Below are positions 1 through 56,856 of a stretch of DNA of 56,856 bases, piece by piece. This DNA comes from Eubacteriales bacterium (lineage in GTDB: Bacteria; Bacillota; Clostridia; Monoglobales; Firm-18): contig JAQVDK010000001.1 in NCBI GenBank assembly GCA_028697835.1, positions 1 through 56,856 on the forward strand, in the 5' to 3' direction. Made by a program: the position numbers and the translations under genes. Numbering within the stretch: position 1 is the first letter of the stretch; the number at the start of each line of letters is the position of its first letter. The notes under the pieces were generated by a model, which saw only the letters and a program-made list of their open reading frames with translations, did no database searches and was not told the DNA's origin.

Positions 1-67
1 ATGGATTTATTCAAGACCTGTTGTAACACGGATAGGAAAGCATGTCTTTGCAAAATAAAAATTTAAG

Positions 68-98
68 CCGAAGTGGTAATTTCCGCTTCGGTTTTTTT
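68..98 (+). terminator. Rho-independent terminator for the gene ending at the left window edge
   Basis: The stem is ccgaagtgg/ccgcttcgg (9 bp, one G-U) with a 6-nt loop, followed by TTTTTTT. Confidence 0.7.
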
Positions 99-189
99 GT
101 TGCTCATCTTAAATGGTTTTCCAAATTCCTCTTGAAAATATTGCGCTTTTATGTTAATATGTAGTAAAATGCAAACTATGAGGTGGAAT

Positions 190-705
190 ATGGATTTATT
201 TACCGAACATATTATCAAACGTAAAAAAGGCGCAAGAGAACTTATATTGATTGCAGCTATGATTTTGGGTGCAATTTTATTAAATTTTATATTATTGACA
301 TTTGCACAGTACTTGGCAAGCTTTCTGCTGCTTTTTATAGCCGGTGTGTTTTATTTTTTGTATGTGGGAATTACATCAATGAATGTTGAATATGAATATA
401 TAGTCACTAACGGGGATTTGGATATTGATAAAATTGTTGCACAGCGCAAAAGGTCAAAGATTATTTCCGTACATGCACGCTCTTTTGAGTATTTTGCTCC
501 TTTAACCAGCGAGCATAAAAACGCTTACGAGGACTCCTCCATCACTAAAAGGCTTGATTTAACCAGCAACACCGGAAGCGACAATGTTTATTTTGCCATT
601 TACTATAAAAACAGCGACAAGATTCTTTTCACCTTTGAGCCTACCCAAAAAATGATACAAGATTTCGCACGTTATGTTCCAAGGCGTGTTTTTTACACAA
701 AATGA
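190..705 (+). CDS. small membrane protein of unknown function
   Basis: The track ORF is 151-705. An internal ATG at 190 is preceded by a GAGGTGG RBS. A long hydrophobic stretch (ILIAAMILGAILLNFILLTFAQYLASFLLLFIAGVFYFLYV) is present. The stop overlaps the acpS start as ATGA. Confidence 0.6.
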   Translation: MDLFTEHIIKRKKGARELILIAAMILGAILLNFILLTFAQYLASFLLLFIAGVFYFLYVGITSMNVEYEYIVTNGDLDIDKIVAQRKRSKIISVHARSFEYFAPLTSEHKNAYEDSSITKRLDLTSNTGSDNVYFAIYYKNSDKILFTFEPTQKMIQDFARYVPRRVFYTK

Positions 706-1055
706 TTATAGGCAACGGAATTGATATTATCGAAATAAAACGAATAGAGGCTGCCCTAAAACGAAGACCGCAGCTTCTTTTTCGTGTTTTTACAGATGCT
801 GAGCGTGTGTTTTTTAAATCTCGGCAAAACAGCCCCCGCACAATTGCAGGCTGTTTTGCAGCCAAAGAGGCGGCGATTAAGGCGGTGGGCAGCGGTTTTA
901 TAAAAGATGTTCATCTTTCGTGGACCAAAAACGGACAACCAAAGCTCACTTTTTTAGGTAAGGAAGATATTGAGTTTTACGTGTCCATATCTCATAGCAA
1001 AGATTATGCTGTTGCAAGCGTAATCGCCTGGAGGGGTGAATGTGAAATTAGCTGA
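702..1055 (+). CDS. acpS: holo-[acyl-carrier-protein] synthase (4'-phosphopantetheinyl transferase)
   Basis: The 117-aa product has the MIIGNGIDIIEIKRI N-terminus and AAKEAAIKA motif typical of AcpS. The acpS...alr-ndoAI-ndoA order is conserved as in Bacillus subtilis. Confidence 0.9.
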   Translation: MIIGNGIDIIEIKRIEAALKRRPQLLFRVFTDAERVFFKSRQNSPRTIAGCFAAKEAAIKAVGSGFIKDVHLSWTKNGQPKLTFLGKEDIEFYVSISHSKDYAVASVIAWRGECEIS

Positions 1056-2541
1056 TGCAGCCCAAGCTAAAAACATTGACTATTTAACCATCAATCAGTA
1101 CAAAATTCCCGGTTTGGTTCTTATGGAAAATGCAGGTGCCGCTGCTGCAAGGCATGCAGCGCTTTTAGGCGGCAGCAAATATTCTATACTTTGCGGAAAG
1201 GGCAACAACGGCGGCGACGGCTTTGTAGTTGCCCGCCACCTTTTAAGCCAAGGCTTTGATGTATCCGTAATGCTTGTAGCGGACGAATCTTCAATAAAGG
1301 GCGACGCCCTTGCCAACCTTGACATGCTAAAAAACCTTGGTGTTCCGATAATCTGTGGCATTAATCAAGATATCCTAAAAAACTGCGATATTATTGTTGA
1401 TGCCCTTTTGGGTATTGGGGCAAAAGGGGCCCCCCGGGGGGAAGTGGCAGATGCAATAGACGCTATAAATGCTGCAAAAAAGAAGGTTTTGTCCGTAGAT
1501 GTCCCAAGCGGAGTGGACGCTTCAACGGGATTTGTTCCCGGAAAATGTGTTTGTGCGGATGTAACCGTTACCTTTGGTGTGAATAAAATAGGGTTGGTTG
1601 TTTATCCAGGAGCGCAGTATGCGGGCAGGGTTTTCGTTGAAGAAATTTCCTTTGCCCTCCAAGCGGTGGAAAGTCAAAACATTAATATAGAAACTATTAA
1701 AAGACCTCTTCTTCCTCCTCGCTGCCAAAATTCCCACAAAGGCAGTTTTGGAAAAGTTCTGGCAATATGCGGAAGCGAGGAATACACAGGTGCGGCATAT
1801 CTTTCCTCCATGGCTGCCATAAAGGCAGGGTGCGGACTGGTAAACCTTATCACTCCCAAGTCCGCCTATATTCCGCTGGCGCAAAAATTAACCGAAGTAA
1901 TTATAAGGCCTGTTTCGGACAAGGACGGAAAAATTTCCGCCGCCTCTTTAAATACCATTGTTTCCTTTGCAGAAGGTGCAAATTCCATAATTTGTGGGTG
2001 TGGTTTGGGGCAAAACCATGATATAATTGAAGTTGTAAGGGCTGTTGCTAAAAACAGCAAAGTGCCGATTATTTTAGATGCCGACGGATTAAATGCAGCC
2101 GCCAAGCATATAGATATATTAAAAAACAGAAAAGCCGAGATGGTGGTAACCCCTCACCTGGGCGAAATGTCCCGGCTGACCGGCCTGTCTGTTGAGGAAA
2201 TTCAAAAGGACATTGTACTTGTTGCCAAAAACTTTGCATCTGAATATAATATAGTGACAGTTCTCAAAAGTGCAAGCACAATCGTTGCTCTTCCTGACGG
2301 AAAGGCATATATAAACACTATCGGAAACAGTGGTATGGCTACGGCAGGCAGCGGAGACGTTCTTGCTGGGCTTATAGGAGGGCTTATAGCCCAAGGGCTT
2401 TCGCCATCCTATGCTGCTGTGTCGGGAGTTTTTCTCCACGCAAGGGCCGGGGATATTGCCGCCTCGAAACTTGGCGAACACGGAACAGTCGCTTCCGACA
2501 TTTTAGCTGCTATTCCATTTGCAATAAACGAAGGAGTTTGA
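1042..2541 (+). CDS. nnr: bifunctional NAD(P)H-hydrate repair enzyme (epimerase / ADP-dependent dehydratase)
   Basis: The N-terminal YjeF-N domain carries GKGNNGGDG, and the C-terminal ribokinase-like domain carries GSGDVLAG. The track start is GTG 1036. GTG 1042 has better spacing from the GGAGG at 1030-1034. Confidence 0.85.
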   Translation: MKLADAAQAKNIDYLTINQYKIPGLVLMENAGAAAARHAALLGGSKYSILCGKGNNGGDGFVVARHLLSQGFDVSVMLVADESSIKGDALANLDMLKNLGVPIICGINQDILKNCDIIVDALLGIGAKGAPRGEVADAIDAINAAKKKVLSVDVPSGVDASTGFVPGKCVCADVTVTFGVNKIGLVVYPGAQYAGRVFVEEISFALQAVESQNINIETIKRPLLPPRCQNSHKGSFGKVLAICGSEEYTGAAYLSSMAAIKAGCGLVNLITPKSAYIPLAQKLTEVIIRPVSDKDGKISAASLNTIVSFAEGANSIICGCGLGQNHDIIEVVRAVAKNSKVPIILDADGLNAAAKHIDILKNRKAEMVVTPHLGEMSRLTGLSVEEIQKDIVLVAKNFASEYNIVTVLKSASTIVALPDGKAYINTIGNSGMATAGSGDVLAGLIGGLIAQGLSPSYAAVSGVFLHARAGDIAASKLGEHGTVASDILAAIPFAINEGV

Positions 2542-2543
2542 CC

Positions 2544-3701
2544 ATGTGGGAAAATATATATAGAACGTGGTGCGAGGTTTCTCTTGACGCATTGGTGCAC
2601 AACCTTAACCAGTTTAAAAAACTGGCGCCAAACAAAAAAATAATGGGTGTGGTAAAGGCTGACGCATACGGTCATGGCGTGTTTGAAGTTTCAAGGACGC
2701 TTATGGACAACGGGGCGGATGCCCTTGCGGTTGCTTCTGCGGAAGAAGCGCTTCAGCTTAGAAACAGCGGCATTAAAATCCCCATCCTTATTTTGGGGCA
2801 TACCCCCATAGAAAGCATTGGCGATTTGGTAGAAAACGACATTATGCCAACCATATATAATTTCTCAACGGCAAAGGCTGTTTCAAATATAGCGCAAAGA
2901 AAAAATAAGATTGCAAAAATTCATGTAAAAGTTGACACAGGCATGAACAGATTGGGGTATCCCTTCACCGATGAAGGGGTGGAGCAGATTTTAGACCTTG
3001 CAAGAATGCCCAATGTTAAAATTGAAGGTGTTTTCACACATTTTGCCCTTGCCGACGAAGATGACGAAAGCTTTACAAATCTCCAATTTGAGCGATTTAC
3101 AAACGTAGTCGAAAAGCTTGAGAAAAGGGGGCTTTACATCCCCTTAAAGCATGCCTGCAACAGTGCCGCAGCCATGCGTTTTCCGCATATGCATCTTGAC
3201 ATGATAAGGATTGGCATTGCACTGTATGGTCTTTATCCTTCCGAAATAAAATATGATTTGAAGCTTATGCCTGTTATGCAGTTAAAATCCACCATTGCGC
3301 ACATTAAAGAGGTGGGCCCGGGAGAAAAAATAAGCTATGGCGGAACTTACCAAACTGCCGTAAAAACAAAAATTGCAACCATACCGATAGGATATGCTGA
3401 TGGATATTCCCGTCTTTTGTCAAATAAGGCAAAAGTCATTGTAAACGGGAAACTTGCGCCCGTTTTAGGAAAAATTTGCATGGACCAATGTATGATTGAC
3501 GTTACAAATGTCAATAATATAAGCATTGAGGATGAAGTGGTTCTTTTTGGAAAACAAGGAGACCTTTTTATCCCAATAGAAGAGCTGGCAAAAATTGAAG
3601 GTACCATAAGTTACGAGTTACTTTGTGTAATCGGTAAGCGCGTCCCTCGATGCTATACCCAAAACGGAAGAGTTGTAGAAATCTTAAACTACCTAATCTA
3701 A
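2544..3701 (+). CDS. alr: alanine racemase
   Basis: The PLP-lysine motif VVKADAYGHG is present and the length is about 385 aa. ATG 2544 lies 7 nt after an AAGGAG RBS, whereas the track start is TTG 2538. Confidence 0.9.
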   Translation: MWENIYRTWCEVSLDALVHNLNQFKKLAPNKKIMGVVKADAYGHGVFEVSRTLMDNGADALAVASAEEALQLRNSGIKIPILILGHTPIESIGDLVENDIMPTIYNFSTAKAVSNIAQRKNKIAKIHVKVDTGMNRLGYPFTDEGVEQILDLARMPNVKIEGVFTHFALADEDDESFTNLQFERFTNVVEKLEKRGLYIPLKHACNSAAAMRFPHMHLDMIRIGIALYGLYPSEIKYDLKLMPVMQLKSTIAHIKEVGPGEKISYGGTYQTAVKTKIATIPIGYADGYSRLLSNKAKVIVNGKLAPVLGKICMDQCMIDVTNVNNISIEDEVVLFGKQGDLFIPIEELAKIEGTISYELLCVIGKRVPRCYTQNGRVVEILNYLI

Positions 3702-3719
3702 CATTACCTTATATTAACA

Positions 3720-3748
3720 TTGACTAAAATACATAAAAGGTATATAAT
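3720..3748 (+). promoter_or_regulatory. sigma-A type promoter for the mazEF pair
   Basis: TTGACT (3720-3725), a 17-nt spacer, then TATAAT (3743-3748). Confidence 0.6.
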
Positions 3749-3813
3749 TATGTATATATAAGAAACATATAGTTAGAGATAGATAAATCAACTCGATTGG
3801 GGGACTGGTTACA

Positions 3814-4089
3814 GTGGCAGAGTCTAAAAAAATTTTGGTTTCATTGCCAAATACTTTGCTGGCTGAGGTGGATGCATTCGTAAGCTGCAGAGGTTTAAGC
3901 AGAAGTGAATTAATTCGCGAGGCTATGAGAGAATACATCAGTCATCGCAAAAAAGCAGAGATAGAAGAAAAATTAAAAGAGGGTTACAAGCTTATGGCGG
4001 AGATTAACTTGGAATGGGCCGAGATGTGTTGCGCAGCAGACACATGTCTGTATTTTGCGTATGAGGAAAAACTTTCGGAGTGTGAATAA
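3814..4089 (+). CDS. mazE: ribbon-helix-helix (CopG-like) antitoxin of the EndoAI/MazE type
   Basis: The 91-aa product has an N-terminal [19 protein letters not shown] strand-helix pattern. The gene sits immediately upstream of, and nearly abutting, the MazF toxin gene. It starts at a GTG after a GGGGGA RBS. Confidence 0.8.
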
Positions 4090-4090
4090 C

Positions 4091-4444
4091 GTGATAGTAA
4101 AAAGGGGAGACATTTTTTACGCAGATTTAAGTCCTGTAGTCGGTTCCGAGCAGGGCGGAATCAGGCCTGTACTTATCGTGCAGAACGATATCGGAAATAA
4201 ATACAGCCCAACAGTCATTGTTGCGGCAGTTACTTCTCAGATTAATAAGGCAAAAATGCCTACACATATCGAGATTGATGCAGCGGCTTATGGACTTGCA
4301 AAAGATTCTGTAATACTTATGGAGCAAATTAGGACCATTGACAAAAAGCGGTTAAAAGAGAAAATCGGTCACATTGACGACGAGCTTATGGCAAAGGTGA
4401 ACGAAGCTCTTGCAATCAGCTTTGGAATAAGCGATTTGTGTTGA
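4091..4444 (+). CDS. mazF: type II toxin, mRNA interferase EndoA/MazF
   Basis: [36 protein letters not shown]...[15 protein letters not shown] is nearly collinear with B. subtilis EndoA (NdoA). The likely start is GTG 4091, 1 nt after the antitoxin stop. The track ORF extends upstream to 4055. Confidence 0.9.
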
Positions 4445-4455
4445 AAGGACTGCAT

Positions 4456-4890
4456 ATGCAAATGAAAAAAGCTGTAATATTTTTGCTGACAGTAATTATA
4501 TTTAGCCAAGGTGCAAAATATTTGCTTGCGGCGCCAGGGGACGCTGACGACCCTGTGGTTACTTTAAGCTACATTAAACAGATACTTTTACCTGATATAG
4601 AGCAAAAAATAAACAGCTCTTCGGCTGCTGTTTTCAAAGTTGTAGATGTGCCGCAAGGTTCAAAGGTTATTTTAGATGCAGGCACCGAAATTATTTTAAG
4701 AATGGGCAGCGCAACGGTTATCGCCACGGAAAAAGGCGGCCTTGCAGATGTTACTTCCGGAGTTGACCTTCAACACGAAAGCGCCGTTCCCGCAAACTCG
4801 CTGCTTATAGCGCCGCTTGCGGACGGACGGGGAATCCATGCCACAGATAATGTTATTTTGATGATTAAAGGTGGATATACAATCCAGTAA
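4456..4890 (+). CDS. secreted protein of unknown function (signal peptide)
   Basis: The N-terminus MQMKKAVIFLLTVIIFSQGAKYLLAAPGD looks like a Sec signal peptide. I recognised no domain. A strong terminator follows. Confidence 0.55.
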   Translation: MQMKKAVIFLLTVIIFSQGAKYLLAAPGDADDPVVTLSYIKQILLPDIEQKINSSSAAVFKVVDVPQGSKVILDAGTEIILRMGSATVIATEKGGLADVTSGVDLQHESAVPANSLLIAPLADGRGIHATDNVILMIKGGYTIQ

Positions 4891-4908
4891 TATAATGAAG
4901 ATAATAAG

Positions 4909-4938
4909 CTCCCGCACATTTGAAAGTGCGGGAGTTTT
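4909..4938 (+). terminator. Rho-independent terminator
   Basis: The stem is ctcccgcac/gtgcgggag (9 bp, perfect) with an 8-nt loop, followed by TTTT. Confidence 0.75.
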
Positions 4939-4952
4939 AAGTTATTGAAATC

Positions 4953-4981
4953 TTGCAAAACCTTTGTGTTTATGTTATACT
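4953..4981 (+). promoter_or_regulatory. candidate promoter of the DtxR-family regulator gene
   Basis: TTGCAA (4953-4958), a 17-nt spacer, then TATACT (4976-4981). Confidence 0.35.
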
Positions 4982-5010
4982 AAACCTATACAAGAAGGGG
5001 GGCTTGTGAC

Positions 5011-5412
5011 ATGCAAAACAGTGTGGATATGTCACCTTCGGCGGAAGATTATCTTGAAATGGTATATAGCCTTTACTTAAGAAACGGAACCATCCGCATG
5101 ACCGACATAGCTTCAGAGCTTGGCGTATCAAAACCAAGCGTTAACCGTGCCATTAAAACCTTAAAAGGGCAAGGGCTTGTTCAGCAAGAACTTTACGGGG
5201 AAATCAATTTAACCGAAAAAGGCATCCATCTTGCCAAAAACGTTATGCACAGACATAAGCTTATAAAACACTTTTTGGTTGATATACTGGGGGTTTCCAA
5301 CGAAGTTGCGGATAAAGAAGCCTGCCATTTGGAGCATTATATGAGCCAAGACACAATAAACAAATTTGAAGACTTTATAAGCAAGTACGACAGCCAAAAA
5401 AAATCTGATTAA
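5011..5412 (+). CDS. DtxR/MntR-family metal-dependent transcriptional regulator
   Basis: The N-terminal SAEDYLEMVY motif is followed by a winged-helix segment (IASELGVSKPSVNRAIKTL) and a dimerisation helix region. The 133-aa length fits MntR-like proteins that lack the SH3 domain. Confidence 0.8.
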   Translation: MQNSVDMSPSAEDYLEMVYSLYLRNGTIRMTDIASELGVSKPSVNRAIKTLKGQGLVQQELYGEINLTEKGIHLAKNVMHRHKLIKHFLVDILGVSNEVADKEACHLEHYMSQDTINKFEDFISKYDSQKKSD

Positions 5413-5440
5413 GGCGTGCCGGATATGGCTCGCTTTTTTC

Positions 5441-5469
5441 TTGACAGGCTGTGCTAACTAATATATAAT
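5441..5469 (+). promoter_or_regulatory. consensus sigma-A promoter
   Basis: TTGACA (5441-5446), a 17-nt spacer, then TATAAT (5464-5469). It lies about 35 nt upstream of the 5504 gene. Confidence 0.6.
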
Positions 5470-5503
5470 ATCTAAAAATCATCTTTTTGAAAGGAAGGTA
5501 AGC

Positions 5504-6055
5504 ATGAAAATAAAAACAAAAGACTTGGTTGCAACTGCACTGCTAACCTCAATAGCTATTATAATACCTTTATTTGTTCCTTTTAAAGTAACCATTCCTC
5601 CTTTCAGTGCAACTCTTGCATCACATGTTCCGTTAATACTTGCGATGTATATCGGCCCTTTGTCCGCTATATTTGTTTCTCTTGGCTCGGCGTTGGGGTT
5701 CTTGGCTTCTTTGGGCCCGGTTGTTGCTGCAAGAGCAGCTATGCACGTTTTTTTTGTGGCCGCCGGAGCATATATGATTAGGAAAAATGCGAATATATAC
5801 CTTACAATCGTTGTAACGGCTATACTTCATACTTTAAGCGACATGCTGATAGTTTATTTATTATTTGCATTTTTCGGACAAGCTAAAATATTAAACAACA
5901 ACTCAATGGCATATGTACAATACATAATTGCTGTGGGTACAACACTTCATCACCTGATGGATTATGCCATTGCAGCGCTTATATATCTTCCGTTGTCAAA
6001 ACAAAGTCCAAAGGCATTTCCCCCGATTTCCTTTAGGATTAAAAATTCCAAATAA
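5504..6055 (+). CDS. polytopic membrane protein resembling an ECF-transporter S component (substrate unknown)
   Basis: The 183-aa product has about 5-6 hydrophobic helices. Its size and N-terminal pattern (KDLVATALLTSIAIIIP) resemble S components such as TrpP/NiaX. The family assignment was not verified. Confidence 0.5.
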   Translation: MKIKTKDLVATALLTSIAIIIPLFVPFKVTIPPFSATLASHVPLILAMYIGPLSAIFVSLGSALGFLASLGPVVAARAAMHVFFVAAGAYMIRKNANIYLTIVVTAILHTLSDMLIVYLLFAFFGQAKILNNNSMAYVQYIIAVGTTLHHLMDYAIAALIYLPLSKQSPKAFPPISFRIKNSK

Positions 6056-6172
6056 AAGCGGATGCCGCCCACTGGCAAGCGGGTAGCACCCGCCGGCAAA
6101 TGGGCATAGCGCCCTCAAAACATATGCAAACAACATTTCACGCAACAATAATTTGATAGTAATTTCCCAAAA

Positions 6173-6203
6173 CGTAAAAAAAATACGGCAGTTTTCACTG
6201 CCG
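6173..6203 (-). terminator. orphan minus-strand intrinsic terminator between two plus-strand genes
   Basis: On the minus strand the stem is cggcagt/actgccg (7 bp) with a 4-nt loop, followed by TATTTTTTTT. The plus-strand orientation has no U-tract. Confidence 0.5.
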
Positions 6204-6321
6204 CTAAAATAAAAGGGGGGTCTTATACCAATCTTTTGGACCGGTACAGATGTATTTTGTGAGGTCATTAGTAATTATCCCCCTCAATTTCAAAAATTAT
6301 ACAACGCAAAGGAAATTTTTT

Positions 6322-7650
6322 ATGAAAAAAATTTTAGCTGTATGGATTACGAAATTTTTGATATTTGCAGGAAAGCTTGCAGGTAAAAAAGGCTCGTCAA
6401 CTCCGGGGGCGGTTGCCCTTAAAATATGCCCGGATATTTTAAAGTGGCTGTCAGGACAGGTAAAAGGCTCGATTGTTGCAGTGTGCGGAACTAACGGAAA
6501 GACCACCACAAACAACCTCCTCTATTCCATCCTGAAATCTCAAGGAAAAAAGGTTGTATGCAACAATGTTGGTGCAAATATGCTTGAAGGTGTTGCAACA
6601 ACATTTATAAGCAACACAAATTTTTTTGGCAAACTTGATGCTGATTATGCCTGCATAGAAATTGACGAGGTTTCCACAGTCAAAGTCTTTGACCATATGG
6701 TGCCAAACTTTATGATTATTACCAATCTATTTCGTGACCAGCTTGACAGGTACGGTGAAATAGACATTACCATAGACTTTTTAAAACGTGCCATATCCAA
6801 AACGGGCGACATTACACTGATTTTAAATGCAGATGACCCGCTGGTAACTGCATTTGGCAGAGAAACAGGGAAAAAATGCGTTTACTTTGGTGTTGGCGAA
6901 GATGTTGGAGCATCCTTAAACGAAACAAAAGAAGGCAGATTTTGCAGATTTTGCGGCAGCGAGCTTGCCTATCAGTTCTATCATTACAGTCAGCTTGGAA
7001 ACTACGGGTGCATAAAGTGCGGCTTTTCGCGCCCCGCCGCAGATTTTGAAGCTTTAAATGTTGACCTTTCCGACGGTCTTTCATTTACGGTAAATAATCA
7101 AGAAATTTCTGTTGATTACAGGGGCTTTTACAATATTTACAATATTTTGGCGGCATACTCTGCGGCAAGCCTGATTGGAGCAAGCCTTGAAAATGTGCAT
7201 AAGGTGCTGGGTGAATATAAGCCACAAATCGGCAGAATGGAAACCTTCACAATTCACGGAAAGCCGGTTATTCTCAACCTTTCTAAAAATCCTGCAGGAT
7301 TTAACCAGACAATATCTACCATTGCAAGTGATAGCCGCAAAAAAGATATTTTAGTGGTTATAAACGACAACGCCCAAGACGGAAGGGACGTTTCATGGCT
7401 TTGGGATGTGGATTTTGAACGGCTTGGGGCTGTAAACGCTTCAAGCTTTACAGCTAGCGGCATTCGCTTTCATGATGTTTTAGTAAGGTTTAAGTATGCG
7501 CAGCTTGATAATTTCTCATCAGAGGCAGATGTTAAAGCCGCCATATTAAAATGCCTTGAAGGTGACGGCGAGGTTTTATATGTTTTAGTAAATTACACCG
7601 TCTTGTTTTCAACGCAAAAAATCCTCAAATCATTGGAGGGAAATAAATGA
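6322..7650 (+). CDS. murT: lipid II isoglutaminyl synthase, Mur-ligase-like subunit MurT
   Basis: The GTNGKTTT P-loop is present, along with a Cys4 ribbon (CRFCGSEL...CIKCGF) and a C-terminal DUF1727-like tail. The stop overlaps the gatD start as ATGA. ATG 6322 (MKKIL) is preferred over the track start at 6250. Confidence 0.85.
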   Translation: MKKILAVWITKFLIFAGKLAGKKGSSTPGAVALKICPDILKWLSGQVKGSIVAVCGTNGKTTTNNLLYSILKSQGKKVVCNNVGANMLEGVATTFISNTNFFGKLDADYACIEIDEVSTVKVFDHMVPNFMIITNLFRDQLDRYGEIDITIDFLKRAISKTGDITLILNADDPLVTAFGRETGKKCVYFGVGEDVGASLNETKEGRFCRFCGSELAYQFYHYSQLGNYGCIKCGFSRPAADFEALNVDLSDGLSFTVNNQEISVDYRGFYNIYNILAAYSAASLIGASLENVHKVLGEYKPQIGRMETFTIHGKPVILNLSKNPAGFNQTISTIASDSRKKDILVVINDNAQDGRDVSWLWDVDFERLGAVNASSFTASGIRFHDVLVRFKYAQLDNFSSEADVKAAILKCLEGDGEVLYVLVNYTVLFSTQKILKSLEGNK

Positions 7651-8360
7651 AGCTTACCATAGGGCATCTGTATCCCGAACTTTTAAACCTTTACGGCGAC
7701 AGGGGAAACATAATTACCCTTCAAAAGCGGGCGCAGTGGCGAAATATTGAAGTGGAAATCAAGGAATTTAAGTTAAGTGATAAAATAAACTTTGCAGACC
7801 TTGACATAGTATTTTTAGGCGGAGGCTCGGACAAGGAACAGCTTTTAGTTTCAAAAAAGCTAAGCAAAATCAAGTCAAGCTTATCCGGCTATGTAGCGGA
7901 CGACGGCGTAATTATGGCTGTTTGCGGCGGGTTTCAAATATTAGGGCACTACTACAAGCAAAAAGGCGAGCTAATTGACGGTTTGGGAATTTTGGATATT
8001 TTCACGGAAAGCGAAAACAATCGCTTGATTGGAAATGTTATTATAAAAACAGAGCTTTTCAGCCGCCCGATTGTCGGTTTTGAAAACCATGGGGGCAGGA
8101 CTTACCTTGGCAGCTGCCCACCCCTTGGAAAAGTCATATGCGGTTACGGAAACAATGGCAAGGACGGTATGGAAGGGGCCATATACAAAAACGTTATAGG
8201 AACATACCTGCATGGGCCGCTGCTTCCTAAAAACCCCCACCTTTGCGACTATATTCTGCAAAAGGCATTAGAGAGGAAATATCCCGGCGCCACCCTTTCT
8301 CCTTTGGACGACGCAATTGAAATTGCGGCAAATGAATATATCGTCAATCGCTTTGCTTAA
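7647..8360 (+). CDS. gatD: lipid II isoglutaminyl synthase, glutaminase subunit GatD (CobQ-type amidotransferase)
   Basis: The nucleophile motif AVCGGFQ and the downstream GTYLHGP histidine region are present. The gene is translationally coupled to murT. Confidence 0.85.
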   Translation: MKLTIGHLYPELLNLYGDRGNIITLQKRAQWRNIEVEIKEFKLSDKINFADLDIVFLGGGSDKEQLLVSKKLSKIKSSLSGYVADDGVIMAVCGGFQILGHYYKQKGELIDGLGILDIFTESENNRLIGNVIIKTELFSRPIVGFENHGGRTYLGSCPPLGKVICGYGNNGKDGMEGAIYKNVIGTYLHGPLLPKNPHLCDYILQKALERKYPGATLSPLDDAIEIAANEYIVNRFA

Positions 8361-9069
8361 AGCCAGAGTATATATGGATTATACGCTTTAAGGCGGATTG
8401 AACTTTCGGTGTTGGTTTTTTGCCGCTGTTTCTATGGTCAAACATTTTCGTAAACTCACTTATATCTTCATAAAGAGAGTCTAAAAGAGACATTTGGGAT
8501 TTATACAATTTGGTGTAAAACTCCTCAAAATCCTTTTCACCAAGGTTGTCTATGCCACTGTCCACAAGCTTTGCAAAATGCTCCAGGCAAAACTGTTTTT
8601 TGTGAAACTTTTCCTTAAAACTCGGCTCTGTTTTCCAAAGATATATTGTGTTATCGAAAAAAACATCCATTGTGCGGTTTATTTTTTCGCAAATGGCGCA
8701 GGAGCTTAAAAAACCTTGCACAGAATCGGAGCACTTCTTGGCGGTTTCCTTGAGAGTAGATTTTCTAAAGGGCTTTTTCTTTTCCCACGAGTCATACTTT
8801 GCAAGGCGCCTGTTCCAGTGCTCGCTTTGTGATTGCATTACAAGTGATAAAGGCAGGGCTTTTGCTTCGCCTATAAGCTTTGGCATATGCTGTTTGCAAA
8901 AGCCTTTTTCGTTGGTAATTATTCGAAAATCAGGCTCCATCATGGCAGCGCCCAAGGTATATTCTACTTCCTCTTTGTCAAGCTTTTCGCTAATATGGCA
9001 AAAAGGACATGCAAAGTCGCTGTCAAATGCCTCGTTTATCGGGATTGTATAAATTTTTTGTTTCAACAT
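8344..9069 (-). CDS. Cys-rich hypothetical protein with an internal CxxC...CxxH duplication
   Basis: The 241-aa product carries CPFC...FCKQH and CAIC...FCLEH with similar spacing. Its 3' end overlaps gatD convergently by 17 nt. Confidence 0.6.
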   Translation of the reverse strand: MLKQKIYTIPINEAFDSDFACPFCHISEKLDKEEVEYTLGAAMMEPDFRIITNEKGFCKQHMPKLIGEAKALPLSLVMQSQSEHWNRRLAKYDSWEKKKPFRKSTLKETAKKCSDSVQGFLSSCAICEKINRTMDVFFDNTIYLWKTEPSFKEKFHKKQFCLEHFAKLVDSGIDNLGEKDFEEFYTKLYKSQMSLLDSLYEDISEFTKMFDHRNSGKKPTPKVQSALKRIIHIYSGFKQSD

Positions 9070-9141
9070 TAACAGTCCTTTCGAATTACATTAATGACTA
9101 TTGTACCACATATTTTAATTAATTGTAAATAGGTGAAACTC

Positions 9142-9948
9142 ATGATTTTAACAAACCATAAAGATTTTAACTTAAAACAGACCTTCGACTGCGGACAATG
9201 CTTTCGCTGGGATATGAACGAAAGCGGTGTGTTTGTCGGGGTTGCCGGCGGCTATGTTATAGAGGCCTTTCAAACAGAAAAAGAAATAATCATAGACTGT
9301 CCCGACGAGGATTTTATAATCGAATATTTCGATTTAAAAAGAGATTATGGGAAGATTAAAAATTCAATAAACAAGGACGAGATAATAAAAGCCGCCATAC
9401 AGCTTGGCGGAGGGATACGCCTTTTAAAGCAGGAGCCTTGGGAAACCCTTGTTTCTTTTATCATTTCTGCAAACAACAATATCCCAAGGATTAAAAAAAT
9501 CATAAACACCCTTTGCCAAAGCTATGGCGAAAAAATATGGCACAAAGGTGAAAAATACTACACCTTTCCCTCTCCGGAAAAGCTTGCAGTTTTGACTCGG
9601 GAAGATTTAGCGCCGATTAAAAGCGGCTTTCGAGATAAATATATAATCGACGCTGCCCAAAAGATTGCCTCCGGCAGGATTGATTTGTCCTCCATATACA
9701 ACATGGGCTCTGATGAGGGGCGGCATGTACTAAAGCAGATAAAAGGCGTTGGTGACAAGGTTGCCGATTGTGTTTTGCTGTTTGCATACCAAAAATTCGA
9801 TGTGTTTCCAAAAGATGTTTGGATTAAAAGGATTATTACAAATCTATACAATATCAGTGAAAAGGACATTGATGCCTTTGTTGAAAAGAAATTTAGCAGC
9901 TTAGGCGGTTTTGCACAGCAGTATTTATTCTACTTTGGAAGGTGTTAA
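9142..9948 (+). CDS. ogg: 8-oxoguanine DNA glycosylase / HhH-GPD family glycosylase
   Basis: The N-terminal FDCGQCFRW motif is typical of clostridial Ogg, and the HhH-GPD element (IKGVGDKVADCVLLF) is present. ATG 9142 is preferred over the track start at GTG 9133. Confidence 0.8.
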   Translation: MILTNHKDFNLKQTFDCGQCFRWDMNESGVFVGVAGGYVIEAFQTEKEIIIDCPDEDFIIEYFDLKRDYGKIKNSINKDEIIKAAIQLGGGIRLLKQEPWETLVSFIISANNNIPRIKKIINTLCQSYGEKIWHKGEKYYTFPSPEKLAVLTREDLAPIKSGFRDKYIIDAAQKIASGRIDLSSIYNMGSDEGRHVLKQIKGVGDKVADCVLLFAYQKFDVFPKDVWIKRIITNLYNISEKDIDAFVEKKFSSLGGFAQQYLFYFGRC

Positions 9949-9950
9949 AT

Positions 9951-10322
9951 ATGATAATTGACTTTAAAACAAATTTTAGCTATAAATGCCCTTCATGCTT
10001 TGAGTTTTGCACGCAAGGGATTTCGGTTTTTGATATACCTTGGAAAAGGCACCTTACTATCAAATGTAAATGCAACCTTTCAAGCGTCAAGATTTTTTTA
10101 AAAGGCAGTAGCTATGTAATCAAAGCGCCGTGCTTTATTTGCATGCAAACGCATACCTACCGCATACCAAAAAACAAGTTTTGGTCAAGCGATATTTTGA
10201 TTAAAGAGTGCCTGCAAAGCAGTCTTGATGTATGTGCCTTGGGAGATGAGATAAACACACAGCGCTGGATAAGTGATTATTCTGAAATACTGAAATTTAT
10301 GCTGGAAGATGATTTTGAATAA
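9951..10322 (+). CDS. small Cys-rich hypothetical protein
   Basis: ATG 9951 lies 2 nt after the ogg stop and has a GGAAGGTG RBS. The protein contains CPSC, CKC and CFIC clusters. I recognised no family. Confidence 0.5.
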   Translation: MIIDFKTNFSYKCPSCFEFCTQGISVFDIPWKRHLTIKCKCNLSSVKIFLKGSSYVIKAPCFICMQTHTYRIPKNKFWSSDILIKECLQSSLDVCALGDEINTQRWISDYSEILKFMLEDDFE

Positions 10323-10456
10323 TTGCGACAATTTGCTGCTTAAACAGCTTGAAAAATTGTATAAGATTTTTCTTTTTTTCAATAGATTTTTTATTTCAGA
10401 TGTGTTACAATATAATAGTTGGAAACATTTTTAATATTTTTATTTAGGGTGATGTT

Positions 10457-11701
10457 ATGTACTTTGCGCTTGTTTTTGCCAATTGTGATGAAAAACAAAT
10501 GAATTCAAGCATTCCCAAGGTTTTGCACCAAATTGCATATAAAAGCATTGGCGATTGGATTTTTTCATCTATATCCGCTGCAGCATCAAAAGCAATGGTT
10601 GTACATGCGGGTGCAGAGCAAGTTAAAGAGCATTTTGGCGATGAAATTTCCTATATTCATCAAGACGGCAAAAGCGGCATAGTATCCGCCTTGACTTGTG
10701 CAAAAGATTTTTTGCAAAGCTCGGAGCATGTTCTTATCATAAATTCAAGCACCCCTTTAATACAAAAAGATACCATAGACGCTGCTTTTTCTTACCATAA
10801 ACAAAGCGGCAGCTTAGCAACAATTTTAGCTTTGGAAGAACAAGAAAGCTCAGAAATTTGCTTTTTCAACTCTAAGGAGCTTGTTTTGTCCCTTGAAAGT
10901 TTGGATAAAAGCAATTTTAGGCCCCAATCTTCCCTTGCACATGTTGTAGGGCAGCTTTTTCCTAAAAAAGAAAGTGTTGGAAGGTATATTGTAAAAAATA
11001 ATATGGAGCTGTTTAGTATCAATGACCGAGCGCAGCTTGCTTTGGCGGAAAAATTCATGCGGGAGAAAATCGTAGCATCCCACATGGAAAAAGGGGTAAC
11101 GTTTATCTCCCCCGAAACCGCATACATAAGCGGCGATGCTGTTATCGGAAGTGATACTATTATTATGCCCAATACCATTATTAAAGGCTGCTCGAAAGTT
11201 GGCAAAGGCTGCTGTATAGGGCCTAACACAACCATTGATTCTTCCGAAATCGGAAACGAAGTGGAAATTATAAATTCCGTAGTTGTGCAAAGCCAGGTCG
11301 GTGACAGCACACACATAGGGCCCTTTGCATACATAAGACCGGGCAGCAAGATAGGCAGCAAGATAAAAATAGGCGATTTTGTTGAAATAAAAAACTCCAA
11401 TATAGGTGATGGTACAAGCATTTCCCACTTAACATATGTTGGTGATGCCGATGTTGGTCAAAATGTAAATTTTGGCTGCGGCACGGTTGTGGTAAACTAT
11501 GACGGTATTAAAAAATACCGCTCCACCATTGGCGACAATGCCTTTATTGGCTGCAACACCAACCTGGTTTCTCCCGTAAATGTCGGGAAAAACACTTTTA
11601 TTGCCGCAGGCTCTACCATAACGGAGGATGTTCCGGATAAGGCCTTTGCAATAGCAAGGAGCCGACAAACCGTAAAAACCGACTGGAAGAGAAAATCCTA
11701 A
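10457..11701 (+). CDS. glmU: GlmU homolog with an intact GlcN-1-P acetyltransferase (LbH) domain and a degenerate uridylyltransferase domain
   Basis: The C-terminal SHLTYVGDADVGQNVNFGCGTVVVNYDG...IGCNTNLVSPV matches the GlmU acetyltransferase domain. The gene keeps the glmU-prs-pth synteny. The N-terminal signature LAAGKGTRM reads FANCDEKQM here. Confidence 0.8.
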   Translation: MYFALVFANCDEKQMNSSIPKVLHQIAYKSIGDWIFSSISAAASKAMVVHAGAEQVKEHFGDEISYIHQDGKSGIVSALTCAKDFLQSSEHVLIINSSTPLIQKDTIDAAFSYHKQSGSLATILALEEQESSEICFFNSKELVLSLESLDKSNFRPQSSLAHVVGQLFPKKESVGRYIVKNNMELFSINDRAQLALAEKFMREKIVASHMEKGVTFISPETAYISGDAVIGSDTIIMPNTIIKGCSKVGKGCCIGPNTTIDSSEIGNEVEIINSVVVQSQVGDSTHIGPFAYIRPGSKIGSKIKIGDFVEIKNSNIGDGTSISHLTYVGDADVGQNVNFGCGTVVVNYDGIKKYRSTIGDNAFIGCNTNLVSPVNVGKNTFIAAGSTITEDVPDKAFAIARSRQTVKTDWKRKS

Positions 11702-11736
11702 CATACTACTGCAAAATTTTTAGGAGGTAATTTAAA

Positions 11737-12693
11737 ATGATAGCCCACGGAAAAAACATTAAAGTTTTTTCAGCAAATGCAAATCCAAAGCTTGCTCAAG
11801 ATATTGCAAGCATTATAGGAGTACCCGTTGGCAAATCTGCTGTAACAACTTTCAGCGACGGTGAAATCACCGTTGCGATTGGCGAAACCGTTCGCGGTTC
11901 AGACGTTTTTGTTGTTCAGTCCACGTCCTATCCTGTCAACGACCATCTTATGGAACTTCTTATTATGATTGACGCGTTCAAACGCGCTTCTGCCGGCAGG
12001 ATAACAGCAGTTATCCCCTACTATGGCTATGCAAGGCAGGACAGAAAAGCCAAAGCAAGGGACCCAATCAGCGCAAAGCTGGTTGCCGATTTGATTGCTA
12101 CGGCGGGTGCAGACAGGGTTTTGACAATGGACCTTCACGCCCCACAGATTCAAGGATTTTTCAACGTACCTGTTGACCATCTTTTGGGCGTACCTATCTT
12201 GGCACCGTATTATGCAAAAAAATTCAAAAACAACATGGACGACCTGGTGGTTGTTTCCCCTGATTTGGGAAGTGTTACAAGAGCAAGAAACTTTGCTGAC
12301 CGCTTAAACGTTCCGTTGGCTATTATTGATAAAAGACGACCCAAAGCCAATGTTGCAGAGGTTATGAATATTATAGGAGAAATAAAGGATAAAAAAATAA
12401 TTCTGGTGGACGATATGATTGATACCGCAGGCACCCTTTGCCAAGCTGCTTTGGCACTTAAGGAAAGAGGTGCAAAAGAGGTTTACGCATGCGCCACCCA
12501 CCCTGTTCTTTCCGGTCCTGCTGTTGAAAGAATCAACAACTCTTGTATAGACGAGCTTTTGGTTCTTGACACAATTGTTGTGCCTGAGGAAAAATGCATA
12601 CCAAAACTAAAAACACTATCTGTTGCGCCTATTTTTGCAGAGGCGATTGAGAGGATTTATGAAGATTTATCGGTTTCCACGCTTTTTGTCTAA
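11737..12693 (+). CDS. prs: ribose-phosphate pyrophosphokinase
   Basis: [11 protein letters not shown] and the PRPP-binding loop [10 protein letters not shown] are present. The product is 318 aa. Confidence 0.95.
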
Positions 12694-13267
12694 AAACAAT
12701 TTAGACTCGCCATACCTTATTGCCGGTTTGGGAAACCCGGGCAAAAAATATATAGATACAAGGCACAACGTTGGCTTTGATATGCTTGACGTGATAGCAA
12801 GCGCAAATGGGATAAAAGTGTCGAAGATAAAATTCAAGGCTCTTTTTGGTGTCGGAAAAATAAAAGGCAAAGATGTAATTTTAGCCAAGCCGCAAACCTA
12901 TATGAATTTAAGCGGCGAAAGCATTCGCGAAATTGCGCATTATTACAAAATTCCGCCGGAGCAAATTATAATTATTTATGATGATGTTGCCATTGACCTT
13001 GGCAGGATAAGAATCCGCAAAAAAGGCAGCGCCGGAGGGCACAACGGAATGAAAAACATCATCTACCACCTTAAAACCGAGGACTTTCCTCGAATTAGGA
13101 TTGGCGTGGGAGGCCCGGGCAGCCAAGAAGATATCAGCGACTATGTTTTGGGCAGGTTTTCAAAAAAAGAGATAGCTGTCCTGACAAATACCGCAAAGGA
13201 TATGCCCGCTGTTATTGATGCCATTATTGAATACGGTATGGACAGTGCAATGAATAAATATAATTAA
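12659..13267 (+). CDS. pth: peptidyl-tRNA hydrolase
   Basis: The GLGNPGKKY...TRHNVGF motif is present. The start is uncertain: ATG 12659 with a GAGAGGA RBS overlaps the prs 3' end, and the track start is 12623. Confidence 0.85.
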
Positions 13268-13294
13268 AAAGTGCAAAATAAGATTGTAAGTCAC

Positions 13295-13329
13295 GGTCAA
13301 TCGCTACGGCGATTGACCTGTTTGTTTAA
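13295..13329 (+). terminator. Rho-independent terminator after pth
   Basis: The stem is ggtcaatcgc/gcgattgacc (10 bp, perfect) with a tacg loop, followed by TGTTTGTTT. Confidence 0.8.
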
Positions 13330-13386
13330 AAATACTATTTACAGGTTAAAACTTTCACATTTTTACATATAAAACATTAAAATATA

Positions 13387-13415
13387 TTGACTAATTCATA
13401 CTTTTTTGATATTAT
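13387..13415 (+). promoter_or_regulatory. promoter of the ndh2-led electron-transfer locus
   Basis: TTGACT (13387-13392), a 17-nt spacer, then TATTAT (13410-13415). A TG at 13407-13408 makes it an extended -10. Confidence 0.55.
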
Positions 13416-13468
13416 ATTGTAAGTTTCGAGCAGGGGCTCTTGAATACTTTATTACAGAGGAGCTTATT

Positions 13469-15448
13469 ATGGAAAAGAAAATTGTTATTATTGGCGCAGG
13501 CTATGGAGGAATTTTGACTGCAAAAAAGCTTGCAAAAAGATTTAAAAAATATCAAAATATAAATATTACTATTATCGACAAAAACCCTTACCATACAATG
13601 CTTACGGAGCTGCATGAGGTTGCGGCAAACAGAGTGGATGATGACAGTATAAAAATAAGCTTGAAAAAGGTTTTTGCAGGCAGGCGTGTAAATGTTATAC
13701 ACGATATTGTAAATAAAATTGATTATGATAAAAAGGTTGTTTTTACTTCCTTGGGCGAATATAATTATGACTATCTTGTTCTTGCCGCCGGCTCAAAGCC
13801 TACTTTTTACGGGATTGAAGGCGCCGAGGAAAATGCTTTTCGCCTATGGTCATACGAAGATGCCATTATCCTTCGAGAACACATTCATGAAATGTTTAGA
13901 AAAGCAGCAGTTGAAACAAATTTGGAGCAAAAGAAAAAACTGCTTTCTTTTTATGTTGTGGGTGCGGGATTTACAGGTGTGGAAATGGTTGGCGAGCTTG
14001 CGGAGTATGTTCCGTACTTGTGTAAAAAGTTTGATTTGGACAGGGATTTAGTTTCGATTTACAACGTGGATATCCTTTCCAGAACTGTGTCGAATTTACC
14101 TGAAAAACTATCCAAAAAAGTTGAAAAACGCTTATCCAAAATGGGCGTTAAATTCAAGCTAAACACCAATGTTGTAGCAATAGGCAAGGATTATATAGAA
14201 ACATCTGCCAACGGAAAATCGTCCCGATACAACACAAACACCGTTATTTGGGCGGCAGGAATCCAGTCCTCCGACATTACGCGAAAAGCCGCAGAAGTTA
14301 TGCAATCTACCAACAGCGGCAGGATTATGGTAGATAAATATCTACGCTCTGTTGATAACGAAAGCGTGTATGTGATTGGCGACAATATGTATTTCGTCCC
14401 CGAGGGTGAAGAAAAGCCCGTTCCTCAAATGGTGGAAAACTGTGAGCAAAGCTCCGACGTAGCGGCTAAAAATATTTATGCCCAGGTAAGCGGTAAAGGA
14501 AACCTTATAGAATACAAGCCTACCTTCCATGGGGTTATGGTAAGCGTGGGCAGCAGATATGGCGTGGCACGGGTTGGTACGCCAAAGATGATGTTTAACC
14601 TGCCTTCGTTTTTAGCTATGTTTGTCAAGCATTTTATAAACATGGTCTATTTTGCGCAGGTTGCAGGCTGGAACAAAGTTTTCAGCTATATGAAGCATGA
14701 GTTTTTTACCATAAGAAATCAGCGTAGCTTTGTTGGCGGGCATTTTTCAAACAGAACTCCCAGTTTTCTGCTTGTGCCACTTAGGGTTTGGCTTGGTCTT
14801 GTATGGCTTTATGAAGGCATTGCAAAAGTATTTGATAAATGGCTTGTCGAGCCTAAGCTTGAAGGCTTTTTTGGCGGAGCAAACAGCTGGTACAACAGTA
14901 TTTTGCAGGCGGCAGGTCAAGCGGTTGCCTTAGACGCTGCCACTTCCGCTACTGCCGAGGCTACTGCCCAGGCCACAGGCGAAGCTGCTGCGGCTGCAGG
15001 AGTGTTGATTTTTAATTGGAACATACTTGGCATATTTAAAGCCATATTCGTAAGCGGCAAAGAACTTGCATCTTCCGCTATAGGCGATTTTGCCTTTAAA
15101 CTTGACGTTCCGCTTATCAATTGGTTTATAGACACTTTAATCATGCCACAGGATACGGTTCAGGTAGTCATGCAAAGCTTTATTGTAATTGCTGAAATTT
15201 TAATCGGCCTTGCGTTGATTGGAGGGCTGTTTACAACTATCGCAGCGGGCGGCTCTTTAATTTTGCAGTTTATGTTTGTAACCACCACAGGACTTTATCT
15301 GTCAACCTTTTGGATGATTTTTGCAGGTGTGGCAGTGCTTATAGGCGCAGGGCGAACTTTTGGGCTTGATTATTATTTTATGCCGCACATAAAGCGTTTA
15401 TGGCAAAAAATACCTTTTATAAGAAAGTTGTATATATATAATGACTAA
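13469..15448 (+). CDS. ndh2: type II NADH dehydrogenase (NDH-2) fused to a C-terminal DoxX/DoxD-like membrane domain
   Basis: Two Rossmann motifs are present (IIGAGYGG and VVGAGFTGVE). The C-terminal ~230 aa are polytopic, with LRVWLGLVWLYEGIAKV and GAGRTFGLDYY. ATG 13469 follows an AGAGGA RBS, and the track start is 13406. Confidence 0.85.
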   Translation: MEKKIVIIGAGYGGILTAKKLAKRFKKYQNINITIIDKNPYHTMLTELHEVAANRVDDDSIKISLKKVFAGRRVNVIHDIVNKIDYDKKVVFTSLGEYNYDYLVLAAGSKPTFYGIEGAEENAFRLWSYEDAIILREHIHEMFRKAAVETNLEQKKKLLSFYVVGAGFTGVEMVGELAEYVPYLCKKFDLDRDLVSIYNVDILSRTVSNLPEKLSKKVEKRLSKMGVKFKLNTNVVAIGKDYIETSANGKSSRYNTNTVIWAAGIQSSDITRKAAEVMQSTNSGRIMVDKYLRSVDNESVYVIGDNMYFVPEGEEKPVPQMVENCEQSSDVAAKNIYAQVSGKGNLIEYKPTFHGVMVSVGSRYGVARVGTPKMMFNLPSFLAMFVKHFINMVYFAQVAGWNKVFSYMKHEFFTIRNQRSFVGGHFSNRTPSFLLVPLRVWLGLVWLYEGIAKVFDKWLVEPKLEGFFGGANSWYNSILQAAGQAVALDAATSATAEATAQATGEAAAAAGVLIFNWNILGIFKAIFVSGKELASSAIGDFAFKLDVPLINWFIDTLIMPQDTVQVVMQSFIVIAEILIGLALIGGLFTTIAAGGSLILQFMFVTTTGLYLSTFWMIFAGVAVLIGAGRTFGLDYYFMPHIKRLWQKIPFIRKLYIYND

Positions 15449-16409
15449 TGATAGAGTTTTAATAAACGACGCTTTTGAAAATGTAAAAGCCGAGGTGGAA
15501 AAAGCTCTTTCCTCCTCCCCTTCCATCATTAAAAGCTATACGCACTATTTGTCATTAGCAAGAGGCAAATTTATAAGGGCATATGCGCTTTTGACATGCA
15601 GCTTGGACTCTGACAACAAAATAAACACCGATGCCGTAAAGCTGGCAACAGCGGTGGAGCTTTTACATTTGGCTACTCTTGTGCATGACGATGTAATTGA
15701 TAATGCAGACACTCGCCGGGGTATCGACACGCTGCAAAAAAGGTTCGGAAAGCGCACCGCCGTTATATGCGGCGACTACCTGTTTTGCCTGGCAATTAAA
15801 AAGGCTTCGGAAATATCCGACCAAAGCAAGTTTAAAAAGCTTGACTTGGCCTTGTATATGGAAAAAATATGTTTAGGTGAGCTAAACCAGCATATAAACA
15901 ACAATAATATTGATTTGTCGATGCGCCAGTATTTAAAAATAATATCGGGAAAAACCGCCGCGTTGTTTGAGGCGTCTTGTTACGGGGGGGCATGTGTTGG
16001 CGGCTTTGACAACAGCGAGCTTAAAAAATACAAAAGGTTTGGGCGATATTTGGGCATGATTTTCCAACTTACGGATGATTGCATTGATTTTGAGGAAACA
16101 AAGGCAAATGCAAAAAAACCTGTGCAATCGGACTATGAACAGGGGGTTATAACCCTTCCTTTGATTTATGCATTTTCTCAAAAAGACCAATTAAAAAGCA
16201 AGGCAAAGGCAAAAAGGCTTTCAAGAGAAGAAATAAACGCCTCTGTTGCTTCTTCGGGCGGCTTGAAGCTTACCAGGCTCCTATCGCAACGCTATTACAA
16301 AAAGGCGGCATTGATTATTGACGATTTAAATGCGGACAAAAGCAAAAAGAATATACTTATGGAAGTTTTGGATAAAGCATTTTACGGTTTGCAGGGTAAA
16401 AAAACATGA
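15441..16409 (+). CDS. trans-polyprenyl diphosphate synthase (DmkB/HepT-like)
   Basis: The first Asp-rich motif is LVHDDVIDNADTRRG and the second is QLTDDCIDF. The gene overlaps ndh2 by 8 nt. Confidence 0.85.
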   Translation: MTNDRVLINDAFENVKAEVEKALSSSPSIIKSYTHYLSLARGKFIRAYALLTCSLDSDNKINTDAVKLATAVELLHLATLVHDDVIDNADTRRGIDTLQKRFGKRTAVICGDYLFCLAIKKASEISDQSKFKKLDLALYMEKICLGELNQHINNNNIDLSMRQYLKIISGKTAALFEASCYGGACVGGFDNSELKKYKRFGRYLGMIFQLTDDCIDFEETKANAKKPVQSDYEQGVITLPLIYAFSQKDQLKSKAKAKRLSREEINASVASSGGLKLTRLLSQRYYKKAALIIDDLNADKSKKNILMEVLDKAFYGLQGKKT

Positions 16410-17308
16410 TTAAACGTTTTTTAAGCTATGTTGAGATTAAAACCAAAATAACAAGCGTATTTGCATTTTTTATGGTGCTGGCTTATTTGTTTAATATAAA
16501 ACAGCCCATAAATTGGAGGCTGTCTGGGGTTTTCTTTGTTTCCATGTTTGTTTTTGACCTGGCAACAACAGCCATAAATAACTATATAGACACAAAAACA
16601 AATCATCAAACCCTACAGTTTAAAAGAAAAAATGCGCTTGCGATTATTGTGGTACTGCTTGCAGTTGCCACTGCTTTTGGCTTGTATCTGGCATACCTTA
16701 CCGACTTTGTCGTACTGCTTTTGGGCGGACTGTGCTTTGCATGCGGCATATTATATACCTTCGGGCCTGTGCCCATCTCCCGCCAACCATATGGAGAGGT
16801 TTTGTCCGGGCTTTTTTACGGATACTTAATACCAACAATAATGCTTTATATAAACATGCCCCACGGCACCTATTTAACCTTAGACTTTAGCTTAGAAAAA
16901 GTAATTTTAAGCATTAACGTTATGCCTTCTATAACTGTTGTACTTTTAGGTTTTTTGCCGTTTTGCGCAACAGCAAACATTATGCTGGCAAATAATATTT
17001 GCGACTTGGAAAAAGATATAACAGTAAAGCGATATACTCTTCCCTTCTATTTGGAAGGCAAATCCATCTACCTTTTTGCAGCAATATACTACTTGACATA
17101 TCCTGCCGCTGCTTTAATGGTTATGCTTAAAATATTACCGCCACTTACTTATCTTTATCTACTTACCATAATTCCTGTACAAAAAAACATAAATACATTT
17201 TTTAAAAAACAAGACAAGAGCGAGACATTTATCGTTTCGGTTAAAAATTATATTATTATAATGGGGACAATGACAATACTTATTTTTGTCAGTGGATTGT
17301 TGAGGTAG
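16406..17308 (+). CDS. UbiA-family aromatic prenyltransferase (MenA/DmkA-like, divergent motif 1)
   Basis: The 300-aa product has about 8-9 TM helices. Motif 1 reads NNYIDTKTN and motif 2 reads DLEKD. The start overlaps the synthetase stop as ATGA. Confidence 0.75.
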   Translation: MIKRFLSYVEIKTKITSVFAFFMVLAYLFNIKQPINWRLSGVFFVSMFVFDLATTAINNYIDTKTNHQTLQFKRKNALAIIVVLLAVATAFGLYLAYLTDFVVLLLGGLCFACGILYTFGPVPISRQPYGEVLSGLFYGYLIPTIMLYINMPHGTYLTLDFSLEKVILSINVMPSITVVLLGFLPFCATANIMLANNICDLEKDITVKRYTLPFYLEGKSIYLFAAIYYLTYPAAALMVMLKILPPLTYLYLLTIIPVQKNINTFFKKQDKSETFIVSVKNYIIIMGTMTILIFVSGLLR

Positions 17309-17312
17309 TGCA

Positions 17313-17702
17313 ATGTTTTTCAAAAAAAACGATATCGTAATATTGCTTATAGCAATTGTTATCGCCACGGCAGCAATATTTGCATATAATCATTTTGCAA
17401 AACAGCTTCCGGTGAAGGCAGAAATTTATCATAACGGTACTTTGGTGAAAACCGTAAGTTTAGCTTTAGGTGTTGATAAGACCTTTTCAGTCCCCGAGGA
17501 GCCGCAGGTGGTGTTTCGCCTGCATCCTGACGGTAAAATCAGTTTCGAAAAATCCGATTGCCCCGACCGCATTTGCATAAGCAGCGGAAAGCTCGGCAGG
17601 GCGGGACAGTCGGCGGCGTGTTTGCCCAATGGTTTAGTTTTGAAAATTGTGCCTGTCGGCAAGGAGCAAAAAGATGATGTAGATATTGTCATTGGTCATT
17701 AG
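17313..17702 (+). CDS. single-pass membrane protein with a NusG domain II-like (DUF1312-type) fold
   Basis: An N-terminal TM helix (IVILLIAIVIATAAIFAY) is followed by the CPDRICISSG...AACLPNGLVLKI signature that I associate with NusG_II proteins. Confidence 0.7.
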   Translation: MFFKKNDIVILLIAIVIATAAIFAYNHFAKQLPVKAEIYHNGTLVKTVSLALGVDKTFSVPEEPQVVFRLHPDGKISFEKSDCPDRICISSGKLGRAGQSAACLPNGLVLKIVPVGKEQKDDVDIVIGH

Positions 17703-17718
17703 GAAAGGTATATAAAAC

Positions 17719-18240
17719 ATGGATAAATCTGAAAAAAATATACGAGCTACCAAAAGGCTTGTTTTGACCGCCCTTTTGTTCGGCACATCCCTTATACTTG
17801 CCTTTGTTGAAGGATTCTTTCCTGCTATTCCCATTCCGGGCGTTAAATTGGGGCTGTCAAACGTGGTTGTAATGTATGCCTTGTTTTTTCTTAGCAAAAA
17901 ACAAGCCTTTTCAATTGCGATTTTAAAAGGTATGTTTGTTTTTGCAACAAGAGGGCCCGTTGCAGGTGTTTTAAGCCTTAGCGGCGGCATTGTGTCCCTT
18001 GTGTCCATGATTATACTTTCAATCATAACCAAAAGAAATGCCTCGTATTTAATTAGCAGTGTAACAGGCGCCGTATTTCATAATGTTGGGCAATTTATGG
18101 CAGTGAGCCTAATTTATTCCTTTGCTGAAATATGGATATATTTACCTTGGCTTGTAATTTTGGGGATAGCCGCAGGCGCTTTTACATCTGTCTTGCTTAA
18201 GATTATTTTACCTGCTCTTGACAAGAGCGGTTTAAAATAA
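17719..18240 (+). CDS. Gx transporter / heptaprenyl-diphosphate-synthase-component-I-family membrane protein
   Basis: The 173-aa product has about 5 TM helices and the PGVKLGLSNVVVMYALFF motif typical of that family. Such proteins are usually paired with NusG_II proteins. Confidence 0.7.
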   Translation: MDKSEKNIRATKRLVLTALLFGTSLILAFVEGFFPAIPIPGVKLGLSNVVVMYALFFLSKKQAFSIAILKGMFVFATRGPVAGVLSLSGGIVSLVSMIILSIITKRNASYLISSVTGAVFHNVGQFMAVSLIYSFAEIWIYLPWLVILGIAAGAFTSVLLKIILPALDKSGLK

Positions 18241-18293
18241 AATAAAGGGAAAAGCTATAATTATCTTATTAATCTTATTTAGGAGGAGTTTTT

Positions 18294-19334
18294 ATGAAAA
18301 AGACTTTGTTAGCTCTAATTAGCTTTGCTATTGTAATTGGCCTTCTTGCAGGATGCAGGGCAAACCAGCCTTCGCAGCCTTCTCCATCACCTTCCCAAGG
18401 GGCTGATGACGGTCAAATCAAAACAGGCTATGCGGTTATTTCATCCGCCGAAAAATCCGCTGCAAAAGAAAACGGTGGAACAGCTCAGGTAGATTCAACC
18501 ATTGTCGGTGTTATTGTTGACGGCAGCGGCAAAATCCTAAACTGCGCCATAGATGCTGTTCAAACAATAGTTGAATTTGACGGCGAAGGAAAGCTTGTCA
18601 CCCCAAAAGACACTATCGTTCCCACAAAAACAGAGCTTGGCACAGAATACGGAATGAAAAAAGCGTCAAAAATAGGAAAGGAATGGGACGAGCAAATTAA
18701 GGAGTTTGCCAAATATGTAGTAGGAAAAACCGTAGACGAAGTTAAAGGAATTGCCGTTTCGGCTGAAGGCGCTCCTACCGACGCTGAGCTTTCGTCCACA
18801 GTAACCATTAAAATAGGCGGCTACGTAGCTGCTATTGAAAAGGCAGTGAAAAATGCCAAGCCAATTGGCTCCGGCGCCAATGACAAAATTGGCATAGGCG
18901 TTTCAACCAATATTAAAAATTCAAAAGATGCTACTTCTGATGCCGACGGCGTTGTGCAGGCATATTCAACCTACTCTATTTTGACTCTTGACAGCAGCGA
19001 CAAAATAACCGCTTCCATCATAGACGCCTCGCAGGTGGAAGTTAAGTTTTCCAAAGATGGAAAAATTACCTCCGATACAAAAGCGGCTCAAAAAACAAAA
19101 AATGAGCTTGGCACGGAATACGGAATGAAAAAAGCGTCCGGCATTGGCAAGGAATGGAATGAACAAGCAGAAGCTTTTGCAAAATATACAGTAGGAAAAA
19201 CTGTTTCTGAAGTAAACGGAATTGCAATTGACGAAACCACCGTACCCCAAGTTGATGAGCTAAAAAGCAGTGTAACGATTAAAGTTGGGGATTTGCTGAC
19301 TGCTATTGAAAAAGCAGGAGCCAACGCAAAATAA
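18294..19334 (+). CDS. lipoprotein with two tandem FMN_bind-like domains (PplA-like candidate flavoprotein)
   Basis: The lipobox is LLAGC. Two ~150-aa repeats each contain K[TN]ELGTEYGMKKAS...GKEW...GKTV.EV.GIA...S[ST]VTIK.G...AIEKA. The gene is adjacent to apbE. Confidence 0.7.
   Translation: MKKTLLALISFAIVIGLLAGCRANQPSQPSPSPSQGADDGQIKTGYAVISSAEKSAAKENGGTAQVDSTIVGVIVDGSGKILNCAIDAVQTIVEFDGEGKLVTPKDTIVPTKTELGTEYGMKKASKIGKEWDEQIKEFAKYVVGKTVDEVKGIAVSAEGAPTDAELSSTVTIKIGGYVAAIEKAVKNAKPIGSGANDKIGIGVSTNIKNSKDATSDADGVVQAYSTYSILTLDSSDKITASIIDASQVEVKFSKDGKITSDTKAAQKTKNELGTEYGMKKASGIGKEWNEQAEAFAKYTVGKTVSEVNGIAIDETTVPQVDELKSSVTIKVGDLLTAIEKAGANAK
18633..19138 (+). repeat. intragenic direct repeat marking the domain duplication
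   Basis: The 35-mer gagcttggcacagaatacggaatgaaaaaagcgtc at 18633-18667 recurs at 19104-19138 with one mismatch. Confidence 0.85.
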
Positions 19335-19349
19335 TTTATCAAACTGTTT

Positions 19350-19378
19350 CGGGGGCAACAAATGTTGCTCCCGTTTTT
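19350..19378 (+). terminator. intrinsic terminator or attenuating hairpin between the lipoprotein gene and apbE
   Basis: The stem is cgggggcaac/gttgctcccg (10 bp, one G-U) with an aaat loop, followed by TTTTT. Confidence 0.6.
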
Positions 19379-19416
19379 GTAAGTTGCAACATAAGCTAAA
19401 TGTTTGAGGTGAGAGC

Positions 19417-20460
19417 ATGACAAAAAGGGCTGTTGGCATTTTTTTAAGCTTTGTAATTTTAACCATGCCTCTTTCGGGCTGCAAAACGGAAAAAAAGCGT
19501 TATCAAGCACAATTTTTAAATCTATTCGACACGGTTACTGAAATTATTGCATACACAAATAACAAAGAAGAGTTTGAAATATATGCCAAGATGATACATG
19601 ACGAGCTTAAAACATATCATCAGCTTTACGACATATACGAAGATTATGAGGGAATTGTAAACTTAAAAACCGTTAACGAAAACGCCGGAAAAGAGCCTGT
19701 CAAGGTGGACAAGAAAATTATCGACCTTCTTAAATTTGCAAAATATGCCTATGACCTAACCGGCGGCAAAACCAATGTGGCCTTGGGCGCTGTTTTGAAA
19801 ATATGGCACAGCTATAGGCAGGATGGAACAGACAATCCCCAAAATGCCAAGCTTCCTCCTTTGGAAATGCTTGAAAATGCGAATTTACACAGTAATATTG
19901 ACGATGTTGTGATAGATGAAATAAATTCCACGGTATTTTTCAAGGATAAAGATTTAAAGCTTGATGTTGGCGCGGTGGCAAAAGGCTATGCCGTGGAACA
20001 GGTAGCTAAATTTGCAAGTGACATGGGCGTATCTTCAATGCTGATAAGCGTTGGAGGTAATATATGTGCTATCGGAAACAAGGACGAAGATACTCCTTGG
20101 AATGTGGGTATTTTAAACCCCAACAAGGAAGACGAGCAAAAAAACCTTTACGTTGTAAATATTAAAGATATGGCTATGGTTACAAGCGGTGATTATCAGC
20201 GTACATACACCGTCGGCGGCAAGCAGTATCACCATATTATAAACCCCCAAACCCTGTACCCGGCAGAGTATTTTACCGCAGTGACCGTAATATGTGAAGA
20301 TTCGGGCTTGGCGGACGCACTGTCCACAGCACTTTTTAACATGCCCTTTGAAGAAGGCTTTGCATTTGTCGAGGCTATTCCAAAGGTGGAGGCTGTTTGG
20401 CTTTTTAAAGACAAAACAACCAAATACACCTTTGGCTTTGAAGGTTTTATCAAAGAATAA
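19417..20460 (+). CDS. apbE: FAD:protein FMN transferase (ApbE/FmnB family) lipoprotein
   Basis: The lipobox is PLSGC. ApbE motifs GAVAKGYA, TSGDYQR and HHIINPQT are present. Confidence 0.85.
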   Translation: MTKRAVGIFLSFVILTMPLSGCKTEKKRYQAQFLNLFDTVTEIIAYTNNKEEFEIYAKMIHDELKTYHQLYDIYEDYEGIVNLKTVNENAGKEPVKVDKKIIDLLKFAKYAYDLTGGKTNVALGAVLKIWHSYRQDGTDNPQNAKLPPLEMLENANLHSNIDDVVIDEINSTVFFKDKDLKLDVGAVAKGYAVEQVAKFASDMGVSSMLISVGGNICAIGNKDEDTPWNVGILNPNKEDEQKNLYVVNIKDMAMVTSGDYQRTYTVGGKQYHHIINPQTLYPAEYFTAVTVICEDSGLADALSTALFNMPFEEGFAFVEAIPKVEAVWLFKDKTTKYTFGFEGFIKE

Positions 20461-20461
20461 C

Positions 20462-20490
20462 TTGTAAAATCATGCTTGTTGTGGTATTAT
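20462..20490 (+). promoter_or_regulatory. candidate promoter of the aminotransferase-trpS operon
   Basis: TTGTAA (20462-20467), a 17-nt spacer, then TATTAT (20485-20490). Confidence 0.4.
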
Positions 20491-20537
20491 AATACAGACA
20501 ATTACAGTTTGTTATTATCCGAAAGGAGAATACTATT

Positions 20538-21725
20538 ATGGATTTTACTTTTGCGCAAAGGGTTAAGGATTTAAAGGGCTCTGCCATAAGGGAATCTTTT
20601 AAGGCGTTGTCACGTCCCGGAATGATTAGCTTTGCCGGCGGCATGCCCGACCCGTCCACTTATCCCGTAGAAGAAATTAACACTATTGCCAACGAAATTT
20701 TTTCTGAAACCCCCATTACTGCTCTGCAATACGGAATTACCGAAGGGTATGCTCCTCTTATTGAGCAGACGAGAAAAAGGCTTTCAAATGCGAAAATAGG
20801 CTCCGAAGATGACAGTTTAATTATAACAAGCGGCGGACAACAAGCAATAGAGCTTATAACCAAAGCATTAATTAACGAAGGCGATGGGATTGCCTGCGAA
20901 GTTCCAAGCTTTATCGGCGCTCTTAATGCTTTTCGCTCGTATAATGCAAGACTTTATTCCGTTCCTGTGGAAGATGACGGGATGAATATTGACATTTTGG
21001 ACAAGACTCTTTCCGAAAACAAAAACATTAAATTTATATACACTATTCCCACTTTCCAAAATCCTTCGGGAATAACGATGAGCCTTGAAAAAAGAAAGCA
21101 GCTCCTTGACGTTGCCAAAAGGCACAATGTTTTAATTTTAGAGGACAACCCTTACGGCGAGCTTCGTTTTGCAGGTAAAGACGTTCCAACATTAAAATCC
21201 CTTGATAATGATGGAATTGTTATGTATGTGGGCTCGTATTCCAAAATATTGGCGCCCGGGCTTAGGGTTGGCTTTTTGCTGGCTCAAAAAGATATTGTTG
21301 AAAAAGCTGTCGTTTGCAAGCAGGTATCCGACGTACATACCGGTGTCCTTTCGCAAATGATAGTCAGTAAGTATTTGGAAAAATACGATATAAATGAGCA
21401 AATCAAAAAAAGCGCAAATCTTAATGGCAAAAAATGTGCCCTTATGCTTAAGTTTATAGACAAGTATTTCCCAAGTGATGTAAGCAGAACAAGTCCTGAG
21501 GGTGGACTGTTTTTGTGGTGCGATTTGGGCAGGGACATTGACAGCATTGAATTTGCCGCAAAATGTGTTGAAAAAAATGTGGCAATTGTAAGCGGTGCGT
21601 CGGCAATGCCCGACACTTCAAAAAAGACAAGCACCTTTAGGCTTAACTTTTCAATGGCTTCGGAGGAAAAGCTGGAGCTTGGTATAAAGACGATAGGAGA
21701 TGTAATCAGAAGTTATGGAAGATAA
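20538..21725 (+). CDS. PLP-dependent aminotransferase, class I/II fold
   Basis: The PLP-lysine motif SYSKILAPGLRVG is present, the product is 395 aa, and the N-terminus (KGSAIRE) is typical of the family. Confidence 0.8.
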   Translation: MDFTFAQRVKDLKGSAIRESFKALSRPGMISFAGGMPDPSTYPVEEINTIANEIFSETPITALQYGITEGYAPLIEQTRKRLSNAKIGSEDDSLIITSGGQQAIELITKALINEGDGIACEVPSFIGALNAFRSYNARLYSVPVEDDGMNIDILDKTLSENKNIKFIYTIPTFQNPSGITMSLEKRKQLLDVAKRHNVLILEDNPYGELRFAGKDVPTLKSLDNDGIVMYVGSYSKILAPGLRVGFLLAQKDIVEKAVVCKQVSDVHTGVLSQMIVSKYLEKYDINEQIKKSANLNGKKCALMLKFIDKYFPSDVSRTSPEGGLFLWCDLGRDIDSIEFAAKCVEKNVAIVSGASAMPDTSKKTSTFRLNFSMASEEKLELGIKTIGDVIRSYGR

Positions 21726-22710
21726 AAAGATTATTTTTAGCGGTGTGCAAGCAAGCGGCTTTCTAACCTTGGGCAATTATATCGGCGCCCTTAGAAACTG
21801 GGCAAAGCTTCAAGATGATTACAACTGCCTTTTTTGCGTTGTGGACCAGCACTCCATAACTGTAAGGCAAAAACCCGCCGATTTAAGAAAAAACGCTATG
21901 GACATTTTAAAGCTATACATTGCAAGCGGCATAGACCCTCATAAAAACATATTGTTTTTTCAAAGCCATGTGCCCCAGCACGTCGAGCTTGCATGGGTTT
22001 TAAACTGCAACACATACATGGGCGAGCTTCAAAGGATGACACAGTTTAAAGACAAAGCGTCGCGCCATAGCGACAACATTAACGCAGGTCTTTTTACCTA
22101 TCCCGTTCTTATGGCTGCGGATATTCTTCTTTACCAAACAGATGTTGTCCCTGTGGGCAACGACCAAAAGCAGCACCTTGAACTAACCCGGGACATTGCA
22201 CAAAGGTTTAACAACATCTACGGCGATGTGTTCAAAGTGCCCGAGCCTTATATCGGCTCCGTAGGCGCAAGGGTTATGAGCCTTCAGGACCCAACCAAAA
22301 AAATGAGCAAATCTGACTCGAATCCAAACGGCTATATTGCCATGCTTGATGACCCTGATACAATAGTGCGCAAAATCAAGCGTGCAGTTACGGACAGCGA
22401 AAGCGAAGTTGCATACCGCGAGGGAAAAGACGGAATTAACAACCTTTTAAACATATACAGCGCTGTTGCCGACAAAACCATTGACGAAGCCGTGGCGGAG
22501 TTTTCCGGAAAAGGCTATGGGGACTTTAAAGTAGCGGTTGCCGAGGCTGTAGTTGAGTGCCTGCGCCCTGTCCAGCAAAAGTTTAATGAGCTTTCAAAGG
22601 ATAAAGGCTATATAGAAAGTATTTACAAAGAAGGAGCGGCGCGTGCGGAAAGAATGGCGGCAAGAACCTTGCGCAAGGTGTATAAAAAGATAGGTTTCAT
22701 CGAAAGATAA
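21715..22710 (+). CDS. trpS: tryptophan--tRNA ligase
   Basis: The FSGVQASGFLTLGNYIGAL (HIGH-region equivalent) and KMSKS motifs are present. The product is 331 aa. Confidence 0.95.
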   Translation: MEDKKIIFSGVQASGFLTLGNYIGALRNWAKLQDDYNCLFCVVDQHSITVRQKPADLRKNAMDILKLYIASGIDPHKNILFFQSHVPQHVELAWVLNCNTYMGELQRMTQFKDKASRHSDNINAGLFTYPVLMAADILLYQTDVVPVGNDQKQHLELTRDIAQRFNNIYGDVFKVPEPYIGSVGARVMSLQDPTKKMSKSDSNPNGYIAMLDDPDTIVRKIKRAVTDSESEVAYREGKDGINNLLNIYSAVADKTIDEAVAEFSGKGYGDFKVAVAEAVVECLRPVQQKFNELSKDKGYIESIYKEGAARAERMAARTLRKVYKKIGFIER

Positions 22711-22724
22711 GGGGTTGGAAAGTT

Positions 22725-23789
22725 ATGGAATATGATTTGTTAAGGCTGTTTTTTACAATATTTATAGCTTTTTTGGTAAGCTTTGCATCAACTCCCGTTG
22801 TAAAAAGCCTGGCATATAAAATCGGTGCCATTGATGTGCCAAACGATGAGCGTAGGATGCACAAAAAACCTATTGCACGTTTGGGCGGCTTGGCAATTTT
22901 TTATGGGTTTATCGTAGCTATTCTTTGCTTTGCAGATATTAACCATACTATAAGGGGTATTTTAATCGGAAGCGTTATCATTGTAAGTCTTGGAGTTTTA
23001 GACGATGTTTTTCAGCTAAAATCACTTACCAAGCTACTGGTGCAAATCGTGGCGGCAAGCGTTGTAGTTATGCATGGGCTTAGGGTACACTATATTTCAA
23101 ATCCAAACATTTTCAGCTCGGACCCATATATTTCATTTGGAATTTGGTCTGCGCCGATTACAATTTTGTGGATTGTGGGCGTTACCAACGCCGTTAACTT
23201 AATTGACGGACTTGACGGCTTAGCGGCTGGTGTTTCCTCCATATCCTGTGTGTCGCTTTTGGCAATTTCACTTGTTACCAAAGAGCCTGAAATTGCAATT
23301 CTAACTGCCGCAGCAGCAGGAGCCGTTTTTGGATTTCTTCCTTATAACCTTCACCCGGCAAAAATCTTTATGGGCGATACAGGAGCGACATTTTTAGGCT
23401 TCTTCCTTGCCTGTGTAAGTATTATGGGGCTTTTTAAAAGCTATGCGGTTATTTCTTTTGCGGTTCCGTTTTTGATTTTGGGACTTCCGATTTTTGATAC
23501 AACTTTTGCAATTTTAAGGCGTGTGATAAATAAAAGGTCGCCAATGAGCGCAGACAGGGGGCACCTGCACCACAGACTTATTGATATGGGCTTTAACCAG
23601 CGTCAGGTAGTATCTATCCTATGCATAGGCAGTGCGCTTTTGTCCATGAGCGCCCTTGTTTTGCTTATGAGCGGCACAATACGCTCCCTTATACTTATAC
23701 TTTCCGTCATACTTTTGGTATGGATTGGTGTTAGGTCAATGGGCGATGAGAATAATAACAACGAGGTAAATAATAATGAAAAAAATTAA
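22725..23789 (+). CDS. tagO: undecaprenyl-phosphate GlcNAc-1-phosphate transferase (MraY/WecA/TagO family)
   Basis: VTNAVNLIDGLDGLAAG and FMGDTGATFLGF motifs are present, and the protein is polytopic. The C-terminal tail is Asn-rich. Confidence 0.85.
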   Translation: MEYDLLRLFFTIFIAFLVSFASTPVVKSLAYKIGAIDVPNDERRMHKKPIARLGGLAIFYGFIVAILCFADINHTIRGILIGSVIIVSLGVLDDVFQLKSLTKLLVQIVAASVVVMHGLRVHYISNPNIFSSDPYISFGIWSAPITILWIVGVTNAVNLIDGLDGLAAGVSSISCVSLLAISLVTKEPEIAILTAAAAGAVFGFLPYNLHPAKIFMGDTGATFLGFFLACVSIMGLFKSYAVISFAVPFLILGLPIFDTTFAILRRVINKRSPMSADRGHLHHRLIDMGFNQRQVVSILCIGSALLSMSALVLLMSGTIRSLILILSVILLVWIGVRSMGDENNNNEVNNNEKN

Positions 23790-24924
23790 GATTATGACTG
23801 TTTTTGGCACAAGGCCGGAAGCTATAAAAATGGCGCCTCTTGCCTTGGAGCTTAAGGCAAACCCCAATATTGACGATATTGTATGTGTAACCGCACAGCA
23901 CAGGGAAATGCTTGACCAGGTACTGGACATTTTTAATTTAAATCCTGATTTTGACCTTAATATAATGCAAAGCAGGCAAACTCTTGCAACTATTACAACC
24001 AAAGCCTTAGAAGGGCTTGATGGCGTTATAAAAGAAGCAAAGCCCGACATGATTTTGGTCCACGGCGACACTTCCACCACCTTCGTAGGGGCGCTGGCAG
24101 CCTTCTATAATCAGGTGCCGGTGGGTCATGTGGAAGCAGGGCTTAGGACATACGACAAATATTCACCCTTCCCTGAAGAGATGAACAGAAAGCTGACAGG
24201 GCAAATAGCGGAGTTGCATTTTTCACCTACCGTAAACAATAAAAATAATTTGCTGCGGGAAAATATAAGCGAAGATAATATTTTTATCACCGGAAATACA
24301 GTAATTGATGCCCTTAAAACCACGGTAGATAAAAACTATACGCTTTGTGACAGCATGAAGAATGTTGACTTTGAGGGCAAACGGGTAATTCTTTTAACCG
24401 CCCACCGCCGAGAAAACTTAGGGATGCCCCTTCGGAATATATTTAATGCCATAAGACGCATAATAAACGATTTTCCCGATGTTGAAGTGGTTTATCCAAT
24501 GCATATGAACCCTGCGGTAAGAGAGCCTGCAAGGGAAATTTTAGGAGACCTCCCAAGAGTACGGCTAATCGAGCCTGTTGATGTGCGAGATTTGCATAAT
24601 GCCATGGACAGATGCTTTTTTGTGATGACTGACTCGGGCGGAATTCAGGAGGAAGCTCCTTCATTAGGAAAGCCTGTATTGGTGCTTAGGAACGAAACCG
24701 AGCGCCCCGAAGCAGTGGCGGCAGGTACTGTAAAAATTGCGGGCGTGGACGAAGAAAATATTTACAGCTTAGCCCATCAGCTTCTTACAGACGAAAATGA
24801 ATACGCTAAAATGTCACATGCTGTCAACCCTTATGGCGATGGCTTTGCTTCAAAAAGGACGGTTGAAGCAATCCTGTATCACTTCGGCTTAGGCAAGCGG
24901 CCTTCGGATTTTATTATTACATAA
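23776..24924 (+). CDS. mnaA: UDP-N-acetylglucosamine 2-epimerase (non-hydrolysing)
   Basis: MTVFGTRPEAIKMAPL, HVEAGLRT and TDSGGIQEEAPSLGKPVLVLR motifs are present. Confidence 0.9.
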   Translation: MKKIKIMTVFGTRPEAIKMAPLALELKANPNIDDIVCVTAQHREMLDQVLDIFNLNPDFDLNIMQSRQTLATITTKALEGLDGVIKEAKPDMILVHGDTSTTFVGALAAFYNQVPVGHVEAGLRTYDKYSPFPEEMNRKLTGQIAELHFSPTVNNKNNLLRENISEDNIFITGNTVIDALKTTVDKNYTLCDSMKNVDFEGKRVILLTAHRRENLGMPLRNIFNAIRRIINDFPDVEVVYPMHMNPAVREPAREILGDLPRVRLIEPVDVRDLHNAMDRCFFVMTDSGGIQEEAPSLGKPVLVLRNETERPEAVAAGTVKIAGVDEENIYSLAHQLLTDENEYAKMSHAVNPYGDGFASKRTVEAILYHFGLGKRPSDFIIT

Positions 24925-24970
24925 AAAATACACGGTTTTTATTAAAAAGTCATATCATCATACAATAATA

Positions 24971-24999
24971 TTGACAAATTGGTTTAAAAGTATTATAAT
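24971..24999 (+). promoter_or_regulatory. consensus sigma-A promoter of the Fur-family gene
   Basis: TTGACA (24971-24976), a 17-nt spacer, then TATAAT (24994-24999). An AT-rich dyad-like sequence follows. Confidence 0.6.
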
Positions 25000-25038
25000 T
25001 AAATTAGTAACAATTATTATTATTGAGTTGGTGATGGT

Positions 25039-25431
25039 ATGATTAAAAAAAGCAGTAAACAACGTGATGCAATCATACAATCAGTAAAAAATCGTCGTGA
25101 CCATCCAACGGCTGATGAAATTTATGCACAGCTGCGCGAAAGCTATCCTAATATAAGCCTTGGCACAGTTTATAGAAATTTGGCAAAACTTTCGGAGGCG
25201 GGCTTCATAACCAGGATCAGTTGTATTGAAGGTGCCGACAGATTTGACGGGGATACCTCTTCGCATTACCACTTCCAATGCATAACTTGCAGGAAAATAT
25301 GCGATATAGATATGGATGTGGACACTAACCTTAATGCAAAGGTAGAAAAACTGCTTGATGCTCACGTGGACGACCATATGGCAATGTTTTTTGGAACTTG
25401 CTGCAAATGCAAAGGTCTTGCTAAAATTTAG
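25039..25431 (+). CDS. Fur-family metalloregulator (PerR/Zur/Fur subtype unresolved)
   Basis: A winged-helix segment (HPTADEIY...SLGTVYRNL) is present, together with HYHFQCITCRK and a C-terminal CCKCK Cys cluster for a structural Zn site. Confidence 0.8.
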   Translation: MIKKSSKQRDAIIQSVKNRRDHPTADEIYAQLRESYPNISLGTVYRNLAKLSEAGFITRISCIEGADRFDGDTSSHYHFQCITCRKICDIDMDVDTNLNAKVEKLLDAHVDDHMAMFFGTCCKCKGLAKI

Positions 25432-25455
25432 AAAGACCTTTTTTGGTGTATATTT

Positions 25456-26286
25456 TTATACAGCAACGGGAATTTTTTCTTTAAGCGGATGGTAGTTATA
25501 ATTATCCAGTGAAAAACTGTTCACTGTAAAGTTATAAAAATCCGTAACGCTTTCATCAATATTAAGCTTTGGCGCTGGGTATGGAATGTTTTTAATAATT
25601 TCCTCCACCATTGGAATATGCCTGTCGTAAATATGGGCATCGGCGATAACGTGAACCAACTCCCCTGCTTCAAGACCGCTTACTTGCGCCAGCATGTGAA
25701 CCAAAACCGCATATTGGCAAACGTTCCAATTGTTTGCAACCAGCATATCTTGCGAGCGCTGGTTTAAAATGGCATTAAGGCGATTTCCTGTAACATTAAA
25801 CGTAACGCTGTACGCACAAGGATATAAATTCATCTCATGCAAATCGGCATGGTTGTAAATATTGGTTATTATCCTTCTGCTAAGTGGATTGTTTTTAAGG
25901 TCGAAAATAACCCTGTCAACTTGGTCGAACATTCCTTCGGGATATTTGTGCTTTATTCCAAGCTGATAGCCGTAGGCTTTGCCAATAGAGCCCGTTTCAT
26001 CAGCCCACGAGTCCCAAATCCTGCTGTTTAAATCATTTATGTTGTTTGATTTTTTCTGCCATATCCATAAAAGCTCATCCACTGCTGCTTTAAAATTGGT
26101 TTTCCTGATTGTAAGGATTGGGAACTCTTCAGCCAAGTTATACCTGTTTACAACCCCAAAAAGCTTTATAGTATGTGCCTTTTGCCCATCCTCCCACCTT
26201 GGTCTTACATCATAGCCTCTGTCTGAAAAGCCATTATTTAATATATCCTTGCAATTTTGAATGAAAATATTGTCAGCTATGCTCAA
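25456..26286 (-). CDS. thyA: thymidylate synthase (ThyA type)
   Basis: The 276-aa product carries the LYPCAY active-site Cys region and RSQDMLVANNWNV, resembling the long B. subtilis ThyA form. Confidence 0.9.
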   Translation of the reverse strand: MSIADNIFIQNCKDILNNGFSDRGYDVRPRWEDGQKAHTIKLFGVVNRYNLAEEFPILTIRKTNFKAAVDELLWIWQKKSNNINDLNSRIWDSWADETGSIGKAYGYQLGIKHKYPEGMFDQVDRVIFDLKNNPLSRRIITNIYNHADLHEMNLYPCAYSVTFNVTGNRLNAILNQRSQDMLVANNWNVCQYAVLVHMLAQVSGLEAGELVHVIADAHIYDRHIPMVEEIIKNIPYPAPKLNIDESVTDFYNFTVNSFSLDNYNYHPLKEKIPVAV

Positions 26287-26317
26287 AGGTAACCCTCCTG
26301 TCGTGTTGGCAATAAAA

Positions 26318-27799
26318 TTAGCAGTTTAGCATTACTTTAAACTTACCATAAGCCTCCCTCCAGACTTCTTCATCCTGGGGAGCATATTCTTCAAATTCAA
26401 AAGAATTCTTGACAACTTCACGTCCCTTAGCAAGAGAATCAATCTTTCCAAGGGCAATAAGCTGCAGCATTACATTTCCGGCGGCTGTTGCTTCAATAGG
26501 ACCTGCCTTTACAACCCTGCCTGTTGCGTTGGCTGTAAACTGGCAAAGCATCTTGTTTTGCACTCCTCCGCCAACCATATGAATAATATCAATTTTCCTA
26601 TCCAAAACATCTTCCATTCCCTCAAGGGTGAAAAGATATTTCAGTGCAAGGCTTTCTACTACGCAGCGGATTATTTCGCCCTTTGTTTCGGGCACCTTTT
26701 GACCGGTTTGCCGGCAGATTTTTTTCACTCTCTCCGGCATGTTACCGGGGGTTGCAAAAACCTCATCGTCGGGGTCTATGAAAGACACCAAACCTTCCGC
26801 TTCCCAAGCCATTTTTTGAAGGTCGTCAAAGGACAGGTTTTCTCCCTCCCTTTGCCATTGCCTTCTGCACTCTTGAACAATCCAAAGCCCCATAATGTTC
26901 TTTAAAAACCTTATGGTGTTTTCTACTCCGCCTTCGTTTGTGAAGTTATATTCTTTTGCCTTTTCGCTGTTGCAAGGCTCGTCTAATTCCATTCCCATAA
27001 GCGACCAAGTGCCGCTGCTAATATAAACGCTGTTTTGAGGATTGTCGAAGGGGACGCTGGCAACAGCGCTGCCGGTATCGTGGGACGCAACCGCCACAAC
27101 GGGAATGGGGTCAACACGAAGCTCTTTTGAAATATCTTCTTTAAGATTGCCTATAACAGTTCCTGCTGGAACAATGTCGGTAAAAATATCCTTTCTAAAT
27201 CCAAATTTTTCAAAAATCCCCTCGGACCATTTTCCGGTGTGGACATTTAGAAGTTGGGATGTTGATGCAATAGTGTATTCTGTGATTTTAACGCCTGTCA
27301 GGAAATAATTTAAAAGGTCGGGCATAAAAAGAAATGTTTCGGCCATTTCAAGTGCCGGTGAGTCAGACTCTTTCATTGCAAGGAGCTGATACAAGGTATT
27401 AAACCAAATGGTTTGTATCCCCGTTTCCTTATAAATATATCCGTCGCCCGCAATTGCACCTGCCAGCTCCATCATGCCTTCTGTGCGGGTGTCACGATAG
27501 TGGTAAGGATTTCCTATAAGGTCTCCGTTTTTGTCAAGCAAGCCAAAGTCAACGCCCCAAGTGTCTATTCCAATGGACAAAATGTCTTTATGCCCGCTGT
27601 TTACGGTTTTCAATATGCCGGTTTTTATTTCAAAAAAGAGCCTTAAAACATCCCAAAACAAGTGGTCGTTAACACTTACCGGGTCGTTGGAAAAGCGGTG
27701 CATTTCAGACAGCTTTATCTTTTCGCCATCAAATGTTCCAAGCATGGCACGTCCGCTGGATGCGCCAAAATCAAACGCCAACACTTTTGTTTCTTTCAT
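26318..27799 (-). CDS. rhaB: FGGY-family sugar kinase, rhamnulokinase-like
   Basis: The N-terminus FDFGASSGRAMLG...MHRFSN is typical of rhamnulokinases. The product is 493 aa. No rhaA or rhaD is in the window. Confidence 0.7.
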   Translation of the reverse strand: MKETKVLAFDFGASSGRAMLGTFDGEKIKLSEMHRFSNDPVSVNDHLFWDVLRLFFEIKTGILKTVNSGHKDILSIGIDTWGVDFGLLDKNGDLIGNPYHYRDTRTEGMMELAGAIAGDGYIYKETGIQTIWFNTLYQLLAMKESDSPALEMAETFLFMPDLLNYFLTGVKITEYTIASTSQLLNVHTGKWSEGIFEKFGFRKDIFTDIVPAGTVIGNLKEDISKELRVDPIPVVAVASHDTGSAVASVPFDNPQNSVYISSGTWSLMGMELDEPCNSEKAKEYNFTNEGGVENTIRFLKNIMGLWIVQECRRQWQREGENLSFDDLQKMAWEAEGLVSFIDPDDEVFATPGNMPERVKKICRQTGQKVPETKGEIIRCVVESLALKYLFTLEGMEDVLDRKIDIIHMVGGGVQNKMLCQFTANATGRVVKAGPIEATAAGNVMLQLIALGKIDSLAKGREVVKNSFEFEEYAPQDEEVWREAYGKFKVMLNC

Positions 27800-27984
27800 T
27801 CATCCCAATCCTTTCTTTAAATAAGCTTATTTTACACTGTATAATATTTACAAAACATAAAAATCTTAACAATATCTTATCATAATAAGTTTGCTTTTTC
27901 AACACTCACTTGATTTTTTTGCAAATTTCGTGTAACATAATAACATGTTAATTTTTAAACAACAAAAGCTTAAGGAATGGTAAT

Positions 27985-29694
27985 ATGTTAAAGCTGGCAG
28001 TATATTTGAAAGACTTTAAAAAACAGGTTGTTTTAGGGCCTGTTTTCAAGCTGATTGAGGCAATTTTCGAGCTTATAGTCCCCATTGTCATGGCAAGAAT
28101 TATCGACATAGGCATTAAAAATGCCGATGTGCCATATATACTGAAAATGGGTGGAGTTCTTGTGCTTTTAAGCGTTGTGGGGCTTGCCTCTTCCATCACC
28201 TGCCAAAGGTTTGCTGCAATTGCCTCTCAAGGCTTTGGCACGGTTCTTCGCAATAAAATGTTTGAAAAGATAACCGCATTTTCCTTTGCCGAGGCGGACA
28301 AATTCGGTGCATCTTCCCTTATAACACGCGTAACCAGCGATATAAACCAGCTTCAGTTGGCAGTTGCAATGCTTATACGGCTTGTGGTAAGGGCTCCTTT
28401 TCTTGCCATAGGCTCCGTTGCCATGGCAATTTGGGTAAACCCGCAGCTATCGCTTGTGTTTTTAATAATAACCGTGATGATAGCTGTTGCCCTTTATTTA
28501 GTTATGTCCAAATCTGTGCCGCTATATAGGCAAATACAGAAAAGATTAGACAAAATTTCATCAGTAACCAGGGAAAATCTTGAAGGCATAAAGGTAATTC
28601 GTGCCTTTGCCATGCAGGATATGGAAAAGCGGCGGTTTGACTTTGCAAGCGACGATTTTGCCATTGCAAGCATTAATGTGGGAAAACTGTCTGCCCTTTT
28701 AAATCCCCTTACCTATTTAATTGTAAACACAGGCATAATCGCAATACTTTGGTTTGGCGGGGAAAGGGTTTTTAGCGGCGCTCTTTTGCAAGGCGAGCTT
28801 GTGGCGCTGATAAACTATATGACGCAAATACTTTTAGCCCTTGTAGTTGTGGCTAACTTGGTAGTTTTGTTCACAAGGGCGGCCGCCTCTGCGGCAAGGG
28901 TGCAAGAGGTTTTAGACAGCCAATCCCAAATAAAAGAAGGTGTCCTTTCAATATCCCAAAGCGCAAAGCATAAAGTATCCTTTAAAAACGTCTCCTTTTC
29001 CTATGGCGGTGAAAAGGTATTAAGCAATATAAGCTTTGATGTTGACCCGGGGGAAACAATTGGCATAATCGGCACCACGGGCTCCGGCAAAACCACTTTG
29101 GTAAACCTTATTCCAAGATTTTATGACGCCTGCGAAGGTGAAGTTTTAATAGACGGTGTAAATGTAGCGGACTATACATTTGATTGCCTTAACCACAAAA
29201 TAGGAATGGTTTTGCAAAAGGCGGCACTTTTTCATGGCACTGTAAGGGAAAACATAAAATGGGGAAAAGAGGATGCAACGGACGAGGAAATTATTAGGGC
29301 ACTAAAAATTGCCCAGGCTTATGAATTTGTAGAAAAGCTGCCTTTAAAGCTTGATGAGGTAATCTCTCAAAGCGGCAAAAACCTATCGGGCGGACAAAAA
29401 CAAAGGCTTACCATTGCAAGAGCCCTTGTAAAAAACCCTGAAATTCTAATTTTAGACGACAGCTCCAGCGCCTTAGACTATGTTACGGAGGCGCAGCTTA
29501 GAGGGGAAATCAGGGAGAACTTTGAAAACTCTATAATATTTATTATTTCTCAAAGGGTTGTTTCCGTTAAGGATTTGGACAAAATAATAGTCTTGGACGA
29601 TGGAGAAATTGCAGGTATGGGAAGCCACAGCCATCTCTTTGACGCCTGTGAGGAATACCGCAAAATCTGCCATTCTCAGGAGGTGGACAAGTGA
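27985..29694 (+). CDS. ABC exporter half-transporter (TMD-NBD), degenerate-site subunit
   Basis: Walker A is GTTGSGKTT and the signature is LSGGQKQR. Walker B reads ILILDDSS, with Asp in place of the catalytic Glu. The H-loop position reads ISQRV, with Gln in place of His. Confidence 0.85.
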   Translation: MLKLAVYLKDFKKQVVLGPVFKLIEAIFELIVPIVMARIIDIGIKNADVPYILKMGGVLVLLSVVGLASSITCQRFAAIASQGFGTVLRNKMFEKITAFSFAEADKFGASSLITRVTSDINQLQLAVAMLIRLVVRAPFLAIGSVAMAIWVNPQLSLVFLIITVMIAVALYLVMSKSVPLYRQIQKRLDKISSVTRENLEGIKVIRAFAMQDMEKRRFDFASDDFAIASINVGKLSALLNPLTYLIVNTGIIAILWFGGERVFSGALLQGELVALINYMTQILLALVVVANLVVLFTRAAASAARVQEVLDSQSQIKEGVLSISQSAKHKVSFKNVSFSYGGEKVLSNISFDVDPGETIGIIGTTGSGKTTLVNLIPRFYDACEGEVLIDGVNVADYTFDCLNHKIGMVLQKAALFHGTVRENIKWGKEDATDEEIIRALKIAQAYEFVEKLPLKLDEVISQSGKNLSGGQKQRLTIARALVKNPEILILDDSSSALDYVTEAQLRGEIRENFENSIIFIISQRVVSVKDLDKIIVLDDGEIAGMGSHSHLFDACEEYRKICHSQEVDK

Positions 29695-31406
29695 TTACCT
29701 TAAAGCGAATTTTAAAGTTTGTAAACCCATATAAAAAATATATTTTAATGTCAATAATTTTCGCATTGCTAAGTGTATCGTTTACTCTTTTAACGCCTGT
29801 GCTTATAGGAATGGGTGTTGACCTTGTCATTGGGGCGGGCAATGTTGATTTTAAGGGCCTTTTAAAAATCCTTTTTTATTTGCTTGCAAGTGCTTGTTTA
29901 GCTTCCGTGTTTCAGTGGATGATGTCCGTTTCTACAAACAAGCTTACTTACAACACATCACGGGATATGCGAAAGCTCGCCTTTGAAAGGCTTGTTAAAA
30001 TGCCGCTGGGGTTTGTTGACAACCACCAGCACGGCGACATTATAAGCCGCATAACCGCCGATATAGAGCAGGTTGCAGACGGGCTTTTGCAAGGCTTTAC
30101 ACAGCTTTTTTCAGGCATAGTCACTATTTTGGGTACCCTTGCATTTATGTTTTTTATAAATCCATATATTACCCTTGTTGTGATTATCCTTACCCCTCTT
30201 TCGTTTTTCATTTCAACACGCATTGCGAAAATGTCGTATGATATGTTTTCCAAGCAGTTTCAAGTTCAAGGGGAGCTGACCTCATATATAAACGAAATGG
30301 TAGGCAATCAGCGGGTTATAAAAGCGTTCAGATATGAAGATAAGGCTCAGGCAACGTTTGAAGAAATAAACAGCCGGCTTTACGGCTATGGGGTAAAAGC
30401 ACAGTTTTATTCCTCGCTTACAAATCCATCCACACGATTTGTAAATGGGCTTGTTTATGCCGCTGTGGGAATTGCAGGGGCAATTTTGGCGGTTTCGGGG
30501 CTTTTGACGGTTGGGCAAATAACCAGTTTTTTGAATTATGCAAATCAATACACCAAGCCCTTTAACGAGATTTCCGGGGTTATTACTCAGCTTCAATCGG
30601 CAATTGCAGGAGCAGAAAGAATTTTTTACCTGATTGATGGAAAAACTGAATCTGACGACACAGAAAAGCTGGAAATATCGGACTGCAAGGGATATGTTTC
30701 TTTTGAAAATGTGGATTTTTCATACAACAAGAAAAAAACGCTCATAAGAAACTTTAACTTAAAAGTAAGCCCCGGAATGAGGGTTGCAATAGTCGGTCCG
30801 ACAGGCAGCGGCAAAACCACTTTGATAAACCTTTTAATGCGTTTTTACGATACGGACAAAGGCACAATTTGGGTTGACGAAACAGACATAAAAAACATTA
30901 AAAGAAACAGCCTTCGCCGCCTATACGGCATGGTGTTGCAGGAAACATGGCTTTTTGAAGGCACGATAAAAGAAAATATCGCCTATGGAAAAAAAGATGC
31001 TTCCATGGACGATATTATAAAAGCCGCAAAGGCGGCATATGCTCATAATTTTATTGTAAAGCTCCCAAATGGGTATGACACCATGATTGTTGGAAGCGGG
31101 GATAATTTATCCCAAGGTCAAAGGCAGCTTCTTTGTATAGCCCGGGCAATGCTAATGAGTCCTCCTATGCTTATTTTGGACGAGGCAACAAGCAGCATTG
31201 ACACCCTGACGGAAATAAGAATCCAAGAAGCCTTCCAAAAGCTGATGCAAGGCAAAACAAGCTTTATAGTTGCCCATCGACTTTCGACCATACGAAATTC
31301 CGACATAATTTTGGTAATGAAGGACGGTCAAATAGCCGAGCAGGGTAACCACCAACAGCTTATGGCAAATCGTGGCTTTTACTTTCAACTAAACGATGTA
31401 ACATAG
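29691..31406 (+). CDS. ABC exporter half-transporter (TMD-NBD), consensus-site subunit
   Basis: Walker A is GPTGSGKTT, Walker B is LILDEATS and the H-loop is VAHRLST. The signature is non-canonical (LSQGQRQ). The start overlaps the partner's stop by 4 nt. Confidence 0.85.
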   Translation: MITLKRILKFVNPYKKYILMSIIFALLSVSFTLLTPVLIGMGVDLVIGAGNVDFKGLLKILFYLLASACLASVFQWMMSVSTNKLTYNTSRDMRKLAFERLVKMPLGFVDNHQHGDIISRITADIEQVADGLLQGFTQLFSGIVTILGTLAFMFFINPYITLVVIILTPLSFFISTRIAKMSYDMFSKQFQVQGELTSYINEMVGNQRVIKAFRYEDKAQATFEEINSRLYGYGVKAQFYSSLTNPSTRFVNGLVYAAVGIAGAILAVSGLLTVGQITSFLNYANQYTKPFNEISGVITQLQSAIAGAERIFYLIDGKTESDDTEKLEISDCKGYVSFENVDFSYNKKKTLIRNFNLKVSPGMRVAIVGPTGSGKTTLINLLMRFYDTDKGTIWVDETDIKNIKRNSLRRLYGMVLQETWLFEGTIKENIAYGKKDASMDDIIKAAKAAYAHNFIVKLPNGYDTMIVGSGDNLSQGQRQLLCIARAMLMSPPMLILDEATSSIDTLTEIRIQEAFQKLMQGKTSFIVAHRLSTIRNSDIILVMKDGQIAEQGNHQQLMANRGFYFQLNDVT

Positions 31407-31968
31407 GTGATATTGGCTTGTAAATAACTGCGGTAATAAGGGATATAATTGCGCCTTTTAATAAATTAAAAGGGGTTATTCCAAACAAAACAAGGGTTGG
31501 CAAATCTTTTATAAATTTATTGGCCGCACTGGAAATATTGATTATTTCTTCCATTGGCATAAATCTGCTGTAAAACGGTATGGTAATATACAAATTTACT
31601 ATATAGCCAATAACAGTCATGCTTAAAGTTGATACAAAAAGACCTAAAATCGCGCCTTTTTTGGTGCGATTTTTTTTGTAAACGATGCCTGCCGGGATAA
31701 CAAAGGCAGCCCCGACCAAAAAGTTTGCAAGCTCGCCAACAAAAGCTGTTCTTGTAGAGGTCATATGTATTAAATTTTTTACCAAAACCACCACCGCGCC
31801 CCATATTGGACCTAATGCGAAAGACATTACAACCCCCGGAATGTCGCTTATGTCAAATTTTAGAAACGGTGGAAAAAAAGGCAGCGGAAATTCAATAAAC
31901 ATTAAAATCCCTGCCATGGCAGACATAATTGCAGTAAGAGTCAGTTTTCTTACCCTCGTATTTTTCAT
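31360..31968 (-). CDS. ribU: riboflavin ECF-transporter S component
   Basis: RKLTLTAIMSAMAGILMFIEFPLPFFPPFLKFDISDIP is RibU-like. The gene lies directly downstream of an FMN riboswitch. Its 3' end overlaps the ABC gene convergently by 47 nt. Confidence 0.8.
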   Translation of the reverse strand: MKNTRVRKLTLTAIMSAMAGILMFIEFPLPFFPPFLKFDISDIPGVVMSFALGPIWGAVVVLVKNLIHMTSTRTAFVGELANFLVGAAFVIPAGIVYKKNRTKKGAILGLFVSTLSMTVIGYIVNLYITIPFYSRFMPMEEIINISSAANKFIKDLPTLVLFGITPFNLLKGAIISLITAVIYKPISPMLHRLVESKSHDLP

Positions 31969-32016
31969 TTTACCCTCATTCTCCTTTTCCTTTTTTTATC
32001 CGGGCGGAATGAAGTA

Positions 32017-32190
32017 TAAAAAAACAAAAATCCTGATGAAACATCAGGACAACACAAAAAAAGCATACTTCTTCCATCCAGACTTTACTGTCGGCTTCGG
32101 AATTTCACCGAATCAACCATAAGATGCATATACTTATGGCTCGTGGGCTATACCACCGGTAGGGAATTTCACCCGTCCCTGAAGTTTCAT
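32017..32190 (-). promoter_or_regulatory. FMN riboswitch (RFN element) with terminator expression platform
   Basis: The minus strand reads cttcagggacgGGTGAAATTCCCTACCGGTGGTatAGCCCacGAGCc...ttcGGTGAAATTCCgaaGCCGACAGTaaAGTCTGGATGgaAGAAG. The hairpin tcctgat/atcagga plus a T-run follows at 32017-32049. Confidence 0.9.
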
Positions 32191-32256
32191 CTATATTTTA
32201 ACCCTTGTTTTAGTTTTTGTCAATATCTTTTTAAAAATTTGGCAATAATAATTCCG

Positions 32257-32733
32257 GTGATAAAATTGACAAAAATAAGCAAGATTATTAATCTTCCGGT
32301 TGTTTCAAAAAAAGACAATATAACCCTTGGAAGAATTGAGGATGTTTTATACAATCCAAAAACCATGGAAGTCATAGGTTATTATGTATCTTCCGGTTTT
32401 ATTGTAAAACGCACCAAATTTCTTTATGCATCAAAAATTTTGCAAATAAAGAAATCCTTGGTTTATGTGGAGGATAAAAATTCACTTATACCGTACAAAA
32501 AGTTTTACAAGTTTAAAAAATACAAACTTTTTCAAAAGGATACCGCAGGAGTTGGCATTACGTTAAACGGCGGAAAGATAGGCTCGGTCAGCGATATGAT
32601 TGCAACAAGCAACAAAATATTTGCACTTGAAATTTCCAATGGTTTTGCAGAAGATATTTTAAACGGAAGAAAAAAAATCAGCATAAATAACAGCGTTAAT
32701 TTTGGTAATAATAATATTGAAATAAATGATTAA
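32257..32733 (+). CDS. PRC-barrel-like domain protein (hypothetical)
   Basis: The track ORF 32143-32733 begins inside the riboswitch, so GTG 32257 is the plausible start. LPVVSKKDNITLGRIEDVLYNPKTMEVIGYYV resembles YlmC/YmxH-type PRC barrels. Confidence 0.45.
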   Translation: MIKLTKISKIINLPVVSKKDNITLGRIEDVLYNPKTMEVIGYYVSSGFIVKRTKFLYASKILQIKKSLVYVEDKNSLIPYKKFYKFKKYKLFQKDTAGVGITLNGGKIGSVSDMIATSNKIFALEISNGFAEDILNGRKKISINNSVNFGNNNIEIND

Positions 32734-32747
32734 GGGGTGCAAAAAGC

Positions 32748-32924
32748 ATGAATACAGGTTCATTTGTAAAAGGTATTGTAACAGGCGCAGTTATAGGCAT
32801 GGGAATATCGATGCTGGCAGTTCCGACCGACGAGCGCGACCGCAAAAGACTTGCGAAAAAGACTTCCAAAGTGTTTACAACATTGGGCGCTGTCGCTGAT
32901 AATATAATGGACGTTGTGAAATAA
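32748..32924 (+). CDS. 58-aa small membrane protein (below the ORF-track cutoff)
   Basis: ATG 32748 lies 8 nt after an AAGGGGTG RBS. The translation is MNTGSFVKGIVTGAVIGMGISMLAVPTDERDRKRLAKKTSKVFTTLGAVADNIMDVVK, with a Gly-zipper TM helix and a basic amphipathic tail. The hairpin atggcgc/gcgccat follows. Confidence 0.45.
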   Translation: MNTGSFVKGIVTGAVIGMGISMLAVPTDERDRKRLAKKTSKVFTTLGAVADNIMDVVK

Positions 32925-32990
32925 CGTTTATAAATGGCGCCAAAAAGCGCCATACATAACAGCGGAAAGGTATTTTAAGGTAAGCCATAC

Positions 32991-33983
32991 ATGAAAAGAA
33001 AAATATTGTTTTTTGTTATTTGCGCCCTTGCAGCAGCTTTTATGGTCATAGCAAGGTCTGCCCTTCGTCCTTTATATATTGCCCTTGTTTTGACATATCT
33101 GATTTTGCCCGTTGTAAAAAAATTGGAACGAAGCGGCGTTAAAAGAATAGCTGCGCTTGTATTTACTTATACACTGTTGGTGTTTATTGTTATAGCAGTA
33201 TTTTGGATTGGTGTTCCGTTTTTACTATCGGGAGTTAAATCCTTGCAAAAGGCAGTCAGCGATTACCTTTTAGATATAGATATGCCTTTTGACATACCAA
33301 TCAGCTTTGAAGAGTTAATCGAGCAATTTGCCTCATTAGGTATGGAATATATAGGCGGTGCGGTAAACAAGCTTATTTCCACAATAAACTTTGTTTTTAA
33401 TGTTATTTTGGGCATGGTGCTAAGCTTTTATATGATACTTGACAGGGAAAAAATTGCAAACTCCCTTATAAGCCTTGTTCCCGTTGGAGCAAGAAGGCGA
33501 GTTTTTAACATAGCCGGAAAAGTGGATGTTGTGCTTAAAAAATTTGTTTTAGGTCAGCTTGCAGTAGCGGCGTCTTTAAGCGCTATTTCATTTCCCGTGC
33601 TTTTGCTTATGCGAATAAAATATGCTTTTATACTTGCAATTTTATTAGGGATTTTAGAATTTGTCCCCTATTTCGGGGCGTTTTTAAGCGCCTTTCCGGC
33701 GGTTGTCATAGCCGCTTCCCAATCCCCCGTAAAAGCCCTTTGGGTAGTGCTTGCGTATATCGGTATCCAACAGCTTGAAAGTGTGTATATATCCCCTAAA
33801 ATTTTGGGCGGAAGCTTTGGAATACATCCTATTATCACTATAATGTCCGTAGTTGTAGGCGGTCATATTTTCGGCTTGTTCGGCATGGTTTTGGCGGTTC
33901 CGGTAGTCGGCATTATTCAAGCTGTAATCGGGGAAATTATAGAAGCCCTTGATGAAGGCGACCTTGCCAAAGATAATATTTAA
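32991..33983 (+). CDS. AI-2E (PerM/YtvI) family transporter
   Basis: The 330-aa polytopic protein carries the ILEFVPYFG motif and a conserved C-terminal VPVVGIIQ region. Confidence 0.8.
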   Translation: MKRKILFFVICALAAAFMVIARSALRPLYIALVLTYLILPVVKKLERSGVKRIAALVFTYTLLVFIVIAVFWIGVPFLLSGVKSLQKAVSDYLLDIDMPFDIPISFEELIEQFASLGMEYIGGAVNKLISTINFVFNVILGMVLSFYMILDREKIANSLISLVPVGARRRVFNIAGKVDVVLKKFVLGQLAVAASLSAISFPVLLLMRIKYAFILAILLGILEFVPYFGAFLSAFPAVVIAASQSPVKALWVVLAYIGIQQLESVYISPKILGGSFGIHPIITIMSVVVGGHIFGLFGMVLAVPVVGIIQAVIGEIIEALDEGDLAKDNI

Positions 33984-33989
33984 GCCACA

Positions 33990-35600
33990 TTAATCAAGCT
34001 GCAAAACCGCCCTTAATCTACCGTCATAACAAACTAACAAAGTATTTCTTTCAACTTCCATTTGCTCTGCCTCAGTTTTTATAATGTCGCCTGTATAATC
34101 CTTTTTGAAAAAGAGAGGGTTTGAGCCTAAAGAATATATTTTGAAACTATTTTGCATTATATCAACTCGAACATAATTTTCATCAATTGCATAAAGCAAG
34201 CCTAAACTTCCGGAAAATCCTGAATATAAATTGCCAAAGGGATTTCGCGTATCGCTCCTTTCGGGGAATATAGACTGGAAAGCTCGAACCATCCCGTTTT
34301 TACCAATATCAAACCTGTAAACATCACCCACATTTATGTCGATAGCACTGTCGAGAATAAATTCTTTAGTATCATTTCCATCAATTGTATCCGGGCCAAT
34401 CACATAAGCAGTTATACGATTAACACTCCCTAAAGACTCAATGGATTTTATGACATAAGTCGGTGTATAAGATGTTATGGAATTTAATGTATATATTACT
34501 GCAGCCTCTGCTGTATTAAAATCGCCCGAAACATTATATAAGGTTACTTTATAGGTGGCCAAATGCTCTAAATCCTCAATACCCCCAGCCGTTACCTCTT
34601 CTTCGGTGGCAAAAAATATCAATGTTTCATTGCTTAGGGTATATTCAAAATTACTCCCACTAAATGTTTTGTTTATTTTATCATATCTTGCCTGACCATC
34701 GAAGGATATCCAAAAGCTACCCTCATTTTCAAAAGCTTGGTAAATATAGTCTATATTTCCTTCTGAATTTCTGCCGTATCTTATTAGGCTGTTTAAAATA
34801 TTACTATCTGACAATAAATTCTTCAAATGGTTTTTTCCTACATAATAATCATTAAACAATACTTTATCTGCACATTGGATTACATGCTCGCCTGCTGCAT
34901 CTATTAATTTAAGAATTAATTTATCTTCATTAGGGTTATACATAAGCTCACTTGTTAAATACGCATATTCAGGGGTTTTTATGTTAACTTTATTAAATTG
35001 ACCAAGCCGCTCTCCATGGCTTATAAATTCAATTGCATATCCTAAGTTAAACAATTCCCGTTGAACCGGAATCGGCTCTCCATTCATTAAGAACTCTGCA
35101 GATTGGGGTATTGATACATATTCAAAGTTTTCGTCATCGCCATAAAACGCAAATGTATTATTCGCAAAATCAATCATGGAATGCAAAAACATATCTTTTA
35201 TGTAAACCATTGGGTACTGTATGCAGGGGGACAGCTCATCATTTACAACAAATAATTTATAAAAAGCAATATCCTCTGTTATATCCACATCAAAGCTTAA
35301 ACTAAGACTTGTACTTAGTGATGTTTTATCTGCATATACTGATTCCATTTTGCCCTGCTCATTGTAAAACGCAGCATAAACCGTTGCATTGGCTGTGCTT
35401 GTAAGTGTTATGTGCATAGAATATGTATCAGCTAAATTCGGAATTCCAAACCATATGTTTTGCCCATCGGTAAAGTAGATGTTCTCAATAATAATGCTGT
35501 TTTCATTGTCTGTAGAGGTATAATCTGCCCACACAGCAATTGCAATTGCAATTGCACACAGCACAAAGCAAACCGCAAAAAGCAAGCATGTTTTTCTCAT
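33990..35600 (-). CDS. membrane-anchored or secreted protein of unknown function
   Basis: The 536-aa product has the N-terminal hydrophobic segment MRKTCLLFAVCFVLCAIAIAIAVWA. I recognised no domain. The gene looks visibly more AT-rich than its neighbours. Confidence 0.6.
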   Translation of the reverse strand: MRKTCLLFAVCFVLCAIAIAIAVWADYTSTDNENSIIIENIYFTDGQNIWFGIPNLADTYSMHITLTSTANATVYAAFYNEQGKMESVYADKTSLSTSLSLSFDVDITEDIAFYKLFVVNDELSPCIQYPMVYIKDMFLHSMIDFANNTFAFYGDDENFEYVSIPQSAEFLMNGEPIPVQRELFNLGYAIEFISHGERLGQFNKVNIKTPEYAYLTSELMYNPNEDKLILKLIDAAGEHVIQCADKVLFNDYYVGKNHLKNLLSDSNILNSLIRYGRNSEGNIDYIYQAFENEGSFWISFDGQARYDKINKTFSGSNFEYTLSNETLIFFATEEEVTAGGIEDLEHLATYKVTLYNVSGDFNTAEAAVIYTLNSITSYTPTYVIKSIESLGSVNRITAYVIGPDTIDGNDTKEFILDSAIDINVGDVYRFDIGKNGMVRAFQSIFPERSDTRNPFGNLYSGFSGSLGLLYAIDENYVRVDIMQNSFKIYSLGSNPLFFKKDYTGDIIKTEAEQMEVERNTLLVCYDGRLRAVLQLD

Positions 35601-35637
35601 GGCAAAGCCTCCTACCGCTCTTTAAAAATATGGTAAA

Positions 35638-35666
35638 ATTATAACATTATTAACTATTTTTGTCAA
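35638..35666 (-). promoter_or_regulatory. perfect-consensus sigma-A promoter for the 536-aa orphan gene
   Basis: On the minus strand: TTGACA (35666-35661), a 17-nt spacer, then TATAAT (35643-35638). It sits between the cphA stop and the orphan gene start. Confidence 0.6.
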
Positions 35667-35703
35667 ATTAACCTTTTAAAAACGGACAACGTAAGGGGAG
35701 TGG

Positions 35704-38286
35704 TCAGATGCTCCCCCGCTGCTTGATTAGCTCTGTTAACGGCTCTATTTTTTCATACATAACAACAATCAAATCATCTTTTTGTGCGTTTTTCATTGCC
35801 TCTTTTAGGGCTTCCACCTCATCGTCTATTATTTTTACTTTTTCCATATCGTAAGAGCTTTCGGCAACAGCCCCATACAGAAGGTTTGCCACTTCATGCT
35901 TTTTCCTGTTTCTTAAATTTCTGTCTTCTTTTATATATATCCGGTCAAAGGCTTTTGCCGCAAGCACTCCTACCGATTTAATTGCCTTGTCCGGTCTGTC
36001 CCCCGGCATGCCGATAATGCCGACAATGCGGCTTGCGCAAAGCTTTTGGCAAAGCTTTGTCACTTGCATATACCCGGCTTCGTTATGGGCATAATCAAGC
36101 ATTATTTTATACCCATCCATATGGAATATTTGAAACCTGCCCGGATTGCTTTCAAAGCTTGCAAGCCCTTTGGCAATGTCCTCTACAGGAATTTTAAGCG
36201 CATAAAGGGCGCAAACGCTTGCAAGTGCATTTTCAATGTTACACTCAAGCAAACCTCCATATGTTATCGGTATGTCCTTTATCTGCAAAGCGGTGATTTC
36301 CCGGTTTGAATCCCTAATTTTGATAAAACCATCCTCTACAAATACATTTATATATTTATCCACATCTTTTACTTTTACATTATCTTTTGTCTTGTAAAAT
36401 AGGATTACTTGCTCCTGTACCCTTTCCAAAATAAAATTGGTCATTTCATCTTCCGCATTTAAAACAGCGCAGCCGCCCGGCTTTATAGCCTCCACAACCA
36501 AAGCCTTAACAAACGCCAAGTCTTTTAAGGTTTCAACCCCGCCAAGGCCCAAATGGTCCTCTGCAATATTCGTAACAATCCCCACATCCGCCAAGTCATA
36601 CCCAAGTCCTTCCCTTATTATCCCGCCCCTTGCAGTTTCAAAGACTGCCGCATCAATAGATTTGTTTGCAAGCAGCGCCCTTGCACTGCAGGGACCGGAG
36701 TGGTCCCCCTTGCAAATGCACTTGCCGTCTATAAAGGTACCGCTTGTGCTGGTCATTCCAACCTTTCTTCCCACATGGGAAAGAACATGACCAATTAGCC
36801 TTACGGTTGTCGTTTTTCCGTTAGTTCCCGTAACCGATACAATGGGAAAATCCATATTAAGCTCTTTTGGAAACAATAAATCCACAATATCCTTTGCCAC
36901 ATTTCTCGGCTGCCCTTGCGACGGATAAAGGTGCATTCTTATTCCGGGCGCAGTATTAACCTCAATAACCGCCCCGCTTGTTGAATAAATTGATTTGGAA
37001 ACATCCTCTGCAACCATATCTATTCCCGCTATGTCAATGCCGATTGCATTGGCGGCATTGACGGCAATGTCGGCGTTGTCGGGATGTATTATGTCTGTGC
37101 AATCGATAGCCGTGCCGCCTGTGCTTATATTTCCATTTTCCCGAAGCGCAATTTTTTCTCCCGCCCTCGGCACATAATTTTTGCTGTAACCCTTTTTCTT
37201 TAGCACACTAAGCTCCAAACTGCCAAGCTTTATTTTGGTAAGCGGCTTTTCATGACATTCACCACGGTTTGTGTCTTTGTTTATTTCTTCAATAAGCTCC
37301 GAAATAGTATGGATACCATCCCCTACAACCATAGCCGGAAGCCTTTGGGCTACAGCCTTTACCTCGCCGTCAACTACCAAAATTCGATAATCATTGCCAA
37401 CAATGTATTTTTCCACAATAATACCTGCACTGTATTTGGCAGCTTCCCTAAAGGCTTTTCTAACGTCCTTTTCGTTTGTTATGTTGGTGTTTACGCCTTT
37501 GCCTTGATTGCTATTGAAGGGTTTTACCACAACCGGAAAGCCAATTTGCTTTGCCGCCATTACCGCAGAAACTTCTGTATAAACCACCTTGCCATAAGGG
37601 ACAGGAATTTTGTTCTCGTCCAAAATATGTTTTGTAAGCTGTTTGTTTGAAGAAATATCGGCGGCAATACATGAGGTTGTATCTGTTAAGGTTGCCTGAA
37701 TCACCTTGCTGTATTTTCCATAACCAAGCCTTACAAGGCTTTCGTAGCCAATTCTTGTTACAGGAATGCCTCGCTTTTTGGCTTCGTTTACAATTGCTGC
37801 TGTACTGGGGCCCAGCTGCGTTTCAATTTGAACTTTATTTAAATATTCTAAAAATTCGCCGATTATAATATCCTCGCCATTTAAAAAGCAGTTTAAAATA
37901 AAAACTGCAGCCTTGCTGCATTCCAATGCGCATATTTCATTTTCAAACTCATATACAAGAAAATACTGCGAAGGCTCTTTGAAAAACCTTGTTTTTCCAT
38001 ACTTCACATCAAATCCGAGAGTGTTTTGAAGGTCCAGTATAACATGCTCCAAAACATGTGCAAGATAGGTCCCTTCCTCCAGCCTTTGTAAAAATCCACC
38101 CGCATACCCCAACCCACAGGTGTTATTTTTCAGGTTTGGAAAACAGGTAAGAAGCCTATCATTAAAGCCTTTAATGTCCTTTGTGGGGATGTCGGAAAAT
38201 CTTCCGATGTCCACTATCGTTTTCATAACCGGTCGGTGGCTGTAAATATTCCTGCCGTTGTAGATGGATATATCAAGAATTTCCAT
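35704..38286 (-). CDS. cphA: cyanophycin synthetase (CphA1 type)
   Basis: The N-terminus is MEILDISIYNGRNIYSHRPV. An ATP-grasp core is followed by a Mur-ligase-like M domain with GTNGKTTT. The product is 860 aa. Confidence 0.9.
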   Translation of the reverse strand: MEILDISIYNGRNIYSHRPVMKTIVDIGRFSDIPTKDIKGFNDRLLTCFPNLKNNTCGLGYAGGFLQRLEEGTYLAHVLEHVILDLQNTLGFDVKYGKTRFFKEPSQYFLVYEFENEICALECSKAAVFILNCFLNGEDIIIGEFLEYLNKVQIETQLGPSTAAIVNEAKKRGIPVTRIGYESLVRLGYGKYSKVIQATLTDTTSCIAADISSNKQLTKHILDENKIPVPYGKVVYTEVSAVMAAKQIGFPVVVKPFNSNQGKGVNTNITNEKDVRKAFREAAKYSAGIIVEKYIVGNDYRILVVDGEVKAVAQRLPAMVVGDGIHTISELIEEINKDTNRGECHEKPLTKIKLGSLELSVLKKKGYSKNYVPRAGEKIALRENGNISTGGTAIDCTDIIHPDNADIAVNAANAIGIDIAGIDMVAEDVSKSIYSTSGAVIEVNTAPGIRMHLYPSQGQPRNVAKDIVDLLFPKELNMDFPIVSVTGTNGKTTTVRLIGHVLSHVGRKVGMTSTSGTFIDGKCICKGDHSGPCSARALLANKSIDAAVFETARGGIIREGLGYDLADVGIVTNIAEDHLGLGGVETLKDLAFVKALVVEAIKPGGCAVLNAEDEMTNFILERVQEQVILFYKTKDNVKVKDVDKYINVFVEDGFIKIRDSNREITALQIKDIPITYGGLLECNIENALASVCALYALKIPVEDIAKGLASFESNPGRFQIFHMDGYKIMLDYAHNEAGYMQVTKLCQKLCASRIVGIIGMPGDRPDKAIKSVGVLAAKAFDRIYIKEDRNLRNRKKHEVANLLYGAVAESSYDMEKVKIIDDEVEALKEAMKNAQKDDLIVVMYEKIEPLTELIKQRGSI

Positions 38287-39103
38287 TATCTTCGCAACCT
38301 TCCTTTAACCTTAAAACCTTTCTGCTTTTCATGTCAAAACCATATTTTGCAGGAAGCGTATGCACAGTAACCCCAACTATGGCAAGCAGTTCGTTTTGTG
38401 CAAGCTCCGACACGTTTGAGCTTTTAATGGTGCTCCCGTCAATGACTGTAACGGAATTTGTGCCAATAATCTCGAAATTCATATCGGGATATACCTTTAT
38501 CGCTGTATCTTCATCAATTCCAACTCCAAGCACATCGGGATTTTCCGCCACCCCGCAAAGAAGCCTGCCAAACCTTCCACGCTGGTCAAAATGCTGGTCC
38601 ACTATACTATTGCCAAGCAGCCCCAAGCCAGGAGCCATTTTTAATGTGCATTTTCTGGCAGGCTCATTATCCTTTCCTTCTACTATCATGGTAGAGCTCA
38701 TAACAGACGCCCCTGCACTTGTGCCCATTATAACACCGCCGTCTAAATACACCTCTTTTATTGCCTTATAAGCGGCCGTACCCCCTAAAATGCTGGTTAT
38801 TCTAAGCTGGTCGCCGCCTGTGAAAAAAATGCACTTTGAATTTTTTATTTTTTCGTTTGTTTTTGGGTTGTTTGCGTCATCTCTTGTATTTATATTTAAA
38901 ATTTGCAGGTTTTCAATACCCAGTCTTGTAAAGGCATTTTTATAGCTTTCTCCCACCTCTACGGGGTTTTCGGTTGCTGTTGTTAAAACCGTAAGAACCT
39001 CGCCATCGTCAAGGAATTCTTTTGCCTGCTTTAATATGACGCTTTTGCCTGTTTTATCCTCCGCACCGCCAATGATTATAAGGTGTCCTTTTGCTTCACT
39101 CAT
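38273..39103 (-). CDS. cphB: cyanophycinase (S51 peptidase)
   Basis: LIIIGGAED, the nucleophile motif GTSAGASV and VDQHF are present. The gene overlaps cphA by 14 nt. Confidence 0.9.
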   Translation of the reverse strand: MSEAKGHLIIIGGAEDKTGKSVILKQAKEFLDDGEVLTVLTTATENPVEVGESYKNAFTRLGIENLQILNINTRDDANNPKTNEKIKNSKCIFFTGGDQLRITSILGGTAAYKAIKEVYLDGGVIMGTSAGASVMSSTMIVEGKDNEPARKCTLKMAPGLGLLGNSIVDQHFDQRGRFGRLLCGVAENPDVLGVGIDEDTAIKVYPDMNFEIIGTNSVTVIDGSTIKSSNVSELAQNELLAIVGVTVHTLPAKYGFDMKSRKVLRLKEGCEDNGNS

Positions 39104-40230
39104 TCAACTTCCTCCAATTTTTCTACCAATTTTCCTTCATTAATCAATAGCCTGCCTAAGCTAAACAGCTTTTGTATGTTATATTCCTTGTCCAAAATTA
39201 AAATGTCCGCATCACTGCCCTTGGCAAGTGTTCCTTTTTGAGGATATTTTTTTATTCTTTTTGCCACATTTTCGGTTATTAAAGGAAACACAACCTCTGG
39301 CTTGATATTTTTATGCAAAATACATTTTATTACGTCTTCAAACAAGCTGCTTGCCTTGTTCAAGCCGCCGCCACAGCTGCTTCCGTTAGCATCTGAGCTT
39401 ATTGTAACACTTGCAAGGTCAACACCATTTTTAATTAGAAGTTCAACTGCGTCATATACTGCAATACCCTCCTTTTCACCTGAGGTAAGGTCAATGTTTC
39501 CTCCGTTTTTTGCATATTCGACCCCTTGCTCAAATAGCCTTATGTTCCTGTTAACATGGGTGGGCAAAAACTGCTCTGCCGACAAATCTGACTCCTCTAT
39601 CAGCCGACTTAGCAAGTCAAGTCCGGATTTTCCATCTCCCAAATGGATATGTACCAATCCTGCTTTGCCGCTAAGTAGCCCTCCCATATAGGCTTTTGTC
39701 GCCAAATCAAGCATATCACGCATATCAGGGTGCGAGGAGCGAAAGTCTGAAATTGCTATCTCCCCAGCACCGATTACCTTTTCAACAAGCACCATATCAC
39801 TTGCAATATCCCCGGTGAATGTTACAATAGGAACGCTGTAGCTTCCCGAATATATAAAAGCGGTCATGCCGGCTGATTCCAGCTCATACGCTGCTGCAAG
39901 CAGGTCTTTTAAGCCTTTTGTTTGGCAATCGAAGCCAAGAAGGCCAACCACAGTCGTAACTCCAAACAGCAGTAAATCCTCCGCCTTGATTTTGCCTATA
40001 CGGCTGGCAAATCCGCCCTCGCCGCCACCGCCGTTTATATGAACATGTCCGTCTATTATCCCCGGAAAAGCCATAAGACCTTCGCAGTCAACAATATCTG
40101 CGATTTCACTGCTTAAAGCCAGGCTGCCTGAATCTAAAATTTTATATATCTTGCTTCCTGCAATCAATATGTCCTTTTTGCCGATAAACCTCGGACAATA
40201 GCACTCGATATTTTTAAGTAATGTAATCAT
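39100..40230 (-). CDS. iadA: isoaspartyl (beta-aspartyl) dipeptidase
   Basis: The amidohydrolase motif IDGHVHINGGGGEGGF resembles E. coli IadA. The gene overlaps cphB by 4 nt. Confidence 0.85.
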   Translation of the reverse strand: MITLLKNIECYCPRFIGKKDILIAGSKIYKILDSGSLALSSEIADIVDCEGLMAFPGIIDGHVHINGGGGEGGFASRIGKIKAEDLLLFGVTTVVGLLGFDCQTKGLKDLLAAAYELESAGMTAFIYSGSYSVPIVTFTGDIASDMVLVEKVIGAGEIAISDFRSSHPDMRDMLDLATKAYMGGLLSGKAGLVHIHLGDGKSGLDLLSRLIEESDLSAEQFLPTHVNRNIRLFEQGVEYAKNGGNIDLTSGEKEGIAVYDAVELLIKNGVDLASVTISSDANGSSCGGGLNKASSLFEDVIKCILHKNIKPEVVFPLITENVAKRIKKYPQKGTLAKGSDADILILDKEYNIQKLFSLGRLLINEGKLVEKLEEVE

Positions 40231-40322
40231 AACCCTTCCTCGCCGTTTAAGTTATGTTTTATAACATATATTATTATTTAGTTATTTTGCTATAATTATT
40301 CAAAATTAACAAGTTTAACCTC

Positions 40323-40352
40323 AAAACCACCAGCCAAAAGGCCGGTGGTTTT
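40323..40352 (-). terminator. intrinsic terminator after the giant glucan-synthase gene
   Basis: The minus strand reads aaaaccaccggcc-tttt-ggctggtggtttt. The stem is 9-13 bp with one G-U, flanked by an A-run and a T-run. Confidence 0.6.
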
Positions 40353-40355
40353 AAG

Positions 40356-43300
40356 CTACAGAACTATTTCTATATCATATTCCTGCTTTTTATCATCAAG
40401 GGTTATTTCGGTAGGAGAGTCGGCCATGAATTTTCCGTTGGGGTTTTTGAAATGAATATTATATTTTGTGTCGCCATGGCGGTATTGAACGGAAAACTCG
40501 CTCCAATCCTTGGGAACGCAAGGGTTTATAACAAGCTTGTTTTCCTTTTTTTGAATACCCAAAATCCACTCTATGGCAACCCTATACATCCAGCCTGAGG
40601 AGCCTGTGTACCAGGTCCACCCTCCCCTGCCTAAATTTGCGCCGGTGGAATATACATCCGCCGCCACCACATAAGGCTCTACCTTATATTTGTTAGCTTC
40701 TATGGGAGTTCTGGAGTGATTGATGGGGTTTAGCAGTGAGAAAAGCTCTGCCGCAACATCACCCATTCCAAGCTTTGCATAGGCTAAGATTACCCATGCC
40801 GCAGCATGAGTGTATTGACCTCCGTTTTCACGTACACCTGGAACATAGCCTTTTATATATCCGGGGTTAATCTCTCCGCTGTCAAAAGGCGGTGTTAGAA
40901 GTTTTATTATGCCTTCTTCCCTGCTGACCAGATACTTCATGACGGAATCCATGGCAATGCTTTGGTATTCAGGGTTTCCTGCGCCTGTAATTACCGACCA
41001 GGCTTGGGCAATTGCATCAATTTTACATTCTGTGTTTTTGTTAGAGCCAAGGGGAACTCCTTCATCTGTGTATGCCCTGTGGTACCATGCCCCGTCCCAA
41101 GCCTTGTTAAGGCTTTCTTTAAGCTCCTTGTTTTGCATGTTAAACCTTTCTAATATATCGTACAAGAACCAGCCAAGCCAAACACTTTCTCCCTTGCCCT
41201 TGTTTCCTACATGGCTCATGCCGTCATTCCAGTCACCGCTTCCCATAAGAGGAAGTCCATGCTCGCCGAATCTACTGGCCCTTTCAATTGCCCTCATGCA
41301 ATGCTGCTCAATGGTTTCCACAGTGTCCGACACCCACGCGGGGCAGTATTTTTCGTCCTCCCCTTCCGCCAAAAGCTCGCTTTGTATATAAGGAACCTTT
41401 ATCTCTAAAATAGACCTGTCGCCGGTTACCCTGATATATTCCGAAACTGCATAAGGAAGCCACAAAAGGTCGTCGGAAAACCTTGTCCTTATGCCCCGAA
41501 AGCCTGTTTCAACCTCGTGCCACCAGTGCTGAACATCGCCTTCCAAAAATTGACGAGAAGCGCAGCGGATGATTTGCTCTTTTGCGATTTGGCTGTCATG
41601 CTGCAACAGGGACATGGTGTCTTGAATCTGGTCACGGTACCCATAAGCGCCGCCGCATTGATAAAATCCCGTACGGGCAAAAATCCTACATGACAAGGTC
41701 TGATACAAAAGCCATGAATTGACCAAAAAGTTCATTGCAGTATCGGGAGTGTCAATTTTAATTTTTTCCGTTTCGTTTTTCCAAAACTTTTTCACATCCA
41801 AAAGCGTTAACATAGCTTCTTTAGGTGTAAATGTTATTTCCTTTACACCCAAAGTAAACACTGCGGACTTTGTTTCGTTTGGCGCTAAAGACAGCTTTAT
41901 TTCGGCTGCAATGCAGCTATCAAGCCCGGCGCCTTCCAAATTGCTTAATCTTTCACGAAGAAGCCCGTTTGGAGTTTGTGCAAACCTGCTTTTACCGAAA
42001 AATTCCCGCTTGTCGCTTGTAAAGGACGTTATCTGCTCGGAAGATGACAAATATAAAACTTCCTCCGGATAATCACGGTTATAGCTGTTTTTTGCAAGTA
42101 TAAAATTGTCTTTTTTAGATACTGTCACATAAGGCTTGGTTTCACTCTCTCCAACTCCTATTATGGGGTTTATATAATAAGTCAAGGTAATGTTTCTTTG
42201 CTCGCTTGTTTTGTTGGTTAAAGTTATAAGGTTTACCTTTGTAAGCTCGTTGGTGGGAACAAATACCTCAAGAGTGCTTATAAGACCGCTTTGTCCTGTT
42301 TCAAATTTGGAATATCCCATACCATGAGATACAACATACTCACCTGACTGAAAGTCCCATAAATCACCGCTGTGGTCGTCCCGAATATATATTTTATCAT
42401 GAGCAGTGTCTAAAACAGCGTCATTGACCCATGGGGTAAGCTTGTTTTCCCTACTGTTATGATACCAGGAAAATCCCCCGCCGCTTTCGGTGACCAAAAA
42501 GCCAAAATCACGGTTTGCTATAACGTTGCACCACGGCATGGGGGTTGTGGTATTTTCACCAAGCTTCATTTTATACTCCGTTTCGGTAAACCCGCCATAG
42601 CCATTGAAAAACGCAATTTCGCCCAAAGGAATGTCAATGTTATCGTAGTATTTTTTGCTGAAGCTTATATATGGAATTGTGTTTTCAGCTTCCTCGGTTT
42701 CCATTTGTTCTTCAATCGAGCCATTGTTTGAATCCAAAACTATTTTTGAAACGGCAAACAGCAAATTCTTTGTGTCTTCGTCAATAAGGCTTTTATCAAC
42801 AACATAAATGCCGCCTCTGCCGCCTATCCTGTCTCTGAGGTGACTGATGGACGCCAAGTCACGAATGGCGTTTATAAGGGGTTGATTATAGCTGGATTCA
42901 TCCTCGCTGACGATAACCAAATCCACAACAAGCCCTTTAATCTGCCAAAGCTCATGAATACTTATAAGGTCTTTTAAAATATCCAGCTCATCAGTGCTGT
43001 AAACCCTTAAGGTTACGATTGGATTATCCCCTGAAATTCCCATGGACCATAAGCTTTGCTGTCCTTTGGTGTTTTTTTCTATATAAGTGGCCAGTTTTCT
43101 TCTGTACGGCAAAATATAGAACAAATGCGGCAGAAGCATATATGCAAGACTTTCGTTCTTCTCGCTTATGCCAAGGTATTTGTTTTCTACCTTACTCCTT
43201 GTCCATGCCATATCAAAGGCCCTGTCGATATTGGCTCCAATCTTGTATTTTTGCGCAATTTCAACTGCCTCTTCCCTGTTTTCACAATAAGCTGTGATTA

Positions 43301-46300
43301 TTGAAAAAGAAGTTGAAGAGCCTTTATTTACTCTTACTTTAAATCTCTGTGAAAATATGGGGTCTAAAACCGAGCCCAAAGAGCCGCTCATTTGTATTCC
43401 GTCTGTAAGGGCGTTAGGCCTTTGCAGACTCTTTTTTCTTCCTATGAATTTTACCCTGTCTGTTTCAAATTCTACCTTTCCGACTTTTTCATCACCTATG
43501 CATATAGTCTGCATTGCAAAAACTTGCGGCGTTTTATCATCACGAGGGCGTCGGCTGGCAATAATGCAGTCTAAATTCTCGTCATACTCCGTTCTTATGA
43601 AAAGGTTGCTAAAGGCAGGATGTGCGCTGTCGGAGGCCAAAGAGGTCATAACAATTTCCTGGTAATTGGAAATTTCAAAAACAATATCTTCATCCGTATG
43701 GTTTGCAAGTGTAATTTTTCTGATTTCTGCATTTTCCTCCGACGATACAACAATTTCGGTGGTGGTGTCTATATTATCCGAGCGTCTTTTAAATTCAGCC
43801 CTATCCGAGCTGAACGCCGCCGCATAACAATCGGTGTTTTCAAACAAGGGAGATACGGTGTTTGTCCACCACTTGCCCGTATTGGAATTTTTTATATAAA
43901 CAAAATTACCGTAGATGCCGTTTTGCAAATCATTCCTAAAGCGTGTTACCGCCATATCTCCTACTGCAAGATAGCCAACACCCCCATCGGTTATAAAGGA
44001 GGACATTTTGCCGTTAGAGAGAATATGCATATTGGGAGTGTTGACATCTATATTTTTTATACCAAAGAAATACTCGCCATCCTGATGTTTAACAGGCTTT
44101 AATGGTGTAACCTTTTCTTGGTTTTCCTTTGAAACTATCACGTTTGTAGGAACTCTCTCGCCTAAAAGCTCCTCGGTGGCTTTTATTGATGGGTCTGCGT
44201 GGAAGCGCTTTTGCAAAACGTTGTCATTTAATACATTGTTTAAAGTCAGCAAGCTCATGCCCACATGGTGCACCATATAGCTTTTTACAATGCTGTATTT
44301 TTCATGGGGCAAAATCCTTTGTGGGGTATAGTCTATTGCTTCATAAAATCCATACCTTCCCATTGCGCCGACTTCTTTTAAATGGCGAAGGTTTTCCATG
44401 GCACCGTCAAAATCCACCATAAGCGCCATAATAGACGCATATGGGGCAACAACCATATCGCTCATCAGACCTCGCTTCAGCCCTAAATCAGGCACGCCAA
44501 AGGCCTTGTATTGATAGTTTAAATTAATATCAAAGGCATTAAACCCGCTCTCGGAAGTTCCCCAAGGAACGTTTCGCAGCCTTCCATATTTTTTTTGGCA
44601 CCTTATCACAAAATGATAAGTTTCATCAAACAAGGTATTCTTAATGTTTTTCATCAAAAGCAGAGGCATTAAATATTCAAACATTGTCCCCGTCCAAGAC
44701 ACCAATCCCCTGTACCCTTCTCGGGATACCAAGGTTCTGCCAAGGTTAAACCAGTGTTTTTTGGGAACATCGCCCTTTGCAATGGCGATAAAGCTTGCAG
44801 TTCTTGCCTCCGACGCCAAAAGGTCGTAGTGGGATTTTGTCAAATTCTCTTCTTCCACATTATATCCAATGCTGAAAAGATGCCTTTGATTGTCGTACAA
44901 TACTTTAAAATCTGTTTCGTCATACATTTTCTTTAAAGACGATATAAGATTTTCAACCCTTTCGGAAATTTCGGGATATTTTTTCTTGTATTCCCTTAAG
45001 GATTCCATAACCAAAAGCATATAACTGCACAAATTTCCGCTGTCAACAGTGGAAACATAGCGGGGCCTTAAAACTTCGAGGGTTTTTGTGTCGTACCAAT
45101 TATAAAAATGGCCGTGCCATTTTTGAAGCCTTTCCATTGTGGAAACAACCCTCTCCAGCATATTTACCCCTTCGTTTATGCTTATAAACCCAAAGTCAAC
45201 GGCGCATATTACAGCGCTTATCTGAAGCCCTATATTTGTTGGCGAAGTCCTTGTGGCACTTCCGTTTGCCGGCTCTTCCTGGTAATTGTCCGGCGCCAAA
45301 TAGTTGGTGTATCCTGAGGTGTACTCCTTAAAATACTGCCATGTATCCCTTGCAAGGTCTATCAAAAACTTTTTGTCCGAATCTTTTATCGCCTTTGAAG
45401 AGGGCTCTTCCTTTTTGCTTGCAAAGTACATTATTGTAGGGGCAGCAAGCCAAACAGCCGTCAATATAATTGACAAAAAATGATATTTATTTGCAAAGAC
45501 GGGAAGGGCAAGGGCAAATATCCAAGATGATGTCATGCGTATATAATAGCTTTTTAGGCTGTTGTCAAGCTTTCGCTCCGAATCTGCGGCGGTCATCCAC
45601 TCCAGCATTTTTTTCTTTGAAAAAATCATTCTATAAAGAGTCCTAAGCCCCGCATCCGCAGTAATATAAGCATAGTGCGGAAGCAGCACAAACAGCAGTG
45701 CCGCCTCATACACAACTCCCTTAAGTCCATAAATTATGGTTGCATTGCATTTTTGTCCTATATATTTATATCCTGCATGCACTGCCCAATCAATAGTAGA
45801 TATAAGGAGCGAAAAACAAATTGCAGAAACAGCAAAACCTACCCACATGAAGCTGTTTCCGGGCAGTATGTTAAAAGATAAGAAAATAAGCAAAGCCAAA
45901 ACCACCGGAACGACAGAGCGCCTTATGTTGTCAAAGATTTTCCACTTTGAAATTCCGGAGAGGGGATTTTTTATTATACCCAAAAGCCATGGCATAAGCT
46001 GCCAGTCGCCTCGTGTCCATCTGTGCATCCTTGCGGCGTAAGAGCTGTACTTCCAGGGAAAACCATCAATCAAGGCAATATCGCCAACAAGAGCGCACCT
46101 TAAATAGCTGCCTTCCAAAAGGTCGTGGCTTAAGACTGTGTTTTCAGGTATTGCCGAAGGCAAAATTTCGTTAAAAACATCAACATCAAAAATACCTTTA
46201 CCCGTAAAAATACCTTCGCCGAACAAATCCTGATAAACGTCGGAGACGGCTCCGGAATAGGTATCAATACCGCCCTGCCCTGCAAAAACCCGGGAGAAAA

Positions 46301-48287
46301 AGGACGTGTTGGCGCTTTCAACATCTATAATAATTCTCGGCTGCATAATCGCATACCCGCTTCTAACCCTGCCATCTTTTACTTCGGGCTTGTTTAGCGG
46401 GTGCATCATTGCACCAATAAGCTCTTTTGCTGCATCTCGCGGAAGTTTTGTATCGGCGTCAAGGGTTATGACATATTTAATCTCGGGAAGCGAGTCAAAA
46501 TCCCCTACAACCTCTGTAAAGGTAGTGTCCTTGTCACCTCTTAAGAGCTTGGAAAACTCGACAAGTGCGCCTCTTTTTCTTTCCCAGCTCATATAATTTT
46601 TATTAACTTCGTTGTATATTCGTTTTCTATGAAACATGAAAAACTGTCCGCCGTATTTCTCGTTTAGCTCTCCAATAACGGATTTTGCCGCTTCTAAAAT
46701 TTCAAGTTCCTCCGGCTTTGTTTCAATGTCGCTGTCGGCAAAGTCGCTAAGTAGCCCAAAGTATAAATTTTCATGCTTGTTGGCAAGATAGTAAATCTCC
46801 AGTTGGCTTGCCATGTGCTTTGCCTGCTCCACGCTTGTAAGCAAGGTAGAGATAACCACAAAGGTTGAACAATCCTTTGGAATTCCGTCGATTAAATCAA
46901 GCCTTGGAATTCTTGAAACCTTTGTGGTATGGGAAGCTACATAGTTGCAAATGTTTATTGCAATGCTGGAGGCCGGCGCTAAAACTAAAGCAAAAGCACC
47001 CAATGATATGGCAAGATTTTGGGTTAAATATTTACAATATGCAAAAAACCCACCGGAAACTAAAAGGGTAATAATTAAAATAGCACTCCAATACAAGGAT
47101 TGCTTAACTCGCAAAGAACGCTTGTTATCGCCGCCCAAGTCGGTTTCTATTATGAAATGCCCAACATGTTTTTTTTGCTTATGGGACAGCTCCACGGCGG
47201 TGAGGGCTACTTCTATTTCCGAAAGGTCGTAAGTTTTGGCTATCCTCTCTACATTGCGCCTGTAATAATCCTTGGTGGTGTTATCCATTTTTGAGTATAT
47301 GCCGGAGTAGTCTTCGCTTAAAATCTTTTCTATTTGGCTGAGCGATTCAAAAACCTTTACATAATCAAGGGACATGATAAACCTAAGGCTTGTCATGGCA
47401 TTTCCCATGGAAACTTCTCTTGCCGCCTGCCTTTGATGCTCTATGTCCACAATATACTCAGGGCTGCTTCTGCGCCTTGCAAGCTTTGAATCAATGTATT
47501 TTATGCCGTTTATGCCTTCCTTGCCCATTTTTTTAAAGGCGGAGTAAATATATTCGATATAGTCAAAATTTTCGGTTAAACTGTTTTTGAAGATTGGACC
47601 CAAAACACTGCTGTATTTCTGCTTTTTCTCGAAAATATTGGTAAGTGCCGCCCTTGCCGCTTCGTATTGGTCTTGTGTTTTGGAAATTTTACGGCACATA
47701 TGTTTAATATTTTCTATGAGTGCAATTTTAAGTATGGACGAAAGGGACCAAAGCTCCACGTCAAGAAGATATGATATTTGCTGGTATTCCGATATAAACT
47801 CAATAAGCGCATCCTCTGTTATGGCACAATCCGTGTGGTTTAGATATTCAAGGGCAATTGCAAAAACCCGAGGATACCCTTTATACTGCCCCTCTTTTAT
47901 AACAGGCAGCTTGTTGAAGTACTTCTTTTGGATGTTTTGCAGCAAATCCTTGGTCTGCTCCTCCACAATATAAAAATTGTCAAGCAACCACTCGTCGGCA
48001 CCGGTCAGCTTTTGGTTTTTGGCAGCCACTTCGCTTAATTTTCGATAGGTGGCTGAAATATAGCGGAAGTTTTGCTCCACCCTTCCTAAAAGCAGTTTCA
48101 TGCTTTCTCTGCCTTTTTCAAGCTCATGGTTTCGAGCCAAATTTCCCGCATGCCAAATTAGCGAATCTCGGTCAAGCTTTGCCGCCTTAATATCAAACTT
48201 TCCTTTACTATTGGATTTCGATTTTGAATAAAGATATGCTCCAAAAAATATAAACAAACAAAAAAAGATACCAATTGAGTAATTCAT
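40356..48287 (-). CDS. cyclic beta-1,2-glucan synthase-like multidomain protein (TM + GT84-like + central alpha-helical region + C-terminal GH94-like phosphorylase)
   Basis: The 2643-aa product has multiple TM segments. ITLDADTK is encoded near 46450 and MHRWTRGDWQ near 46000-46028. The C-terminus carries YRDQIQDT, GSGDWNDG (near 41221-41250) and GGQYTHAAAW, which are typical of GH94. Confidence 0.8.
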   Translation of the reverse strand: MNYSIGIFFCLFIFFGAYLYSKSKSNSKGKFDIKAAKLDRDSLIWHAGNLARNHELEKGRESMKLLLGRVEQNFRYISATYRKLSEVAAKNQKLTGADEWLLDNFYIVEEQTKDLLQNIQKKYFNKLPVIKEGQYKGYPRVFAIALEYLNHTDCAITEDALIEFISEYQQISYLLDVELWSLSSILKIALIENIKHMCRKISKTQDQYEAARAALTNIFEKKQKYSSVLGPIFKNSLTENFDYIEYIYSAFKKMGKEGINGIKYIDSKLARRRSSPEYIVDIEHQRQAAREVSMGNAMTSLRFIMSLDYVKVFESLSQIEKILSEDYSGIYSKMDNTTKDYYRRNVERIAKTYDLSEIEVALTAVELSHKQKKHVGHFIIETDLGGDNKRSLRVKQSLYWSAILIITLLVSGGFFAYCKYLTQNLAISLGAFALVLAPASSIAINICNYVASHTTKVSRIPRLDLIDGIPKDCSTFVVISTLLTSVEQAKHMASQLEIYYLANKHENLYFGLLSDFADSDIETKPEELEILEAAKSVIGELNEKYGGQFFMFHRKRIYNEVNKNYMSWERKRGALVEFSKLLRGDKDTTFTEVVGDFDSLPEIKYVITLDADTKLPRDAAKELIGAMMHPLNKPEVKDGRVRSGYAIMQPRIIIDVESANTSFFSRVFAGQGGIDTYSGAVSDVYQDLFGEGIFTGKGIFDVDVFNEILPSAIPENTVLSHDLLEGSYLRCALVGDIALIDGFPWKYSSYAARMHRWTRGDWQLMPWLLGIIKNPLSGISKWKIFDNIRRSVVPVVLALLIFLSFNILPGNSFMWVGFAVSAICFSLLISTIDWAVHAGYKYIGQKCNATIIYGLKGVVYEAALLFVLLPHYAYITADAGLRTLYRMIFSKKKMLEWMTAADSERKLDNSLKSYYIRMTSSWIFALALPVFANKYHFLSIILTAVWLAAPTIMYFASKKEEPSSKAIKDSDKKFLIDLARDTWQYFKEYTSGYTNYLAPDNYQEEPANGSATRTSPTNIGLQISAVICAVDFGFISINEGVNMLERVVSTMERLQKWHGHFYNWYDTKTLEVLRPRYVSTVDSGNLCSYMLLVMESLREYKKKYPEISERVENLISSLKKMYDETDFKVLYDNQRHLFSIGYNVEEENLTKSHYDLLASEARTASFIAIAKGDVPKKHWFNLGRTLVSREGYRGLVSWTGTMFEYLMPLLLMKNIKNTLFDETYHFVIRCQKKYGRLRNVPWGTSESGFNAFDINLNYQYKAFGVPDLGLKRGLMSDMVVAPYASIMALMVDFDGAMENLRHLKEVGAMGRYGFYEAIDYTPQRILPHEKYSIVKSYMVHHVGMSLLTLNNVLNDNVLQKRFHADPSIKATEELLGERVPTNVIVSKENQEKVTPLKPVKHQDGEYFFGIKNIDVNTPNMHILSNGKMSSFITDGGVGYLAVGDMAVTRFRNDLQNGIYGNFVYIKNSNTGKWWTNTVSPLFENTDCYAAAFSSDRAEFKRRSDNIDTTTEIVVSSEENAEIRKITLANHTDEDIVFEISNYQEIVMTSLASDSAHPAFSNLFIRTEYDENLDCIIASRRPRDDKTPQVFAMQTICIGDEKVGKVEFETDRVKFIGRKKSLQRPNALTDGIQMSGSLGSVLDPIFSQRFKVRVNKGSSTSFSIITAYCENREEAVEIAQKYKIGANIDRAFDMAWTRSKVENKYLGISEKNESLAYMLLPHLFYILPYRRKLATYIEKNTKGQQSLWSMGISGDNPIVTLRVYSTDELDILKDLISIHELWQIKGLVVDLVIVSEDESSYNQPLINAIRDLASISHLRDRIGGRGGIYVVDKSLIDEDTKNLLFAVSKIVLDSNNGSIEEQMETEEAENTIPYISFSKKYYDNIDIPLGEIAFFNGYGGFTETEYKMKLGENTTTPMPWCNVIANRDFGFLVTESGGGFSWYHNSRENKLTPWVNDAVLDTAHDKIYIRDDHSGDLWDFQSGEYVVSHGMGYSKFETGQSGLISTLEVFVPTNELTKVNLITLTNKTSEQRNITLTYYINPIIGVGESETKPYVTVSKKDNFILAKNSYNRDYPEEVLYLSSSEQITSFTSDKREFFGKSRFAQTPNGLLRERLSNLEGAGLDSCIAAEIKLSLAPNETKSAVFTLGVKEITFTPKEAMLTLLDVKKFWKNETEKIKIDTPDTAMNFLVNSWLLYQTLSCRIFARTGFYQCGGAYGYRDQIQDTMSLLQHDSQIAKEQIIRCASRQFLEGDVQHWWHEVETGFRGIRTRFSDDLLWLPYAVSEYIRVTGDRSILEIKVPYIQSELLAEGEDEKYCPAWVSDTVETIEQHCMRAIERASRFGEHGLPLMGSGDWNDGMSHVGNKGKGESVWLGWFLYDILERFNMQNKELKESLNKAWDGAWYHRAYTDEGVPLGSNKNTECKIDAIAQAWSVITGAGNPEYQSIAMDSVMKYLVSREEGIIKLLTPPFDSGEINPGYIKGYVPGVRENGGQYTHAAAWVILAYAKLGMGDVAAELFSLLNPINHSRTPIEANKYKVEPYVVAADVYSTGANLGRGGWTWYTGSSGWMYRVAIEWILGIQKKENKLVINPCVPKDWSEFSVQYRHGDTKYNIHFKNPNGKFMADSPTEITLDDKKQEYDIEIVL

Positions 48288-48353
48288 TGCCTTCCCCTTT
48301 TCGCTATAATCTCAATTGATATCTTATCCATTTTTTTATTATTTAAACCATTG

Positions 48354-49292
48354 CTATATAATTTCGGCTATATGTTTTTTAAGCTCCTTGGCAGAATGAG
48401 TAAGGGCGGCCTTTTCCTCTTCGTTTAAATTAAGCTGCAAAACCTTGGTAACCCCATCCTTGCCTACAATTGACGGAACACTTATGCATATGTCTTCTAT
48501 GCCATACTCACCTTTTAAAAGGCTGGAGACAGTAAGTATTGAATGCTCGTCCCTCATTATGCACTCCACAATTCGTTTAACCGCCAAGGCAACTGCATAG
48601 TAGGTTGCGCCTTTTTTCTGGATAATTTCATAAGCGGCGTTTTTAACCTTTTCATAAATTTCGTATTTATTTATCCCCTCGCAGCAAGAGCAGCTTTTGC
48701 AGTAATCGTCCATGGGAATTTGCCCAACGGTGGTAGTGCTCCAAACCGCAACCTCCGTATCCCCATGCTCGCCTATAATATATGCGTGGATATTTCTTGC
48801 ATCCACCCCAACATGCTCGCCAAGGGAATGTCTGAACCTTGCAGTGTCCAAAACAGTTCCGGAGCCTATAACCTTATTATAAGGAAAGCCCGATATCTTA
48901 TAAGTAAGGTATGTTAATATATCCACAGGATTTGTAACCACCAAAATTACAGTATCGTGGGTAATATGCTCTGTCAGCTTGCCTACAATATTCCTAAAGA
49001 TAGCGGCATTTTTCTTTAAAAGGTCGATTCTTGTTTCATTAGGCTTTTGGTTGGCGCCGGCGGTTATAATCACTACCTCGGAGCCTGCGGCATCGGCATA
49101 ATCCCCGGCGGTTACTTTAAGCGGCTTCATAAAAGGAACGCCATGGCTCATATCAAGAGCGTCGCCCTCGGCCTTATCCTTGTTAATGTCGATAATAACA
49201 ATTTCGTTAACAACGCTGCTTTGCATCAGTGCAAATGCAGTGGTAGAGCCTACAAACCCCGCACCTATAACGGTTACCTTCCCTTTTTTCAT
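48354..49292 (-). CDS. ldh: L-lactate dehydrogenase
   Basis: VIGAGFVGS, the DTARFR region and IIGEHGDTEV motifs are present. The product is 312 aa. Confidence 0.9.
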   Translation of the reverse strand: MKKGKVTVIGAGFVGSTTAFALMQSSVVNEIVIIDINKDKAEGDALDMSHGVPFMKPLKVTAGDYADAAGSEVVIITAGANQKPNETRIDLLKKNAAIFRNIVGKLTEHITHDTVILVVTNPVDILTYLTYKISGFPYNKVIGSGTVLDTARFRHSLGEHVGVDARNIHAYIIGEHGDTEVAVWSTTTVGQIPMDDYCKSCSCCEGINKYEIYEKVKNAAYEIIQKKGATYYAVALAVKRIVECIMRDEHSILTVSSLLKGEYGIEDICISVPSIVGKDGVTKVLQLNLNEEEKAALTHSAKELKKHIAEII

Positions 49293-49306
49293 GAAATACC
49301 TCCATT

Positions 49307-50569
49307 CTATTTAATTCCTATGTCACGTCTGTAGTGGGCATCTTTAAACGAAATGTCCCAAACCGCTTCGTATGCGTTTTTAATAGCTTCGTCCAAATCC
49401 TTGCCTTTTGCGGTGACTCCCAAAACACGCCCTCCGTTGGTATAAAACTTGTCATCTGCCAGTTTCGTTCCTGAATGAAATACAATAACATTCTTTGTTT
49501 TTTCCGCCTCTTCTATACCTTCTATCTTATATCCTGTCTGATATTTTTCGGGATATCCGCCCGAAGCCATAACAACGCATGCCGCAGCACCGTCATCCCA
49601 TGTTATGTCAACCTCGGACAATCTTTCGTCGATAATAGCTTCAAAAATTTCTATTATATCGGTTTTAAGCCTTGGCAAAACAACCTGCGCTTCCGGGTCG
49701 CCAAAGCGGCAGTTATATTCTATAACATACACCCCATCATCTGTTACAATCAGCCCAAAATACAGCACGCCTTTAAAGGTACGCCCTTCGCTGTTCATTG
49801 CATTCATGGTAGGAATAAAAATATTTTTCATGCAATAATCAGACGCCTTTTCATCGTATATCCTGCTGGGTGAAAAAGCGCCCATTCCTCCGGTATTAGG
49901 TCCCCTGTCGCCGTCGAAAACTCTTTTATGGTCCTGCGCCGACACCATGGGAACTATTGTTTTACCGTCGGTAAATGCTAAAACGGAAACTTCCTGTCCT
50001 TTTAAAAACTGTTCAATAACAACACGATTTCCGGCAGAGCCGAATACTTTATCTTCCATAATGCTAAGTACGGCACCTTTTGCCTCGTCAAAATTTTCGG
50101 CAATAATAACGCCTTTTCCCAAAGCCAAACCTTCCGCCTTTATTACAATCGGATACGTTTTGTTTTCCAAATAGGAAATCGCGTCCGCTGCATTGTCAAA
50201 AACCTCATATTGCGCAGTGGGAATATTGTATTTTTTCATCAAATCTTTTGAAAAAACCTTGCTACCCTCGATTATTGCCGCGGCCTTTTTAGGCCCGAAG
50301 GCACGAATCCCGTTTTTTTCAAGCTCGTCCACCATGCCCAAAACAAGCGGGTCGTCCGGAGCCACAACCACAAGGTCAACTTCCTTTTCCTTTGCAAATT
50401 TTACAACACCGTCTATGTCGGTATATTTTATATCGTCAAAACACTCGGCAATTTTTGCAATTCCGCCGTTGCCTGCAATGCAATATATTTTTGAAACCTT
50501 ATGGCTCTGGGCAATTTTATATGCAAGCGCATGCTCTCGCCCGCCGTTTCCAACTATTAAAACCTTCAT
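49307..50569 (-). CDS. purD: phosphoribosylamine--glycine ligase
   Basis: MKVLIVGNGGREHALA is followed by an ATP-grasp core. The product is 420 aa. Confidence 0.95.
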   Translation of the reverse strand: MKVLIVGNGGREHALAYKIAQSHKVSKIYCIAGNGGIAKIAECFDDIKYTDIDGVVKFAKEKEVDLVVVAPDDPLVLGMVDELEKNGIRAFGPKKAAAIIEGSKVFSKDLMKKYNIPTAQYEVFDNAADAISYLENKTYPIVIKAEGLALGKGVIIAENFDEAKGAVLSIMEDKVFGSAGNRVVIEQFLKGQEVSVLAFTDGKTIVPMVSAQDHKRVFDGDRGPNTGGMGAFSPSRIYDEKASDYCMKNIFIPTMNAMNSEGRTFKGVLYFGLIVTDDGVYVIEYNCRFGDPEAQVVLPRLKTDIIEIFEAIIDERLSEVDITWDDGAAACVVMASGGYPEKYQTGYKIEGIEEAEKTKNVIVFHSGTKLADDKFYTNGGRVLGVTAKGKDLDEAIKNAYEAVWDISFKDAHYRRDIGIK

Positions 50570-50593
50570 TGCGAAAAACTTCCTCCTAATCTA

Positions 50594-52132
50594 TTAATGC
50601 TTGAAATGGCGCATTCCCGTAAACACCATCGCAATGCCTTTTTCATTGCAAAGCTTTATGGAATCCTCATCACGAATGGAGCCTCCCGGTTGAATTATTG
50701 CGGTAATTCCTGCTTTTGCCGCGGCCTGTACGCAATCGGAAAAAGGGAAAAACGCATCAGAAGCCATAACGCTTCCCGCCGCATTTTCACCGGCATAATT
50801 TATAGCTAATTCAAGGGCGGTAATCCTGTTTGTCTGTCCGGGACCAATGCCGGTGGTGGCAAAATCCTTAGCCAAAACTATACCGTTGGATTTTGTATAT
50901 TTGCAGACTTTCCATGCAAAAAGAAGGTCCCGAATATCTTTTTCGGTTGGCTTCTTTTCGGTAACGAATCTAAGCTCACCGCCCAAAAGCGCTGTATTGT
51001 ACTCCTGTACCAAAAGCCCGCCTGTAATTTTCTTAAGCTCCAACATGTCGGGAGTATTTTTAACGGATATGCCTTCGAGCTGAAGTATCCTAATGTTCTT
51101 TTTCCTTGTAAGAATATCCAAAGCCTCCTTGGTATATGAAGGAGCAATTACTATTTCAAGGAAAATCTCGCTTATTTTCTCTGCCGTCCTTGCGTCTATT
51201 TCACGGTTTGCCGCCACAATTCCGCCAAAAATGGAAACAGGGTCGGCATTGTAAGCACGAATATAAGCTGTGTAAATATCCTCGCCCGTAGCCACGCCGC
51301 AAGGGTTTGCATGCTTTATCGCCACAACCGCAGGCTCGTCAAATTCTTTAACGATAGATATTGCCGCATCGGCATCTGCTATGTTATTGTACGACAACTC
51401 CTTGCCATGAAGTTGACGTGCCGCTGCGATTGAACCCTCAAACTTGCCGATTTCTTTATAAAACGCCGCTTTTTGATGAGGATTTTCGCCGTATCTCATA
51501 TCTTGAACCTTTTCAAAGGTTAGCGTTAAGCTATCGCGCAGCCTTTCCTGCCCCGTCTTCTTGCCTAAATAGTCGGCAATAAGGGCGTCGTAGCTTGCAG
51601 TATGCTCAAAAACCTTAAAAGCAAGATATTTTTTTGTTTCCAAGGTAAGAGAGTCTTTTCTCAAAGCATCTATAACAACGTCATAATCTTTAGGGTCCAC
51701 GATGACCGCAACGTCTTGATAATTTTTTGCCGCCGCACGAATCATGGTAGGTCCGCCAATGTCAATGTTTTCAATTGCTTCTTCAAAGGTTGTTCCGTCT
51801 TTTAATATGGTCTGCTTAAAAGGATAAAGATTTATTGCAACCACGTCAATTGGAGTAACGTCAAGTTCTTTTAGTTGTTTCATATGTTCGGGGTTGCTCC
51901 TCATTGCCAAAATTCCTGCGTGGATTTTAGGGTGCAGTGTTTTAACCCTGCCGTCCAAACATTCGGGAAAAGCTGTAACGTCAGAAACATTAATAACATC
52001 TATCCCCGCCTGGGAAAGCACCTTCGACGTTCCGCCGGTGGATATTATTTCAAACCCCAAGGATACTAAATTTTTCGCAAAATCTACAACTCCTGTTTTA
52101 TCCGAAACGCTGATTAATGCTCTTTTAGCCAT
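50594..52132 (-). CDS. purH: bifunctional AICAR transformylase / IMP cyclohydrolase
   Basis: The [17 protein letters not shown]-like N-terminus is present. The start at 52132 is preferred over the track start at 52174, and it overlaps the purN stop by 8 nt. Confidence 0.95.
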
Positions 52133-52724
52133 CTTTTTCTTCCTTTCTTCTTTTATTACATATATCTGCCACAACCTTGGGCAAAATCACCCATTCCGCT
52201 TCCTCCATCACCCTTTTTTGAAGGGTTTCGGGCGTGTCGCCCTCTAAAACATCAACCGCTTTTTGGGCAATAATTTTGCCGCCGTCCACAATATTATTTA
52301 CATAATGCACGGTAGCCCCCGTAACTTTAACTCCATAATCCAAAGCCGCCTTATGTACTTTCAAGCCATAGCAGCCTTCACCGCAAAAGGACGGAATTAA
52401 AGACGGGTGAACATTTATAATTTTATTTTCAAATGTTTTTACAAAATTCTCGCTCAATATACAAAGAAACCCCGCCAAAACTATAAGGTCAACGTCATTT
52501 TCCATAAGATGCAAAGTAAGCTGCTCTTCAAAGGAGTCGTTTCCTTTTTTAGGTATCACCTTGCATGGAATGTTGTGTTTTTTTGCCCGCTCCAGTGCAT
52601 AAACGCCTTCTTTGTTGGACACAACCGTTACAATCCTGCCGTTTATAGAGCCGGCTTCAACAGCGTCAATAAGTGCCTGAAGGTTGCTTCCGCCGCCGGA
52701 TACCAAAACAGCTATGTTTAGCAT
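52125..52724 (-). CDS. purN: phosphoribosylglycinamide formyltransferase
   Basis: [12 protein letters not shown] and [11 protein letters not shown] motifs are present. Confidence 0.9.
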
Positions 52725-53749
52725 ATTTCCACCCCGTTTTCACCCTTTGCGACTTCGCCTATGATATATGCTTTTTCGCCAAGGTGGTTAAGGTGTGCTA
52801 CCGCATCTTCAGCCTGCGCCTTTGGAAGAGCCAAAACCATTCCTACTCCCATGTTAAACGTGCCAAACATATCCTTCTCGCCAATAGCGCCTTCCTTTGC
52901 GATAAGGTCAAAAATAGGCAGAACTTCAAAGGAGGACTTGTCCACCCTTGCACAAAGCCCCTCCGGCAGCATTCGGGGAATGTTTTCATAAAAGCCCCCG
53001 CCCGTAATGTGTGATATAGACTTAACATCAAATTTTTCAATAACCGAAAGCACGGGCTTTACGTATATTTTTGTGGGTTTTAGCAATGCTTCGCCCAAAG
53101 TGCATCCTAAAACATCAAAATATTGACCTAATTTTTCGGTGTTACCGCTAATGTTGAACACTTTACGGACCAGAGAATAGCCATTGCTGTGAATTCCGGA
53201 CGAGGCTATTCCCACAAGAGCATCCCCTTCTTCAAGCCTTGAGCCGTCAATAATTTTGCTCTTTTCAACAGCACCTACCGCAAACCCTGCCAAATCATAC
53301 TCGTCAATATCGTAAAAGCCGGGCATTTCGGCAGTTTCGCCGCCTACAAGTGCCGCCCCGGAAGCTATGCAGCCTTCGGATATGCCCTTTACTATTTGGG
53401 CAATTTTTTCGGGAACATTTTTCCCAACGGCAATATAGTCTAAAAATATCAAAGGCTTCGCACCGCTGCAAATAATATCGTTTACGCACATTGCCACACA
53501 GTCTTGCCCGATAGTGTCATGCTTGTCCATCATTATGGCAATTTTAAGCTTTGTTCCAACACCGTCCGTACCCGAAACAAGCACAAGCTGCTTATATTCG
53601 GTTACATCTATTTCAAACAGCCCGCCAAATCCGCCAATCCCTGAAAGAACACCTTTGGTAAAGGTTTTTTCCACATATTTTTTCATCAAGCGAACTGCCT
53701 GATATCCTGCTTCAACATCCACTCCGGCCGCTTTATAACTCTCACTCAC
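52718..53749 (-). CDS. purM: phosphoribosylformylglycinamidine cyclo-ligase (AIR synthetase)
   Basis: [19 protein letters not shown] and SGTDGVGTK motifs are present. Confidence 0.95.
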
Positions 53750-55148
53750 TTTTTATATCCTCCTTTGAAACAAACGGTACATCCATTGGATACCTTCCGG
53801 AAAAACAAGCATCGCAATGGTCACGCCTTTTTCCTAAAGTTTTCCAAAGATTTTCAAGACTTAAATATCCCAAGCTGTCCGCACCTATAATCTTGCGTGT
53901 TTCTTCAACACTGTTTTGTACTGCAATCAAGCTATCCTGAGACGGAATATCCGTACCAAAAAAACAAGGGTACAAAAAGGGCGGAGAGCTTATTCTCATA
54001 TGCACCTGGGCTGCACCTGCGTCACGAATCATCTGAACAATATGGTTTGAGGTGGTACCCCTTACGATAGAGTCGTCAACAACAACCACGCGCTTTCCTT
54101 GAATTGTGTTTTTAAGTGCGTTTAATTTAATTTTAACAGCTCTTACGCGCTGCTGTTGTGTTGGCTGAATAAAAGTCCTGCCTATGTATCTGTTTTTGAT
54201 AAGTCCAATGTCATAGGGAATTCCGCTTTCCTTTGAATATCCTATCGCCGCATCAATTCCCGAATCCGGAACAGCAATAACAAGGTCTGCGTCAACCGGG
54301 TGTTCAATGGCAAGCTGCCTGCCTGCTTCAATTCTCGAGTCATACACGCTTATTCCCTCTATGATGCTGTCAGGGCGAGCAAAATATATATATTCAAAAA
54401 TACACATTTTTCTTTTGTCGCTGCAATGCCTTGCATCGTGGCGAACCCCGTCTTTATCAACAGTTATAATTTCCCCCGGCCTTAAATCGCATATGTACTT
54501 GGCATCAACTGCGTCAAGACCGCACGTTTCAGAAGAAAAGATATATGAATGCTCGGTTTTTCCAAAACACAAAGGTCTAAACCCCCAAGGGTCACGAACG
54601 GCAAGCAGCTTTTTCGGGCTCATAACCACCAGCGAAAAAGAGCCTTTAAGATATGGCACGGAATTTGCCACAGCTTCCTCTATTGAGTGGGTTTTAAGCC
54701 TTTCCCTTGCTATAAGATAAGCAATTACCTCTGCATCATTTGTAGTTTGAAAAATTGCTCCATTGTCTTCAAATTCTTTTCTAAGGTCTGCCGCATTAAT
54801 AATATTTCCGTTATGGGCAATGGTAAGCGACCCTTTCTTATATTTGGAAACCAAAGGCTGAGCGTTTTCTCTAAAGGCTGCATTGCCGGTTGAAGAGCGC
54901 ACATGACCTATACCCATAGAGCCCTTTAAGTGGTTTAGCATGATATCGTTGAAAACTTCCGGCACAAGCCCCATATCCTTATGATATATAACCGTTTCAC
55001 TGTCATTAACTGCAATTCCGCAGGATTCCTGCCCTCTATGCTGAAGGGCGTAAAGCCCATAATATATAATATTTGCAGCGTCCGTATGACCGTCAAAGTT
55101 GTAAACGCCAAAAACTCCGCACTCTTCCTTTAATGCGTCACACATCAA
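53742..55148 (-). CDS. purF: amidophosphoribosyltransferase
   Basis: A propeptide precedes the nucleophile CGVFGV, the PRPP loop [12 protein letters not shown] is present, and C-terminal Cys residues fit an Fe-S cluster. Confidence 0.95.
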
Positions 55149-55178
55149 AAGACCTCCTTAAAATTTTATTAAACAAAG

Positions 55179-55673
55179 TTACAGCTTTTCCGCCTCCATC
55201 TTAATCAGGCGGTTTTTTTCGGCAACTTCATCAGCCATTTCTTTTTTATACACATGCAGTTTTTTTCTCAAAGCGTTGTCTGACAAGGATAAAATCTGAA
55301 CAGCCAAAAGCCCTGCATTTTCCGCGCCATCAATTGCAACGGTTGCAACAGGCACTCCCTTTGGCATCTGCACTATGGACAAAAGAGAATCCAGCCCGTC
55401 CATGGTGGACGACTTAATCGGAAGCCCAATGACCGGAAGAGTTGTATACGCCGCCAGCACGCCTGCCAAATGTGCGGCCTTGCCCGCAGCGGCTATAATA
55501 ACGCCAAATCCTTTTTCTTCCGCAGAAGCTGCAAACTCCTCTGCCGCCGCCGGCGTCCTATGCGCCGAAATTACATAAGCTTCATAATCAACACCAAACT
55601 TTTTCAAAATTCCAATGCATTTTTTTATTACAGGAAAATCGGAATCGCTTCCCATAACAACTGCAACCTTCAT
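55179..55673 (-). CDS. purE: N5-carboxyaminoimidazole ribonucleotide mutase (class I PurE)
   Basis: VVMGSDSD and AGKAAHLAGVLAA (the class I AAHL signature) are present. Confidence 0.9.
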   Translation of the reverse strand: MKVAVVMGSDSDFPVIKKCIGILKKFGVDYEAYVISAHRTPAAAEEFAASAEEKGFGVIIAAAGKAAHLAGVLAAYTTLPVIGLPIKSSTMDGLDSLLSIVQMPKGVPVATVAIDGAENAGLLAVQILSLSDNALRKKLHVYKKEMADEVAEKNRLIKMEAEKL

Positions 55674-55722
55674 AATCTCAACATTCCTTCCTTCTTATAA
55701 AAAGTATAATGCCAATTTCGAA

Positions 55723-56673
55723 TTATGTCGAAATCAGCATAAATTTATCTATGATAAACAGCATGACAGGCATTGTGACAAGGCTTGCAACAGTAGTCAC
55801 AAACACTGCTTCCGCTGCATATTTATAGTTTCCGCCCAATTCGTTTGCCATGATGGAAACAATAATCATGCATGGCATGGATATTTGCAAAACAACTGCA
55901 CAGATAGCTTCGTATGTAAGTCCGAAGGAATATATGTTGGTAAGAATAAATGCAACTATGACAGGAATAACCAACATCTTAAAAAACACTATCGCATATA
56001 TCGAAAGTTTTTTATAGGTCTTGTTTATGTCAACCGTTGCCATGGTCGCGCCAACAAACACAAGGGATAAATAAACGGTGGTGCCTCCAAGGCCCGCCAA
56101 AGGGTTAAACAGCGCCGGCGGCAGCTTAATTTGAAGCACAAAAAATACAAGACCTAAAATTATGGCTATCATATTATTGCTGAATATGCCTGCAATCCGC
56201 TCTTTTTTTGATTGCTTTCCTTTGTAATCAATTTTTGCAACGCCTACGGACCAGAAACAGGTGTCATTTACAAGGTGATAAAAAGCACCGTAAAACACGC
56301 CTATCGGTCCGAAAACAGCTTCTAAAAGCGGGTAAGCCAAAAAAGCAACATTTCCAAAAGCCATGAGCGCAACCTGTACTCCTTTGGTTTTCTCGTCAAG
56401 CTTTGCCGCTTTTGCGTAAACAACACCTATGTAAAACAGAACTGTTACACATACAAGCGCCATAGCTACAATGGTTATAGACTCCCAAATTAAGCTTAAA
56501 TCATAGCCAAGATTCGATATGGAAGTGAAAATCATAAGCGGAGCAGTAACTTTTATAATCAGGCGTGAAAGTCCCCCGCGGACAGTTTCGTTAATCCAGC
56601 CGATTTTTGTAGAAATAAAACTTATTGCAATGATAATTGCAAACATTATAACTTTTTCAACCATTAACTCCAA
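55723..56673 (-). CDS. AEC (auxin efflux carrier / malate permease-like) family transporter
   Basis: The 316-aa polytopic protein has a two-half hydrophobic architecture. The track start is TTG 56673, with an alternative ATG at 56664. The gene ends 49 nt upstream of purE. Confidence 0.7.
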   Translation of the reverse strand: MELMVEKVIMFAIIIAISFISTKIGWINETVRGGLSRLIIKVTAPLMIFTSISNLGYDLSLIWESITIVAMALVCVTVLFYIGVVYAKAAKLDEKTKGVQVALMAFGNVAFLAYPLLEAVFGPIGVFYGAFYHLVNDTCFWSVGVAKIDYKGKQSKKERIAGIFSNNMIAIILGLVFFVLQIKLPPALFNPLAGLGGTTVYLSLVFVGATMATVDINKTYKKLSIYAIVFFKMLVIPVIVAFILTNIYSFGLTYEAICAVVLQISMPCMIIVSIMANELGGNYKYAAEAVFVTTVASLVTMPVMLFIIDKFMLIST

Positions 56674-56856
56674 TGCTTATCGTTTCCTTTTTTCACCGTT
56701 TTTTAAAAAATGTAATTTAGTGGTAATATAATCAAATTACTATATTATATTAACATAATTCAATTACATTTGCAAGAGAAATTAGCCCTTTTGGAAATAT
56801 AAAATATAGCACATCCGCTATAATCCTACAAGCGCTTTTTTCCTGCCTGGCTTGTC

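What the first reader, a model, noticed from the sequence alone, without database searches (positions are those of the whole stretch)
13387..20460. Seven-gene flavin/quinone extracytosolic electron-transfer locus, a divergent relative of the Listeria EET system
A terminator (13295-13329) and an extended -10 promoter (13387-13415) sit just upstream of seven co-directional genes that overlap or are tightly spaced. In order they are an NDH-2 with a membrane tail, a polyprenyl synthetase (DDVID and DDCID motifs) and a UbiA prenyltransferase. Then come a NusG_II single-pass protein, a Gx/HepS-I-type membrane protein, a dual-domain lipoprotein (lipobox LLAGC) and an ApbE FMN transferase lipoprotein (lipobox LSGC). 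The combination of a dedicated NADH dehydrogenase, dedicated quinone prenylation, an ApbE and a two-domain surface lipoprotein defines the flavin-based extracellular electron transfer locus of Listeria monocytogenes (ndh2, dmkA, dmkB, pplA, fmnB, eetA, eetB; Light et al. 2018). In this window the gene order differs. The NDH-2 tail looks DoxX/DoxD-like. The UbiA and lipoprotein signature motifs are non-canonical. The two accessory membrane slots are filled by a NusG_II/Gx pair whose biochemical role is unknown. No DHNA (men) biosynthesis genes are in the window, so the quinone head group may be scavenged. I infer that this is a functional but mechanistically uncharacterised surface redox module in an anaerobic Firmicute.
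Basis: partly seen in the sequence, partly recalled or inferred. Interest (0 to 1): 0.75.

Follow-up and report, generated by a model that had tools for sequence, protein, structure and literature searches.

The report
Clostridial flavin-based extracellular electron transfer operon
This is a clostridial copy of the known Listeria-type system that passes electrons from NADH out to the cell surface; its parts are mostly ordinary, but its surface lipoprotein is unusual and its NADH dehydrogenase carries an apparently unreported flavin-attachment motif.

Summary
The seven co-directional genes, the promoter, the terminator and both lipoboxes are real. Six proteins match the Listeria monocytogenes EET proteins directly by BLASTP: Ndh2 (36% identity over the full length, tail included), DmkB, DmkA, EetA, EetB and FmnB/ApbE.

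The NusG_II/Gx pair is EetA/EetB, and EetB is a characterised FAD exporter. The DoxD-like tail is normal for EET Ndh2. The odd UbiA motifs are the DmkA signature.

The real difference is the lipoprotein. It has no Pfam, NCBIfam, PDB or BLASTP match to PplA/FMN_bind. Only profile methods link it: hhalign gives 72% and aligns T171 with the flavinylated T143 of PplA. It belongs to a large unannotated family (1,832 representative clusters) whose motif is [DE]LxSSVT instead of DxxSGAT. It fits the published "FMN-bind2" description.

The gene order is conserved in 39 of 55 fully flanked relatives. Méheust 2021 already lists a Roseburia example as "EET".

New side finding: the outward-facing loop of the Ndh2 tail carries ApbE flavinylation motifs in 54 of 57 clostridial homologues (97 motifs against 1.9 expected). 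Listeria and Enterococcus carry them too (WLQxxTSGAS). I found no report of this.

The parts
13295..13329 (+). Intrinsic-terminator-like hairpin that ends the upstream pth gene and marks the 5' boundary of the operon
   Evidence: 10-bp stem with 6 GC pairs, followed by TGTTTGTTTA.
13387..13415 (+). Sigma-70-like promoter with an extended -10 (TTGACT-17-TGaTATTAT)
   Evidence: This is a consensus match only; such sites are frequent in this AT-rich DNA.
13469..15448 (+). ndh2: type II NADH dehydrogenase (residues 1-400) fused to a DoxD/DoxX-like membrane tail (residues 401-659)
   Evidence: Pyr_redox_2 5e-38. 36% identity over the full length to L. monocytogenes Ndh2, E 6e-128; tail alone 30%, E 4e-22. 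DoxD 1.5e-4, just below threshold; 15 of 31 homologous tails hit DoxD at E<=0.01. RBS and ATG.
14933..14953 (+). DAATSAT (residues 489-495): an ApbE-type flavinylation motif D-x-x-[ST]-[GSA]-A-[ST] in the acidic, variable loop between the first and second tail helices. The loop is inferred to be extracytosolic.
   Evidence: Motif present in 54 of 57 homologous tails; 97 motifs against 1.9 expected from shuffles; none outside the loop. Net charge is +4.1 before TM1, -4.1 in the loop and +4.7 at the C-terminus.
15441..16409 (+). dmkB: long-chain polyprenyl diphosphate synthase (DDVID and DDCID motifs)
   Evidence: polyprenyl_synt 4e-56. HepT-like 1e-61, below the equivalog cut-off. 37% identity to Listeria DmkB, E 1e-51.
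16406..17308 (+). dmkA: DHNA polyprenyltransferase of the DmkA subtype of UbiA/MenA
   Evidence: UbiA 1e-16. NF004752 1e-68 and PRK13387 3e-66, both below cut-off. 36-37% identity to Enterococcus and Listeria DmkA. Signature motifs shared.
17313..17702 (+). eetA: single-pass membrane protein with an extracytosolic NusG_II domain and a conserved CxDxxC...CLP motif
   Evidence: NusG_II 2e-20. BLASTP to Listeria EetA 5e-8 and to the Enterococcus NusG_II protein 8e-10. Alignment.
17719..18240 (+). eetB: Gx transporter / PF07456, the ECF-S-like FAD exporter subunit
   Evidence: PF07456 2e-31. 32% identity to Listeria EetB, E 5e-18. Conserved PGxKLGLxN and HNVGQ. Function from PMC9973259.
18294..19334 (+). 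pplA-like lipoprotein (lipobox LLAGC, Cys21) with two ~150-aa FMN-bind2-like domains (43-189 and 192-346)
   Evidence: No Pfam, NCBIfam or PDB sequence hit. hhalign against PplA: 72%, E 3.4e-5, collinear. Family profile hits the FMN_bind protein 2KZX at E 0.011. AF2 model pLDDT 89.8, pTM 0.83. 1,832 representative clusters.
18795..18806 (+). STVT: candidate flavinylation site T171 in domain 1 (context ELSSTVT)
   Evidence: T171 aligns with the flavinylated T143 of PplA.
19266..19277 (+). SSVT: candidate flavinylation site T328 in domain 2 (context ELKSSVT)
   Evidence: S326, V327 and T328 are invariant in alignment A1.
19350..19383 (+). GC-rich hairpin followed by a T run, between the lipoprotein and ApbE genes; a probable partial terminator or attenuator
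   Evidence: 10-bp stem, 7 GC pairs, then TTTTTG. Fold energy -17.8 kcal/mol. A comparable hairpin plus T run occurs in 34 of 71 related loci.
19417..20460 (+). fmnB/apbE: lipoprotein FAD:protein FMN transferase (lipobox LSGC)
   Evidence: ApbE 2e-69. 28% identity to Listeria FmnB over 350 aa, E 2e-41. Matches PDB 7ESA, with TSG..R, YHHI and DxLST aligned to the FmnB stretches that should hold Ser257/Arg262, His273 and Asp301; that residue mapping is mine.

Best explanation
The locus is a single-operon, clostridial version of the flavin-based extracellular electron transfer (FLEET/EET) system of Listeria, Enterococcus and Lactiplantibacillus. Homology shows that the operon encodes seven functions. 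There is an NADH dehydrogenase with a quinone-domain-like membrane tail (Ndh2). Two enzymes prenylate DHNA to demethylmenaquinone (DmkB and DmkA). EetB is the FAD-exporting ECF-S subunit, and EetA is its conserved partner. ApbE/FmnB is a surface FMN transferase. The seventh product is a two-domain surface lipoprotein in the PplA position. The mechanism that follows is inferred. Cytosolic NADH reduces the FAD of Ndh2, and Ndh2 reduces membrane DMK. EetB exports FAD, working with an ECF-T/A module encoded elsewhere. ApbE uses that FAD to attach FMN to T171 and T328 of the lipoprotein, and probably to T495 in the outward loop of the Ndh2 tail. Electrons then hop from quinol to the tail-loop FMN, on to the lipoprotein FMNs, and finally to free flavins, Fe(III) or extracytosolic reductases. 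This regenerates NAD+ for a fermentative anaerobe. The hairpin after the lipoprotein gene probably keeps ApbE, which is catalytic, at a lower level than the lipoprotein, which is needed stoichiometrically.
For: Six of the seven proteins match the Listeria EET proteins by BLASTP and the Enterococcus ones as well. Pfam architectures equal those of the canonical Lactiplantibacillus cluster tabulated by Meheust 2021. The locus meets that paper's operational definition of EET. DmkA, EetA and EetB signature motifs are shared. The ApbE stretches that contain FmnB's reported catalytic residues are conserved. The seven-gene order is kept in 39 of 55 fully flanked related loci, Ndh2+lipoprotein+ApbE in 53 of 55, and ApbE lies just downstream of the lipoprotein in 74 of 76. 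For the lipoprotein: hhalign against PplA is collinear and puts T171 on PplA T143 and an acidic residue at -6. The terminal T/S of the motif is near-invariant over 573 domains, and canonical SGAT/AGAT variants occur inside the family. Family members give sub-threshold FMN_bind hits over the same region, and one member is fused to a true FMN_bind domain. G-to-A and A-to-V changes in the motif still allow about 50% flavinylation (PMC12052999). The 2/4/6-domain versions and the long beta-strands fit the published FMN-bind2 subtype.
Against: No Pfam or NCBIfam model, no PDB sequence and no BLASTP search links the lipoprotein to FMN_bind or PplA. Foldseek with the full model and with a single domain returns no FMN_bind structure; the best hit is IscU at E~0.01 and TM 0.33-0.39. 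Part of the hhalign score comes from the aligned signal peptides. SSVT changes two motif positions at once, and that combination is untested. No ECF-T/A gene and no men gene lies in the window, so FAD export and the source of the quinone head group are unverified. Nine of the 55 loci lack eetA/eetB altogether (another has eetB displaced and another lacks only eetA), 4 lack dmkA and 3 lack dmkB, so not every part is obligatory. No activity data exist for any clostridial locus of this kind.
Confidence: 0.8

Rival explanations
1. The main ApbE substrate of the operon is the Ndh2 tail loop, which carries the canonical motif, and not the lipoprotein. In this reading the lipoprotein's degenerate SSVT site is unmodified. 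The lipoprotein would act as a non-covalent docking or flavin/quinone-binding partner, for example by cradling the FMN tethered to the Ndh2 loop or by binding free flavin shuttles.
For: The canonical D-x-x-[ST]-[GSA]-A-[ST] motif is in the Ndh2 loop in 54 of 57 homologues. The lipoprotein family mostly has SSVT or ASVT. The lipoprotein has no FMN_bind HMM or fold hit. A 7-residue motif in an exposed loop is sufficient for ApbE.
Against: The Thr/Ser at the lipoprotein site is near-invariant across 573 domains, with a conserved acidic residue at -6. That is hard to explain without modification. It aligns with the modified Thr of PplA. The A-to-V and G-to-A substitutions are tolerated individually. 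Non-flavinylated FMN-binding domains bind flavin weakly (PMC8238504).
Confidence: 0.2
2. The module is not mainly a mineral or electrode reductase. It would be a general extracytosolic electron supply that feeds flavinylated reductases (of the fumarate/urocanate-reductase type) encoded elsewhere, or reduces oxygen, peroxide or iron for assimilation, as reported for EET components in Listeria and Enterococcus.
For: The components are the same as in Listeria, where flavinylated fumarate reductase takes electrons from chain components encoded elsewhere (PMC8238504). Meheust 2021 links flavinylation clusters to iron assimilation and to fumarate-reductase-like enzymes. The locus itself encodes no terminal reductase.
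Against: No such reductase or iron transporter lies in the 57-kb window. A dedicated two-flavin lipoprotein is conserved next to ApbE, as PplA is where EET to iron is the read-out.
Confidence: 0.35
3. The ApbE and EetAB genes serve the Rnf complex, whose RnfG and RnfD need flavinylation. They would merely be co-located with a respiratory NADH:quinone segment, and the lipoprotein would be unrelated to redox chemistry.
For: eetB co-localises with Rnf genes in 572 Clostridia genomes (PMC9973259). The lipoprotein has no recognised domain.
Against: No rnf genes are in the window or in the flanks of the related loci examined. The lipoprotein-ApbE adjacency holds in 74 of 76 loci and Ndh2 is present in 53 of 55. 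The remote homology to PplA keeps the motif register.
Confidence: 0.07

Closest known systems
Listeria monocytogenes EET locus (fmnA-dmkA-fmnB-pplA / ndh2-eetA-eetB-dmkB; Light et al. 2018), fetched here as L081
   Same: Ndh2 with a DoxD-like tail, DmkA, DmkB, EetA, EetB and FmnB are all present and significantly similar (28-37% identity). A two-domain lipoprotein sits next to ApbE. Both lipoproteins and both ApbEs have lipoboxes.
   Different: Here there is one co-directional operon instead of two divergent units. There is no fmnA (ECF-T). The lipoprotein has no BLASTP or Pfam similarity to PplA, its domains are about 150 aa instead of about 120, its candidate sites are 157 residues apart instead of 122, and its motif is ELxSSVT instead of [ED]xVSGAT. 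The Ndh2 loop motif is DAATSAT here and WLQTAATSGAS in Listeria.
Lactiplantibacillus and Enterococcus FLEET loci (Meheust 2021 Supplementary file 1; L082, L083)
   Same: The Pfam set is identical for six genes: polyprenyl_synt, PF07456, NusG_II, Pyr_redox_2+DoxD, ApbE and UbiA.
   Different: Those loci carry an FMN_bind x2 PplA and adjacent ECF A/A'/T genes. The window has neither.
Roseburia sp900548205 cluster, listed as 'EET' in Meheust 2021 Supplementary file 1
   Same: It has UbiA, a 659-aa Ndh, polyprenyl_synt, a 362-aa lipoprotein with no Pfam or KEGG assignment, ApbE, NusG_II and PF07456. This is the same clostridial variant, and it has already been catalogued.
   Different: The gene order differs slightly (eetA/eetB after apbE, ubiA divergent). 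The paper does not flag or discuss the lipoprotein. That its lipoprotein belongs to the g6 family is inferred from its size, position and lack of annotation; I could not compare the sequences.
FMN-bind2 domain subtype (Huang et al. 2024, mSystems; example NTW96865.1)
   Same: The domains are about 150-160 aa and come in even numbers (2, 4 or 6). They have extended beta-strands and are predicted as a compact two-domain unit. They were found by BLAST rather than by Pfam, and no InterPro id is listed.
   Different: I could not obtain NTW96865.1, so sequence identity with that class is untested. The paper does not mention an SSVT-type motif or a link to EET loci in the text I read.
NqrB/RnfD: flavinylated integral membrane subunits of NQR and RNF
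   Same: They set a precedent for ApbE attaching FMN to a membrane protein of an NADH-linked or quinone-linked complex, beside a flavinylated soluble-domain partner (NqrC/RnfG). This parallels the proposed pairing of the Ndh2 tail and the lipoprotein.
   Different: The fold is unrelated. In Ndh2 the motif sits in a variable, low-complexity loop and can be repeated up to five times.

Membership tests
Listeria-type flavin-based EET (FLEET) locus | NDH-2 with a C-terminal membrane (DoxD-like) domain orthologous to Ndh2 | tested here: met
   36% identity over 666 columns to Listeria Ndh2, E 6e-128; tail alone E 4e-22. Pyr_redox_2+DoxD is the canonical architecture.
Listeria-type flavin-based EET (FLEET) locus | DmkA (DHNA prenyltransferase) and DmkB (polyprenyl synthase) | tested here: met
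   g3 against DmkA E 4e-31, and against Enterococcus menA_2 E 5e-54. g2 against DmkB E 1e-51. DmkA signature motifs are shared.
Listeria-type flavin-based EET (FLEET) locus | EetA (NusG_II, single TM helix) and EetB (PF07456) | tested here: met
   Pfam 2e-20 and 2e-31. BLASTP 5e-8 and 5e-18 to the Listeria proteins. Alignments.
Listeria-type flavin-based EET (FLEET) locus | Extracytosolic ApbE/FmnB with the catalytic residues | tested here: met
   ApbE 2e-69. E 2e-41 to FmnB. Lipobox LSGC. TSG..R, YHHI and DxLST are conserved against 7ESA. The numbering match to Ser257/Arg262/His273/Asp301 is my inference.
Listeria-type flavin-based EET (FLEET) locus | PplA: a lipoprotein with two Pfam FMN_bind domains, each carrying [S/T]GA[S/T] | tested here: not met
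   No FMN_bind hit at E<=10. BLASTP to PplA E 1.1. The motifs are STVT and SSVT.
Listeria-type flavin-based EET (FLEET) locus | A two-domain surface lipoprotein remotely homologous to PplA, with Thr at the flavinylation position | tested here: inconclusive
   hhalign 72%, E 3.4e-5, with T171 on PplA T143. Foldseek finds no FMN_bind fold.
Listeria-type flavin-based EET (FLEET) locus | FmnA (ECF-T) and ECF ATPases in or beside the locus | tested here: not met
   No CbiQ or ECF ABC_tran gene appears among the window ORFs of 150 aa or more. They may lie elsewhere in the genome.
Listeria-type flavin-based EET (FLEET) locus | Operational definition of Meheust 2021: an NADH dehydrogenase (K03885) with a TM helix inside an ApbE/FMN_bind gene cluster | tested here: met
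   Definition. g1 has hydrophobic helices and lies 4 kb from g7 ApbE. K03885 itself was not scored; NDH-2 identity rests on Pyr_redox_2 and the Listeria Ndh2 match.
Listeria-type flavin-based EET (FLEET) locus | Reduction of extracellular Fe(III), flavins or electrodes that depends on the locus | not testable with these tools
   This needs the strain or heterologous expression.
FMN_bind (PF04205) | Significant match to the Pfam model | tested here: not met
   None for g6. Relatives P0239 and P0153 score only 0.048 and 0.029, below the cut-off.
FMN-bind2 subtype (Huang 2024) | A domain of about 160 aa with an extended beta-sheet, in paired copies that form one unit, and missed by Pfam | tested here: met
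   Domains are 147 and 155 aa with strands of 14-16 residues, and the two-domain model has pTM 0.83. The family includes 4-domain and 6-domain proteins. Description.
FMN-bind2 subtype (Huang 2024) | Sequence similarity to the reference protein NTW96865.1 | not testable with these tools
   Only the accession is given, and the sequence could not be fetched.
DoxX/DoxD membrane domain (Pfam clan) | Match to DoxD or DoxX above the gathering score | tested here: inconclusive
   22.2 bits against a cut-off of 22.7. Of 31 homologous tails, 15 hit DoxD, 10 MauE and 5 DoxX at E<=0.01. Precomputed DoxX/DoxD hits appear on Bacilli tails.
ApbE substrate (flavinylation motif D-x-x-[S/T]-G-A-[S/T]) | Motif present on an extracytosolic segment | tested here: met
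   Ndh2 loop DAATSAT (has S where the canonical motif has G), conserved in 54 of 57 tails against 1.9 motifs expected. The outside location is inferred from charge bias.
ApbE substrate (flavinylation motif D-x-x-[S/T]-G-A-[S/T]) | Covalent FMN actually attached | not testable with these tools
   This needs co-expression and mass spectrometry.

The most novel reading that the evidence does not exclude
The EET-type NADH dehydrogenase is itself an ApbE substrate. One to five FMNs would be covalently tethered to the outward-facing loop of its DoxD-like tail, and they would form the missing electron path from membrane demethylmenaquinol to the surface flavoproteins (PplA, the clostridial FMN-bind2 lipoprotein, and flavinylated reductases). 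This would hold for FLEET systems in general, because the motif is also conserved in Listeria, Enterococcus and Bacillaceae homologues (WLQxxTSGAS). It would fill the gap left when EetB proved to be a FAD exporter and an eetA deletion had no phenotype. Published Listeria proteomics searched trypsin digests for threonine flavinylation only. That would miss the Listeria site, which ends in serine and appears to lie on a long tryptic peptide with no Lys/Arg around it.
Probability: 0.45. Interest if true: 0.8.

Novelty: new variant of a known kind. Interest (0 to 1): 0.55.

Why it matters
EET loci of this kind let fermentative Firmicutes, gut Lachnospiraceae and Oscillospiraceae among them, dispose of electrons outside the cell. 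The clostridial variant is widespread: 556 confirmed loci in one scan, and 1,832 representative clusters of the lipoprotein family. Its surface flavoprotein is nevertheless invisible to Pfam-based surveys, so flavinylation censuses undercount substrates there. The conserved flavinylation motif in the Ndh2 tail gives a concrete, cheap-to-test answer to how electrons leave the membrane quinone pool in this pathway.

Tried and rejected
- Pfam and NCBIfam at E up to 10, and phmmer against PDB, found nothing for the lipoprotein.
- Foldseek against PDB with the full model and with a single domain gave only weak IscU-like hits and no FMN_bind structure. I treat this as inconclusive, not as evidence of an IscU relationship (TM 0.33-0.39, rmsd 7-10 A).
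- The representative search listed only close family members among its best 150, so it gave no bridge to FMN_bind.
- Light 2018 (PMC6221200) and Light 2019 (PMC6936397) are not held. Statements about those papers rest on citing papers or on my own knowledge.
- Two literature searches were too broad to be useful.
- Searches for any report of Ndh2/Ndh3 flavinylation found none.
- My first loop-boundary regex for the Ndh2 tails failed on half of the sequences. I replaced it with fixed offsets.
- I considered that the loop motif is a by-product of Ala/Ser/Thr/Gly-rich composition. I rejected this on the shuffle control and on its conservation while the rest of the loop varies freely.
- I considered the TTG at 13406 as the start of g1. 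I rejected it in favour of the ATG at 13469, which has a proper RBS and aligns with residue 3 of Listeria Ndh2.

Full report
**Observation**

The first gene starts at the ATG at 13469, which follows an AGAGGAG ribosome-binding site. The mechanical TTG at 13406 is not the start. g1/g2 and g2/g3 overlap, and the remaining gaps are 4 to 82 nt.

The scan finds the upstream hairpin (13295-13318 plus a T-rich tail) and the TTGACT-17-TATTAT promoter with a TG extension (13387-13415). Such consensus sites are common in this AT-rich DNA, with 33 found against 23 expected.

Pfam supports six assignments: Pyr_redox_2 5e-38, polyprenyl_synt 4e-56, UbiA 1e-16, NusG_II 2e-20, Hpre_diP_synt_I/PF07456 2e-31 and ApbE 2e-69. 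The NDH-2 tail scores 22.2-22.3 bits on DoxD against a cut-off of 22.7. The lipoprotein g6 matches nothing in Pfam or NCBIfam, and no PDB sequence, even at E=10.

The exact g6 protein is on record as a hypothetical protein of a "MAG: Eubacteriales bacterium", on a contig of 56,856 bases.

**Direct comparison with the reference system**

The PLSDB "plasmid" collection holds mislabelled chromosome pieces of Listeria monocytogenes and megaplasmids of Enterococcus gilvus and E. raffinosus. All of them carry the EET locus.

BLASTP of the window proteins against the Listeria proteins gives:

| Window gene | Listeria protein | Identity | E-value |
|---|---|---|---|
| g1 | Ndh2 (666 columns, full length) | 36% | 6e-128 |
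| g1 tail only | Ndh2 tail | 30% | 4e-22 |
| g2 | DmkB | 37% | 1e-51 |
| g3 | DmkA | 37% | 4e-31 |
| g4 | EetA | 32% over 38 aa | 5e-8 |
| g5 | EetB | 32% | 5e-18 |
| g7 | FmnB | 28% | 2e-41 |
| g6 | PplA | not significant | 1.1 |

The Enterococcus proteins give the same picture.

NCBI annotates the Enterococcus genes in the EetA and EetB slots as "NusG domain II-containing protein" and "Gx transporter family protein". It annotates the Listeria ones as EetA and "flavinylation system FAD exporter subunit EetB".

Rivera-Lugo et al. 2023 showed that EetB (PF07456) is the ECF-S subunit that exports FAD for FmnB. They also found that a clean eetA deletion has no EET phenotype, and that eetA and eetB co-occur in 3,328 genomes.

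The "non-canonical" UbiA motifs of g3 (TAINNYID; ANIMLANNICDLEKDI..RYTLPF) are almost letter-for-letter those of Enterococcus and Listeria DmkA. The stretches TSG..R, YHHI and DxLST of g7 align with the parts of FmnB (PDB 7ESA) that should hold the reported residues Ser257, Arg262, His273 and Asp301. That residue mapping is mine.

**Co-conservation**

A genome scan with the g6 family found 556 confirmed loci and kept the 80 best. They come from Ruminiclostridium, Anaerovoracaceae, Caproiciproducens, Lachnospiraceae, Oscillospiraceae, Sinanaerobacter and others.

Fifty-five loci have enough flank on both sides:
- 39 carry all seven genes in the window's order.
- 53 carry Ndh2, the lipoprotein and ApbE.
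- 9 lack eetA/eetB altogether (5 with and 4 without dmkA); one more has eetB displaced downstream, and one lacks only eetA.
- 4 lack dmkA and 3 lack dmkB.
- ApbE lies just downstream of the lipoprotein in 74 of the 76 loci that have room for it.

These loci were selected by similarity to g6, so the figures describe this clade only.

The variant has already been catalogued. Méheust's EET sheet lists a Roseburia cluster with UbiA, a 659-aa Ndh, polyprenyl_synt, a 362-aa lipoprotein with no Pfam or KEGG assignment, ApbE, NusG_II and PF07456.

**What the lipoprotein is**

g6 has two repeats, residues 43-189 and 192-346. It belongs to a very conserved family with a mean column identity of 68%. The family has 1,832 representative clusters at E<=1e-3. 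It includes proteins of 641-991 aa that contain two or three of the two-domain units. AlphaFold models are confident: pLDDT 89.8 and pTM 0.83 for the whole protein, and 93.6 for domain 2. Each domain has three long beta-strands followed by helices.

Evidence that the domains are diverged FMN-binding domains:
- The family profile hits PDB 2KZX at E 0.011, aligning SSVT with SGAT. That fragment of 2KZX is itself FMN_bind (1.6e-5). A domain HMM hits a 2KZX-like protein at 3e-9.
- Over 573 domain instances the site reads [DE]-L-x-[SA]-[SG]-[VCA]-[TS]. SSVT occurs 235 times and ASVT 118 times. AGCT (34), SSAT (7), SGAT (5) and AGAT (3) also occur. The final T/S is almost never lost.
- Relatives with AGAT-like sites give sub-threshold FMN_bind hits across the whole domain (E 0.03-0.05). 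One relative fuses a true FMN_bind domain to two family domains.
- hhalign of the family against a PplA alignment gives 72% probability and E 3.4e-5. It is collinear over 217 columns, places T171 on PplA T143, and aligns the acidic residue at -6. PMC8906456 gives T143 and T265 as the flavinylated residues of PplA.
- The ApbE review reports that the 7-residue motif D-x-x-[S/T]-G-A-[S/T] is sufficient. G-to-A or A-to-V still gives about 50% flavinylation, and D-to-A has a minor effect.

Evidence against: Foldseek returns no FMN_bind structure for either model; the best hit is IscU at E~0.01 and TM 0.33-0.39. Part of the hhalign score also comes from the aligned signal peptides.

Huang et al. 2024 describe an "FMN-bind2" subtype. 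It is about 160 aa, found in two or four copies, with an extended beta-sheet that pairs two domains into one pseudo-symmetric unit. It was found by BLAST rather than Pfam, and no InterPro id is listed. g6 fits that description. I could not fetch the reference protein to confirm this.

**The Ndh2 tail**

While checking the DoxD assignment I aligned 31 homologous tails. The variable Ala/Gly/Ser/Thr-rich loop between the first and second hydrophobic helices carries ApbE-type motifs. Examples are DGTSGAT, DAVSSAT, DAVSAAT and DAVTAAT. Up to five tandem copies occur (L036, L073).

In a census of 57 tails, 54 have at least one [DE]xx[ST][GSA]A[ST] in the loop. There are 97 motifs against 1.9 expected from composition-preserving shuffles, and none occurs outside the loop. 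The three exceptions have near-motifs (DAAAGAT, DGTSQAT). In the window the motif is DAATSAT, residues 489-495, nt 14933-14953.

The segment before the first helix has net charge +4.1, the loop -4.1 and the C-terminus +4.7. The first helix carries what I recall, untested here, as the DoxX TM1 signature (L-R...G...G..K). By the positive-inside rule the loop faces outward, where ApbE works. This topology is inferred, not shown.

The same position in Bacilli carries [S/T]GA[S/T]. Listeria has WLQTAATSGAS, and Enterococcus has WLQEQVTTGAS followed by EATTAAT. Of 54 database homologues of the Listeria tail, 34 have WLQ-x(2-6)-[ST][GS]A[ST], and most of the rest are fragments. Several Bacillus and Niallia homologues are free-standing proteins of about 215 aa.

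I found no report of Ndh2 flavinylation. I could not read the 2018 and 2019 primary papers. The Listeria proteomics in PMC9973259 searched trypsin digests for threonine flavinylation only. The Listeria site ends in serine, and there is no Lys or Arg for some distance on either side of it. The site could therefore have been missed.

**Mechanism**

Homology shows that the operon encodes NADH oxidation, DMK prenylation, FAD export, FMN transfer and a surface two-domain protein.

The rest is inferred. Electrons would pass from NADH to the FAD of Ndh2, then to DMK, then to FMN on the tail loop, then to the two FMNs of the lipoprotein, and finally to external acceptors. The hairpin after g6 is present in 34 of 71 related loci. 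It would keep ApbE less abundant than its substrate.

An FMN riboswitch (32062-32190, - strand, 117.8 bits) sits in front of an ECF-S gene (31360-31968, - strand), 11 kb downstream. This suggests that the organism imports riboflavin.

No men, ECF-T or ECF-A genes are in the window. That says little for a 57-kb fragment.

**Verdict**

The locus is a genuine member of the FLEET/EET kind in a clostridial arrangement that is already catalogued, so the locus itself is not new. Two things are not in the literature I could read. One is the PplA-position lipoprotein family with a [DE]LxSSVT site. The other is the conserved flavinylation motif in the Ndh2 tail. The second applies to the well-studied Listeria system too, and it makes the open step from quinone to surface flavin directly testable.

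Noticed in passing
window 14933-14953 (g1 residues 489-495); L001-L080 Ndh2 tails; L081:7453-9339; L082:6444-8396: The loop after the first tail helix of EET-type Ndh2 carries 1-5 ApbE flavinylation motifs. They occur in 54 of 57 clostridial tails (97 motifs against 1.9 expected). Listeria, Enterococcus and Bacillaceae have WLQxxTSGAS at the same place. I found no published mention.
   Followed up: yes
window 32062-32190 (-) and 31360-31968 (-): An FMN riboswitch (RF00050, 117.8 bits) lies directly upstream of an ECF-transporter S component (PF12822, 1.4e-38). This looks like a RibU-type riboflavin importer, 11 kb from the EET operon. The + strand ORF 32143-32733 (PRC barrel) overlaps the riboswitch by about 48 nt, so its real start is probably later.
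   Followed up: partly
window 19350-19383; g6-g7 spacers of L001-L080: A GC-rich hairpin plus T run lies between the lipoprotein and ApbE genes. A similar hairpin (-10 kcal/mol or stronger, followed by T4+) occurs in 34 of 71 related loci, which suggests conserved partial termination.
   Followed up: partly
window 17313-17702 (g4); L081:9515-9949; L082:8527-8940: EetA proteins from Clostridia, Listeria and Enterococcus share three cysteines in the extracytosolic NusG_II domain (CxDxxC ... CLP). This could be a metal or disulfide site in a protein whose role is still unknown.
   Followed up: no
P0124, P0125-P0130, P0138, P0162, P0210 (family relatives); P0146: The lipoprotein family includes 4-domain and 6-domain proteins (641-991 aa). 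One protein fuses a bona fide FMN_bind domain to two family domains. Some lineages use AGCT, ASCS or AQCS at the site instead of SSVT.
   Followed up: partly
P0281, P0284, P0286, P0292 (Bacillus and Niallia): Homologues of the Ndh2 tail exist as free-standing proteins of about 215 aa that keep the WLQTxTSGAS motif. The tail therefore appears to be an independent module.
   Followed up: no
L081 (NZ_LR134400.1) and NZ_CP030101.1 in the 'plasmids' collection: Records labelled as Listeria plasmids carry ribosomal protein operons and the chromosomal EET locus. They are chromosome pieces filed as plasmids. In L081 the dmkA region (3800-4860) has no listed gene, and its longest ATG-started ORF is only 167 aa, so the gene may be disrupted in that strain.
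   Followed up: no
window 40356-48287 (-): A 2,643-aa protein combines glycosyltransferase family 2, a glucoamylase-like domain and GH94 domains. That is the architecture of cyclic beta-1,2-glucan synthases, which is unusual in a clostridial MAG.
   Followed up: no
window 35704-40230 (-): A cyanophycin cluster: cyanophycin synthetase (860 aa), a Peptidase_S51 cyanophycinase-like gene and an amidohydrolase (possibly an isoaspartyl dipeptidase).
   Followed up: no
window 6250-8360 (+): A MurT-like ligase (MurT_C 4e-32) is followed by a GATase_3 protein. This is the MurT/GatD pair that amidates peptidoglycan glutamate.
   Followed up: no
L059 and L071 (Mobilitalea sibirica); L057: Some genomes carry a second, orphan copy of the lipoprotein gene with no Ndh2 or ApbE nearby.
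   Followed up: no

Follow-up and report, generated by a model that had tools for sequence, protein, structure and literature searches.

The window analysed here (the whole stretch of DNA, 56,856 nucleotides long) contains seven co-directional genes in the order Ndh2-DmkB-DmkA-EetA-EetB-X-ApbE, that of a FLEET-type operon, the sixth of which, hereafter abbreviated as X, encodes a lipoprotein. The genes of the operon and the signals flanking X are listed below, together with their Pfam matches and, where available, the fraction of the Clostridial loci discussed further on in which the gene is present.

13466..15448, + strand: NADH dehydrogenase of the Ndh2 type, extended at the C-terminus by a membrane segment, with which the operon begins (Pyr_redox_2, E 5.4e-38)
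15441..16409, + strand: DmkB-like polyprenyl diphosphate synthase (polyprenyl_synt, E 3.9e-56; present in 59/80 loci)
16406..17308, + strand: DmkA-like UbiA/MenA-type 1,4-dihydroxy-2-naphthoate prenyltransferase (UbiA, E 1.3e-16; 63/80 loci)
17313..17702, + strand: EetA-like NusG_II membrane protein (NusG_II, E 1.6e-20; 60/80 loci)
17719..18240, + strand: EetB-like protein, Hpre_diP_synt_I (PF07456, E 1.9e-31; 61/80 loci)
18282..18287, + strand: Shine-Dalgarno sequence AGGAGG, 6 nt 5' of the ATG of gene X, read from the sequence
18294..19334, + strand: gene X, a 346-aa lipoprotein with two domains assigned to a divergent part of the FMN_bind superfamily, most likely an analogue of PplA
19350..19378, + strand: terminator-like hairpin between X and apbE, with a 10-bp stem containing 7 G-C pairs, followed by TTTTT
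19417..20460, + strand: FAD:protein FMN transferase of the ApbE/FmnB type, also a lipoprotein (lipobox L-S-G-C; ApbE, E 2.2e-69)

Pfam detects DoxX weakly in the tail of Ndh2, and the DmkA-like protein matches the NCBIfam model NF004752 with an E value of 9.8e-69, under the cut-off of that model. The apbE gene that the initial annotation had placed next to X is indeed there. The FLEET gene set of Listeria consists of ndh2, dmkB, dmkA, eetA, eetB, pplA and fmnB. At the present locus ndh2, dmkA, dmkB, eetA, eetB and apbE (fmnB) are co-located with a lipoprotein that would take the part of the flavin carrier, the combination by which a FLEET locus is defined, whereas fmnA (ECF-T) is not found within the X operon, a difference from the FLEET system of Listeria.

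The conservation of this arrangement can be followed in 80 named Clostridial loci, which were recovered with the alignment of the X family. The gene directly 3' of X is apbE in 76/80 of these loci, and of the four that deviate, two are cut off by a contig edge; Ndh2 lies upstream of X in 59/80. The full string from Ndh2 to ApbE is present in most of the long loci, and Ruminiclostridium cellulolyticum H10 has the same gene order, with its orthologue of X at around 1.374 Mb of CP001348, between the genes for Hpre_diP_synt_I and ApbE.

The genome from which the window derives has a single ApbE, the one encoded in the X operon, and its sole Pfam FMN_bind protein is RnfG, so that this one ApbE must serve Rnf as well. 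Considering the source genome together with 40 relatives, ApbE is present in 33/41 genomes and X in 2/41. Within the source genome alone, the adjacency of X and ApbE is therefore weaker evidence, since ApbE is the sole copy, is needed by Rnf and is common in genomes without X. The presence of X in just one of the 40 relatives also indicates that X and its operon are an accessory trait of the lineage; across the sampled genomes of the phylum, the X family occurs in 46/401. (Horizontal transfer of the locus was considered in view of its rarity among the relatives, but its G+C content of 0.37-0.45 is the same as that of the flanks, and we do not claim such a transfer).

The protein encoded by X is divided into the following parts, numbered from its initiator methionine.

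18294..18356, + strand: signal peptide and lipobox L-L-A-G-C (Cys21), read from the sequence
18357..18410, + strand: tether rich in Pro, Ser and Gln, predicted to be disordered (pLDDT <50 for residues 20-39)
18411..18863, + strand: domain 1, residues 40-190, in which helices come after three long beta-strands (AF2 model, HMM match)
18633..18667, + strand: 35-nt segment encoding ELGTEYGMKKAS, copy 1, near-identical to 19104-19138
18786..18806, + strand: candidate flavinylation motif 1, E165-L-S-S-T-V-T171, with T171 as the predicted FMN acceptor, aligned to D-x-x-S-G-A-T of PDB 2KZX
18864..19331, + strand: domain 2, residues 191-346 (self-alignment, AF2 model, HMM match)
19104..19138, + strand: 35-nt segment, copy 2, near-identical to 18633-18667
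19257..19277, + strand: candidate flavinylation motif 2, E322-L-K-S-S-V-T328, with T328 as the predicted FMN acceptor

The lipobox residue Cys21 is invariant in 25 homologues, among which the length of the tether differs. With its signal peptide and lipobox, X is predicted to be an extracytosolic, lipid-anchored protein, and the adjoining ApbE is likewise a predicted lipoprotein with signal peptide and lipobox. The open reading frame, the lipobox and the self-alignment agree with the earlier proposal that mature X consists of two copies of one domain of about 150 residues: the domains are 151 and 156 aa long (hereafter ~155 aa), and 154 residues of the one half can be aligned to the other with 49% identity (E 1e-39). 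All four peptide strings reported as common to the copies, namely ELGTEYGMKKAS, GKEW.EQ, GKTV.EV.GIA and VTIK.G....AIEKA, are found in both. The claimed near-identity of the 35-nt segments is also borne out, with 1/35 positions mismatched as against a nucleotide identity of ~63% for the whole copies. The AF2 model of the two-domain protein (pLDDT 90.6, pTM 0.84) shows three long strands in each domain; that of the single domain has a pLDDT of 90.7.

The initial annotation had compared the layout of X with that of FMN_bind domains and had suggested verifying the resemblance with the FMN_bind HMM and by structure prediction, neither of which detects it directly. Pfam FMN_bind (PF04205, gathering threshold 22 bits) gives no match to X at E<=1, a scan of NCBIfam at the same limit returns only noise, and phmmer finds nothing among PDB sequences. 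When both the two-domain and the single-domain model are compared with the PDB by Foldseek, no FMN_bind chain appears in the top 50 matches, 2KZX included, and nothing is found at E<0.001. The best full-length match is IscU, with a TM of 0.3-0.4 and an rmsd of ~9 A, which we do not regard as a homologue; the other look-alikes are beta-sheet proteins such as MHC, LptE and NTF2, again none at E<0.001. Given that Foldseek returns no FMN_bind structure, the fold relationship between X and FMN_bind rests on sequence profiles and not on a superposition.

Such profiles could be built from a large family, which numbers more than 2,382 matching proteins at 90% clustering and 1,738 clusters at 50% identity, 608 of the latter below E 1e-30. 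PDB entry 2KZX, a 131-aa 'uncharacterized protein', is matched by the A2 profile with an E value of 0.0094 and by the 315-domain profile of the X family with an E value of 4.7e-9 (hhalign probability 95.9%). The aligned fragment of 2KZX reaches 25.8 bits with the Pfam FMN_bind model, whose cut-off is 22 bits, and covers profile positions 16-77. The alignment spans ~70 C-terminal residues of 2KZX, pairing Y-x-M, E-W-x-E-Q-A and a Tyr in the two proteins, and then T-D-A-I-S-G-A-T-I-K of 2KZX with D-L-x-A-S-V-T-I of the X family. 2KZX thus resembles X in having Y-x-M, EW.EQA, Y and D-x-x-S-x-x-T-I-K, with a helix after the last of these, but differs in being a single domain that carries the canonical T-D-A-I-S-G-A-T and lies above the Pfam FMN_bind threshold. 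The residues that X shares with it (Y-x-M, E-W-x-E-Q-A, Y and D-x-x-S-x-x-T-I) are the most conserved of the whole X family.

RnfG has the same elements in the same order as X, although the sequence similarity between the two is marginal (P ~1e-3). With the deep X profile, comparison with the FMN_bind domains of RnfG gives P 0.0036 in local and 0.0007 in global mode, in a collinear alignment that places ET.GLG on ELG.YGM, GK on GKT and SGAT on SSVT; the shallow X profile (Neff 2.4) performed less well in hhalign, with a non-significant P of 0.06. One member of the family, with the motif A-G-A-T, shows a sub-threshold FMN_bind match (14.7 bits, positions 10-76 of 77), and in the proteins P0142 and P0287 a canonical FMN_bind domain is fused before two or four X-type domains. 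(The 360-aa protein L028, which has two FMN_bind matches, was considered as a canonical two-domain comparator but proved to be a duplicated RnfG and not a lipoprotein). The transitive profile link via 2KZX and the collinearity with RnfG support the FMN_bind-like layout proposed for X, and from the profile comparisons we conclude that the X domains are very divergent homologues of FMN_bind lying outside the Pfam model.

The motif by which ApbE recognises its substrates, D-x-x-[ST]-G-A-[ST], is altered in X, which has an acidic residue at position -6 and a hydroxyl residue at position 0 but neither Gly at -2 nor Ala at -1. The strings originally read at the two sites, D163-A-E-L-S-S-T-V-T171 and D321-E-L-K-S-S-V-T328, are present as described, but their register has to be corrected, for the residues at -6 are E165 and E322 instead of D163 and D321. 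Similarly, the consensus Gly-Ala is replaced as had been noticed, yet not simply by Ser as then stated: copy 1 has Thr-Val in its place, and copy 2 has Ser-Val. In the models each motif lies in the loop directly before the last helix, and S-G-A-T occupies the same relative position in the Pfam FMN_bind profile.

Both copies follow the pattern [DE]-L-x-[SA]-S-V-[TS] in 200 close homologues, all (100%) of which have an acidic residue at -6 as well as a hydroxyl residue at 0, and 98-100% Leu at -5; Ser is present at -2 in 93-98%. A set of 25 homologues shows no variation at S326, V327 and T328. A wider set of 326 domains, taken from 149 representatives at <=50% identity, retains D or E at -6 in 92% and T or S at 0 in 97%, while -2 is occupied by S, G or T and -1 by V, C or A, with Val or Cys dominant at the latter position. 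Several proteins combine the two forms of the site: P0124, P0141 and P0142 each have one domain with the canonical D-L-x-S-G-A-T and one with S-S-V-T, and P0233 has A-G-A-T in both of its domains. The pairing of SGAT with SSVT within single proteins indicates that they are evolutionary alternatives at one site. Judging from this pattern of conservation, the exchange of G-A for S/T-V in X appears to be a family-typical variant of the motif and not the loss of the site.

A comparable departure from the consensus is found in RnfD, which bears FMN attached by ApbE (PMC12052999). In 29 Clostridial loci the RnfD motif reads D-x-x-[ST]-[S/T/A/Q]-A-T-P-L, with Ser or Thr at -2 in 23/29 and Gly in 3/29; the source genome itself has D-F-V-T-Q-A-T in RnfD and L-T-G-A-T in RnfG. 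If the Thr of this motif is the FMN acceptor, as we infer from the motif, then RnfD shows Gly at -2 to be dispensable in Clostridia, and the X motif would fit with the tolerance that the ApbE of Clostridia shows towards RnfD. Substitutions introduced one at a time into a model substrate indicate that G-to-A and A-to-V each retain ~50% of the flavinylation, and that the Asp of the motif is not strictly essential (PMC12052999). A full-text search of the literature retrieved no paper on this Clostridial lipoprotein or its S-S-V-T site, nor any in which S-S-V-T or G-C-T sites are discussed or assayed for flavinylation. Between the two possibilities initially envisaged, an adjacent ApbE that accepts a relaxed motif or domains that bind flavin non-covalently, the former is favoured by the conservation within the family, by the proteins with mixed SGAT and SSVT sites and by RnfD without Gly at -2.

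The closest functional counterpart of X appears to be PplA, whose FLEET locus is said to have been described in Listeria monocytogenes by Light and colleagues in 2018. PplA has FMN_bind domains that are recognisable by Pfam and carry the canonical motif. Both proteins are lipoproteins with two flavin-carrier domains (putatively so in X), encoded beside an ApbE-type FmnB and ndh2, dmkA, dmkB, eetA and eetB, and their position in the pathway is presumably shared. X differs from PplA in having no FMN_bind domain detectable by Pfam, in its ~155-aa domains with long beta-strands and in its motif [DE]-L-x-S-S/T-V-T. The ApbE substrates RnfG/NqrC and RnfD are subunits of membrane complexes, whereas X is a free lipoprotein. 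Within the Listeria system, EetB is an ECF-S-like FAD-binding subunit needed for the export of FAD so that FmnB can flavinylate PplA (PMC9973259).

In terms of domain architecture, X corresponds to the FMN-bind2 domains (Huang, Meheust, Barquera, Light 2024, mSystems, PMC11334425), which are described as ~160 aa long and present in even copy numbers (2, 4, 6), with an extended face of beta-sheet that pairs two domains into a pseudo-symmetric unit with two sites. The same description states that they have no InterPro entry and were discovered by BLAST, not by Pfam, with NTW96865.1 and WP_312031774.1 as exemplars; it gives their motif as '[S/T]GA[S/T]-like', and the passages dealing with this motif do not discuss S-V, G-C or S-C variants (PMC11334425). 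X matches each of the descriptors, with its ~155-aa domains, even copy number, long strands, the pTM quoted above and absence of a Pfam match, and copy numbers of 2, 4, 6 and 8 predominate in its family. Among the six-domain relatives of X and their clusters we found no record from Hujiaoplasma or Erysipelotrichaceae, and neither of the two exemplar accessions. By its fit with the published description of these domains, the X family is likely to be identical with FMN-bind2.

We consider it probable, on the strength of the motif and the gene neighbourhood, that X is flavinylated by ApbE on T171 and T328 and, carrying two flavins, relays electrons from the Ndh2/quinone module to external acceptors. 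The lipid anchor at Cys21 and the disordered tether would keep the two domains, each of ~155 aa, on the outside of the membrane. EetB, with EetA, would help in the export of FAD, the FMN moiety of which would be moved by the adjoining lipoprotein ApbE onto T171 and T328, the last residues of [DE]-L-x-[SA]-[ST]-V-T in register with D-x-x-[ST]-G-A-[ST]. Electrons would then pass from NADH to Ndh2, to a quinone of demethylmenaquinone type made by DmkA and DmkB, to the two flavins of X and finally to acceptors outside the cell, for instance iron, free flavins or reductases. X would most likely be, in short, the extracytosolic electron carrier of a FLEET-type operon and a functional analogue of Listeria PplA.

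The replacement of Gly-Ala in both copies, along with the dominance of Val or Cys at -1 across the family, could also be taken to mean that S-V marks a decayed ApbE site, in which case X would be a flavoprotein derived from FMN_bind that holds its flavin non-covalently or is flavinylated partially or in one domain, its conserved Thr acting as a phosphate ligand or helix cap. Such a situation, which we judge unlikely, would fit with the halving of flavinylation that either substitution alone already causes in the model substrate (PMC12052999) and with the interconversion of covalent and non-covalent flavoproteins described to occur in evolution (Huang et al. 2024, PMC11334425). However, one would expect drift at a decayed site, whereas 92-100% of the domains retain the acidic residue at -6 and the hydroxyl residue at 0, the two anchor positions of the ApbE motif; the pairing of X with ApbE in nearly all of the 80 loci would be hard to explain if ApbE did not act on X, and the RnfD proteins of Clostridia normally have Ser or Thr at -2. 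Flavinylation of another hydroxyl residue in place of T171 and T328, that is S168 or T169 in the first copy and S325 or S326 in the second, could be suggested by the run of three or four consecutive hydroxyl residues in the motif and by the frequency of Ser at -2 in close homologues. We regard it as very improbable, because Gly is found at -2 in 69/326 domains and Ala at -3 in 148/326, so that neither position can be the universal acceptor, whereas position 0 is T or S in 97% of the same domains and is where the alignments with 2KZX and RnfG place the acceptor Thr.

A further possibility is that X is not a flavoprotein but a surface lipoprotein for quinone, metal or substrate binding, or for scaffolding, that descended from an FMN_bind ancestor. 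This would account for the failure of Pfam and Foldseek to relate X directly to a flavin-binding fold and for the nature of the weak fold matches, which are scaffolds of the IscU type, yet it appears improbable: the residues in common with the FMN_bind member 2KZX are precisely the most conserved of the family, X fills the slot of PplA in a FLEET operon beside genes for FAD export and FMN transfer, and there are no conserved clusters of Cys or His that could form a metal site apart from the Cys of the lipobox and the partly conserved Cys84.

As far as gene X is concerned, the results are largely confirmatory and their main value lies in annotation. X is a typical representative of a large class of FMN-binding lipoproteins that is unannotated but has already been sketched, it is found in the usual operon of its family, and its seemingly deviant S-S-V-T motif is the norm for a large, unannotated Clostridial family. 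Surveys of flavin-based EET and of ApbE substrates use Pfam FMN_bind and [S/T]GA[S/T], and the X family escapes both, so that the Clostridial FLEET operons with X appear to be without a terminal carrier.

It is conceivable, if doubtful, that [DE]-L-x-[AS]-[SG]-[VC]-T constitutes a second, distinct ApbE recognition code used in thousands of Clostridial surface proteins. These proteins would be invisible to Pfam and to screens with [S/T]GA[S/T], the capacity of gut and sediment anaerobes for extracytosolic flavinylation and FLEET would be substantially undercounted, and the specificity of the cognate ApbEs could be used for orthogonal flavin-tagging. Sites of the X type may also not be flavinylated, in which case the commonest Clostridial replacement of PplA would carry electrons in some other way. 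If instead the S-S-V-T and G-C-T sites are flavinylated, the motif of ApbE would be wider than the consensus, the annotation of electroactive anaerobes would improve and more sequences would become available for flavin-tagging.

The RnfD proteins of Clostridia were compared at the motif carrying the presumed flavin acceptor residue (position 0), which in the canonical form D-x-x-S-G-A-T has Gly at position -2. In the Rnf loci of this class, namely L001 on contig 26 of the genome studied here (G000) and L005-L034, the motif takes the form D-x-x-[ST]-x-A-T-P-L, with D-F-V-T-Q-A-T as the G000 version. Position -2 is occupied by Ser or Thr in 23 of the 29 loci and by Gly in just three, from which it follows, as far as these sequences go, that the textbook 'SGAT' is not the rule for RnfD among Clostridia.

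The two copies of the domain in X, the lipoprotein and putative flavin carrier encoded upstream of apbE, share 34 of 35 nucleotides, synonymous positions included, between segments 18633-18667 and 19104-19138, as against ~63% identity elsewhere. This disparity within the gene sequence suggests either local gene conversion or a constraint acting at the nucleotide level. The G+C content of the X locus is not unusual. X was found in just 1 of 40 relatives of G000, and in 0 of 21 belonging to the same family; ApbE, the FMN transferase, is present in 33 of 41 genomes (the 40 relatives plus G000), and the sole apbE of G000 is that of the FLEET operon, with none elsewhere in the genome. Two further features of this operon lie in the window:

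13466-15448, Ndh2 with a C-terminal membrane extension of ~230 aa and a faint DoxX-like trace (E 0.069)
19350-19378, + strand, strong terminator-like hairpin (10-bp stem with 7 G-C pairs, then TTTTT)

The membrane extension is also retained in the Ndh2 of R. cellulolyticum (669 aa). The hairpin falls within the 82-nt gap separating the stop codon of X from the start of apbE, and may attenuate read-through into apbE, leaving the carrier in excess over ApbE.

Long proteins made solely of X-type domains have even domain numbers:

P0121, P0280 and P0284, six domains each
P0281, eight domains (1324 aa)
P0309 (Izemoplasmatales), six shorter domains

The domains of P0309 follow an A-B alternation, with motifs D-N-V-A-G-V-T and D-N-V-A-N-V-S.

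In the relatives P0223, P0307, P0308 and P0335, which lie outside the window, X-type domains are fused to the domain of a Ser/Thr protein kinase (Pfam PF00069/PF07714). Two X-type domains are resolved in P0223 (residues ~421-570 and beyond), bearing the motifs D-L-A-S-S-A-T and D-L-S-S-S-V-T. In such fusions, a Hanks-type kinase may carry an extracytosolic redox sensor that works through flavin.
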